Positions 1-64,000 of a stretch of 64,000 nucleotides of DNA are shown one piece after another. Source of the stretch: Mustelus asterias (Eukaryota); contig NW_027590443.1 of the NCBI RefSeq assembly GCF_964213995.1, forward strand, positions 1 to 64,000. Reading direction: 5' to 3'. Each line of letters begins with the position of its first letter. Within the stretch, counting starts at the first letter, position 1. The position numbers and the translations under genes are program-made. The notes below the pieces were generated by a model. The model saw only the letters and a list, made by a program, of their open reading frames with translations, was not told the DNA's origin and did no database searches.

Positions 1-439
1 AGTACCCAAAAATTTATTGGGTACTCCCTTACTTTAGTGGCCTTCCACGAATGTATTACCTCTCACTTCGCTCGACTGAACTCCATTTGCCACTGTTCCA
101 CCCACCTCGCTAGTCCATTGATACCTTCCTATGGTCTACAGCTTGCTTCATCACCCAGCCAACTTTTGAATTGTCTCAGGAATGGTAGTGTAGTGGTTAT
201 GGCTATGGCACTGAACACAAAACTTAGAGGTCATGAGTTCAAATACCATCATAGTAAATTTAAAATTGAATTCAGAAAATTTGCTAATTTGTGGAAGAGC
301 ATTTGAATATGTTAATAGCAGGGCAGGGGTTGCTATTCTTCATCCTTCTTCCATACCCATGGTAACTTGGAAAAAATGTTATGTCTAGGACTTTTTTTTG
401 TTGGTGGTGCATATTTGCATATTACCTTGAGAATGGCGC

Positions 440-3400
440 AGATGACAAAATGGAAAAAATCGGGGGAACATTGTTCTAGATACAGTATATAGAAGGAAAC
501 TATTTCCATTGGCAGAAGGGTTGCAAACAAGAGGACACAAATGTAAGGCAAATGGCAATAAGAACCAATGGTAACAAGAATCAAAACTTTTACACAGTGA
601 TTGTTTCAGTTCTAGAAAACACTTGCCAGAGAAGGTGGTGGAGGTAGATTCAATAGAGCCTTGAAACGGCAATTAGATATTCAACTGAAGAGCCAAAATT
701 TGGTGGACAAGGGGCAAGGGAGTGGAAAAGGGGCAAGGGAGTGGAAAAGGGGCAAGGGAGTGGAAAAGGGGCAAGGGAGTGGAAAAGGGGCAAGGGAGTG
801 GAAAAGGGGCAAGGGAGTGGAAAAGGGGCAAGGGAGTGGAAAAGGGGCAAGGGAGTGGAAAAGGGGCAAGGGAGTGGAAAAGGGGCAAGGGAGTGGAAAA
901 GGGGCAAGGGAGTGGAAAAGGGGCAAGGGAGTGGAAAAGGGGCAAGGGAGTGGAAAAGGGGCAAGGGAGTGGAAAAGGGGCAAGGGAGTGGAAAAGGGGC
1001 AAGGGAGTGGAAAAGGGGCAAGGGAGTGGAAAAGGGGCAAGGGAGTGGAAAAGGGGCAAGGGAGTGGAAAAGGGGCAAGGGAGTGGAAAAGGGGCAAGGG
1101 AGTGGAAAAGGGGCAAGGGAGTGGAAAAGGGGCAAGGGAGTGGAAAAGGGGCAAGGGAGTGGAAAAGGGGCAAGGGAGTGGAAAAGGGGCAAGGGAGTGG
1201 AAAAGGGGCAAGGGAGTGGAAAAGGGGCAAGGGAGTGGAAAAGGGGCAAGGGAGTGGAAAAGGGGCAAGGGAGTGGAAAAGGGGCAAGGGAGTGGAAAAG
1301 GGGCAAGGGAGTGGAAAAGGGGCAAGGGAGTGGAAAAGGGGCAAGGGAGTGGAAAAGGGGCAAGGGAGTGGAAAAGGGGCAAGGGAGTGGAAAAGGGGCA
1401 AGGGAGTGGAAAAGGGGCAAGGGAGTGGAAAAGGGGCAAGGGAGTGGAAAAGGGGCAAGGGAGTGGAAAAGGGGCAAGGGAGTGGAAAAGGGGCAAGGGA
1501 GTGGAAAAGGGGCAAGGGAGTGGAAAAGGGGCAAGGGAGTGGAAAAGGGGCAAGGGAGTGGAAAAGGGGCAAGGGAGTGGAAAAGGGGCAAGGGAGTGGA
1601 AAAGGGGCAAGGGAGTGGAAAAGGGGCAAGGGAGTGGAAAAGGGGCAAGGGAGTGGAAAAGGGGCAAGGGAGTGGAAAAGGGGCAAGGGAGTGGAAAAGG
1701 GGCAAGGGAGTGGAAAAGGGGCAAGGGAGTGGAAAAGGGGCAAGGGAGTGGAAAAGGGGCAAGGGAGTGGAAAAGGGGCAAGGGAGTGGAAAAGGGGCAA
1801 GGGAGTGGAAAAGGGGCAAGGGAGTGGAAAAGGGGCAAGGGAGTGGAAAAGGGGCAAGGGAGTGGAAAAGGGGCAAGGGAGTGGAAAAGGGGCAAGGGAG
1901 TGGAAAAGGGGCAAGGGAGTGGAAAAGGGGCAAGGGAGTGGAAAAGGGGCAAGGGAGTGGAAAAGGGGCAAGGGAGTGGAAAAGGGGCAAGGGAGTGGAA
2001 AAGGGGCAAGGGAGTGGAAAAGGGGCAAGGGAGTGGAAAAGGGGCAAGGGAGTGGAAAAGGGGCAAGGGAGTGGAAAAGGGGCAAGGGAGTGGAAAAGGG
2101 GCAAGGGAGTGGAAAAGGGGCAAGGGAGTGGAAAAGGGGCAAGGGAGTGGAAAAGGGGCAAGGGAGTGGAAAAGGGGCAAGGGAGTGGAAAAGGGGCAAG
2201 GGAGTGGAAAAGGGGCAAGGGAGTGGAAAAGGGGCAAGGGAGTGGAAAAGGGGCAAGGGAGTGGAAAAGGGGCAAGGGAGTGGAAAAGGGGCAAGGGAGT
2301 GGAAAAGGGGCAAGGGAGTGGAAAAGGGGCAAGGGAGTGGAAAAGGGGCAAGGGAGTGGAAAAGGGGCAAGGGAGTGGAAAAGGGGCAAGGGAGTGGAAA
2401 AGGGGCAAGGGAGTGGAAAAGGGGCAAGGGAGTGGAAAAGGGGCAAGGGAGTGGAAAAGGGGCAAGGGAGTGGAAAAGGGGCAAGGGAGTGGAAAAGGGG
2501 CAAGGGAGTGGAAAAGGGGCAAGGGAGTGGAAAAGGGGCAAGGGAGTGGAAAAGGGGCAAGGGAGTGGAAAAGGGGCAAGGGAGTGGAAAAGGGGCAAGG
2601 GAGTGGAAAAGGGGCAAGGGAGTGGAAAAGGGGCAAGGGAGTGGAAAAGGGGCAAGGGAGTGGAAAAGGGGCAAGGGAGTGGAAAAGGGGCAAGGGAGTG
2701 GAAAAGGGGCAAGGGAGTGGAAAAGGGGCAAGGGAGTGGAAAAGGGGCAAGGGAGTGGAAAAGGGGCAAGGGAGTGGAAAAGGGGCAAGGGAGTGGAAAA
2801 GGGGCAAGGGAGTGGAAAAGGGGCAAGGGAGTGGAAAAGGGGCAAGGGAGTGGAAAAGGGGCAAGGGAGTGGAAAAGGGGCAAGGGAGTGGAAAAGGGGC
2901 AAGGGAGTGGAAAAGGGGCAAGGGAGTGGAAAAGGGGCAAGGGAGTGGAAAAGGGGCAAGGGAGTGGAAAAGGGGCAAGGGAGTGGAAAAGGGGCAAGGG
3001 AGTGGAAAAGGGGCAAGGGAGTGGAAAAGGGGCAAGGGAGTGGAAAAGGGGCAAGGGAGTGGAAAAGGGGCAAGGGAGTGGAAAAGGGGCAAGGGAGTGG
3101 AAAAGGGGCAAGGGAGTGGAAAAGGGGCAAGGGAGTGGAAAAGGGGCAAGGGAGTGGAAAAGGGGCAAGGGAGTGGAAAAGGGGCAAGGGAGTGGAAAAG
3201 GGGCAAGGGAGTGGAAAAGGGGCAAGGGAGTGGAAAAGGGGCAAGGGAGTGGAAAAGGGGCAAGGGAGTGGAAAAGGGGCAAGGGAGTGGAAAAGGGGCA
3301 AGGGAGTGGAAAAGGGGCAAGGGAGTGGAAAAGGGGCAAGGGAGTGGAAAAGGGGCAAGGGAGTGGAAAAGGGGCAAGGGAGTGGAAAAGGGGCAAGGGA

Positions 3401-5700
3401 GTGGAAAAGGGGCAAGGGAGTGGAAAAGGGGCAAGGGAGTGGAAAAGGGGCAAGGGAGTGGAAAAGGGGCAAGGGAGTGGAAAAGGGGCAAGGGAGTGGA
3501 AAAGGGGCAAGGGAGTGGAAAAGGGGCAAGGGAGTGGAAAAGGGGCAAGGGAGTGGAAAAGGGGCAAGGGAGTGGAAAAGGGGCAAGGGAGTGGAAAAGG
3601 GGCAAGGGAGTGGAAAAGGGGCAAGGGAGTGGAAAAGGGGCAAGGGAGTGGAAAAGGGGCAAGGGAGTGGAAAAGGGGCAAGGGAGTGGAAAAGGGGCAA
3701 GGGAGTGGAAAAGGGGCAAGGGAGTGGAAAAGGGGCAAGGGAGTGGAAAAGGGGCAAGGGAGTGGAAAAGGGGCAAGGGAGTGGAAAAGGGGCAAGGGAG
3801 TGGAAAAGGGGCAAGGGAGTGGAAAAGGGGCAAGGGAGTGGAAAAGGGGCAAGGGAGTGGAAAAGGGGCAAGGGAGTGGAAAAGGGGCAAGGGAGTGGAA
3901 AAGGGGCAAGGGAGTGGAAAAGGGGCAAGGGAGTGGAAAAGGGGCAAGGGAGTGGAAAAGGGGCAAGGGAGTGGAAAAGGGGCAAGGGAGTGGAAAAGGG
4001 GCAAGGGAGTGGAAAAGGGGCAAGGGAGTGGAAAAGGGGCAAGGGAGTGGAAAAGGGGCAAGGGAGTGGAAAAGGGGCAAGGGAGTGGAAAAGGGGCAAG
4101 GGAGTGGAAAAGGGGCAAGGGAGTGGAAAAGGGGCAAGGGAGTGGAAAAGGGGCAAGGGAGTGGAAAAGGGGCAAGGGAGTGGAAAAGGGGCAAGGGAGT
4201 GGAAAAGGGGCAAGGGAGTGGAAAAGGGGCAAGGGAGTGGAAAAGGGGCAAGGGAGTGGAAAAGGGGCAAGGGAGTGGAAAAGGGGCAAGGGAGTGGAAA
4301 AGGGGCAAGGGAGTGGAAAAGGGGCAAGGGAGTGGAAAAGGGGCAAGGGAGTGGAAAAGGGGCAAGGGAGTGGAAAAGGGGCAAGGGAGTGGAAAAGGGG
4401 CAAGGGAGTGGAAAAGGGGCAAGGGAGTGGAAAAGGGGCAAGGGAGTGGAAAAGGGGCAAGGGAGTGGAAAAGGGGCAAGGGAGTGGAAAAGGGGCAAGG
4501 GAGTGGAAAAGGGGCAAGGGAGTGGAAAAGGGGCAAGGGAGTGGAAAAGGGGCAAGGGAGTGGAAAAGGGGCAAGGGAGTGGAAAAGGGGCAAGGGAGTG
4601 GAAAAGGGGCAAGGGAGTGGAAAAGGGGCAAGGGAGTGGAAAAGGGGCAAGGGAGTGGAAAAGGGGCAAGGGAGTGGAAAAGGGGCAAGGGAGTGGAAAA
4701 GGGGCAAGGGAGTGGAAAAGGGGCAAGGGAGTGGAAAAGGGGCAAGGGAGTGGAAAAGGGGCAAGGGAGTGGAAAAGGGGCAAGGGAGTGGAAAAGGGGC
4801 AAGGGAGTGGAAAAGGGGCAAGGGAGTGGAAAAGGGGCAAGGGAGTGGAAAAGGGGCAAGGGAGTGGAAAAGGGGCAAGGGAGTGGAAAAGGGGCAAGGG
4901 AGTGGAAAAGGGGCAAGGGAGTGGAAAAGGGGCAAGGGAGTGGAAAAGGGGCAAGGGAGTGGAAAAGGGGCAAGGGAGTGGAAAAGGGGCAAGGGAGTGG
5001 AAAAGGGGCAAGGGAGTGGAAAAGGGGCAAGGGAGTGGAAAAGGGGCAAGGGAGTGGAAAAGGGGCAAGGGAGTGGAAAAGGGGCAAGGGAGTGGAAAAG
5101 GGGCAAGGGAGTGGAAAAGGGGCAAGGGAGTGGAAAAGGGGCAAGGGAGTGGAAAAGGGGCAAGGGAGTGGAAAAGGGGCAAGGGAGTGGAAAAGGGGCA
5201 AGGGAGTGGAAAAGGGGCAAGGGAGTGGAAAAGGGGCAAGGGAGTGGAAAAGGGGCAAGGGAGTGGAAAAGGGGCAAGGGAGTGGAAAAGGGGCAAGGGA
5301 GTGGAAAAGGGGCAAGGGAGTGGAAAAGGGGCAAGGGAGTGGAAAAGGGGCAAGGGAGTGGAAAAGGGGCAAGGGAGTGGAAAAGGGGCAAGGGAGTGGA
5401 AAAGGGGCAAGGGAGTGGAAAAGGGGCAAGGGAGTGGAAAAGGGGCAAGGGAGTGGAAAAGGGGCAAGGGAGTGGAAAAGGGGCAAGGGAGTGGAAAAGG
5501 GGCAAGGGAGTGGAAAAGGGGCAAGGGAGTGGAAAAGGGGCAAGGGAGTGGAAAAGGGGCAAGGGAGTGGAAAAGGGGCAAGGGAGTGGAAAAGGGGCAA
5601 GGGAGTGGAAAAGGGGCAAGGGAGTGGCATTAACTAAATCCTTACAGATGCAACAAGCCAAATGGTCTCCTTATGTTCCATGACCATTCTATAATTTTAT
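440..5700 (+). mobile_element. Decayed CR1 LINE 3' end hosting the minisatellite
   Basis: The left flank (ggaaactatttccattggcagaagggttgcaaacaagaggacacaaa...gagaaggtggtggaggtagattcaata) and right flank (aagccaaatggtctcctt...attcta) are contiguous parts of a CR1 ORF2 end and 3' UTR. Confidence 0.75.
703..5627 (+). repeat. Perfect 19-bp minisatellite (GGAAAAGGGGCAAGGGAGT)n, about 259 copies
   Basis: Uninterrupted 19-nt period with no variant seen except the first unit (GGACAAGGGG...). It explains all six 1600-aa repetitive ORFs. Confidence 0.99.
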
Positions 5701-5929
5701 ATGGAAACTGTGCATGCATTTAAGGTACAGGAACTAATCATACTTGAACAACTACATCTTGCAGATTTCAGCTCAGCTCAATGGCCTCCCATATTTACAC
5801 AAGTACAGAATATGCCACTACACCACTTAAGTTGCAAATTATTTACAACTGATTGCAAAATCCATCTTCTGAGATTGAAATCTGGACTCAAGTCCGTGAT
5901 GCGCATCAGTTCCTTGCAGAAGGTGAGAT

Positions 5930-6212
5930 GTAGAAGGATTAGAGGTGACATATGGAAAAACATTTTCACCCAGAGGGTGGCTGGTGTCTGAAATTTACTG
6001 CCTGAATGGGTTGAGGCTGAAACACTCCACTTACTTAAAAGGTAGCTGGATCTGCACCTGAAGTGTTTTAACCTGCAAGACTACAGACAAGGTGCTGGAA
6101 AGTGGGATTAAAATGAGCAGCTAGTTTCTTTGTTTCTCTCTTTTGGCTGGTGCAGACACGATGGGCCGAATGGCCACTTTCTGCACCACAACTTTTCTAT
6201 GGTTCTATGTTC
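5930..6212 (+). mobile_element. CR1 3' end fragment
   Basis: Encodes RIRGDIWKNIFTQRVAGV; ends with gatgggccgaatggcc and a ttctatg tail. Confidence 0.75.
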
Positions 6213-7749
6213 TAAGTCCTGACAAGTGCATAAGCACTGTAACTGTCCAGGAAGTTTAAGTTTCCAATGGGCTAATTTGTGCTATCCTGGACTTCACGCA
6301 AATATCGCAAACTGATTTCAATGACAGAGGTGCACTAGATATGCACTATTTACCTGAATACTTAACCGAGACATGTTACACTGTTTAGCATTTGATATAA
6401 CTCAGTGTTCAACAATTTAACCCAACCCACCACTCTCCCCACACGTAGGTCCTCTCACATCCCCGACCCAATTACTGCCTGAACCAACAAGAACCCCCAG
6501 CACCAAAACAATGACCAATATGACACTCCAATCCTCACTTCCCCCACCACTGACCTGAACCAACTGTCCACTCCCATTCCTCCATCCATTTGCCCACAAA
6601 AGCCTTCAAACATTTAGATGAAACGGCCACTAATGTGGTAAAAAGAGGGCGTGTCATATGCACCTCTTCTACCATTCGTCTCTAGCCTTCACCTTGAAAG
6701 GTTGCGCTGATGCATCGCCTGGTGCAGACAGGATCTGAAACCCAGGCTGGAAGAGTGCAAAAAGGTCAGGGTGCAGAGATATTTACAGGCAGCAGCAATA
6801 CGCTCAGTATCGCCGCTGACCACAAGGTCTGGGTTGTGCGTTTCCATTTCAGACTAAGCCTGAATTGATATGAAAGCATACTTTTGGGGGCAAAAGTGAG
6901 CATTCACGTCTCAAAATACTAAAAGAGTGGAGACACTATAATTTTCCAAAAAAAATTTATGCCCAAAACTTTTTTTTAATGCTTCTGATTAGAGTGGACT
7001 GACAGCTACAATTCATAACTTGCAATCCTGCACCACGCGAGAACTTCATGTTTCATGCATCTCGAAATGAAACTGAGGATTTCAGATTGAGGAGCAGCTG
7101 GGCTTCACTGCTAGGCTGACAAATGGTTGAATGTTTTCTCCAAGTTAAGTTCCAAGAGATTGTCAACCCACAGTCGGACAGAGTTCAGAGCAACAAGTAG
7201 AAATGTGATTGCCAGGGGAAGAAACAGGCAGTTCTGATACCATCAATGCAAGTCCTGTATGGTACATTGCATCCCTGGTGCCAAGCTGAGAAACATCACA
7301 GAGATGGTACAGCATATTATACAGGAGGAGCAGGATGAACCACAAGTCTTGGGCCAAGTCGCGGTACAGAATAGGCTTGAGATGCTGCATTCAAGAGCTT
7401 AAGTTGCAAGTTAAAAAGCAGGACCTAACTAATCCCTATTTAACACCCAGTGTCACATACGTGAGACTAGAAATAGAACAATGTGTCACGTTAATGCGTA
7501 GCCGAAGACATACAGTATAGGAGCAGTCTTCAGACTCTTGGGATATTAACAGCAGTTTAGTAGCAAGAAATATTTGTTCAAGATGCAGAGTTGGGACAAA
7601 TATCCCCATAGACAGGTTAACTTGTGCTGTCGGAGAGAACTTAAACCCTTGGCAGAGGTGTGGGCACCAAGGCAAAGTCTTAAGCAATTTCTCTTCCAAT
7701 CCTCTGTGCACTGGAAATGATTCAATGTGGTCTAATTTAGGGTAGAGTG

Positions 7750-8505
7750 CATGCATATCAATGCCTTAAGTATAGCTAACAAGGTTGGCGAGCTGCAGCT
7801 GCAAATGTCCACATCCAAATTCAAAATTCAAAAAAAGTGACAATAACAGATAGATGGCACAAAAAAGGGGGGGATGTTTGCGCAAAAATCTTTGAAGGTG
7901 GCATGAGAGGTTAACAAAGTAGTTGATAAATCTTTTGGGATCCTTGGCTTTACAAATAGAGGTACAGAGTACAAAAGCCAGGATTTTAACGCTGAACCGA
8001 TAGAAAATACTGGTTCAACCCCAGCTCATGTCAAACTTTAGGGAGGGTAGAGAAGAGATTTACCAGGATGGTTCCAGGGATGAGGGGAATTACAATTTCA
8101 CGGAGAGACTGTAGAAGCAGTTATGCTTGGAAAAGGTATGGCTTAGAGGAGATTTGATTGAAGTGTTTAAAAATCATGAAGGGTTTAGAGAGAGCAAATA
8201 AAGAGAAATTATCTCCAGTGGCCGAAGAATCAATCAATAACCAGAGAGCACAGATTTAATTGGCAGAAAAACCAGACGAGCTTTTTTTTAAAGAAAAAAT
8301 GAGTAGTTAGGATTTAAATTGCACTGTGATAGGGTGGTGAAAAGAAATTTCACAGCAGGTTTCAGAAGGGAATTTGATAAATACTTAAAAGAGAAAAAAC
8401 TACTGGGATATGGGGAGAGAACAGTGCGAACAGGATTGAAGAGGCAGCATTGACTGTGTGGACTAAATGGCCTCCACGTGTGCTGTACAGTTCTATGATT
8501 CTATA
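7750..8505 (+). mobile_element. Decayed, internally deleted CR1 fragment
   Basis: Remnant of the endonuclease start, ORF2 C-terminal motifs (gagatttaccaggatggttccagggatgagg) and a ttctatga tail. Confidence 0.7.
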
Positions 8506-9115
8506 AACGGCCACAGATTCAGGCAGTAAAATGTTCAACTCAAATGTGCTTCCGGCTACTGAAAATAAGCAATCAGTTGCATGCCAGGCTACTGATGGAG
8601 CTTTGTACTACTGCAGAATTTCTCGAAAACGAGAGGTGTGTACAAAAAACCTCAATGGATTGCTTTACAATGAAGTGGTATAAAAGTTTATTACGTTTTG
8701 GGAATGTCTGTTTAAATTTCAGGTAAAATGAAAAAGGTCATGCAACTTGTGCTGAAGTTTGCCTGACAACCGATCTGGGTGATGGGGCTGTTGAAAATTA
8801 AAGGAAAGCCCAGATTATTTTACTGGAAAAAAGGTGCAAGGTATTCACACTTGCACGCAATGTCAAAGGCAGCTGTGATGCTGCTGATGGATGGACTGAG
8901 AGTTTCCAAACCCTGGGCAAGTTTTAAGAATGTCAAGTTTTAAAAGGGTGCACGTTGAACTGCTTTCCTGATTCCAGGGCAGGATAGGGTTGGGGGCCCA
9001 TACAATAGATAGTCAGCATTTCTACCTGGATACAAAGCCCATGTGATTCATGCTGCCGTGAGGAAGAGTTCAGAGAAAGCTATTTCATACATCAGGCTTT
9101 CCCAAAATATCACAA

Positions 9116-9227
9116 ATTGTCACAGGTAGGTGGGTTAGTCTGCCATGGTCTGGGAAAGAGAGCAGCTGGAGGATCAGCTTCTCTCTTTCCCAGACCACGG
9201 CAGACTAACCCACCTACCTGTGACAAT
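9116..9227. repeat. Near-perfect 112-nt inverted repeat (hairpin)
   Basis: 47-bp arms 9116-9162 and 9181-9227 with one mismatch, then a 1-nt mismatch, a 5-bp inner stem AGCTG/CAGCT and a 6-nt loop. Confidence 0.95.
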
Positions 9228-9837
9228 AGTTCACAGCACTGCATTACGCGTGGCAGCTCAAGCTTGGATTGGAAAGACCAAATGTGTGAGGTGTTAAAAT
9301 GAAGCTGAAACATTTGCCTAGTTTACACTTGACTAGAGCGAGGATCTTCAGTAATAACCTCACTATGAATGACAGTTCTGGAGTAATGAGTTACCAGGCT
9401 AAGGAAAAAAAGTAAATCCTCAGGAGCGAAGGACCACTTTGGATTGATTTCAGGAATACTGAATGTCTACTCAAAGAACAATGCAACGCATACCTATGAA
9501 GTGTCAGTGCTGTGCTAAAATCATCACGGGGGGGGGGGGGGGGGGTATTCCATTCTGTGGTTTAAAATAAAAGTTGCCTATAAGATACTACTTAGTCATT
9601 AGAGCATTTACTTTTCAGGTGCAGTAAATGCCTCAAAGTATGAAATCTTACTGTGTTATTCTTTCAGCTATTAAGAGTCAGTTTGAATGTATTTTTAAAA
9701 GTTATCAGTCTGTTTGGGGGATTACAATTGGTACCATGTGAACAAACAGACAAGGCATAATTGACTGCATTATGGAGTAATCCATGTTGAAAAATCTTCT
9801 GAAAGGTAGTTTGTCTCAAGGCACCTTTTTGATTATA

Positions 9838-11722
9838 GAGGTCTACAGCATGGAAACAGACCTTTCGGCCCAACTTGTCCATGCCGCCCTTTTTTTAAAA
9901 TCCCTAAGCTGGTCCCAATTGCCCGCATTTGGCCCATATCCCTCTATACCCATCTTTCCCACATAACTGACTAAGTGCTTTTTAAAAGAAAAAATTGTAC
10001 CTGCCTCTACCACTACCTCTGGCAGCTTGTTCCAGACACACACCACCGTGTGAAACAATTGCCCCTCTGAACCCTTTTGTATCTCTCCCCGCTCACCTTA
10101 AACCTATGCCCTCTAGTTTTAGACACCCCTACCGTTGGGAAAAGATATTGACTATCTAGCTGATCTACGCCCCTCATTATTTTGTAGACCTTTATAAGAT
10201 CACCCCTCAGCCTCCAATGCTCCAGAGAAAAAAGTCCCAGTCTATCCAGCCTCTCCTTATAACTCAAACTATCAAATCCCGGTAGCATCCTAGTAGATCT
10301 TTTCTGCACTCTTTCTAGTTTAATAATATCCTTTCTAGAATAGGGTGACCAGAACTGTACACAGTATTCCAAGTGCGGCCTTACCAATCTCTTATATAAC
10401 TTCAACAAGACGTCCCAACTCCTGTATTCAACGTTCTGACCAATGAAACCAATCAAGCATGCTGAATGCCTTCTTCACCACTCTGCCCACCTGTGACTCC
10501 ACTTTCAAGGAGCAATGAACCTGTATCCCTACATCACTTTGTTCTGTAACTCTCCCCAACGCCCTACCATTAACTGAGTAAGTCCTGCTAAGTCCTGCCC
10601 TGGTTCAATCTACCAAAATGCATCACCTCGCATTTATCTGAATTAAACTCCATTTGCCATTCGTCAGTCCACTGGCCCAATTGATCAAGATTCTGTTGCA
10701 ATCCGAGATAATCTTCTTCACTGTCCGCTATGCCACCAATCGATGTCATCTGCAAACTTACTAACCATGCCTCCTATATTCTCATCCAAATCATTAATAT
10801 AAATGACAAATAACAGTGGACCCAGCACCAATCCCTGAGGCACACCGCTGGTCACAGGCCTCCAGTTTGAAACCACCCTCTACCTTCTGTCATCAAGCCA
10901 ATTTTGTATCCATTTAGCTACCTCACCCTGGATCCCATGAGATTTAACCTTATGCAACAACCTACCATGCGGTACCTTGTAAAAGGCCTTGCTAAAGTCC
11001 ATGTAGACAACATCAACAGCACTGCCCTCATCTACCTTCTTGGTTACCCCTTCAAAAAACTCAATTAAATTTGTGAGACATGATTTTCCACTCTCAAAGC
11101 CTTGCTGACTGTCCCCAATCAGTCCTTGCTTCTCTAAATGCCTATAGATCCTGTCTCTCAAAATACCTTCCAACAACTTACCCACCACAGATGTGAGACT
11201 CACCGGCCTGTAGTTCCCAGGCTTTTCCCTGCAGCCCTTTTTAAACAAAGGCACAATATTTGCCACCCTCCAATCTTCAGGCACCTATCAATGTGACTAT
11301 CGATGATACAAATATCTCTGCTAGGGACCCGCAATTTTCTCCCTAGCCTCCCACAATGTCCTGGGATACATTTCATCAGGTCCCGGGGATTTATCTAATT
11401 TGATGCGGTTTAAGACTTCCAGCACCACCTCCTCTGTAATATGTACACTCCTCAAGACATCACTATTTATTTCCCCAAGTTCCCTAACATCCATGCTTTT
11501 CTCAACAGTAAATACGGATGAGAAATATTCACTTAGGATCTCACCCATCTCTTGTGGATCCGCACATAGATGACCTTGTTGATCCTTAAGAGGTGCTACT
11601 CTCTCCCTAGTTACTCTTTTGGCCTTTATGCCTATTTGTAGAAGCTCTTTGGATTCTCCTTTGCCTTATCTGCCAAAACAATTTCGTGTCCCCTTTTTGC
11701 CCTCCTGATTTCTCTCTCAACC
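9838..11722 (-). mobile_element. 5'-truncated CR1 LINE, RT region with frameshifts
   Basis: ORF fragments KSPGPDEMYPR, PEDWRVANIVPLFKKG...NYRPVSLTS, DFSKAFYKVPH and RPHLEYCVQFWSP. Confidence 0.93.
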
Positions 11723-12706
11723 TGGATCATTTAAACATCTTTTTGCTTTGTAAACTACTTTGCGTAAATGACCTTTGAAAAATTAGTGTTAAGAAACGTT
11801 CATGCCCAAACGGATCGGACTTTATGTTTTTCAACATATTAAATAAGGGTAAAACAAAAAGGACAAAAATTGCATTTCAGAGATTTAATTTAGCTTTAGG
11901 TTTAATATCTCAGTAGTAAATCCACTAATGCTTGAGTAGCATTATAGAAGTCGGCCATTAAGCCCATCACACCTGCTCCACCATTCAATGTGATCAGTCA
12001 GGGCTAATCCTCCATCTCAATATCATAGTCCTGCTCTCTTTCTGCACCCACTGACCCATCCCTGCATCCAGTCTGATTTTTACATGTTTCATGAGATCTT
12101 CTCTCATTCTTTTAAACTCCAGTGAATACAGGTCTAATCAACTCAATCTCTCCTCATATGACAATCCTGCCATCCCAGGAATCAAACTGGTCAACCTTTA
12201 CTGCACTCCTTCTCTGGCAAGTATATTTTCTTTGGTAAGGAAATCAAAATTGAACACAACACTCCAAATGGGGTCCCACCAAGGCCCTGTACGGCTGCAG
12301 TAAGACATCCTTGCTCCTGTACTCAAATCCTCTTGCAATGAAGGCTAACATACCATTTGCTAACTGCTTGCTGCACCTGCATGCTTGCTTTCAAAGACTG
12401 GTGTACAAGGACACACAGGTCCCTTTGTACAAAATTCCACAATCTATCACCATTTAAATAATATTCTGCATTCTGTTTTTCCTGCCGAAGTGAATAACCT
12501 CACACCAATCCACATAATACTGCATCTGCTATGTATTTGCTCACTCAAATTGTCTAAATCATCCTGAAGCCTCTCTACTTCCTCTTCACCACTCAAAATT
12601 CCACCTAGTTTTGTATTGTCGGTAAACTTGGAAATATTACATTTAATTCCCTCATCCAAATTGTTGATTTATATTGCGAATAGTTGGGGCCCCAAGCATC
12701 CTGTGG

Positions 12707-15700
12707 GTTTTTCTTCATTTCTTCATGGGCTGCGATTATCACTGGCTGGGCGAGAACTTATTGCCCATTCCTCAGGGCATCTAAGAGTAAAGCACACTGC
12801 TGTGCATTTGCAAAGCCCAGACCAGACAAGGATGACAGATTTTCTTCCATGAAAGGATATTAGTGAATCAGATGGTTTTTACAAAAGTTTCATGGTCATC
12901 ATTAGACTTGTAATTCCAGATCTCTGTTGAATTCAGGCAATTAGATTTGCTAGAGTGACTCAGGAGGGTTTAAACCAGTATGACAGGGGGGTGGGAAGCA
13001 GGAGAAATAACTGAGGGACAGCTACAGACAAAGGCCTGTAAGACTAAGAGGAAGAGCAGGCAAGGAGTAGTTGATGAACACAGCGGGACTGCTGGTCTGA
13101 AGTACATTTGTTTCAATGCGAGGAGCATAACAAGACAGACAGATGAATTTAGAACGTGGATTAGTACTTGCAACTCTGATGTTGTTGCTGTTAGAGACTT
13201 GGTTGAAAGGGGAGCAGGATTGGCAGCTGAACAATCCAGGGTTTAGAGGCTTCAGGCAGGATAGAGGGGGATATAAAAGGGGTGGGGGAGTTGCATTACT
13301 GCTTAAAGAGAATATCACAGCTATACTGAAGGAGGGTTCAGGCAGCGAGACAATATGGGTAGAGCTCAGGTATAGGAAGGGTGCAGTCACAATATTGGGA
13401 GTTTATTACAGGCCTCCCAACAGCCAGCAGGAGATAGAGGAGCAGATATGTGGACAGATTTTGGAAAGATGCAAAAACAACAGGGTTGTTGTGGTGGATG
13501 ATTTTAACTTTCCCTATATTGACTGGGACTCACTTAGTGCTAGGGGCTTGGATGGGGCAGAATTTGTAAAGAGCGTCCAGGACAGTTTCTTGAAACAGTA
13601 TGTAAATATCCCACTCAGGAAGGAGCCATATTGGACCTAGTATTGGGGAATGAGCCTGGCTAGGTGATCAAAGTTTCAGTAGGAGTGCATTTCAGGAACA
13701 ATGATCATAACTCCGTAAGTTTTAAGGTGCTTGTGGATAAGGACAAGAGTGGTCCTCGGGCGAAGGTGTTAAATTGGGGAAAGGCCAACTACGACAACAT
13801 TGGGCAGGATCTGAAGAGTTCAGATTGGGGGAGACTGCTTAAAGGTAAATCAACATCCAACGTGTGGGAGTCTTTCAAATGCCAGTTGATTGGAACTCAG
13901 GACTGGCATGTACTTGTGAGGATGAAGGATAAGTGTGGCAAGTATCAGGATATCCCTGGATAATGAGGGATATTATGAGCTTTGTCAAAAAGAAAAAGGA
14001 AGCATTCGTAAGGTCTAAAAAGGCTCAAGACAGATGAAGCCCTTGAAGAATATAAAGAAAGTTGAAACGAACTTAAGGAAACAGTTAAGAGGGCCAAAAG
14101 TGGTCATGAAAAGTCCTTAGCAAACAGGATTAAGGAAAATCCGGAGGCATTTTATACGTATGTAAAGAGTAAGAGGATAGCCAGGGCAAGGGTTGGTCCA
14201 CTCAAGGATAGTGGAGGGAATCTATGCATGGAGCCAGAGGAAATGGACAAGATACTCAATGAATACTTTGCCTCAGTATTCACCAAAGAGAAGGACTTGG
14301 TGGATGAGCCTAGGGCAGGGTGTGTAGATATTCTGGGTCATGTCAATATCAAAAAGGTGTTAGGCATCTTAAAAAAACATTAAAGTAGCTGAGTCCCCAG
14401 GGCCTGATGGAATCTACCCCAGAATACTGAGGGAGGCAAGGGAGTAAATTGCTGGGCCCTGGACAGAAATCTTTGTATCCTCATTGGCTACAGGTGAAGT
14501 TCCAGAGGACTGGAGGACAGCCAATGTTGCTCCATTGTTTAAGGGCAGCAGGGATAATCCAGGAAATTATAGACTGGTGAGCTTTACGCCAGTGGTAGGA
14601 AATTATTGGAAAAGATATATGAGACAGGATTTACTCACATTTGGAAACAAATGAACTTATTAGTGATAGACAGCATGGTTTTGTGAAGGGGAGGTCTTGC
14701 CTCACTAATTTGATCAAGTTTTTTGAGGAAATGACAAAATGATAGATAAGGGAAAGGCAGTGGATGTTGTATACATGGACTTCAGTAAAGCCTTTGACAA
14801 GGTACCTCATGGTGAAGTCACACAATATCAGAGGAGAGCTGGCAAGATGGATACAACACTGGCTTGGGCGTAGAAGACAGAGGGTAGCAGTTGAGGGATG
14901 CTTTTCTGAATGGAAGGTTGTTACTAGTGGTGTTCCACAGGGATCAGTTCTGGGACCTTCGTTGTTTATAGTATATATAAACGATTTGGAGGAAAATGCA
15001 GCTGGTCTGATTAGTAAGTTTGCAGATGACACAAAAATTGATGGAGTTGCGGATAGTGAAGAGGATTGTCAGAGGATACAGCAAGATATAGATCAGTTAG
15101 AGACTTGGGCAGAGAAATGGCAGATAGAGTTTAATCCGAACAAATGTGAGGTATTGCATTTTGGAAGGTCCAACATATATAGGAATTATACAGTAAATGG
15201 TAGAATCCTTAGGAGTATTGACAGGCAGAGAGGTCTGGGCGTACATGTCCACCGATCACTGAAAGTGGCAATGCAGGTGGATAAGGTAGTCAAGAAAGCA
15301 TACAGCATGCTTGCCTTCATTGGTCAGGGCATTGAGTACAAAAATTGGCAGATCATGCTGCAGCTGTACAGAACCTTGGGTCTCATTTGGAATAGTGTAT
15401 ACAATGCTGGTCGCCACAATACCAGAAGAATGTGGATGCTTTGGAGAGAGTACAGAAGAGGTTTAACCAGGATGTTGCCTGGCCTGGAAGGTATTAGCTA
15501 TTAGGAGAGGTTGGATAAACTCGGTTTGTTCTCACTGGAACAATGGAGGTTGAGGAGTGACCTGAGAGATGTTTACAAGATTATGAGTGGCATGGACAGA
15601 GTGAATAGTTAGATGCTCTTTCCTAGGGTAGAAAAGTCAAGTACTAGGGGACATAGGTTTAAGATGCGTGGGGAAAAGTTTAGAGGAGATATGCGAGGCA

Positions 15701-16035
15701 AGTTTTTTTTTTAATCAGAGGGTGGTGAATGTCTGGAACGCGCTGCCCGGGGAGGTGGTGGGAGCAGGTACAATAGCAGCATTTAAGGGGCATCTTGACG
15801 AATATATGAATAGGATGGGAATGGAAAGATATTGACTCCATAAGTACATATGATTTTAGTTTAGGCAGGAATCATGATTGGCACAGGCTTGGAGGGCCGA
15901 AGGGTCTGTTCCTGTGCTGTACTGTTCTTTGTTCTTTACCATCTGCCATAGTAGGATTCAAACCCAATTCCCCAGGGTATTACCTTGGATTTCTGGATCA
16001 CTAGTCCAGTGATAATACCACTATACCACTGCGTC
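12707..16035 (-). mobile_element. tRNA-derived SINE split by a CR1 insertion (parts about 12707-12935 and 15936-16035)
   Basis: tRNA-like head on the minus strand (gtggtatagtggtattatcactggactag...gggtttgaatcctactatggcagatggt); flanked by the TCCTGTGG target duplication. Confidence 0.65.
12936..15935 (+). mobile_element. Decayed CR1 LINE: end of ORF1 plus entire ORF2 (APE endonuclease and RT) with stops and frameshifts
   Basis: LKYICFNARSI, ETWLK, GVYYRPPNS, DFNFPYIDW, GVPQGSVLGP, SKFADDTK; ttctttg tail. Confidence 0.93.
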
Positions 16036-16963
16036 TCCTGTGGTACTGCCACTAGTCACCGCCTTCCATTCCAAATAAGACCCATTTATTCCTTTTCTGC
16101 TTCCTGTCTGCTAACCAATTTAAAATCCATGCCAGTATATCGTTGTTTCCCAGTATATTACCCCTAATCCCATGCGCTTTAATTTTGCACACTAACCTAT
16201 TTTATGGGACTATATCAAAAACTCAAATTCCAAATTCACCACATCCACTAGTTCTCCACTATCTTTTCTATTAGTTGCTCTTAAAACTGTACTCTAACTC
16301 TTAAAATATTACGCTGATCTTTTGCTACACCCTATAGCTATGACTATAACACCATATTCTGCACCCTCTCCTTTCCTTCTCCCCTATGTACTCTTACGGA
16401 TGGTATGTTTTGTCTTTATAGCGCAAGAAATAATACTTCTCACTGCATCCCAATACATGTGAAAATAAACTAACTTCAGTAAGCTTGTCAAACATGATTT
16501 CCCTTTCATAAATCCATGTTGACATTGTCTAATCCCATTGATATTTTCTAAGTGTCTTGTTATCATATTCTTTATAATTTACTAGCATTTTCCCTACTAA
16601 TGATTTGAAACTAACTGGTCAGTAATTCTGTTTTCTCCATCCCTCCTTTCTTAACTAGTGGTTTTAAATTTTCCATTCTCCAGTCTGCTGGGACTGTTCC
16701 AGAATCTATAGAAATTCATAACAATTATCATGTTTCTTTCAACACCAGTGTGCAAGAGATTAAAACGAACAAAACTGAATAGATTTTCTGGAGTTAAGGA
16801 CAGTTATATAAAAATTCCCCATTTTAAAAACAGCAGTTTTCATTACTTACTCAGATGAACGCTCCATTCTAACAAACTAGTTAGTGCAATAAAAGAAAGA
16901 AAATATCAAGCTTAATCTGGTCAAACAACAATGAAAGCACAGTTCAGTAATTCAATGTTGTAC

Positions 16964-17110
16964 CTGTGTTGAAGTTGGACCCTGCTGAGCAACATGCATC
17001 TGGGTCTGACTTATAGACAGGGCCTGGGGTTGAGGAACTACTTGGCCTGGAACTGAGCCAGTGGGTCCTATCTGTGCAAGTGAATACTGCACAGGCTGCT
17101 GCTGTACTAT
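16964..17110 (-). CDS. WNK1: WNK1 exon 10 equivalent (IVQQQPVQYSLAQIGPTGSVPGQVVPQPQALSISQTQMHVAQQGPTSTQ)
   Basis: Long CT tract ending ccccag|ATA, donor CAG|GTACAA, 147 nt, phase 0-0; QQ.VQYSL.Q matches human QQTVQYSLSQ. Confidence 0.85.
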
Positions 17111-18678
17111 CTGGGGAGAGAGGGGGAGAGAGAGAAAAATCCGATATCATACCTGCAAATACATCTTGCTCAGTGTAATTTAGCCAGAATAAACATCCTC
17201 AAATAGACTTTTTCAACTGAACTTGGAAAGATGGTCAAAATATAAACATGAAGAATTTGATCATCTTTCATCTGTATAATTTCCAAAACACTCTTCTCCC
17301 ACAGCACACACCTAGTCTTTAGAACATAAATACTGAGATGCCCAAAGACCAACTGGACCACTTACTGCACTTACAAGCATCCTTTCAATGAGGCACTAGC
17401 CGTGCAGTCAGGCAACCTGCCCTTTATCAAATTAAAACGCATGCAACACCAGCCTTGGTAAAATCGCAAGATTTTGCAACTTTGAAAGCATTCTGCGGTC
17501 TCAGCTCAGTCTCCCTGACAGTGTATTTATTTAACATTTGAAAATTATCTATGGTGAGTTATGCTTGTGATAAAGTGCAACATTAGAATATTCTCCTCCT
17601 CCATTCCCTCCCACAGAGTACTTGTGGGAGCATTATTGGCCCAGATTTTGGAGTCAGCAGCAAAGGGTGCTCACCACTGACTTCAAAGCAGGCCTGAGAG
17701 ATTTGGTGATCTCATGGACAAGACTTGAATTTATTTGGCATGCAACGGATTGTTGTGTTTTTTAATTGGAATTCCTAGCATCCAGCTTCAGTGATGTTGT
17801 CAAGCTATTCACACAGCTAACCAGTAAACGAAAAACGTAAGCAAATAACTTCATAAAATGTACAGGAAGTGACAAAGATTGGAATATGCACATGGGGTTA
17901 AGCTTAAAGCTGATTTATCATGTACAAACCTTAAAGAAAACTAATGTTTCATAATAAAGATATTTAGAAAATTCAACAAATATGAAGTTAATTTCTCAGG
18001 GACAGATAAGCTGTTCAGCAGGAGTTATTACTTGGATCAAGTTATACTCAGTAATTGAACAAGCTTTTTTCTAATATACAGGCTAACAGTGACATAAGGA
18101 ACGTTCTCACATCATCAACTGACTTCACTGATGTTGGACATAGGTGTGTGTCTGCATGCATTATAGGGCACAGAGCAGCCTGTGGTAGAGCAGTGAATGA
18201 CAGACTGCAATGTAGCATTTCCCTGTTAATGTGCACCTATGCTAAATCCTGAAATGGCTGTCAGAATGCTGACAATTCACTGTCAAAATGCTGACAGTAT
18301 ACTGTCAAACGGCCTGCAAATCCGAGGCCATTGTTCCAGCTTTGGATAGCAGAAGCCAATCAAATGGAACTTAAATCAAGTTGCACTAGGTCATAAGGAA
18401 ATTTCATACAATATACTTACCTAGCAAATGCCCATAAATCAATACCATTTGGTCTAAGTAAAGACAGCCCTGTTAACAAATAGACAAGCTGCAATCTGTA
18501 CCTACTTATAGTCTTAGTATAATAAACACAAGCTTTTGAAAACAAAGGAACAGGTATTTTTGACGAAAAGAAAAGAACTCAAACTTTAAGCATGGACTCT
18601 GCTGCATTGTTGAGTGTGACAACTGTGCATACACAACCAAAGGGGGGCAAAATGATTAAGAAGAATGAAATTCTCTAC

Positions 18679-18714
18679 CTGTGGAAGATACGTTGGGGTG
18701 TAGTAACTGCCAAA
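18679..18714 (-). CDS. WNK1: Candidate 36-nt WNK1 microexon (FGSYYTPTYLPQ)
   Basis: Pyrimidine-rich acceptor ttgtttcttgtag|, donor CAG|GTAGAG, 12 codons without a stop, phase 0-0; no homology support that I can recall. Confidence 0.5.
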
Positions 18715-19040
18715 CTACAAGAAACAAACATAACAAAGTATGAGACACAGTACCAGCTGAAAGACAGTCCTATCAATCTAACTAAAAACTGAAATTAGAG
18801 AAGCCAGGAGAAATATTTTATCAGAAAGAACAAAGTGAAAAAGCCAAATTCTCATCACAAGTCTCTCTCCTGGAATTTCCCAGTTCGTTCTCAGCTATGA
18901 AAATGAAACTGGATTTTTTTTGCCAACCACACTAGCAACTTGCCAATCTACCACCAGACTTCTTGAATAGTTGTCCCTAGTACAAGACTCAATTGCAAAT
19001 TTATCCTTACATGCCACTCCTTGTAGCACCTGATTATTAC

Positions 19041-19145
19041 CTTGTTTGTCTGCTGTATGGATCCTGGTGGGGGTTGTGGGGGTGCCTGCTGAGACGTCAC
19101 AGTCAGAGGAAGGCTGGTAGGAGGCGGCTGACTCTGCATTTGGAC
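19041..19145 (-). CDS. WNK1: WNK1 exon 9 equivalent (VQMQSQPPPTSLPLTVTSQQAPPQPPPGSIQQTNK)
   Basis: aagcag|GTC tandem acceptor (19148 or 19145), AAG|GTAATA donor, phase 0-0, Gln/Pro-rich and in the expected position after HSN2. Confidence 0.78.
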
Positions 19146-19725
19146 CTGCTTGATATTTAGACATGACAGAATTAATCCATGACACGAATATTATATGCAA
19201 GGGAAGTATCTCCTGAATTAATCAGGCATTTAGGTTGGATGATTATACACACTCAGATCAGCTGTACCCTACACAAATTCAGTGATTAAGTCAATTACGA
19301 TTAAATAAATTTTATTACAATTTTAAATGGGAGCTATTATTTCTGAATAGAGTAGGATACCCTCCTCACTGATTCAGCTCAAACATTATAAATAACTTTA
19401 TAAAAATTTCAACATTTAATTGAACTGAATAATTTCTTTCGAACACTACAGAATCTGAAGCATCTAAATTAGAAGCTTTTAGTTGAAACAAAATGACTAA
19501 TTTATGCAAGTCATGGAGCAATAGAAACTACTCCTAATTTGCAGGCTGCTATGCAATTTTTCCAGTAATCAAATTTGCCTTGTTAAACACTAAACACACT
19601 TCAGCAAAAGGCATGAACACCTGAAACTCAAGTACCAAAGGTAGACTGTGCCCATCTGCAGAACTGTGATCCAGTGGCAAGTTCTGCTGGGATGAAACAG
19701 GATGGGACCAGGATCCTTCCATGAC

Positions 19726-21183
19726 TTGAAGATACAAGCCAGCTGTTCCTGAAGTTGCTGGAAAGGGCTCAGTGTTGGTCAGCATTAACATAGGTGGTTG
19801 TGCGGCTAGTGAAACAGGCACACCTTGCAATGTTTCATAATGCATGCCATGCTTCTGCAAAACCTGTTGTTGCTCGCAATACAATGATAAACCGGAGTAT
19901 GGTGCCAGGAAACCCAAAGGTGGTGGTGACTGGAACTCTCTGGTCTCTGAGGAAGTCGACTGACCAGAGTCACTTGAACACTGTGGACTAAGATTCTGAG
20001 GAAGTTCTTCTGACACTGGCTGCCTGCTTCGCAGGTGGTCACCTGGTAGTACCACAGTATCAGAACTAAAATAAACCACCTGCTCTTCAGTCACCGGCTG
20101 AAGCCTGCTGTACACTCCAGTCCCTTGATTGTCCTCCAGGCTTAGATCCATTGAAGCCCGCCGATTTCTGTAAATTCTGTGAGTTAATGGTGGAACAGGA
20201 ATGTGGATATCATTACTTTCCACCTGTACTGCAGGAACTTGAAATTCAAAGATCGACCCTGTTCTGCTCTCATTTACCTGTGCAAGAATAGGAGGTGCAG
20301 AATGAGGGACAGTCAAATGCTGAACAGTTAGCATTGTATTAGCATTTTCAACAGGATTTCTTGCGAAAACACTTGTCAGCGCAGGTTCACTTTGAACATC
20401 TTTATCTTCCTTTAAGGGTAGAAACACTTTACCGGTCAGTGGAAATACTGCCTGTGGGTCTCCAACCTTCCAATGTTGTCTATGCTTCTGCATCATGTCC
20501 TGTGTCATTTGAAGATGAGAAGCTAAGTTTGAAATTTGAGCTGGTACTGTACGAGAAGTCACCTGCACCATTTGAGGCATTTGACCCATCACATTTTGTA
20601 TTGGGCAGGGCAAAAAATTCTGACCACTCTGGGATTCCTCACAACTCGAGGGCTGGGAATAATTCTGTTGCTGCTGTAGATTTACTTCTGTTGGAATTCG
20701 ATGCAAAGGAAATGTACAAGATGAAACGTCATTGTAAGTTACTGCCTCGTATGGATCCTGCGAAGTTTGCTGTAACTTCACACAACATGGATACATTGTT
20801 GGGTGACACAAAAGTGGAATTTCCTCAAACTGACCCGATCTTGACCTGTTTTCAAAAAAGGCATGGATTTGTTCTGCTTGCACCTGACCTTCACTGGCAG
20901 ATCTATGAGTAACCAAACCCATCATGGTTGCGTTTTCAGCATTCCAACTTGCAAAATCACCAGCAGAAGGAACATTTTGACCTATGGTCTTCAGTATTGG
21001 CTGAAAATGGTGAGTGTGGGCTTCCAGGATGGAAGTACTTTTGCGGCGTTGAGCATTAGCAACGTTCAGAGAAAAACTTGGTGGTGGTGAAAAAGAAAAT
21101 GGTCGTTCAGGAATAGATGGATATGAAACGGTCTCTGGTAGTGATGGAACTCCCCCACAAGGATGCACTAGAGATGGGGACTG
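19726..21183 (-). CDS. WNK1: WNK1 HSN2 neural exon (large Pro/Ser/Gln-rich cassette)
   Basis: Lies in the 547-aa ORF 19549-21192, with HSN2 motifs HPCGG, ERPFSFSPPP, QRRKSTSILEAHTHHFQP, VPHSAPPIL, RIYRNR, LQPVTEE and FQSPPP. Tandem acceptor AAG|CAG (start 21183 or 21180). The donor is uncertain: CAA|GTCATG at 19726 (homology-based) or CAG|GTGTTC at 19621, both phase 0. Confidence 0.88.
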
Positions 21184-22257
21184 CTTTAACATGAAGACAA
21201 AAATCTCAAATCAGAGTCGGGAAAATTAAAAATTCATCAGAAAATGAGCTTTTGTTTGAATTTCACTAATTACATTACAGAACAACAATAGCAAAAGAAT
21301 TCGACAAACACAGAAGACATTTAAAAGAACTGAATGAATGCATTAAACACATCCGTGGGCACAAGTTTTACATTAAAGTGCAGCATTTAAATTCCATCTG
21401 CACGTGAAGAGATTTATTTCTTGCAAGTTTACATCTAAAACGGAATGCCAAAAGTACTAGGAATGAATGATTTGATCCAGAAGTAAGTATTGCCGTACAG
21501 TAAGTAAGAGGACAGCCGATTGAATATTTTCACCGGACTTCAGAATGAAAAGACCCATCTGTCTAACAGTTCCGGAGGACTCCACAGAAAGGAATTAAAA
21601 TTTGTTGCTATTACATAGGTATATTCTGCCAACAAACTTTTGTATTCTGCCAGATGAATTATATGTATTTAGGCCAAAAACGTCAAAGTACTTATGGATT
21701 AGGCCAAAACTCTTTCAAATTAACCATTCAAAAAAAATAATTTCAGACACCATACTCTACTAAGTAGTTATAGCAGCCAATTATGTGAGGATAAAAGTTT
21801 TGAAAAAGAAAATGAATATTTTGTTCCAGTAGGAAGTAGTATTTCTCTAAATTTTATGATGACTTTGCTCGATATCACAGGTAAACTGGTAATGTGGTTA
21901 TAAGCAGCATTGCTTATTCCAAGTAGTAGATAATTCCTGAAGGATGTAGAATTGCTCCAGGTGGTTTGTATAAATGTGACAGTTAAATATAAGATTTTAC
22001 AACATTACATTTTCCCATTTTAAATTCTGCCCAAATGGTTGGATCATTTAATTAAATACATAAAATTGTGAATCAAGGTACATTTCAATTTCATCAAAGC
22101 TTGCCTACACATCCCACTTCCAAAAAGCAGAATTGGTAGCTAAGACTGAAAATACCAATATAACATCGAACTAAATCTCATCTTAATTGTAAAACTAAGT
22201 GCCCAGAACAGTTTGTATTTAATGACAACTTATCCTCATGAGTCACAGACAACATAC

Positions 22258-22509
22258 AGGGTTGAAACTAATACACGGAAGGCTGGAGCGGCGCAGTTTG
22301 CGTGGAGGAGCTGAGTGCATAGGGAGGATACTTTCCAATGCTTTTGACAGTTTTTCTGCAAAGGTTTCTTCAGGGATAGTCCAAACAGGTGGGAAGAGAG
22401 GTGCAGAGAGAACTGGTGGCGGAGTGAAGGATAGTCTAGGAATGTAGGGTGAATCGGGGATGGTGGAAAGGTGGGGAACACATACAGACATGCTACGACC
22501 TCGTTGAAG
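22258..22509 (-). CDS. WNK1: WNK1 alternative exon 8b (LQRGRSMSVCVP...PEETFAEKLSKALESILPMHSAPPRKLRRSSLPCISFNP)
   Basis: ttttag|CTT acceptor, CCT|GTATGT donor, 252 nt, phase 0-0; shares RGRSMSVCVP and PEETFAEKLSKALES.LPMHSA..RK.RRSSLP with mammalian exon 8b. Confidence 0.9.
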
Positions 22510-23754
22510 CTAAAAGAAAATGAAGAAATAAATAAAAGAAAAATAAATAACACTTATCAACTGACCCACAGTAAACGGGATGTCAACATGTACACGAGAC
22601 GAACTCAGCTGTTTTGAATGTAGCATTCATTATGACATTTTGTAAATGAGCGCTAGAAAGAAATGAAATGGGGTGTTGTGCACTGTGATGACGCAAATTC
22701 CCTTCAACTTCATGAAAAATGAGTTGGCTAGAACCTGAAGTCCATGTATTTGAAGAAATTTAGCTGCACAGGACACATTGAGGCAGCTATTTTACTGCTA
22801 CTGGTGCAGATTAACTGGTTAGAATTAGCACTACATAAGTCTCAACCAAATATACCAACATTGATCCTACAGATGTTATTAAGTTTACTACTGGTCAGTA
22901 TTAGATTGTATCCAAGAATATCCAAAAAGAGAAAAGAAAATCCAATGCGCACTTTTTGGATAGAAGAATAAAGTACTGCAAGCAGCCTGCAAACTCCGTC
23001 TGACACCAATAAAGGTACATTTCGAAATTTTAAAAATGCAAGGGTTACAGGGTGGATCACAATTTGCATGAGGGTGGATGAAAGGTTTATGCATATAAGC
23101 AGGATTGATATCGATAAAATGTCACGTGCTTCAGTCAATAATGCATTAAAATGCATCTACATGCCAGAAGAATGTCATATTTTCAGCAATAAAGCTCCAC
23201 ACCATCAAGTCCACAGGCACCTTATACACCTTTCAATATTGTTACTGTACCATGTTTTGACATTGTGTTTTAACTAATTCACTGCAACATTACTCTTCTA
23301 GGAGTTTGAATAAATACAGGGCATCACAATTATCACAAGGACTATATTTTACCTCTGGACATTACCACTGGTGCCTTTGGTGTTAAGTGTGCAAGCTTCA
23401 ACCTCAAAGAAAATGTAGCAAATATGAGATAAATAAACTCTAGTTATGAAGGTGAAAAATAGTTTCAGGTCAGACAAATTCAAGAAAAATACTCAACAGC
23501 ACCTTCGCCAGTGTACAAGTTGATGGTGGAAACTATTTAAGGTAATTTCAAAGTAAACAGAATTTCTTTTAAGTTAGTTACATAATAAAATTACATACAA
23601 ACTGATATAGAAAGTTACAGAGGAAATGGTAAAAAGTATTTTGAAACAACCAAGGCTGTTCAAACCTATGCTATAAATACATCAAAATGCTCGAGTCAGT
23701 TTCATGGATTTACAAATACTGTTTACTAAGGAGCATCCAGCCCAATGTACTTAC

Positions 23755-23924
23755 CCCTGTAGGCTGCTGAAGGCCACCAAGCTGCTGAGATGTTGACTGG
23801 GCATTTGGAGGCACCTGGCTTGATGAAATATGCTGTTCTTGAGCAGAACCATAAGAAACAGTTTGACTGCCATAGGAATCTGAAAATCCAGATGAACTCT
23901 GGCCACTGTCAAACGTGCCATCAG
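23755..23924 (-). CDS. WNK1: WNK1 exon 8 (SDGTFDSGQSSSGFSDSYGSQTVSYGSAQEQH...)
   Basis: T-tract with gtttag|CT acceptor, GGG|GTAAGT donor, 170 nt, phase 1 to 0; resembles human SDGTVDSGQGSS...TVSYGSQHEQ. Not in the supplied ORF track. Confidence 0.93.
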
Positions 23925-25930
23925 CTAAACAAAAAAAAATAATTAGTTTTTAAATCAAAATTTAACTTTGATAATATATCAAAAATATACACAATTTTAA
24001 TGGAATGGTGTTTTTGATTCTTTAAGCATTTCTTACTGATGAAACCCACAACAAATCTGGGTTAGACTGCAGCTTTGGATTTGAACTTCTGATTTGAAAC
24101 CACGACATCAAGGCATCAACAAAACCAAAAATCACCAGAAACAAATTACTGAAATCTAATCATATTCATCAACTAGCGTACTTTTCAATTTTAAAATGTT
24201 AGCATCCTTTCAGTACATAGATTCAATTTGGTTCAACGACAAACACCCATTCCGTTCTACTTGCCTACAACACTGGAGTTCAACTGTATTTGAAAACACA
24301 TTATTTCTCAGGTTTTGAACTGAAAACACTGGAAAAATATCGACAACATATTCAAATAAATTAACACTATGGTTCTTTTATGCTTAGAAGGTAATTTAGT
24401 AAAGCCACTAGGGCATTTGTAACACTTGTCAATGGTCTTCTTGCATCTCTGCCCTCACATACATTCAACTTTTGGTGGAGGGAATGGGAATCTAAGATGA
24501 CTGCAGTTGTAAACTACTAAGCATACCAAAGTAGATTATAAAGCTGCATTATTGTTCATGGGGTCACTTTGAAAGTTTAACCTTCTTACACAAGATAAAT
24601 TTGCTGTCACCTACAGGTGAAAAATAAAATCACCTTCTGAAGTATATTACAGACCAGCAAAAGATTTGCATATGGAACTTGTGTTTTTTTGCCTCTAAAT
24701 TGCTGTTGTGCCTATCTTTCCCTCTGCAAAATACAATGGAGAAGTCCAAACTGTCTTGTTTACATGTGAAAAAGCGGAGTATGGCAAATGTGTTATTTTA
24801 TTTAAGTACAAAGCCAAGATTTTGCATAGCAAAGATGCAACTTACAAATAGAAAAAAAATGAGGCAAGAGATAAAAGTTTGATACTTCTTCAAATTTCAG
24901 CAATACGAATTATACTCATTGCTGCTCTGAACGGATGCTGAATCCACCACCATGCAGTACATCAATCCTTCATGTCAAAAACAGGACTTTCAAAGTAATA
25001 GCTTCAAATAAGAAACTAAAGATAATCTAAGTCTGTGTTTCAAATACTTCAGACAGATTTACTTAAACCCAAACTCGAATCTTAAAAGATAAAATATGCA
25101 ACAATTTGTATGTCCTGCTACTCAACACAGGTTAAGTCGAGACAGTGATCAATTTGCTATGGATGCATTCTATAATGAAGCAAGCCAAGTAGCTTAGAGG
25201 TGGAGTGTGTTTCATATCTTTGAAAGAATCTGAGCTTCTTTCAGCCTGTTTTTCCAGGAAGGCATCTAGTCAGACAATGATGGGATGGAGTGAGCTACAG
25301 TCTATAGCACATTATAACATAGAACATAGAAAAGCTACAGCACAAACATAACACAAATGCCACCTCATAAATGGTATTGACTTCTTTGATAATATTACAA
25401 TGGCCTCAGAGGAGATCTGGTCACAGCAAAATTTAGGTATCGCTAAATTAAATTGTAATCAAATACAGAACCACAAAGCATTCGAGCAATCAATGAAATA
25501 CTTCAATCATCAGGATCCAGACTCAACAGTAAATCTTGCTGTGAATTTTAGGATAAACCTGTCTCATTAAAAAGCAAAGTGGCTTTATCAGATGTCTGTG
25601 ACACCCTAAAGCTATTCTGATGGACAGCTGTCCAGATATAATGAGGGGAACAATCTCCAAGCAGTACTCAGAGATAACTCCTAGAACTTGGTAAAGGATC
25701 AATGGGGATCAAAATTCTCAGCACCCATATTGTACAACATTATGTTGAATACTGCTGCATGCAACAATATTCATGAAAATTGTTTGAATGGTTCAATAGC
25801 TTTCGAAAAAATATCTACATTAGATTGGAAATAAGAACATAAGAACATAAGAAATAGGAGCAGGAGTAGGCCATCTAGCCCCTCGAGCCTGCCCCGCCAT
25901 TCAATAAGATCATGGCTGATCTGACGTGGA

Positions 25931-28900
25931 TCAGTACCACTTACCCGCCTGATCCCCATAACCCTTAATTCCCTTACCGATCAGGAATCCATCCATCTGC
26001 GCTTTAAACATATTCAGCGAGGTAGCCTCCACCACCTCAGTGGGCAGAGAATTCCAGAGATTCACGACCCTCTGGGAGAAGTTCCTCCTCAACTCTGTCT
26101 TAAACCGACCCCCCTTTATTTTGAGGCTGTGTCCTCTAGTTTTAACTTCCTTACTAAGTGGAAAGAATCTCTCCGCCTCCACCCTATCCAGCCCCCGCAT
26201 TATCTTATAAGTCTCCATAAGATCCCCCCTCATCCTTCTAAACTCCAACGAGTACAAACCCAATCTCCTCAGCCTCTCCTCATAATCCAAACCCCTCATC
26301 TCCGGTATCAACCTGGTGAACCTTCTCTGCACTCCCTCCAATGCCAATATATCCTTCCTCATATAAGGGGACCAATACTGCACACAGTATTCCAGCTGCG
26401 GCCTCACCAATGCCCTGTACAGGTGCATCAAGACATCCCTGCTTTTATATTCTATCCCCCTCGCAATATAGGCCAACATCCCATTTGCCTTCTTGATCAC
26501 CTGTTGTACCTGCAGACTGGGCTTTTGCGTCTCATGCACAAGGACCCCCAGGTCCCTTTGCACGGTAGCATGTTTTAATTTGTTTCCATTGAGATAGTAA
26601 TCCCATTTGTTATTATTTCCTCCAAAGTGTATAACCTCGCATTTCTCAACGTTATACTCCATTTGCCATATCCTCGCCCACTCACTCAGCCTGTCCAAAT
26701 CTCTCTGCAGATCTTCTCCGTCCTCCACACGATTCACTTTTCCACTTATCTTTGTGTCGTCTGCAAACTTCGTTACCCTACACTCCGTCCCCTCCTCCAG
26801 ATCATCTATATAAATGGTAAACAGTTGCGGCCCGAGTACCGATCCCTGCGGCACGCCACTAGTTACCTTCCTCCAACCGGAAAAACACCCATTTATTCCG
26901 ACTCTTTGCTTCCTGTCGGATAGCCAGTCCCCAATCCTCTTTAACACACTACCCCCAACTCCGTCTGCCCTAATCTTCTTCAGCAGCCTTTTATGGGGCA
27001 CCTTATCAAACGCCTTTTGGAAATCCAAAAACACCGCATCCACCGGTTCTCCTCCATCAACCGCCCTCGTCACATCTTCATAAAAATCCAACATGTTCGT
27101 CAAGCACGACTTTCCCCTCATGAATCCATGCTGCGTCTGATTGATCGAACCATTTCTATCCAGATGCCCTGCTATCTCCTCTTTAATAATGGATTCCAGC
27201 ATTTTCCCTACTACAGACGTTAAGCTGACCGGCCTATAGTTACCCGCCTTTTGTCTCCTTCCTTTTTTAAACAGCGGCGTAACATTAGCCGTTTTCCAAT
27301 CAACCGGCACTACCCCAGAATGCAACGCGTTTTGATAAATAATCACTAACGCATCCACTATTACCTCTGACATTTCTTTCAATACCCTGGGATGCATTCC
27401 ATCCGGACCCGGGGACTTGTCCACCTTCAGTCCCATTAGTCTACCCAGCACTGCCTCTCTGGTAACATTAATCGTATTAAGTATTTCTCCTGCTGCCAAC
27501 CCTCTATCGTTAATATTTGGCAAACTATTTGTGTCCTCCACCGTGAAGACCGACACAAAAAACGTATTTAAAGACTCAGCCATATCCTCATTTCCCACTA
27601 TTAACTCCCCCCTCTCGTCCTCCAAGGGTCCAGCATTCACTCTAGCCACTCTATTCCTTTTTATATATTTATAAAAACTTTTACTATCATTTTTTATATT
27701 AATTGCTAGCCTAGCTTCATAGTCTATCCTTCCTTTCTTTATCGCTTTCTTAGTCTCTCTTTGTTGTTTCTTAAATTTTTCCCAATCACTTGTTTCTCCA
27801 CTATTTTTGGCCACTCTGTACGCAGCTGTTTTTATTTTAATACTCTCCTTTATTTCCTTCGTTATCCACGGCTGGTTCTCCCTTTTCTTACAATCCTTGT
27901 TTTTTGCTGGAATATACTTTTGCTGAGAACTGAAAAGGATCTCCTTAAAAATCCTCCACTGTTCCTCAGCTATCCTACCTGCCAGCCTGCTCTCCCAGTC
28001 TACCTTAGCCAATTCATCCCTCATCCTATCATATTTCCCTCTGTTCAAACAGAGGACACTGGTTTGAGACCAAACTTTCTCCTCTTCCATCTGAATCAGA
28101 AATTCGACCATATTGTGGTCACTAGACCCAAGAGGGTCCTTCACAATAAGATCCTTAATTCTACCTACCTCGTTACACAATACCAGATCCAAAATAGCTC
28201 GTTCCCTCGTCGGTTCCGTAACATGCTGTTCAAGGAAACTATCCCGACAGCATTCTAAGAACTCTTCCTCCATTCCACCCTTACCGACTTGAGTCTGCCA
28301 GTCAATGTGCATGTTGAAGTCCCCCATGATTATTGCCGTTCCGTTTTTACACGCATCCCTTATCTGCTTGTTTATAGCCCTCCCTACCTCAACATTATTA
28401 TTTGGGGGCCTATATACCACACCTACTAGTGTCTTTCTCCCTCTACTATTCCTCATCTCTACCCATAATGATTCCACGTTTTGTTCCTCAGAGCCTATGT
28501 CATCCCTCAGTACTACCCTGATATTATCTCTTATTAATAGCGCGACCCCACCACCTTTTCCTTCCTGTCTATTCTTCCTAAACGCCTGATACCCCTGGAT
28601 ATTCATCTCCCAGTCCTGGTCACCTTTCAGCCACGTTTCTGTAATGGCCACTAGATCGTACCCACTTGTGCTGATTTGCACCATCAACTCATTCACCTTG
28701 TTCCGAATGCTTCGTGCATTCAGGCAAAGTGTCCTTATTCCAGCTTTTATCTGGACCCGCTTTGATGAGTCGCGAACACCGTCTCCCTCTACTCCCTTAT
28801 CTAAATTACCGCCTTCATTCACTTGCACCCTCTCCTCTACCATTAATTTTGTAATTCCCCTTACCCCTGCATCCTCCCCCCCATCAATTAGTTCCTTGAT

Positions 28901-28933
28901 CCTAGTCAACTCTTCTAGCTCCCCTCCCCCCAA
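25931..28933 (-). CDS. CR1 ORF2p: APE endonuclease and reverse transcriptase (about 1000 aa)
   Basis: LNARSIRNK, ITETWL, MGDFN, SDHN, KSPGPDG, DFQKAFDKVPH, GVPQGSVLGP, FADD; no stop over 3 kb. The listed start is TTG and the first in-frame ATG is 30 codons later. Confidence 0.96.
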   Translation of the reverse strand: MGGGELEELTRIKELIDGGEDAGVRGITKLMVEERVQVNEGGNLDKGVEGDGVRDSSKRVQIKAGIRTLCLNARSIRNKVNELMVQISTSGYDLVAITETWLKGDQDWEMNIQGYQAFRKNRQEGKGGGVALLIRDNIRVVLRDDIGSEEQNVESLWVEMRNSRGRKTLVGVVYRPPNNNVEVGRAINKQIRDACKNGTAIIMGDFNMHIDWQTQVGKGGMEEEFLECCRDSFLEQHVTEPTRERAILDLVLCNEVGRIKDLIVKDPLGSSDHNMVEFLIQMEEEKVWSQTSVLCLNRGKYDRMRDELAKVDWESRLAGRIAEEQWRIFKEILFSSQQKYIPAKNKDCKKRENQPWITKEIKESIKIKTAAYRVAKNSGETSDWEKFKKQQRETKKAIKKGRIDYEARLAINIKNDSKSFYKYIKRNRVARVNAGPLEDERGELIVGNEDMAESLNTFFVSVFTVEDTNSLPNINDRGLAAGEILNTINVTREAVLGRLMGLKVDKSPGPDGMHPRVLKEMSEVIVDALVIIYQNALHSGVVPVDWKTANVTPLFKKGRRQKAGNYRPVSLTSVVGKMLESIIKEEIAGHLDRNGSINQTQHGFMRGKSCLTNMLDFYEDVTRAVDGGEPVDAVFLDFQKAFDKVPHKRLLKKIRADGVGGSVLKRIGDWLSDRKQRVGINGCFSGWRKVTSGVPQGSVLGPQLFTIYIDDLEEGTECRVTKFADDTKISGKVNRVEDGEDLQRDLDRLSEWARIWQMEYNVEKCEVIHFGGNNNKWDYYLNGNKLKHATVQRDLGVLVHETQKPSLQVQQVIKKANGMLAYIARGIEYKSRDVLMHLYRALVRPQLEYCVQYWSPYMRKDILALEGVQRRFTRLIPEMRGLDYEERLRRLGLYSLEFRRMRGDLMETYKIMRGLDRVEAERFFPLSKEVKTRGHSLKIKGGRFKTELRRNFSQRVVNLWNSLPTEVVEATSLNMFKAQMDGFLIGKGIKGYGDQAGKWY

Positions 28934-28938
28934 CCTAT

Positions 28939-29877
28939 CTAGTTTAAATTCTCCCCAGTAGCCTTAGCCAACCTACCGGCCAGGATATTGGTCCCCGTGT
29001 GATTCAAGTTCCACCCGTTTTTTGTATACAGATCACCCCTGCCCCTAAAGAGGTCCCAATGGTCCAGGAACCTGAATCCCTGCCCCCTGCACCAGTCCCT
29101 CAGCCACACATTCATCCTCCACCTCACTCCATTCCTGCCCTCACCTTCCCGTGGCACAGGCAGTAATCCTGAGATTACTACCTTTGCTTTCCTCTTTCTC
29201 AGCTGTCTCCCTAATTCCCTGTACTCCCTTTTCATGACCCCTTCTCCCTTCCTACCCACATCAGCGGTACCAATATGTACCGCTACCTCAGGCTCCTCTC
29301 CCTCCCACCTCAGGATTTCCGGGACGCGACTAGCGACATCCTGGATCCCGGCCCCAGGGAGGCAGACCACCATGCGAGAATCCCGCCTACCTCCGCAGAA
29401 ACGCCTGTCTGTCCCCTTCACCATCGAGTCCCCGATTAATACCGCCTTCCTCCTCTTTTCCTTAGCCCTCTGAGTTACAGGGCTGGACTCCACTGCGGAG
29501 ACACGGCCACTGCTGCTTCCCCCAGGCGGGCTGTCCCCCCCAGCAGTACTCAAGCAGGAGTACTTGTTGTGCAGGGGCAAATCCACCGGGGTGCTCTCAA
29601 CCACCCTAGCCTTACCCTTCCTGGCCGTCACCCACTTGGCCTCTTCCCGTGGCCCTGGTGTGACCACCTGATGATAGCTCTTGTCTATCACCTCCTCATT
29701 CTCCCTCATCAGCCTAAGATCCTCGAGTTGTAGTTCCAGCTCCCTAACACGGTCTCTCAGGAACCGCAGCTCGACACACCCCTCACAGATGTGGATGTCC
29801 GGGAGGCCAGATGCCTCCAGGACCTCCCACATCCTACACTGGGAACAACACATTGGTTTCACACTCATACTGGACAC
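28939..29877 (-). CDS. CR1 ORF1p: zinc finger, coiled coil and SGNH esterase domain (312 aa)
   Basis: CSQC-x15-CEGC, heptad-like LRDRVRELELQLEDLR, esterase motifs IGDSMV, CLPGA and VHIGTAD. Confidence 0.93.
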   Translation of the reverse strand: MSSMSVKPMCCSQCRMWEVLEASGLPDIHICEGCVELRFLRDRVRELELQLEDLRLMRENEEVIDKSYHQVVTPGPREEAKWVTARKGKARVVESTPVDLPLHNKYSCLSTAGGDSPPGGSSSGRVSAVESSPVTQRAKEKRRKAVLIGDSMVKGTDRRFCGGRRDSRMVVCLPGAGIQDVASRVPEILRWEGEEPEVAVHIGTADVGRKGEGVMKREYRELGRQLRKRKAKVVISGLLPVPREGEGRNGVRWRMNVWLRDWCRGQGFRFLDHWDLFRGRGDLYTKNGWNLNHTGTNILAGRLAKATGENLN

Positions 29878-31384
29878 TTTATGTCAAGTAAGACAGTGAA
29901 AAGTTAATAAGAGTGTAAGGAAACAAAAACTCACCCCTGCTCGTCCAAGCCCTGTGAGCCAAAGCCCTGACAGCTCACTCAACTTCCCACTCACTCTGCT
30001 GCCCGCTACGATGCTGCCCGCTGTATACTTTGGTGCACTTTTAAACCCTCCAAAAACTTCCCCTGGCCACTCCTGGCCTGACTTCCGGTTTTGAAAAAAA
30101 CCTCCGATTTTAAACCCAAAATTAACTGAAAAAATAAATAATTAATTACAGTCAGAAAACCCACTCTCTTACCCTCAGCCTGCTCCTGGGAACAATGTCC
30201 TTGATTACCACAGATGTGTATGATATGGCTATATTAATCAGTTTCACGGCATTTAAATTTCATAATAAGCTTGGCACAAAGTAATTCAGTTGCAAGAAGC
30301 TTTTCCCAAAATTTTCTTTCAATGTTTTTCTGCAGGACTGGACAATTAGTCCATAAATGACTCTCATTAATGGGTTAACAGCATGTATAAACCAACTGAA
30401 AAGTTTAATTTTTAAAAGGGCTATTTAAAAGGGCTTTACCATGGCTATTGGAACTCTCAAATTGACGCTTATCCAGTTTTGGTAACGCAATATAAAGGAA
30501 AGATGGGTGTTTAAATTCTAGGAACACCATGTGTTGAACAAAAAAATTGGACAATAATCAGCTGCCTAAAATAGGAAGCTTAGCTTACAATTTTGGGGGC
30601 AAGTATGTTATGCTTGCCACTTGCTGACATTCTTAATTCCTTATGAAGTAGAGTGATTTGGGATTTCTGAGCAGTGGTAAATATGTAGAATTGCATTAAA
30701 AGGACACAACGTTAAAGGAAATGGGTTTTCAATATCAAACCATTTTTCTTTGGCTTTCATTTGCTGGCACTTGGGTTCTTGTGCCTTTGTGCCCAGCCTT
30801 CAAAAGAAGCACAGTGAAAATTAAAGGAATAAAACTGGCTAAAAGGCTCCACCAATGGCTCAAGTTTGCTTAGTGAACAATTTTTTTATTTAGTTTCAGA
30901 AGGTTCCAGGTTTGATCCCCATTCTATGCTGAGTTATTTCAGTAATGACATTAGTAAGGGAGCTATGATTGGCCTCAGCACAACTGTATGAAAGAGAAGA
31001 GTGAGTGTTGGTGGGGAGAAATTGCTCGTGTCCTGTTTACAGCTGATGTCCAACAGGCTTTGATGGAAGTACAAGTGGGGTTCTTAGGTGAGACAGGACA
31101 GTTTTTAGTGTGATTCAAATGTGAAACTTGCTATCAGAAGGAGTAGTCGAGGTGAAAAGCATGGATACATTTACGTTACATTAGCATGAGAAAGAATAGT
31201 TTATGCTGATAGATAGATTAAGCAGAATGGAAGGAACCATGTGGAGTAGAAATGTGGCACAGACCATCTAGGCTGAATGAAATGCTTCTCTGCTTGAAAT
31301 TTTTTTTTTGCCCAGTACCACCATCATCTACACAAATCCCCAATGCAAGAGTTTAGAAGAGGAAGGATTCCAAACAAACATCTT

Positions 31385-31915
31385 AATTAGGAGCAGGCCA
31401 TTTAGTCCCTCAAGCCTGCTCCATCATTCAGTGAGACCATGGCTGATCTGATTGCAACCTCAACCCCACATCCCTGCCTACCCTGGGCAATCTTTCACCC
31501 TATTGTTAATCAAGAATCTATCTAACTCTGCCTTAAAAATATTCAAAGATTCTACTACCACTGCCTTTTAAGGAAGAGTTCTAGAGATTCAGACCTCAGA
31601 AAAAAAGTTCTAATTTCCATCTTAAATGATTAACTCATTTTTAAACAGTGATCCCTAGTTCTAGATTCTCCAACAAGAAGAAACATCCACTCCACATCCA
31701 CCCTGCCAATACTGCTCAGGATCTTAAAGGTTTCAATCAAGTCACCTTTTACCTCTTAAAACTCTAGTGGATACAAACCTAACCCTTTCACCTTTCCCCA
31801 TAAGACAAATCCACTCATGCCTGGTGTTCGTCAAATAAACCTTCTCTCACTTGTTCCTAATGCATTATACCTTTCCTTAGATAAGGAGACCAATACTGTA
31901 CACTGTACTCCTTTT
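31385..31915 (-). mobile_element. Decayed CR1 3' fragment
   Basis: ggagcaggccatttagtccctcaagcctgctcc 3' UTR motif and ORF2-end remnants. Confidence 0.75.
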
Positions 31916-33557
31916 CTTAATTCCCTCCACCTCCAGTTTCAGCTAGCTAACAAGTATATGGAGATATCTTTCTAAAAGCTTTCAAAATTTATACCCAATA
32001 TTATAATGACCCCCATTTAAATTGTGCTTATCCCTTTAAATTTCATTTACGGTATCTGCAATTTTCTGCTTCAAAAAGTACTGCACGCCTACACCTGTCC
32101 AAATTTGCACCTAAAGCTATGCTAGTTGACAAAACCCGGAATACTGATTTCAACTTAATTTCATCCTCATAAAACCCACTCAATCATTTCAGTCCAAAGT
32201 GAACCAACATTGTAACTTTAGGCAATTTAATTGAGATTGTGAGGCTATGTGCAAGTTAGAAATCTAAGAGTCAGGTTCAGAAATGGTGACAACACTCTCT
32301 AAAGTTCACTGAAAGCATAATCCTAAGTGGCTAAGCAGCTGGGCTATTTTCACATGTTGGGTTTAGGTGTGTTAGTCAATAGTAAATGGAAAAAGGACCC
32401 GAAGTCCAATCCCAATTCGTGCTGGAATCTTAGAAATCAGTACTGGAATATTTTTTAGGGGGTCAGAAATGGAATAAAGAGAGGGGAGTAGTGCTATCAT
32501 GTATACAAAGTGCATATGTTGGGAAAAGTTTCCCATGTCTCCAGTAGAAGAGATCTTTCAGAACATTTTTCTAAGGGAAGAATTTTTTGCTCTTCTGTGG
32601 AAGAATGCAGGTGAATAATTTGACCATGGTTTTTATGAATCAGTATTGGGTGGGACAGGAATTTTGATCGTTAACTCAAATCCAGTGGCAGACACTGAAG
32701 CATTAATAAAACACTGACCAAAGAGCAAAGTGGCATGAACCATTTTCCAAACTGTAGATTTAAATTTCAACTACCAGGAAAAACAGGACTTGATAAACAT
32801 ATGCAACAGAAATTCATTATTTTGCAGCATAGTTTAAAAAATCTTTGCATATGAAATGTTTGCCTATACACGTGTGGGCAAGATCCTCAATTCATGTAGG
32901 AAAGAATAGTTCAGAACAAGAGTTTGGAACAGGCTGGATGGAAGTAAGGTTAAAAGGTGTTAGCGCCTCTATGACTACACAACAAAAAAACCTATTAAGT
33001 TTACTTAACGCAACGTCTCTTTCAACATCTCCTTACTTCCACTCAAGCCACAGATCTACTCTTTTACTGCTGGTGAAACAGGAAAACTATCAGGAGTTCC
33101 TCAGGTAGGAAACACAAATTTTTTACAGAACCTCACCATTTAACTAGAGCTTCACAGCTTTCTGGACTCAGTTCAACAATTTCAGGTTGTATTCTTTGCC
33201 CCCAAGTCCTGTCCATTTTTTGGAGAGAAGCTATTGGTGACAATTTTGCTTTTTCTATTTATAGCTCCTCAAGATATCTTTACTTTCTTTACTTGTCCCA
33301 CTACCATAACCTTTTGCCTTGCATTCCTTTCATTATTCAAATCCACTGTACCACAGACCTTCCCTTTTGTTCTCTCATCCCCTCCCCCTTTCCCTGCCTT
33401 TCTTAAAAACTGTTGCATATCTCAAGTTCTACAAAGAATTATCAATCTGAAATGTTAACTTTTCCCTTCGCACAGATATTTCCAGACCTGCATAGCTTTT
33501 AGAGATCAAATTTCTTTTTGAGACATCTTTTTGCGAGGTTTAATAGAAATAACGTAC

Positions 33558-33897
33558 ATGTAACAGAGTTTCCAGCCGGCTGGTACTGCAATCTATGTTG
33601 ATCTGCTTCAGGCTCTTCAGGCTCAACTTGACTTGGTAGAGTTGCAGGAAGGGCAGAAGGAACTGCTGTGGTGGGTAACTGGGCAAGATGCCCTCCTCCA
33701 GGTTGAGAGATACTGGCTCCTTGCTGAGCTTTCTGCTGCTGCAGTTGATCATGCTTCTTCTGCTGCTCCTCCAGCTTCTCTTGTTTTTCCCGAACCAACT
33801 GCCGTTGCTCTCTTTTCCGTTTGATCAGAGACACACGATCTTTAATGGCTTTTGCCATAGTTTTGTGATCTCCTTCGGATACAAATCCAGATTCCAC
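33558..33897 (-). CDS. WNK1: WNK1 exon 7 (end of autoinhibitory domain, coiled coil, EPEEPEADQH acidic KLHL3 degron)
   Basis: atgcag|GTGGAA acceptor, ACAT|GTACGT donor, 340 nt, phase 0 to 1; VESGFVSEGDHKTMAKAIKDRV...EPEEPEADQHRLQYQ. Confidence 0.96.
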
Positions 33898-34203
33898 CTG
33901 CATGAAGTACAGTAACACACCAAGTCAAAAATGTATTACCACTTTTTCCATTCAGAGAAAATGGCGATCGAAATCCTTCAATATTGAAGATAAATTTGTG
34001 TTTGGTATGTTTCTCAGTGCAACTTACACACCTTGCACAGGAACGGTTTACAGGTAAATTATTTCACTCTGTTGGTGAGCAATGACAACTACATGGTTCA
34101 GTTTCTGAATTCACATTTTTTTTGTGTGAGCTGCAGTCACAAACATAGCTGGGACTCAAATACTAGCACATAAGTTAGGTTTAGTATTAACGCAATGACT
34201 TAC

Positions 34204-34423
34204 CATTTCCTGAGCCACATCCTCCGGAACATCTCTTTCCAAGTCAAACGAGAATTCTATGGCTTCATTATCCTTATACTTTCCTTTAAGTTTCTTAATG
34301 TCTTCAATTCGTAGCCAAAGCTTAATTGCAAGCTTTTCGCCATCATCTTCTTCTGCCAACTCTACACGAACACCAGTATCTTCTTGAAAGAAAGCATGAC
34401 TCAAAAGGTCCTTAATTGCATAC
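34204..34423 (-). CDS. WNK1: WNK1 exon 6 (kinase C-terminus and autoinhibitory PF2/CCT-like domain)
   Basis: gttgtag|G acceptor, ATG|GTAAGT donor, 220 nt, phase 2 to 0; [25 protein letters not shown]...DVAQEM. Confidence 0.97.
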
Positions 34424-35530
34424 CTACAACCAAATACAAATAATTAAACTCACTAAGCTAACAGTGATGTTGGGGAAAAGAAATTGCATCTATTTCAAGC
34501 GATCAGCAACATTATCAAGTAAATGCAAATCAGGTACAGCACAAACTGATGCAGAGTAAAACTCCCTCTGGTCACATATCTCATTTCCAACTATAAGAGT
34601 AGGAGGCTTTTCTGCACAGGTTACACTTATTTCCAATACCAGTGAGTCTGTAGTCTCTTACATGATATTGCCAAACAATAATAATGAACCATTCTGCACT
34701 CGGGTTCTCTGCCTATGAGATTGAGGTTACCCATTTGTATGGTGCATGATCCTAGAGCCAGCAGATGAAGATGTTCATTTCATGTCAGGAGTGGATTAAA
34801 ATTCACGACCTTGAGGTCAAAAGTTTTCCAAATAACTAACATTTAAAACTTTTCACAACTATCTTATACAAATTCTTATCTGGAATTTCTATTCCCCATC
34901 CAAACTTTTCTTCCTTTAGATCCTGAACCGAGCCAGTGACACCCACATCAATGAACAAATTCACTTCATGGCAATGTTCTCATTACTTTCAGCACCAATC
35001 TACTTCTCATCTGAGAAGAATGTCCTTTCTTCTCCCCAGACCTCTCAAGTGAACTACAATGCCCCAATTGAAAGTTACTTACTCTTGGATCTCTCTACTT
35101 GCATTTCCTGTTATCCATAACAATGTGGTTCAATTAACTTTTGATTTTACAACCTATCATGCCCCTTATTTTGAAAACAGCACCATAATTCGGTTTGGAA
35201 CCTCCCAAGATAAAGCACCAAGATTGCTCCAGACAGTGAATTCACTCTCATTGCTAACGGCAGCATCTACCTGTGCTGCATGCTATTCTGTTTGAATACA
35301 AAGATCACTGATGAACTGGCAAACAAATTTCACAACATAAAATTGAACTTGAATGAACTTCTTCTGAACCTAACTTCATGACATGTGAATTCCAGTGAAT
35401 TCACTGCTTCTGGAAAATAAATACACTCTCTCCAGGGCATTAACTTGTATTGCAATTGTAAAAAACATCACATGTGCAATTCAACTTTTAAATCCCACAT
35501 CACTTTAACAGCAGCTGTCAAGACATTCAC

Positions 35531-35619
35531 CGTTCATCTTTATTCTGGCGGATACATCCTTCGATTATTTCTTTAACTTCAGGGATTGCTACCTTGTCAA
35601 AGCTGGCTGGTTTCACCCC
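35531..35619 (-). CDS. WNK1: WNK1 exon 5 (end of kinase domain, [30 protein letters not shown])
   Basis: Polypyrimidine tract with ccttag|GGGGTGAAA acceptor; donor GAACG|GTGAAT; 89 nt, phase 0 to 2. Confidence 0.96.
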
Positions 35620-35709
35620 CTAAGGAATAAAAGGAAATAAAACATGAAACACAAAAATGAAAATCAGTAAAAAAGAGAGAAAATCTTTGAATGCACATCA
35701 GATCAAGTT

Positions 35710-36522
35710 TTCAGTATAACATGGATAAATATGAAGTTATTCACTTTGGAAGGAGAAACAAAATGGTAGAGTATTATTTAAATGGTGATAGAATGGGGAA
35801 TGTCGAGGTACAAAGGGACCTGGGTGTCCTAGGACACAGTACTGAAAACAAGCATGCAGGTACAGCAAGCAGTCAGGAAGGCAAATGGTTTGATGACCTT
35901 CACTGTAAGGGAACTTGAGTACAGGAGCAAGAATGTCTTACTGCAGTTGTACAGGACTTTAGAGAGACCACACCTGGAGTAGTGTTTGCAGTTTTGGTCT
36001 CCTCATCTGTGAAAGTATATACTTGCCAGAGAGGGAGTGCAACAAGGGTTCACCAGACTGATTCCTGGGATAGTAGGATTGTCATACGAGGAGAGATTAG
36101 GTCGACTGAGCCTGTATTCACTGGGATTCAGAAGAATGAGAGGGGATCTGGTTGAAATGCATCAAAGTCTGACAGGGTTGAACAGACTGGATTCAGGAAT
36201 GCTGTTTCCTTTGGCTGGGGTGTCTATAATAAGGGGTCACAGCCTCACGATATGGGATAGGGCATTTAGGACTGAGATGAGGAGAAACCTCTTCACTCAG
36301 AAGGTAGTGAACCTGTGAAATTCTCTACCACAGAAGGATGTGGAGGCCAAGTTATAATATATTTGGGGCAATAGATAGGTTTCTAGACTCTAAAGGTGTC
36401 AAGGAGTATGTGGCGAGCGCAGGAGTATGGTGTTGAAATTGAGGATCAGTCATGATCAAATTAAATAATGGAGCAGGCCTGAAGGGCCGAATGGTCTACT
36501 CGTGCTCCTATTTTCTGTTTGT
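35710..36522 (+). mobile_element. Decayed CR1 3' fragment, about 90 nt upstream of the exon 5 acceptor
   Basis: QYNMDKYEVIHFGRRN, FTRLIPG, RRMRGDL, RRNLFTQKVVNL. Confidence 0.88.
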
Positions 36523-37379
36523 TTCAATATACATCAGGTCAAGTTAGCATCTAAAAACATATATAGATTAATTCTGGATATAAACTTTCACTGCAACCCA
36601 AAATGTTAACTTAGCTTCCTTTCATCAATGTTGACTTTACCAGATGCATACTTTCAAGAATATTTTTTCTAAGAGAAAATAACCCATGTCCTTCAATTAG
36701 ATAACCACTACAAAACTACTTCCTTATTTTAATTCTGTATGCAAAATATTAACTTGTCGGGTAAGAATAACTTTGCCAAAAGTGGTAATATTTCTTGTTT
36801 GAAGTATATTTGAAGTTGCAATATTAAAAATGTAATAAATTTTAAAATTGGGCGTGTGCGTGCACGAGGAGGGTACACACGTGTGTGTTTGGGGGAATGC
36901 ACACTAGAATTGTACCAAAGGAGTGGAACGCAATTAGTGCGATTTCCTAGTTCAAAAATGTTAAGGATAAGTGAGACTACTTTGGGCCAGTTAACCTCAC
37001 ATTTGTAGTAGAAAATCTTCACCCGAGGGTAAACATGAGTGAACATTTGAAGATGCGGGTACACTGCGATTAGAATCAGTGCAATGTAACTCATAGTGCA
37101 AATTAGAGATAACGCAAAATGCATTAAGGGACTGGGCAGATAGGGGGCAAATGCTGTACAATGTTGATAAATGCGAAACTTCCTACTTGCAAAGGAATTG
37201 TATTGCCTTTTTCTTTCTGCCATATTACTTAATGAATTAGGATAGATACATTAATACGCATTAAGGTACAGAATTTAGTTTCTCTTCGAATGAAATACTA
37301 TTGCACAAATGGTTTTACAATACTTTTTTGTATGACTCGAGGATAGTAGTGTACAGCTTCACTGAAAAAGATGGTGGTA

Positions 37380-37760
37380 TACTCCAGGCAGGAATTCAAA
37401 ACCAGCTGAGGCTAATGGGCGAGAAGCTTATTCACTGTTGGCTCACCAAGGCTCCTGAGACAGCACTTTCAAAACCCACAACCACCAACATGTAAAAGGA
37501 CCAGGGCAGCAGATACAGGAGAACACCACTGCCTGGAAGTCCCTTCCAAGCCACACACCACCCTGATTTGGAAATACATCACCGTTCCTGGGTCAAAATC
37601 CTGGAACTCCCTCCTTAATAGCACTCTGCATGTGTTTACACCACATGGACTGCAGTGGTTCAAAAAGGCAGTTCACACCATCTTCAAGGGGAATTAGGGA
37701 TGGGCAATAAATGCTGGCCTAGCCAGTGAAGCCCACATCCCATGAATGAAGAGAAAAAAA
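37380..37760 (+). mobile_element. SINE 3' part (Deu-domain-like), A-rich end
   Basis: Similar to minus-strand copies at about 52200-52585 and 56875-57240 (caccaccctgatttggaaatacatcaccgttcc...gggcaataaatgctggcctagccagtgaagcccacatccc). Confidence 0.6.
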
Positions 37761-38655
37761 ATCACAGAAAATCTATCTTGCATTATATGGCCTTTGGTCT
37801 TAGAAGAGGTGCAATATATAGGTTCAGTGCACAAATGACCATTAACTGTAACGCTTGGTCAGGTCACAATGATGCTAACTGTGGCAATTTTAGAAGTTTC
37901 ATGGTAGGGTTTGCTCTATCAGGTTTGGGCTTAATGTTGTTCGAGAAGCAGCTAAACATTTCTGGATTGCATGATTGAAAAATGTTTATCAGCACAGCGA
38001 GACCCATCTCACCAATATTGGCTCCGGACTAGAGTTCCTCTCCATAATCTCAATCTGCTGCCTTTCCCTTGTCACTCATTTATGTTCATTTCCAAGTTTT
38101 TACCCAATTCCTTCTTAAATGCAGTTTGAACAGGGGAGCATCACAAACTGTCGAATTCTCTCCCCTCATGCCAAAGGATGGGCAAGCTTCCCAATCCTAG
38201 AACCCAACTCCCCAAATTCTTCTCCACCCTAGGACCCTCTTCAGTACCAGCTGGCCCCAAGTCTCTAATTCCTCTACTCTGCTGTGGCTTCCCACCCCAC
38301 AATTGACAACAAATCCCATGATCACACTACCGAATTTTATGATATGCTGGTCCCAGTCATCTACCCAGTTCCAGCATACTGATTTGCATACAAATAGAAT
38401 AGCCAAAAGAGCACAGAAGCGGCAAAGACTGACCCTACATTCACGAGATACTCACATACTTTTCCACCAGTGGATCACCGAATTGAGTAGGAGCAAGAAT
38501 TATTGCAAAAATAACTTTCTCTGGACTGTAGTCAGATACTACCATTTGCCTAAACACTCTCTGGTCTGAGAGGATATTTAGGCAAATGGTAATATCTGAC
38601 TACAGTCCCGGTTGGGTTCAGCCAACTGGGAATAGATATGGAGATGTTTCATTTC

Positions 38656-38973
38656 GGCGGCATGGTGGCACAGTGGTTAGCACTGCTGCCTCACTGCTCC
38701 AGAGACCTGGGTTCAATTCCCGGCTTTGGTCAGTGTGTGTGGAGTTTGCACATTCTCCCCATGTCTGTGTAGGTTTCCTCCATGTCCAAAGATGTGCAGG
38801 TTAGGTGCATTGGCCACGCTAAATTGCCCCCTAGTGTCCCAAGATGTGTATGTTAAAGGGATTAGCGGGGGTAAATATGTGGGATTACAGGGATAGGGCC
38901 TGGGTGGGATTGTTGTCAGTGCAGATTTAATGGGCCGAATGGCCTTTTTCTGCACTGTAGGGATTCTATGATT
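38656..38973 (+). mobile_element. HE1/V-SINE-type tRNA-derived SINE with CR1-derived tail
   Basis: A box ggtggcacagtggttagc, B box gggttcaattcc, central tgtgtggagtttgcacattctcccc, tail aatgggccgaatggcc...gattctatga. Confidence 0.85.
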
Positions 38974-40719
38974 TATAGACCTTGTTCTCAAATTGAAGAC
39001 GTCGCCCAATGTGTTACTGTCAGTGGAAACCCATAGATTCTATTTTCACTTTTCAACTGCTTTTATATGTGCATCTACTAATTCACTGTTCATCTCTAAA
39101 GTATGGTCACGTTGAGAGAGAAGAGTCATACTAAGCAATTAAAATTCTGTAACTGGAAGATCTCTCCACGCCCCACCCCCCTCCCAAAAAAACCCATGCC
39201 TGGGGGAACCATTTAATACTCCAATTTAAAATCAGAGACTTCATATATTTCCAACTCACTTAGCAGGCAAGTTACCCAGGAAGAGCTAGGTCTAAAACCA
39301 CAACCCTGACGCCACACCCTCCAACCTATGGACATCTTTATATTGTCTTTGAAGATAAATTGAAAGTTAATTTTCCTATATCAAAAGCAGATTTAAGAGA
39401 AAGCGCTTTTTATTTGGTGCCACAAAGATACAGCTGTAGACCCGTCCAAAACACCAGCACATGCACCAGAAAAACCGACCTTGTTGATTGTGAACATACA
39501 AGTACTTTTGGTGCATTTCTAATAAACAAGGCTTAGTGCATCATGACAAAATGCCTGCAGTTTCCAGTTCTGGAACCAAATGTCCATACGATAGTGTAGG
39601 ACATGGAATAATAATAAATTTACTTCCCATTTTGATGTCATACATCAAACATGCCCCTCAATATAATTATTTGACTCTATTATTTAGGTAATTCAAAACA
39701 TTTTGGGAAGCAAAGAATTAGAGTTGCTCAGATCACAAGTTTCACAACAGCACAGGTTAAGGAAGTGAAAAGGGTAGGGCCAAGCTCGATTGTATATATA
39801 TCATGTGTCTTTAGGAGGTTCCCAGACACACTAATGATGTGTTATCAGTGAGGTAATACACAAACGCAGCAGCCAATTTGCATACAGTAAGATGCCATAA
39901 GCAGTAACATGACAGTGACCATATAACCTGATTTCATAATATTGGTTGAGGGATAAATGTTAGATAGGTCTTCTTCGACCAGTGGAAAGGAGTCTTTTAC
40001 ACCCATGTGAGGAGGCACATTGGGTATCAGTTCAACCTGTAATCTGAAAGGGTTCCTCCAATTGTGCAGCATCCTTTCCTTCTCTATGTACAGTATACTT
40101 TGTCTGTATAGAGACCACAATACTTTTCACTGTATACTAGTGCAGGTGACAATAATAAATCTAATCAAAATCAAATAACTTTTCTCAGCACTCCATTTAA
40201 GTTATCAGCGCTACCGGTGTGACTGAAGAGATACGCACACAAAGCAGGGGCAAGTGAAGTGAGGTGCATTCCAATTGTATACAACATTACGTGGAGATGC
40301 CGGCATTGGACTGGGGTAAACACAGTGAGTAGTCTCTCAACACCAGGTTAAAGTCCAACAGGTTTATTTGGTAGCAAAAGCCACTAGCTTTCGGAGCGCG
40401 CTGCCCCTTTGTTCTGACGTTGAGGGATTTCTTACTGTGTATACAACATTGACAGCGAGAGGTGTGCGCACTGCACCCGAAGTATAAACATTTTTTTGTT
40501 TTTACCATTTGAAGTTGATGATCACTCTATTGATATATAAATGATTAAGAATTTTCTATAACTCATTGTGAAATATTCAACATGTATTTAATTTTATTCA
40601 TGGGGTCATAGCAATTGAACAAGCCAGATCAAACAGGTGCTGGAGTGTGTCGACCAGGGGAATTTCACAGTAACTTCATTGCAGTGTTAATGTAAGCCTT
40701 ACTTGTGATTAATAAACTT

Positions 40720-41310
40720 TAATTTCAGTCTTGCAGCCCACTGAGGTGAAGAAGGGCCACTCATGTGGCTCACTCACTGGCCTAGGTTTATCTCCCTCAA
40801 GTGCCAACCAATTTCTTTTTAAAATCATTGATCACCTCGGTTCCCATCCCCATTTAGGCAGTGGCCGCCATGTCATTACCATCTGCTGTGTAAAAAGAAA
40901 CTCTTCCTCAGAGCTACTTTCCCTAAACCTTTCATAATTTTGTATACCATTATCAAATCTCCCTTTCTTTGCCTCAAAGAGAACCCCAGCTTCTGCAACC
41001 TAACTTTTTACATAAAATCCCATTCTAAAACGAACCCACTCAAAAATCGACATATCCTTCTCAAATTTTGGAGACCAAAAATGGGCACAATACTCTAGTT
41101 GTGGCCTAACCAGACTAAGATTCAGCATAATTCTCTTGCTTTTGTACTCCATACCTCTATTTATGAAGACAAAATCCCATGTGCTTTGCTAACTACTCTC
41201 CCATTGTGCCTGCCACCTTCAAACATCAATCACATGAACCACAACTCCCTGTTAATGGCACTGTTTTAAACTGTGTACTAAGTCTATATTACCTCTACCT
41301 GTCCCTTCTA
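40720..41310 (-). mobile_element. Highly decayed CR1 3' fragment
   Basis: gaccaaaaatgggcacaatactctagttgtggcctaacc, the antisense of the RPQLEYCAHFW motif. Confidence 0.65.
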
Positions 41311-42282
41311 AATGTATGTGCATCTGGCAGAAATATGGACAAGTGAGCTTACAAATGGTAAACATAAACAAGGATAATGTTTTATAGACAAGTGTGCTCA
41401 ACTATAGGATCTAATATATTAATGACAAATACAAATATAATTTTTAATGCTACAAATGGTCTTATGCCCTTAAAAGAGCAACCTCTAGAATACAGCTGTA
41501 AAAAATTGATTACTCCATGTCGCAATTTACAACTTGTGATCTTGAATTAAATACACATGTAGTGCTAATTTCATTCAAGACATCCAATTGGATTCCTGTT
41601 TTCCTAATGGTGAAACTGGTCAAGTGTAGATTCTGATGGAAAGAAAAAAGTGTGCTTGGTTCAAACAAGACATTCGTTTCACGGTTTGCTCACATTCATC
41701 TTCAGGACAGCTAAGAGTTTGAGAGAATACATCGATTCCAGCTGGGTAAAGGCAACCTCAAAAGAAAGGGATCCCTCAAGTTCAAATTGCTATTCCTCTC
41801 CCAAATTTCAGCTCTGTCCACAAATTAAAAATGACTTTGGTTGAAATAGTGCCATTTCACAGCTCAGCAAAAGTTAATTAAAAGCTGGTTAGAATTTTTA
41901 AATGCTTGATTTTTTTTGACTGAATGCCTGCTATCAACCTCTATCAAAATTTGTCTCACCAAGTTCTTACTATAATTAAAGAAAATTCTTGCATGACCTC
42001 AACAAAGCAGTGTTTATTGCCTATTCTGACTTGCCCTCATGGCCTCAACTTTAAAACTGTCACTCCAGTTTTCAAATCCCTTCATGACCTGATCTCTCCC
42101 AGGCACCCGAGTGTGGTGACTAGGGGATTTTCACAGTAACTTCACTGCAGTGTTAATGTAAGCCTATTTGTGACACTAATAAATAGATATCTGTAATTTC
42201 CACCAGTATCATTACACCCCACTTCAGCCTCTCCAAGATATTTGCACTGCTCCAATGCTGGCCTCTTGGAACTTCTCGAATT

Positions 42283-42510
42283 GGTGGCATGGTGACACAG
42301 TGGTTAGCACTGCTGCCTCACAGCACCAGGAACCCGGATTCGATTCCTGGCATGGGTCACTGTCTATGTGGAGTCTGCACGTTCTCCCAGTGTCTGTGCT
42401 CCGGTTTTCTCCCACAGTCCAATAGACATGGTTAGGTGCATTGGCCATGCTAAACTCTCCCTCAGTGCTCCTGAACAGGTACCAGAGTGTGACGACTAGG
42501 GAATTTTCAG
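42283..42510 (+). mobile_element. V-SINE-type SINE with alternative (non-CR1) tail
   Basis: Same tRNA head and central domain as 38656; the tail reads gagtgtgacgactagggaattttcag. Confidence 0.8.
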
Positions 42511-44145
42511 TTAAACTTTTAATTGCTAACCACTGACAACTGTGGCATTTCCTCCCAAGTCACTAATATTGGGAAGTCCTTCTCTACATCCCTGAATCAC
42601 ACTTTCCTCCTTTTAGGCACTCCTTAAAGCCTACCTCTTTTCAAATCTTTTAGTCATCTGTCCGAATATCTCAAGTGCCTTGGTGTTAAATTTTGTTTGA
42701 TAGTATTCTGGTGAAGAGCCTATCCTAAAACCATACACAAGTACAAGTTTTTCTTAAGAGCCAACGACAACATAGGACTGAAGTCTCGTATAGCCAGATT
42801 AAGCAGTGGCAGCAAATCATTTCCTTTGGACATTAGAGTTGAGTTTTTATGCAAATCAGAAGTTTTCAAGGCATTTTTTCTTGTGCCATTCCAGAAATTA
42901 TCTTTTATGAATTTACTTGCACAACTCGTCACCATGAGTTCTGAACTCAATCTCTGGCTTGCTAACCCAGTACCACCATAATTGTTCTATCATACATGAA
43001 GTAATCATATTAACACAAGTCTGCAAAAGCTTTTGAACAGAATGGCAACGGTACTGGCGAAAATGTCTGTTGGAATTTCTAAACTGCACTGTCCACAGAA
43101 ATACAAATCAACCCAGTGTGCCTGAATCAAATATCACTAGAGTTAATCATATCTCCAACACAGTTTTCCACAACATACTAGTTGAGCCAAAACAATGCAA
43201 AACCTCAACACTCAAACAAAAATGAAGAAAGCAAATAAATCTACAAGTTAATCACAATTCTTCAGATTATTTTTAGACAGGTATCAATAGAGCTACTGCC
43301 TTTTAAAATGGGCTTAACTGAATTCAGACCAAATAAATTTTACTATCAAAAACAAAAAATTTGGAACTTAAAGCAAAAGTTAACTAAAGGTTGAGTAAAC
43401 TTTTTTGACTGATGGCTTAGGATGGGCAATGCTGGCTGAGCCAGTGACACTCATCCTGTAAATGAATAAAGAAAACTTCCGCTACATCAAAATTTGTCTC
43501 ACCAAGTATTTATTGGACAAATAAAATTGTTCCATGACCCCAACAAAGCAGTCTTTATTACACATTCCAAGTTGCCCTCATGTGGCCTCAACTTTGAAAT
43601 TCTTACCCCAGTTTTCAAATCCCTCCATGGCCTGATCCCTCCTTATCTCTAATCTCCTCCAGTCGCACAACACTCCACAGACTGAGTTTCAAATTTGCAG
43701 TTCGGAAATACAGCAAGAAAATATTTATCATGCAAAACAAGACTACCTCAAATGCACATTGATTACCCTCCAAATGACAATTCCTTTTCTGTCATCTGTA
43801 ACATGTTTGGAGTAAAAGTAGACCTAATAAACTCATCAATATCACAAAATCTGGGGTTTTTCCTCAAATATTTGATCGTCAGCATAGTTGACAGAGTAGG
43901 AGTTTCAGATTAAAAATAAAAGAGGCTTTTAAACAATACGCCCACTCTCCATTTACCATATAAAGTTTTTCTCTGAAAATTATGAACCAAATGAAAGTTT
44001 GAACTCTCAAACTGCCTTGCAAAGTAAAATTAATTTTTAGCTTTGCATAGTTATTAGGCATCATCTAACATGTCAGTGAACAGTGACTTTTAAACCACAT
44101 TTATAGGAAAGCGAATCAAACTTCATAAATGTAACAATCACTCAC

Positions 44146-44244
44146 CTCGTTAACATGGACATGATCATTTTGATGTGAGCAGCAACAGCAGTGGGAATTA
44201 ATAATAAAAAACACTGGGGATCTCTCTCTATTCTCAGAATCCAT
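44146..44244 (-). CDS. WNK1: WNK1 exon 4a homologue (alternative first coding exon of kinase-deficient KS-WNK1; cysteine-rich hydrophobic motif)
   Basis: ATG at 44244 (context CAGATGG) opens 33 codons, MDSENRERSPVFFIINSHCCCCSHQNDHVHVNE, ending at a consensus donor GAG|GTGAGT in phase 0, matching phase-0 exon 5. Human exon 4a as recalled is MDIKKKDFCSVFVIINSHCCCCPQKDCINE. It lies upstream of exon 5 in intron 4, as in mammals. Confidence 0.92.
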
Positions 44245-47200
44245 CTGAGAACTTGCAATAAAGTCTAACGGGTCACAGAGGGCATTTTGGCAAAAGAGAC
44301 TTGCCAATATGTGGCAAATCAATGGATACTGGTTTCTACTTTGCTAATATTAGAGTTCTTTATGCCCCCTACACTAGTAAAAGAATTTTAAAATTTCTCT
44401 CATCAATGCACCTCCTTTTCTTTGTAACAGCAAGGAGAACATATCCACTGTTTCTCCAGCCAAGTGCCTAGTACAATCCTCTACACCTCCTTTAAGGTTG
44501 TTCAGTCACATGAACAGATTTCATTAGCAACTGAAATGCGTCATACCTCCTGCAGGGTATTTCTGTCCTGTAGTCTTTCAACTATATTTTCACAAAGGCA
44601 GGAACAAATTTTGAGCAGCTTCTTCAATAAAAGGTTCCCTTAAATGCATAAGGCCTTAATTTTTGAAAAACCTAGAAGGCAAATGATGATCTATAATTTC
44701 TCTCCACGACAGAGGAAAGTTATTAAAATAATTCTCAGAAGGGTTTTTGTGATTGGCCCCTTATTCAGTTCAAACAAACAAATTTGCAACTCCATTATCC
44801 TTGAATAGTTGTACAGCAATCATTTTAATCTCAATTATTCCTGTACATATTTGTTCCTTCTAATGATTGTAGTAAATAAAGACATCTGGCCAAAATAAAT
44901 GAATTCAGTAGAAAAATGCTTCATTTCATGTGACAAATTGTGATAAGAACATTTTTTTAAAAGTGAAAAAAAATTATACCTCAATCTAACCTTCCAGGTT
45001 TAACATGAGACGTGACAAAGCGTGTGTAATTATTTTCCTCTCCTATTCCCAAAATTACTTAATTCTTGGGTATTGCTCCATGAACACTTCAGCGTAAATG
45101 TCTGGTATCTCAATCAAGTGATCACTATGTGCATTTAAGACAAGGTGCAAGGATCAACAGGGAATTGAAATATATAGACCCTGATTTGATTCTCACCCAG
45201 TGTCTACACGCAAGGTCCAGCAAGCATCACAGACTACGTATCCGTAATTGGTTCTGAACTGGGATAATCATTATGGCACCAAAGGATTCCATGAAGCTAT
45301 TTGGCCCAGTCAATCCCATTTCTCCATTCAATCCCAGTAGCTTTGCAAGTTATTTCCCTCATGTATTGAAGTCTTGACCCCAAGAGCATCCGGATATGTA
45401 TCAAAGGCAACAGTCATCGATCACAGCAATAAGACAACATTTAAAGTTGACTAAATGTGGTTTAAGTGGCACTTCCAATCTTCAACAACAATTTTCTTAC
45501 TCCTTTTCAGCTGGCCATTGTTTGGAAAGATCATTAATTGCAGTGCTAGCCAGGATACAAGTATCCACTAGCACTTTAACCAGTAGATTGACAGGTTTCT
45601 CAGCCCCATCTCTTAATAACTACCTTTCATTTCTTTGTTGTTGCATTCATTTAGTCTGAAATAGCATGGATTGGAAATTAGATCAAATTTCCCTTAATCA
45701 GTCATTTTGCAGTGTTGCCACAAGACTTTTTTTTTTAAAAGCGCATTGGCATTAATATGTTATAACTGAAATTATATGCAAGCCTTGCATCTTTTTTGAA
45801 TTACGCAGAAGCACGTAGTTCAATGGCAACATCTCAGCCAAAGTTGACGTGCCAAACAATCAGCACCCCTTTTGTCCTGTAGTATAAATTGTTGTGATCA
45901 TTTGAAATTTGGCATTCTTCGATTTGTCCTGAGTGCAAGATGAAAAGCCTCAGTATGTATCTTTTTTCAACAATATTCAAGTTCAGTACTACCAAGTGAC
46001 TCAAATTCTATTTAAACCAATAACTTGATATAGTACTTGCATTTATGCAACTTCAGACAACTCAATTACTTTCACCATCAGATATATTTTGTATTTTGCG
46101 CTGGAAACGCACCTTTCGTGTACTTCACAGATATAGCCAGGCATTTATGACAATGTACTGGATGTGACTTCTGAATTAAACAGGACACTATGACTGCACA
46201 CTGCTGGGATCACACTGAACAAGCAGCTAATATGGGGAAAAATAGAAGCCAAGATATGCAGTTTCTGACAGGAGCCAAACAAGATGCCCTCAGTCTGAAA
46301 GTATGAACTGATTTTGTTTTATTTCAATGCGATTTATGGGAGGTGATTTTCCACATCTCTGTAAATGGTGGGGTGAAGAGAGCAAAAATATGGACAAGAC
46401 CAGAGTTGGAGTAATACAGTACTTCGGGGGTTGCAAAGGTACAGAATGTTAGGGAGGGAGGGGAAAAGACAAGAAAGAATTTAAGCACAAGAATGTAAAT
46501 TGTAAAATGGGAAGAGTGCTTCAGAAGCAAAAAACCGAGAACTGATTTAGAGTACATGCAGATCTTGCTTTATTTAACACAAGGTTTGCATTGTTATGAT
46601 GTACTGGTCACCTTCACGAAAGCATGACATCTTTCCAAAGGTCAAAACTTCAGAGTAATGGTTGTAACGTCACTGTAATTTGTTATTCCAACAGGTTGTT
46701 TGGAGAAAAAAAAACAATTCAAAACAGCTCTTTTTACCCTCTGGCCTGTTGCTTACCATTGAAGCATTTCACTTTATTGCTATAAAACACTGCCTCATGA
46801 CACAGAACTGTACCCACCTGAAGCTATTGCTGAGAAAATGCAAAAATCTCACGTAAAATAGCCCCTTTAGGATCAAAGTCATTAAAGTTATAACCCAACA
46901 GTTCACTCAAACGTGATTTTGCACTGAAACAGCATTTGACAAATAACCCATTTGAACTTCAAAACCTTGGTTGAAAGCTAAATCAATAAGTCAAATGCAC
47001 AACACAAAACTAACTACAATTAGCAATTGATCTTGTATCCAAATCTCAGTGCACAAAAAGGAATTTTCCAGTCCATATGGAAGTTTTTCCACTAGTGTTA
47101 AACTCTGCTGAAACTATTAAATGGTACTGAAAACCCCCCAATAATAATAGTCAAGAATATTTTTTGAAAAAGACAAGAGAACAAACTGGCTTTCAAAAAG

Positions 47201-48499
47201 GGAACTGGACTGAAGAAAAAAAAAGTATAACAGGAAAAATGATTCGCTGAGTTGCTTTTGCAGAGAGTCAGCACAGACGGCCGAATGGCTTTTTTCTGTG
47301 TTGTAACCAATTTATGATTCTAAACAATCAAACTTATGTGGATAAATAATTAAAACTTGAACTTTGTTTCAGAGGGTTGGCAGAGGTAGAAATGAAATCA
47401 AATCAGCCAAAAGGTGGTTCAAGCACATTTACACTTGGGCCTTTTCCCTATTTTGGATTAAATATTTGTACAGCAAAACACAAGACATCAAGGCTCGAAC
47501 ACAAGAAACCAACAAGATTTACTTTGATTGTCAAAGACCACTTCTGGATCATGGAGACAGGCTGGCAAAATGGCTGAGTAAAATGCACATGAACAGAGAT
47601 TATACTTCGGTTTCTTTAATGTGAAGACAAGGAGGAATGCACTTTTAATAGAATAGCCATGAAAACAGATTTTGTAGGGTTGGAAATGCTGAATGTCATA
47701 CTGGTCAAACTTCTCCTTCATGGATATTTGTACCATTGGCTTTATGGTCAATTAAACTGAGAAATAATTACACACTGAAATTTCTGACCTTGAACTGAAC
47801 TCGCTAAACGACAGTTGTTAGTAAAGTAAATCTGATGTAAATGCACGCTGGACTTATTTTACTGAAGATTCCCATAAAGTGTGACAATACAAAATGGTTA
47901 GGACAAGTGATGGAAAGAGGAGAGGTCCTTAAGAGGGAAAAGACAATGAGTTGAGAAGCAAAAAGAGAATGATCAGGTTTCTTGGGGTGTTCTATAGGCC
48001 TCTAAATAGCGAGGGATGGCCGAACAGGTCTGCAGAGAAATCACATTGATGTGCAAGAACTATAAAGTAATGGCATGGGGCACTTTAATTATCCAAATAT
48101 CAACTGGGATAATATCAAGGTTAAGGAGGAGAAGGAACTTCTAAAATGTGTTGAGAACTTCTTTGATCAAGACGTTCTTGGCCCAATTGGAAAGGAGGCA
48201 TTGCTGCATCTGTGAAATGAGATGTGTCAAGTGGATCAAATGTCTGTGGGGAACATTTGAGTCAGTGTGATCATCATCATCATATCATAAGGTTTGGATC
48301 AGTAATGGAGATGAGCAAGGAACAATCTTGTGTAGGATTTCTAAATTTCAAGGCAGCTAATTTCAATGCGACAAAGGGACCTAGCCAGAGCAAAACAGAA
48401 CCAGAATCAGGGAAATTTTCAATTAAACCGTGGCCGATCTTTAAGAAACAAATGCTTCAAATACAGACTAGTCACGTTTCACCAGAGGAAAAATTGAAA

Positions 48500-50482
48500 G
48501 GGACCCTGGATGACTCGGGATATTGAGGCCCTGGTCAAGAAGAAAGAGACACATGACATGAATAGGCAGCTGGGATCAAGTGAATCACTTGAAGAGTATA
48601 GGGGGTGTAGGAGTAGAGTTAAGAGAGAAATCAGGAGGGCAAAAAGGGGACACGAAATTATTTTGCAGATAAGGCAAAGGAGAATCCAAAGAGCTTCTAC
48701 AAATACATAAAGGGAAAAAGAGTAACAAGGGAGAGAGTAGCGCCTCTTAAGGATCAACAAGGTAATGTGCGGATCCACAAGAGATGGGTGAGATCCTAAA
48801 TGAATATTTCTCATCAGTATTTACTGTTGAGAAAAGCATGGATGTTAGGGAACTTGGGGAATTAAATATTGATGTTGAGGAGTGTACATATTACAGAGAA
48901 GGTGGTGCTGGAAGTCTTAAAGTGCATCAAGGTAGATAAATCCCCGGGACCTGATGTAGTGTATCCCAGGACGTTGTGGGAGGCTAGGGAGGAAATTGCT
49001 GGTCCTCTAGCAGAGATATTTGAATCATCAATGGTCACGGGTGAGATGCCTGAAGATTGAAGAGTGGCAAATGTTCTGCCTTTGTTTAAAAAGGGCTGCA
49101 GGGAAAAGCCTGGGAACTACAGGCCGGTGAGCCTCACATCTGTGGTGGGTAAATTGTTGGAAGGTATTTTGAGAGACAGGATCTACAGGCATTTGGAGAT
49201 GCAAGGACTGATTAGAGACAGTCAGCATGGCTTTGAGAGTGGAAAATCATGTCTCACAAATTTGAGTTTTTTGAAGGGGTAACCAAGAAGGTAGATGAGG
49301 GCAGTGCAGTTGATGTTGTCTACATGGACTTTAGCAAGACCTTCGACAAGGTACCGCATGGTAGGTTGTTGCATAAAGTTAAATCTTACGGGATCCAGGG
49401 TGAGGTATCTAAATGGATACAAAATTGGCTTAGAGGGCGGTTGTCGAGAGTTGTTTTTCAAACTGGAGGCCTGTGACCAGCAGTCCGCCTCAGGGATCAG
49501 TGCTGGGCCCACTGTTATTTGTCATTTATATTAATGATTTGGATGAGAATATAGGGGGCATGGTTAGTAAGTTTGTAGATGACAACAAGATTGGTAGCAT
49601 AGTGGACAGTGAGGAAGGTTATCTCCAATTGCAGCGGGATCTTGATCAATTGGGCCAGTGGGCTGACGAATGGCAGATGGAGTTTAATTTAGACAAATGC
49701 GAGGTAATGCATTTTGGTAGACTGAACCAGGGCAGGACTTACTCAGTTAATGGTAGGGCATTGGGGAGAGTTACAGAACAAAGAGATCTAGGGGTACAGG
49801 TTCATAGCTCCTTGAAAGTGGAGTCACAGGTGGACAGAGTGGTGAAGGCGGCATTCGGCATGCTTGGTTTCATCGGTCAGAACATTGAATACAGGAGTTG
49901 GGACGTCTTGTTAAAGTTGTACAAGACATTGGTAAGGCCACACTTGGAATACTGTGTGCAATTCTGGTCACCCTATTATAGAAAGGATATCATTAAACTA
50001 GAAAGAGTGCAGAAAAGATTTACTAGGATGCTACCGGGACTTGATGAATTGAGTTATAAGGAGAGGCTGAATAGACTGGGACTTTTTTCTCTGGAGCGTA
50101 GGAGGCTGAGGGGTGACCTCAGAGGTCTATAAAATAATGAGGGGCATAGATCAGCTAGATAGTCAATATCTTTTCCCAAAGGTAGGGGAGTCTAAAACTA
50201 GAGGGCATAGGTTTAAGGTGAGAGGGGAGATATATGCCCCCCCCCCCCCCCCAGAGGGGCAATTATTTCACACGGAGGGTGGTGAGTGTCTGGAACAAGC
50301 TGCCAGAGATAGTAGAGGGGGTACAATTTTATCTTTTAAAAAGCATTTAGATAGTTACATGGGTACGATGGGTATAGAGGGAATGCGGGCAATTGGGATT
50401 AGCTTAGGGATTTCAAACAAAAAAGGGCGGCATGGACAAGTTGGGCTGAAGGGCCTGCTTCCATGCTGTAAACCTCTATGAC
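48500..50482 (+). mobile_element. 5'-truncated CR1 LINE, same subfamily as 9838-11722
   Basis: Near-identical peptides (ANVLPLFKKGCREKPGNYRPVSLTS; GFIGQNIEYRSWDVLLKLYK); several frameshifts. Confidence 0.93.
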
Positions 50483-50744
50483 CCAAAATCAAGGCTCAAA
50501 TGATGTGGGAAATAGGGATTACGACAAAGCAAAGAAAAGGATTGTGCATGTTAAATGAACTCCTCAAATGAGAACGAAGTAAGTTGAGAGGGGAGATGAA
50601 CAAGAAAATAAGACTAGTAAAGAGAATGTATGAGAACAGAATGGCAGTCAACATGGTAGATAACCCAAAAATCTTCTACCAGCATGTAAATAGTAAGCAG
50701 GTGGTAAGAGGTGGAATGGTTGTTAGGGACAAAGTGTAATATAT

Positions 50745-51026
50745 TAAAGTTTATTTATTAGTCACAAGTAAGGCTTATATTAACACTGCAATGATGTTAC
50801 TGTGAAATTCCCCTAGTCGCCACAGTCCAGCGCCTGTTCGGGTCAATGCACCTAACCAGCACGTCTTTCAGAATGTGGGAGGAAATTGGAGCACCCAGAG
50901 GAAACCCACGCAGACACGGGGAGAACGTGCAAACTCCACACAAACAGTGACCCAAGCCAGGAATCGAACCCAGGTCCCTGGTGCTGTGAAGCAGCGGCAG
51001 TGCTCACCACGTGCTACCGTGTCACC
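50745..51026 (-). mobile_element. V-SINE-type SINE with alternative tail
   Basis: Antisense A/B boxes (ggaatcgaacccagg), central domain and tail ttattagtcacaagtaaggctta...actgtgaaattcccctagtcgccaca. Confidence 0.85.
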
Positions 51027-52199
51027 CATGTTTAGAGGCACAGGGTCAGGCCAGAAAACCCAACATCTTAATTAAAATGTTTACTAAAGGGGAGTCTGGC
51101 AAAAGCTAATAGAAGTAGAGATCATGGAGGCAATGGGTAGAGTAAAAATTGAGTGGGAGGAAGTAATAGAAAACTGCCCGAAGCATCGCCAGTCTAAATT
51201 ACCTGGCCCAGGTGGCTTGCATCCTGGTTTACTTTAAGAAGATATGAGTGTGAAGAAAGTGGAAGGGTTTGTCTTAATCTTTCAATCTTACTGAGATATG
51301 GAAAGATGCCAAAGGATGAGAAAATGGCAACTACAACACCCTTATTCAAGAAAGGGTGTAACTGTATGCTAGTTTGTCTATCAGTGGTGGGTGGGATAAG
51401 GTTTTGAAATCCATAATCTGGGGGAGGAGATCTTGGAATAGAGTAAAATTTCAAAATATCAATGTACAAACAGATGAAGTAGGGGCAGGAGTAGGCCATT
51501 CAGCCCCTTATTCCTGCTCCATTCGTCAATAAGATCATGGCTGATATGATGGTGACCTCAACTCTTTTCCTGCCTGCCCATTTAACCCTTAATACTCCTG
51601 ATCAAGAATCTACTTAGTCGTAAAAATATTCAATGACCCAATATAAAAGATAACAATTTGCCAGTGATACAAGGAGTGGTAAACAATGAGGATGATATGA
51701 ATTGCCTGCAACAGGACATAGGTTAGCAGAATGGGCAGACAAGTGGCAGATTGAAATTTATACAGAGAAGTGTGGTGTGATGCATTTTGGCAGAAGGGAT
51801 AGGGAAGGGATAGGACTTAATGGCACATTCTGTGAGCAGAAAGAAGGGCCTGGCAGTACAAGTGCATTAATCTTGGAAGGTGCCACACTTGAAAGAGTAG
51901 TTAGCAAAGCATATGGGACCTTGGGCAAATGGATAGGCACAACTAAAAGTACTTAATCATCTTCTCTTCATTGGCAGTCCCTCAGGATCAAGGATGATTT
52001 GCTTCCACTCTGATTCGATGGGTGTTGAAATAGCAAACAAGTCCACTACGCAATCTGGAGATTGTGCCACTTGCAAGGCAGGTGGTGTTTGAAAAATTGG
52101 ATTTGGTGCCCTCCCTCCAATGCCTCAACTTCACCTCTGTACATTTCTGAAGTCTCTCAATGTGTCCAGTGCCGTGGTAAATGAGCTTCTTCCATTTAA

Positions 52200-52585
52200 A
52201 AAAATGTATTTATTCACAAGATGTGGCTATCACTGCCTTGGCTGAACATGTTGCCCATTCCTAACTGCCCTCAAGGAGGTGATGGTGAACCACTTTCTTG
52301 TGGCTATAGTCCACAAGGCGCAGGCACACCCAGTGCTGCTAAGGGAGCTCCAGGTTTTGACCCAGCATCAGCAAAGGAACTATGAGTCAGCATGGTGTTT
52401 GGTTTGGAGGGGTGCTGTCAGGTGGTAGTGTTTCCATGCATCTGTTGCACTTGTCCTTCGAGGTGGGAAGAGGTTACAGGTTTGGAAGGTGCTTTCGAAG
52501 TAGTCTTGGTGAGTTCCAGTAGTGCATCATGTAGATGGTACACACACTGGTGTCACTGTGGTGGTGGTGGTGGGAGTGAATGAGG
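52200..52585 (-). mobile_element. Decayed Deu-domain-like SINE fragment
   Basis: Antisense similarity to 37380-37760. Confidence 0.55.
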
Positions 52586-55500
52586 GGGGCACAGATTTAA
52601 AGCAATCAGTTGAATGATGAAAGGGGACCAAGAAAAATGGTTTCACACAGAGGATGATTCAAATGTGGACCTCGGTGCCTGAAAGGGTAGTAAAGGCAGA
52701 AACTCTCGCCCTGCATTTAAAAAAATACTTGAAATGCCATAATATATAGGGTTTATAGACCAAGAGCTAGAAAGTGGGATTAGGCAAATAGGTCTTTTTC
52801 AGCTGGAACAGACATGGGCCAAATGGTCTCTTTCTGTAAATTTCATATGCTTCTTCATTTGTATCCTCATCATTCCCAATCGTCTAAAACCATTTCAAGC
52901 TCAATCCAGCATCTATATCCAAATCACCTGTTATCTCTCCACCCTATGTCACGTACCTGCCTCATTTCTTACTTTGCACCTGCCCCATCACACCACCTTC
53001 TCACTCTCTACATCCTCCCATCCCATTCACTCCAGAGATCTCTCCTCTGCCAATCCTTTACCTTTGCCCTGTGCTTCCCCGCCAGGTTCAAAGGTTTTTG
53101 ATGTTTTACACAAAGGCTTTTATTTATTTTTTTAAATACTTAGGCAATAGCCTACAGTTTCACTGAAGAGGGAGAAGCAGCTTCAACTCTGGGAAGGCTG
53201 GTGAGTGTTGGACAAATATTTTTTTTTACTGACTACCTCGAGAAACAAACCCAAGAGATATTAATGAGTACAACAGCACCACATAGCACAGAAAATTGAA
53301 AGTCAAGTATGCATATCTTATAATTGAAAGTAATACCCAGGTATGACGAAGAAACCATAACAGGGGAATTGAGGCAAACAGGACGTGCATGCCACTCAAC
53401 CTTTTAATACATAGCTCCCTCTGTTGCTGTCTTAGTGAGTTCAAAGTTACATAAAACCAAACTTGCGGGGGGGTGCGCTCTGGTAGCACTTTCAAGTCTG
53501 GAGGGATTTTGAATGATAGCAGGGGCTCCAAGGGTGGGGAGCACTAAGAGTAGGGCGATGAAACTGGATCTTGAATCTGGAAGCCTGGCAAAGGAAGGTC
53601 CCCAATATCTGGTAGCAGTTCTGCATCAAGGATCTACAAAGTTGTGGTCATGAGGATTTCTAAGTAAAACTGTATCCCGGGACCCGAGAGAGCAAGAGGG
53701 AGAACTGAACCTGTTAACATGGTTTAGTTGTCATTCAGATCTGGTACCATTAGAGAGGCAAGATCAAGGAGCCTTAAAGGAGAATGCTGGGCGAATAGGA
53801 CTCAAATAATCTTTGATCCTTTTGAATCAAGCGTCACATTACCCAGAGCAATTATGCTGCTAAAACACTAATTGCCATTGTTGTTTCCATCATCAATGGT
53901 CCCAATCTATAGGCTATCTTAAAGCATTAATATACTTAGTGAATATGCCATCTTACAATCTTTAAATGGATTAGTAGAAAAAAGGACCATCTCAAAACAC
54001 TAGAAAAAATAGTGTCATTACTTCTGTATAAAATCTGCACTTGAATGTCAGAAAAATGGTTCAGCAAAGTTAAGTGTTTCAACTATATTTTCACCTGAAA
54101 TACAGGGTGGCTTACCATGACTAACATGTACGCAGCAAAACAGATTAAACTAGAACTGCTGCTAATCACAGCTGTGTTAATCACACTTGTCTGAATTACC
54201 AGCTAAATTAACAGTAAAAGAGCAATATTTTAAATTATGAAACTTGCCTATAATAAATGCATATTTTGGAAATGGTGAAGAAACCTAATGGTCAGAATTG
54301 TCAACTCATATCTACTGATGCATGCTAGGAAATCAGAACAAAATACCATAATCCTAAAATGACAGCTCAGAGTGCGGAGTAAATAAGGAGTGACATCACC
54401 CCTAGGCTATTGGAACTCTGGAACATTCTTCCCCCAAAAAGCTGTGATACTGGTACAATTGAACATTTTTGATATCAAGTGTATCAAGGGATATGGAGCA
54501 AAGCAGGTAAATGAATGGAGGTACAAATCAGCTGAGAGCTAATGAATGGCAAAACAGACCCAAGGAGCTGAATGGTCTCTACCTGTTCCTGTGTGAGTAT
54601 AATATTTATCTTTCGATTAGAAAACTCAATCTTTCACTTAAAAAGGTCCCCAATAACTAGATTAGGATAGACGCTGTACTGAACCAACTGAATACAGTAT
54701 TGCATAGCATGTGCACATGTAACGTAACAGTGTGCAAGCAGCTGAATAAAATGTCTGCAAGGTTGAGTTGAACAGTGACTTGTGAACATTCTCCAGCACC
54801 TCTCCACCCCCTTCAAGCTCAAAACAATTCAACCTGTATTTGAATCAAGGTCAACAGCACTCATGCTGAGGAGTCTAGTCAAAAGGTTAAAGGGTGGTCA
54901 CAGAACATAAAGCTGCTTTCTACTAAACAGATCACTACTTTTTGAAAATTCATCTTGCACGAACACTGCGGCAACACCACTTGAAGATCTTTTTGCAGCA
55001 TTGCCATGGATTCAGATGACCGTGGATTTTATAATTGAGAAAAATGAGCCTGTAAGTAAAATTCAGAATTAAGTTTTGAAGTTCTCTCAGCCTTGTAATC
55101 CAAGACTAAAATTGCAATCAGGAAAGATGCTGTTTGATGAACAAAATTTGGAATGATGGAACTGAATTCACAAGCTAATGTTATGTGCCTGAGTGGGGAA
55201 GAAGCAGGATCAAGTCCCATTCCACTTTGTCAGTCTGTAACACGTAAAAAAGGACACATCAAATGCAGAAATCTTAGGATGTGGGAGTGATAGGTGTACA
55301 GGAAGGCAAAAATCAACAATCAGTTATGATCACATCCCAATTCTTATTTGTGTAGTAAGTTGTGGAAACTCATTTCCTCAAATGCAGGCAATATGTCAGG
55401 CAAAAGAAAGGGATTTCAATGAAGTTTAAAAACTTCCAAAACACTATTCTAATGTTTGCTGTGATATGGAACTCCTATTAGCTCTGACAGATTTCTAAGT

Positions 55501-55919
55501 ACTTGAGTGATTATATTATTTGTTTCCTCGTTTGTTGGGAAAGAGATGGGAGGGCAAGAAACATTAAGCCCCAATCAGCATTTTCACTCAAACAGGAGGC
55601 TTTTTGAGGAAATACAAAATATCAAAGTGCATTTAATATCTTAATGTATTAATAAATTTTAAAGGAAAATCATGAGCAATTTGGAAATCTTGGAAACATT
55701 CAAAAAGGTTTACCGGATACCAATGCCTGATTTATATCAAATTAAAACCACAAGACTTGGAGATTGTAATTAATCTGAAACAATTACATGGAACATACAG
55801 CACAGAAACAGGCCGCTCATCCCAATTAGTCTGGCCAGGGTTATGCTCCATGATATCCTCAAATTCTATCAAATGCATTCAGCTTTCCAGTGAATCTTTC
55901 TATTCCCTTCTCACTTGTG

Positions 55920-56875
55920 AGAAGGGAGAGGGTGGTAGTGGAAGGGTCTTTTTCCAGTTGGATGCCTGTGACTAGTGGTGTTCCGCAGGGCTCTGTATTG
56001 GGACCTCTGCTGTTTGTGATTTATATAAACGATCTGGAAGAAGGTGTAACTGGGGTGATCAGTAAGTTTGCAGACGACACGAAAATGGCTGGACTTGCAG
56101 ATAGTGAGGAACATTGTCAGAGGCTACAGAAGGATATAGATAGGCTGGAAATTTGGGCAAAGAAATGGCAGATGGAGTTCAATCCAGATAAATGCGAAGT
56201 GATGCATTTTGGTAGAACTAACGTAGGGGGGAGCTATACGATAAATGGCAGAACCATAAAGGGTGCAGATACGCAGAGGGACCTGGGTGTGCAAGTCCAC
56301 AGATCCTTGAAGGTGACATCACAGGTGGAGAAGGTAGTGAAAAAGGCATATGGCATGCTTGCCTTTATAGGACGGGCATAGAGTATAAAAGTTAGGGTCT
56401 GATGTTGCAGTTGTATAGAACGTTGGTTCGGCTGCATTTGGAATACTGCGCCCAATTCTGATCGCCACACTACCAGAAGGACGTGGGGGCTTTAGAGTGC
56501 GGAGGTGGTTTACCAGGATGTTGCTTGGTATGGAAGGGCTTAGTTGTGAGGGGAGATTGGGTAAACTGGGGTTGTTCTCACTGGAAAGACGGAGGATGAG
56601 GGGAGACGTAATAGAGGTGTATAAAATTATGAAAGGCATAGATAGGGTGAACGGGCTTTTTCCCAGGTCGGTGGTGGGGGGGGGGGGCCTGGAATGCGCT
56701 GCCGGGCAAGGTGGTGGAGGCAGACACACTGGGAACGTTTAAGACTTATCTAGATAGCCACATGAACGGAGTGGGAATGGAGGGATACAAAAGAATGGTC
56801 TAGTTTAGACCAGGGAGCGGCACGGGCTTGGAGGGCCGAAGGGCCTGTTCCTGTGCTGTATTGTTCTTTGTTCTT
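55920..56875 (+). mobile_element. 5'-truncated CR1 (RT C-terminal half)
   Basis: [37 protein letters not shown]; ttctttg tail. Confidence 0.92.
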
Positions 56876-57240
56876 CCATGGGATGTGAGCATCCCTGACA
56901 GAGGCCAGCACTTGTTGCCCATCCCTAGTTGCTCGAGAAGCTGGTGGTGAGCAACATTTTTAAACGACTGCAGCCCATCTACTCTCAGCTATACAGGCAG
57001 TGCTGTAAGGGAGGGAGGGAGTGCTAGCTTCTGGACCCAACGGCAGTACGGTTCCAAATCAGGATGGTGCTAACTTAGAGGAACATGCACGTGGTGACAT
57101 TCCCACGAGTCTGCTGCCCTTGTCTTTCTAGGTGGTAGAGGATGTGGATTTGAAAGGTGCTGTCGGAAGAGGATTAACAAGTTGCTGAAGCACATTTCTA
57201 TATGGTATAGACTGCTGTTGCTGCGCACTGATGGTGGAGA
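56876..57240 (-). mobile_element. Decayed Deu-domain-like SINE fragment
   Basis: catgggatgtgagcatc...ttgttgcccatccctagttg; antisense similarity to 37380-37760. Confidence 0.55.
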
Positions 57241-58574
57241 GATTTATTCACCTTGTTTCTTTGCATCCAAGCTATTTGTCTGAAGCAGCAAATCTCTCCC
57301 TGTGGATTTACTAGCAACTATTTTGGATTTATTTATGACCTCTGGTTTTAAATTCTCCCTTAAATGGAAATATTACCTCTACATATACTATGTTCAACCC
57401 ATTCATTCATAATTTTCAATACCTCTCTTAGATCTCCTCTCTGAAGAGGAGCCCAAACTCTCTTCCAGTTTTTCCAAACAGTTGTAATCTCAGTTCTAGG
57501 TACCATCCGTGTAAATCTTTCGCTCACTTTCCTCAGTACTTCAATATCATTTTTTAGTATTTGAAGGCCAACAGTATTGCAGGGAAGGAAAATTAGAGGC
57601 AGTTTGCATCCACGACTGTACATCTTCCTAACAGCAATGGTGAAGAACCTACCATGTATGGAAAAGTAATTCTCGTGTAAAAGTCGACCCGTGATTTTTG
57701 ACTCAAAAAAATCTTAAGTTCATGCAAACGTCAACCATAGTTCTCCAAAGATCAAAGCCTAAAAATTTAATTTTCCTTTTCTGTGGATTCTGAATTTGCA
57801 CGAACCCACACAATGAGCTGTCCTAGTGTGTCCAACTCTGTCCCTTGTTGTGAGTTCCATGCTTGTATCTCCTGCAGCTGGCTCAAGGGGGCGCCTGTGT
57901 TACATTTGTTTAACTTTTCTCTGATGGTTTCTGAAAATCTTCGAAAACGAGGTTTTGTCGGAGAAGTGAAATAAGTTGCCTTCCAGAGTGGGGTGGGATG
58001 TGCAGCACACAGCGAGGAGCTAGACCACCATCCTGCTGTTTAATTAGAAAGTAGACTACACTGGAGTCAGCATTTTATCAAAAAGGTAAGAATTAGTCAG
58101 GAGTGCAATCATTCAAGGAATTTATTAAGGCATAGATCCTCTTTCAGCGAATGCAGAATGTTTTTACAATGCGTTCAATTGTCCAATCACTCGTGCCCAC
58201 AAGGTGGGGTCCACCTTAGTGCTGTTTGTTGAAAATAAGCCTACGACTTTGCCCTTAGTTGATGGATCCGCAGTCTTTTCTGGATTTCACTCAAGACTTT
58301 GTTTTGGTCTATGTGAGCCCAAATCAAGCATGCATGTCTACCCCTCAAAATTATGTCAAAGATGATTCTTAATTTTTGGCAAAGTCATCTCAAAATTGTG
58401 ACATTTACATGGGTACGCAAGCAAAGTTAAAAAAACTGCACCTGAACATGTATCTTATGTCCCGAGTATGGAAAAGGGGAATTAACTTGGACAAGCTTCA
58501 ATAAAACTCACTTTTATTCAGTACATAGGTACACTTCATATTACAGAAATGGCAGCTATTGTTTTATCTTTTTA

Positions 58575-61150
58575 GAACCATAAATAGTTAGAACACAGAA
58601 AGAGGCCATCAGCCTATCATGCTTATGAGAGTTCTCTGCAAGAACAATTCACCACCCCCACCTTTTCCCCTGTCTTGCAAACCTCCTCCCTTCAGATTAT
58701 CCAATACAATACCTTTTTTAATGTCACTAAATCTACCTCATTACACTGACTGCGAAGGCAAAGTTGTATTTATTAGTCACAAGTAGGCTTACATTAACAC
58801 TGCAATGAAGTTACTGTGAAAATCCCCTAGTGGCCACACTCCGGCGCCTGTTTGGAAACGCAGAAGGAGAATTTAGCATGGCCAATGTGCCTAACCAGCA
58901 CGTCTTTCAGACAGTGGGAGGAAACCGGAGCACCCAGAGGAAATCCATGCAGACACAGCAGTGTGATCCAAGCTGGGAATCAAACCCAGGTCCCTGGCGC
59001 TGTGAGGCAGCAGTGCTAACCACTGTCACCATGCCGTGTATTCCAGATCCTAACCACTTGCTGAGTAAATCAACTATTCCTCACGTCACCCTTTTCTTTT
59101 GCCATTAACCTTAAATGAGTGGCCTCTGGTACACCAACAGGAACAACTGCTCCCTACTTAGTCTGTCCAGACCCCTCAATTTTGAACAGCTCCATCAATC
59201 TCCTCTCAATTTTCTCTTCTTTAGGAGAACAGCTTCATTTTCTCCAATCTATTCTCCTAACTCAAGTCCCTCTCTCCCAGAACTATTATTGTAAATGCTT
59301 TCTACGCCTTCTAATGCCCCAAGTCCTTCCAAAAAAAATGTGATGTCTAGAATTGAACACAATACTCCACTTGAAGCAAAACTAATGTTTTAAGAAGGTT
59401 CACCACAACCTCCCTACTTTTGTTCTCCATGTCTCCATCTATAAAGCTCAGGGTCCCATCCAAAGTCTCTGCCTGCCTCACCATCTTCAACAGTGTGAGC
59501 ACATGTACCCAGGTCCCACTGCTCCTGCACCCACATTAGAATCATCACCCTTTATTTTATATTGTCTCTCCCCAGTCTTTCACTTCACACTTCTCTGCAT
59601 TGTCATCTGCCACACAATCCACAACCCCATCTCCATCCTTTTGACGTTTAACACTATTCTACTCACAGTTCACAATACTTCCAGTTTTGCGACATCTGCA
59701 AATTTTGAAATATGCCCTGCACATCCAAGACTAGGTCATAAATATAATCAGGAAAAGTAGTGGTCCTAATAACAATCCCAACGATACCACACTATATAAC
59801 TTCCTCCAGTCCAAAAAACAACTGTTCGGCACTACTCTACATTTCCTGTTATGCAGCCAAATTCATATCTAGACTGTCACTGTCCCTTTTACTCTATGGG
59901 CTTAATCATGCTGCCGAGCCTGTTACGTGGCACTTCATCAAAAGCCTTTTGGAAGTCCACGCAAACCACAATCTCCTCATCAACCTTCCCTGTTACCTCA
60001 TTAAAAAACAAAGTTGGTTAAACATGATCTGCCCTTTAATCTGTGCTGGATTTCTTTAATTAATCCACATTTTTCCAACTGTTCATTTTCTCCTGCATTA
60101 TTGTTCTAAAAGTTTTGTCATTACCAGGGTTAAACTGACTGGCCTACAGTTGTGAGGCTCATCCTTACACCCTTTTTTGAACACTTTTGAACACTGAATA
60201 ACTTTGCAATTTCCCCATTCTCTGACATCAACTCTGTATACAAGAAAGTTTGCAAGATTATGGCCAGTGCTTCCTTCATTTCCACCCTTGCTTCTCCTCA
60301 GTATCCTAAGGAACAGGAGTAAGCCATTCAACCCATCAAACCTGCTCTGCCATTTAGTACAATCATGGCTGATTGGACACTTCAATGCCATTTACACCCG
60401 CTATCCACATAATCCTTTATGCTGTAAAGCAGAAGTATATCAATATCTGCTTTAAACATACACAATTACGGAGCATCCACAGCCTTCTGGGGTAGTGAAT
60501 TCCAAAGATTCACAACGCAATGTGTAAAAAAATTTCTCCTCATCTCCGTCCTAAGTGGCATCCCCATTATTTTGAAATCGTGCCCCCGGTTCTAGATTTC
60601 CCAACTAAGGACAACATCTTAACTGCATCTACCCTGTCTATTCCTTTAAGAATTTTGTAGCTTTTAATCCTCGGATGTTTCCCACCCAATCCTGGTGGCT
60701 TATCAACTTTAGATACAGCCGGCCTAATATTTCCTCTTCATCAATTTTTACCTCATCCGGTGTCTGAGCTATCACCTCCTTCCCTAGAACTTTGGCAGCA
60801 TCATCTTCCTTTGACAAAGGCAGATGCGAAGTACGCATTTCGTAACTCAGCCATGCCCCCTACCTCCATGCGCAAATCCCTTTTTTGGTCCATAATCAAA
60901 CTCACTCCTCCTTTTACCCCTTTTTACTATTTATATGCTTATAGCAGTCTTTCAAGGTTCCCTTGTGTGTCGGCCAGCAGTCTCTTCTCATGCTCTCTCT
61001 ATGCTGTTCTCATTTCTTTCTTCACTTCCCATACGCAGTGTGATTCTCACTTGTATTATCAACCTAACGGGCACATACACCCTTGTTCTGCTTCATCTTA
61101 CTCTCTCTCTCATTGTTATTTGTTTATCCTGCTTTCCCCTTTCAGAAATG
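58575..61150 (-). mobile_element. Old CR1 remnant with nested SINE (58765-59036) and second CR1 3' end (about 60305-60670)
   Basis: FKKGCKDEPHNCRPVSLTLV remnant; agaacacagaaagaggccatcagcc 3' UTR motif. Confidence 0.7.
58765..59036 (-). mobile_element. V-SINE-type SINE with alternative tail
   Basis: Highly similar to 50745-51026. Confidence 0.85.
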
Positions 61151-61910
61151 CATCGCGACGTTACCCGAACTATCTTTTCTATAAAGGCAGCCACTGTTCC
61201 TCAATTCTTTAAGTATTTATCATATCCATACTTCGACCTATATTTAGTAACTAGGATGTTATTTAAAACTTATGGGACAAAATGGAGGAGCAGCATCTAC
61301 TCATCTTCCAATTGGGCACATTGCAGCCCTCGGGACTCAATGTTGAATTCAGCAGTTTTATATTGTGACCTTCCTCCTCCATCATAAACACAGTTTTTTG
61401 TTAAATATCCCATACATGTAATGCCTCAATGCAAATCCCCCCTCCCACAACAGGCCATCTGTCTTCTGTTCTTAAAGTTACTACATTTTGTTGCAATCTC
61501 TCACAGCTACACTTTAATATCTAAACACATTCTCCCCCTCTTCAGTTCTGAAGAAGAGCCAAAACGACTTGAAGTGTTAACTCCGCTTTTTCCTCTGCCA
61601 GACTTGCAGCATCCTGATTTTGTTTAGAATTTCACGTTCTTGAAGTTTTGCATCTCATCCTATTAACTAAAGAAAAATGAAGTACTTCCCTGGTGGAACA
61701 AGGAGGTACTGCTGGATAGCAGGGACAAGATGGATGAAAGCTCAGTGATTGGACAAAACGCAATAGCAAAACACAGATGGTAATTTATAAAAACTAATCA
61801 CCTAGAAGGGGAAAAAAACCAAACCTGGGAACAATTGGAAATATCTCAGCATTGGAAAACCTGTGGAGTTTGAAACTGATCAAATAGACCACCTAGATAG
61901 ACCACCTGAG

Positions 61911-62215
61911 GGCAGCATGGTGGCAGTGGTTAGCACTGCTGCCTCACAACACGAGGGGCCTGGGTTCAATTCCGGTCACTGTGTGGAGCTTGCACATTCT
62001 CCCCGTGTCTGTGTGGGTTTCCTCCAGGTACTCTGGCGTCCTCCCACAGACCAAAGATGTGTGGGTTAGGTTGATTGGCCATGCTAATTTGACCGCGTCA
62101 GGGGATTAATAAGGTATATATGTGGAGTTGCGGAAATAGGGTCTGGGTGGGATTGTGGTTGGTGCAGACTCAATGGGCCGAATGGCCTCCTTTTGCACTG
62201 TAGGGATTCTATGAG
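61911..62215 (+). mobile_element. HE1/V-SINE-type SINE with CR1-derived tail
   Basis: Highly similar to 38656-38973. Confidence 0.85.
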
Positions 62216-62619
62216 ATTTCACAGTCTTGTTCATATTGTTTGAGGGGTCTGGAAAGGAAATGGAATAAATGTCAAAGCTAAGCTTCTTATATATCATGGA
62301 AGCATCTTGATGATCTACAAGTTGAGATAAATAGCAAAGAACTAGATATCAGCAGCATACACTTGGAATTCCAATGACTGAATTATGTCAGATTCAAGAA
62401 ACAGCATGAGGAAAGAAATGGCCAAAAAAGATCTAACAGATAATCGTGAAGAAATGTTATGGGGCTTGGAGATAGACCACTTGGAGTACCTTAAGGAAAA
62501 ACAGAAGGTAGAGATGCAGTGAAAATTGAGCAGATAAATCGGCCCGAGTTTTGTGACAGGAGTCAGGGGTGGGGTAGATTATGGCACTTTAAGTGAATAT
62601 CCAAATATATAAAAATCAT

Positions 62620-63730
62620 AGTACCCCCTCAGTGCAGATGGAGGTTATTCAATGAAAAAAGGATTTCTGTCTCCGCCACCCTTTCAAGCTGCGTGTTCCA
62701 GGTGTCCGTCACACTCAACACCCCTCAAATCCAGATCTGTCCTCTCCTTATCTGGGCCCCTCACTATTTATACGCATCAATTAAGTCTCATCCCAGCCTT
62801 CTCTATGACAAAGAAAGCAATCTCAGCCTATCCAATCTTTCAAGTTAAATTCTCCAGCTCAGGCAATATTCTTGTCATCTCCCCTGTACGCTCTCTCACA
62901 TTCTTCTTGTAATACAGTGACCAGAATAGTACACAATACTCTAGCTATAACCTAACTAGTATTTTATTCAGTTCTAGCATCACCTCCCTGTGCTAATATT
63001 CCCTGCCTCAATTAATAAAGTATCCTATATGTCTCCTTAACCACCTACTCTACCCACCCTACCTTCAGGGCTCTGCACTTCAAAGAGCTCCAGTCCCTCC
63101 CATTTGTCAGTTTCTTAACATTTAACGTGTTTTCTCTTGTTTTGTTTGTTTTCCCAAATGTATTACCTCAAAACTTCTCAGGACTGAATTCCATTTACCA
63201 CTTCTGCCCACTTGACCAGTCCATTGATACCCTTCTGCAGTAATTTCTTTCCTTTCATTGACAAACACCAAAAAAGCAAAGTACCTAATAGAACGTGGAA
63301 CCAGTCTTCCAGTCACAATACGCTCAACCATTTTCCTATGCGCCTGTCACGGAGCAATATTGCATCCAGCTTGCCCCTGTCCCTGGATCTCATGAGCTTT
63401 TACATTTCTGGCCAATCTTCCATATAAGACTTGTCAAAGCCTTCAAATAAATTGCTCACCACCAGTGCGAGACTTACTATCCTGTTCATTTCTTCCTTTT
63501 AAAGCCATGGTCCATTAGCAACTCTCCAGCATCATACTGATAACCAAAGGGGATTGGAAAATGGTCAGGACTTTTGCTATTTCCTCTGATGCGTCTCTTA
63601 GCTGCTTAGAAGCAATTGGCTATCTACTTTCAAAGATCTTTAACCCCTTAATATTTCCCCTCTATTGATCCTTCAAATATTTAACACTTTTTCCACAGTC
63701 TGCATTTTCCCCTCTTTTGTGAAGGCAGAC
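62620..63730 (-). mobile_element. Highly decayed CR1 fragment
   Basis: gtgaccagaatagtacacaatactctagc (antisense LEYCVLFWSL) and EVIHLGK remnants. Confidence 0.65.
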
Positions 63731-64000
63731 AACAGGCAGCGAGGACACACAAGGGGGTGAACGACAGGGGCCAAGTGAGAGGAAAAGTGATTTTGGATGG
63801 CTGAAGTCACTGCAACCAATTATGGCAAAGGAGAACAAGAAGCAAAGGTCATAGGGAATTAGAATTCTAGTGAGGGGAGTCTGGAGGCAACGTTGAAGGG
63901 TTGGAAGAGATCATGAACAAAGGGGTGGGGAAGTGGACGACAAGGTGATGAAATTTGAACACAAGGGATGGTGGGAGGTGGGGAGGCTGTGGTGGGAGAG

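Follow-up and report, generated by a model that had tools for sequence, protein, structure and literature searches.

Intron 4 of WNK1 in the carcharhiniform shark Mustelus asterias contains a short open frame that is, with very little doubt, the shark ortholog of exon 4a, the exon that opens the kinase-dead isoform KS-WNK1 in mammals, and the origin of exon 4a then falls at or before the jawed-vertebrate ancestor. Shark exon 4a contradicts both the date that has repeatedly been published for this exon and the adaptive reading placed on it. Several lines of evidence can be set out. First, the intron, the phase and a Met-to-Met match to mammalian exon 4a (E 2–6e-6) bear out the identity that a first-pass annotation had given the exon from its letters. 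Secondly, the conservation in other chondrichthyans on which that proposal depended is seen in RefSeq models of four sharks and rays, which the exon heads with 31–33 of 33 residues identical. Thirdly, the locus falls among the galeomorph sharks in a tree and corresponds to a named Mustelus asterias WNK1 record, which agrees with the earlier view that the DNA is from an elasmobranch and excludes a sarcopterygian source.

Exon 4a and the WNK1 locus

The window, the whole stretch of DNA analysed, is 64,000 nt long and forms bases 1-64000 of a contig 338,061 nt in length, and the kinase exons were sought in the following 200 kb. The features of the window are collected in Table 1. The exon 4a observation at 44244-44146 is real and its anatomy is confirmed. 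The minus-strand translation reads MDSENRERSPVFFIINSHCCCCSHQNDHVHVNE, 33 codons with no stop; the 3′ boundary is GAG/GTGAGT, and an AG stands immediately 5′ of the ATG. The exon is hosted by a 29,433-nt WNK1 intron 4, in which it lies 20.8 kb downstream of exon 4 (whose end is at contig position 65053), and both ends of the intron that separates it from exon 5 are phase 0, with exon 4a in frame with exon 5. The latter starts at 35619 behind a pyrimidine-rich AG acceptor and is identical to solved WNK1 kinase chains at 29 of 29 residues (E 1e-13), the match to WNK3 being weaker (E 4e-10). Exon 4a is single-copy in the genome, where the three further matches have E values of only 1.9–3.9. No Pfam family was found for its peptide, and the sole match among 1.84 billion protein representatives (P0409) was rejected as a tandem-repeat frame aligning in 17 stretches.

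Table 1. Features of the WNK1 locus within the window
Feature	Position	Strand	Remark
WNK1 exon 4a, coding part	44146..44244	minus	33 codons, ATG to phase-0 donor
Exon 4a splice donor GTGAGT	44140..44145	minus	unchanged in contigs of organisms D and E
CRH (cysteine-rich hydrophobic) motif	44179..44214	minus	residues 11-22, VFFIINSHCCCC
Short-transcript 5′ UTR and intronic promoter (presumed)	44245..44560	minus	inferred from position only
Intron, exon 4a to exon 5	35620..44145	minus	8,526 nt, 3′ part of WNK1 intron 4
WNK1 exon 5	35530..35619	minus	C-terminal remnant of kinase domain; tblastn range
WNK1 exon 6	34201..34431	minus	approximate tblastn range
WNK1 exon 7	33559..33897	minus	acidic KLHL3 degron EPEEPEADQH near 33615
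WNK1 exon 8	23755..23925	minus	tblastn range
Large alternative WNK1 exon	19621..21183	minus	tblastn range

The kinase exons 1–4 are further along the contig, outside the window, at about 94.7–93.9, 71.9–71.6, 66.5–66.3 and 65.2–65.05 kb. The RefSeq model of the locus, XP_078060994.1, is a partial protein of Mustelus asterias that maps in 11 pieces on the contig; its residues 449 and 450 are the last of exon 4 and the first of exon 5, and exon 4a is omitted. The large alternative exon, which we take to be of the HSN2 type, is 65–78% identical in four other elasmobranchs, and it matches XP_078060994.1 at 99% identity, followed by whale shark WNK1 (70%) and mammals (32–39%). A tree built from 19 WNK1 N-terminal regions places the locus in a galeomorph group (98/98), nearest to Scyliorhinus with 96% identity. 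The acidic KLHL3 degron of exon 7 is a motif described previously (PMC8174809).

Several other features of the locus and its surroundings were observed. An open frame on the minus strand at 22246-22509 resembles the segment preceding the large alternative exon in human (P0112) and gar (P0100), and is likely a second unannotated exon, absent from the RefSeq model of the locus. Between exons 7 and 8, at 25934-28963 on the minus strand, there is an uninterrupted LINE frame of 1010 codons in the sense of the gene, with endonuclease and reverse transcriptase domains. Near the contig end, at 703-5627, lies a 19-nt purine-rich minisatellite of 259 copies with 99% matches, which likely broke the assembly here, so that WNK1 is partial and goes under the name 'uncharacterized protein'. 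Upstream of WNK1, identical translated stretches 13.9 kb apart (contig C411, near 150 and 164 kb) point to a duplication, either a recent tandem one or one introduced in assembly. Finally, models from gar (P0124), Amblyraja (P0331) and tarsier (P0136) begin at a Met within exon 4 and describe a further kind of kinase-truncated WNK1, distinct from KS-WNK1; these may be annotation artefacts or reflect another internal start.

Exon 4a in mammals and in cartilaginous fish

The mammalian KS-type proteins retrieved (tarsier P0119, pangolin P0138, P0144) each have exon 5 preceded by an exon 4a of 30 residues, and the exon 4a peptides of P0119 and P0138 were used as queries against 264 kb. The best match of both is the shark exon (E 5.6e-6 and 2.2e-6, respectively), with runners-up at 0.077 and 0.056. 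The alignment is ungapped, runs Met-to-Met and has 12 of 26 residues identical; if a three-residue gap is allowed, the last three residues before the junction match mammalian exon 4a too. Local scores against intron 4 are 75 and 78 and become 40 and 39 when the exon is masked, and none of 200 shuffled queries per peptide attained the real score. Intron 4 of three paralogs (23.7, 2.3 and 5.5 kb), which we label WNK2-like, WNK3-like and WNK4-like by their exon 5 sequences, gave best scores of 25–38, equivalent to background, and on these alignments exon 4a looks specific to WNK1.

The shark exon has in common with mammalian KS-WNK1 (tarsier XP_021571078.1, pangolin XP_073080026.1; PMC6014176, PMC8174809, PMC12321387) its position in intron 4, its ATG and the phase-0 join to exon 5. 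Within the peptide the likeness extends over five hydrophobic residues (11–15), NSH and four cysteines (16–22) and the last three residues, and downstream the acidic degron and the four RFxV motifs of four shark and ray models are as in mammalian KS forms. The shark exon differs in its 33 residues compared to 30 in mammals, in residues 3–10, and in having four cysteines rather than six, with a Ser at 9 and the distal Cys lost in a His-rich stretch. It also has Phe at 13 where mammals have Val, such that residues 11–15 are V-F-F-I-I in shark and V-F-V-I-I in the mammalian motif (PMC8174809 section 24). The junction with exon 5 had been described as the same as in mammals; this is right for the last three residues. 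The mammalian junction retrieved from tarsier and pangolin ends in CVNE, and the CINE form that had been given was not among the sequences retrieved.

The number of cysteines is constant within each group, with four in all five elasmobranch exon 4a peptides and six in both mammalian ones. The four inner cysteines are present in shark and the two outer ones absent, and we count the latter as accessory to exon 4a and not as defining it. Mammalian KS-WNK1 without the outer two cysteines is reported to be unchanged in localisation (PMC6014176) and only partly impaired in NCC activation (PMC8174809 section 23), although the same section paraphrases the former result as WNK bodies being partly affected. 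On these results the four-cysteine form of sharks is predicted to work, perhaps more weakly. Shark exon 4a is a natural four-cysteine variant resembling a published mutant, and it marks the likely minimal motif.

Conservation was followed through 194 listed records of chondrichthyan WNK1 proteins. These come from 22 named species, with three further records besides; three clusters are represented by 15 of 16, 15 of 26 and 15 of 38 members, and the set draws on some, not all, of the clusters. Exon 5 is contained in 192 of the listed records, preceded by exon 4 in 188 and by exon 4a, from Met 1, in four. At least four of the 194 listed records, from at least four of the 22 species, are therefore KS-type models, in each of which the exon 4a peptide is joined to exon 5: XP_067906891.1 of Heterodontus francisci (33/33 residues identical), XP_067855819.1 of Heptranchias perlo (32/33), XP_072123880.1 of Mobula birostris (31/33) and XP_072915352.1 of Hemitrygon akajei (31/33). 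The four hosts, respectively a horn shark, a sevengill shark, a manta and a stingray, represent the galeomorph and squalomorph sharks as well as the rays, and their models have the junction predicted for Mustelus asterias. The CRH motif is identical in all four, the rest of the protein equals the compared long isoform in three of the four, HRDLK is absent and the acidic degron kept. Four RFxV motifs are present in each, a count that refers to these four models, as the 3′ half of Mustelus WNK1 lies off the contig. The models are titled only 'WNK1-like isoform X7/X8/X9/X12', and none is marked kidney-specific. The expectation that gene predictors would miss the exon thus holds for the Mustelus model, which skips it, but not for these four species.

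Among the records listed, a KS-type record is absent in 18 of the 22 named species, which counts against the explanation we prefer. For example, there are none among 13 records of Scyliorhinus torazame, 11 of Stegostoma, seven of Rhincodon and 11 of Callorhinchus, although an exon may well be present where its model is lacking. Outside the cartilaginous fish, exon 4a was found in none of 14 gar protein models.

The extent of conservation is clearly seen from comparison with other exons. Between shark and ray, exon 4a is 94% identical, compared to 80–81% for exon 1, 82–84% for exon 7, 75–77% for exon 8 and 65–67% for the large alternative exon; the kinase exons 2–6 are at 99–100%. At the DNA level, exon 4a in the contigs of organisms D and E has five substitutions, four of them synonymous, with no indels and with ATG and GT intact, and the flanks have four indels. 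The synonymous excess has a p of 0.04, the reference being a 32/99 synonymous share of transitions. The exon does not stand out clearly by a low substitution density (3/99 versus 28/640 in E, 2/99 versus 7/568 in D). Purifying selection on exon 4a is shown. Upstream of the exon, 121 nt at 44437-44557 are substitution-free in two other organisms, with a permutation p of 0.10 in organism E; at this value the run was rejected as a promoter element and is a candidate at most.

Predicted product, probable site of action and alternative readings

In mammals a promoter in intron 4 swaps exons 1–4 for exon 4a and the product has no catalytic site (PMC6014176, PMC12321387). The CRH motif is needed for WNK bodies, and KS-WNK1, whose expression is closely confined to the distal tubule (PMC6014176), amplifies the response of NCC to potassium (PMC6014176, PMC12321387). 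In the shark gene the catalytic motifs are encoded in exons 1–3, and since they lie within exons 1–4, any product that joins exon 4a to exon 5 is without them. We consider it probable that shark exon 4a gives rise to a kinase-dead KS-WNK1 that acts as a scaffold in the distal nephron. By analogy with mammals, an intronic promoter would drive a short transcript joining exon 4a to exon 5, in which exon 4a would replace exons 1–4; the protein would be restricted to the late distal tubule, would condense by means of its hydrophobic block and inner cysteines, and would be turned over by KLHL3 via the retained acidic motif. It would cluster WNK4 and SPAK/OSR1 and so adjust the activity of NCC, the NaCl cotransporter, in the distal nephron. 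Of the parts of this proposal, a distal-nephron bias of the shark form is somewhat favoured by the mammalian parallel, and on the same analogy the balance tips modestly towards its making condensates.

The genome contains a WNK4-like gene, and it encodes regulatory N-termini of the NCC, NKCC1 and NKCC2-like types. NCC mRNA is found at the transition from late distal to collecting tubule in stingray and houndshark (PMC9396271; houndshark as cited there), and elasmobranchs thus possess an NCC-positive distal segment. In fresh water, ncc rises about 10-fold in the bull shark (as cited in PMC9396271), whereas renal ncc goes down in the stingray (PMC9396271); as these responses are opposite, the physiological role in sharks need not match that in mammals. 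The same kinase-dead first-exon scaffold could instead act mainly in an epithelium that secretes salt, either the rectal gland or the gill, and there gate NKCC1 and not renal NCC. NKCC1 is present in the genome, the rectal gland of sharks is a classic case of NKCC phosphorylation under chloride control (PMC11556937), and renal ncc is low in the seawater stingray (14–32 TPM, versus nkcc2 at about 300–500; PMC9396271). However, the distal-tubule restriction of the mammalian isoform and the NCC-positive segment of elasmobranchs both speak against it, and we regard this placement as unlikely.

That exon 4a is used as an alternative first exon is a reading in which we have high confidence. The join from exon 4a to exon 5, starting at this Met, is predicted by the RefSeq gene models of the four other species. 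None of the 10 sequencing runs listed for 44100-44800 is recorded as RNA. Six are guessed to be RNA, with small shares (0.04–0.07), and two of these (X2, X6) gave no contigs over 44050-44850, where a filter can hide contigs. In runs X9 and X10, whose kind is not recorded, the sequence continues through the exon 4a donor into the intron, like DNA. The four models might be projected from homology. Such RefSeq models usually rest on RNA alignments, and the patchy distribution of KS-type models among species would fit tissue-restricted RNA better than blanket projection. Two observations count against a first exon, namely that the locus's own RefSeq model is without exon 4a and that the AG abutting the ATG could act as an acceptor. 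With this acceptor the exon could be a 99-nt in-frame cassette between exons 4 and 5, which would insert 33 residues in the kinase C-lobe of full-length WNK1; both of its ends are phase 0, its length is a multiple of three, and a rhinoceros 'hypothetical protein' (P0034) has an extended 4a between exon 4 and exon 5. Yet exon 4 is followed by exon 4a in none of the 192 listed chondrichthyan records with exon 5, all four records that have exon 4a begin at its Met, as do the mammalian forms at the equivalent Met, and the pyrimidine tract before exon 4a is visibly poorer than those before exons 5 and 6. A cassette is accordingly very improbable.

It is no easier to credit that exon 4a is a silent homologous relic or a conserved non-coding element, with the four models projected from mammalian proteins. 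Most chondrichthyan species among the records listed are indeed without a KS-type model. Against this, 31–33 of 33 residues are kept from shark to ray, above the neighbouring non-kinase coding exons, and four of the five DNA changes are synonymous; pure projection should moreover appear in most species rather than in four of 22. The date of origin would stand even for a relic. Chance or convergence, whereby an unrelated cysteine-rich frame has arisen in a long intron, is the most implausible reading, since the match, although it covers only 12 of 26 residues and four of these are the cysteine run, shares intron, strand, phase, Met-to-Met register and final residues at E 2–6e-6 with no equal in 200 shuffles, and intron 4 of the three paralogs holds nothing similar.

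Age of exon 4a and the published date

Exon 4a is reported to have 'emerged in coelacanths', with coelacanth as its earliest occurrence and a tie to the move onto land (PMC6014176); the coelacanth-to-human range is repeated in PMC8174809, and a 2025 paper sets its emergence at the water-to-land transition (PMC12321387). Two of these three papers take the date as a kidney adaptation to land. The first-pass annotation had mentioned a coelacanth and water-to-land claim, and this agrees with what the three papers state. With the exon in elasmobranchs as well as in lobe-finned vertebrates, parsimony dates it no later than the last ancestor shared by all living jawed vertebrates, the date that had been suggested for it on the supposition of an elasmobranch source. 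Exon 4a thus likely arose in the jawed-vertebrate ancestor and not at the move to land.

In the article text searched, mainly from papers outside subscription, we found no report of exon 4a in cartilaginous fish; where papers on KS-WNK1 mention sharks, they do so with regard to NKCC or NCC. Term searches of the reviews PMC11381001, PMC13686953, PMC11472293, PMC11556937 and PMC7606576 turned up no statement on a chondrichthyan exon 4a. The proviso that such an isoform might already be documented is therefore borne out in part, in that unlabelled RefSeq models exist in four species, whereas a literature report was not found. The type of exon and its mechanism were already known, and the sequence stands in RefSeq for these species without a label.

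ENaC is present in elephant shark and ropefish and not in other ray-finned fish (PMC8791634), and this pattern is a possible parallel should exon 4a prove absent in ray-finned fish. A broader reading, which we put forward tentatively and hold to be rather doubtful, is that the scaffold was an invention of the first jawed vertebrates, that its four-cysteine form serves marine sharks in an epithelium that secretes salt or retains urea (rectal gland, gill or late distal tubule), for a purpose other than saving potassium on land, and that most ray-finned fish later lost it; this loss would parallel their loss of ENaC.

The identity of 94–100% across sharks and rays shifts the origin of exon 4a to the jawed-vertebrate ancestor and undoes the argument from adaptation to land. 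It also opens a question that can be answered with public RNA data, that of the role of a kinase-dead scaffold in marine fish.
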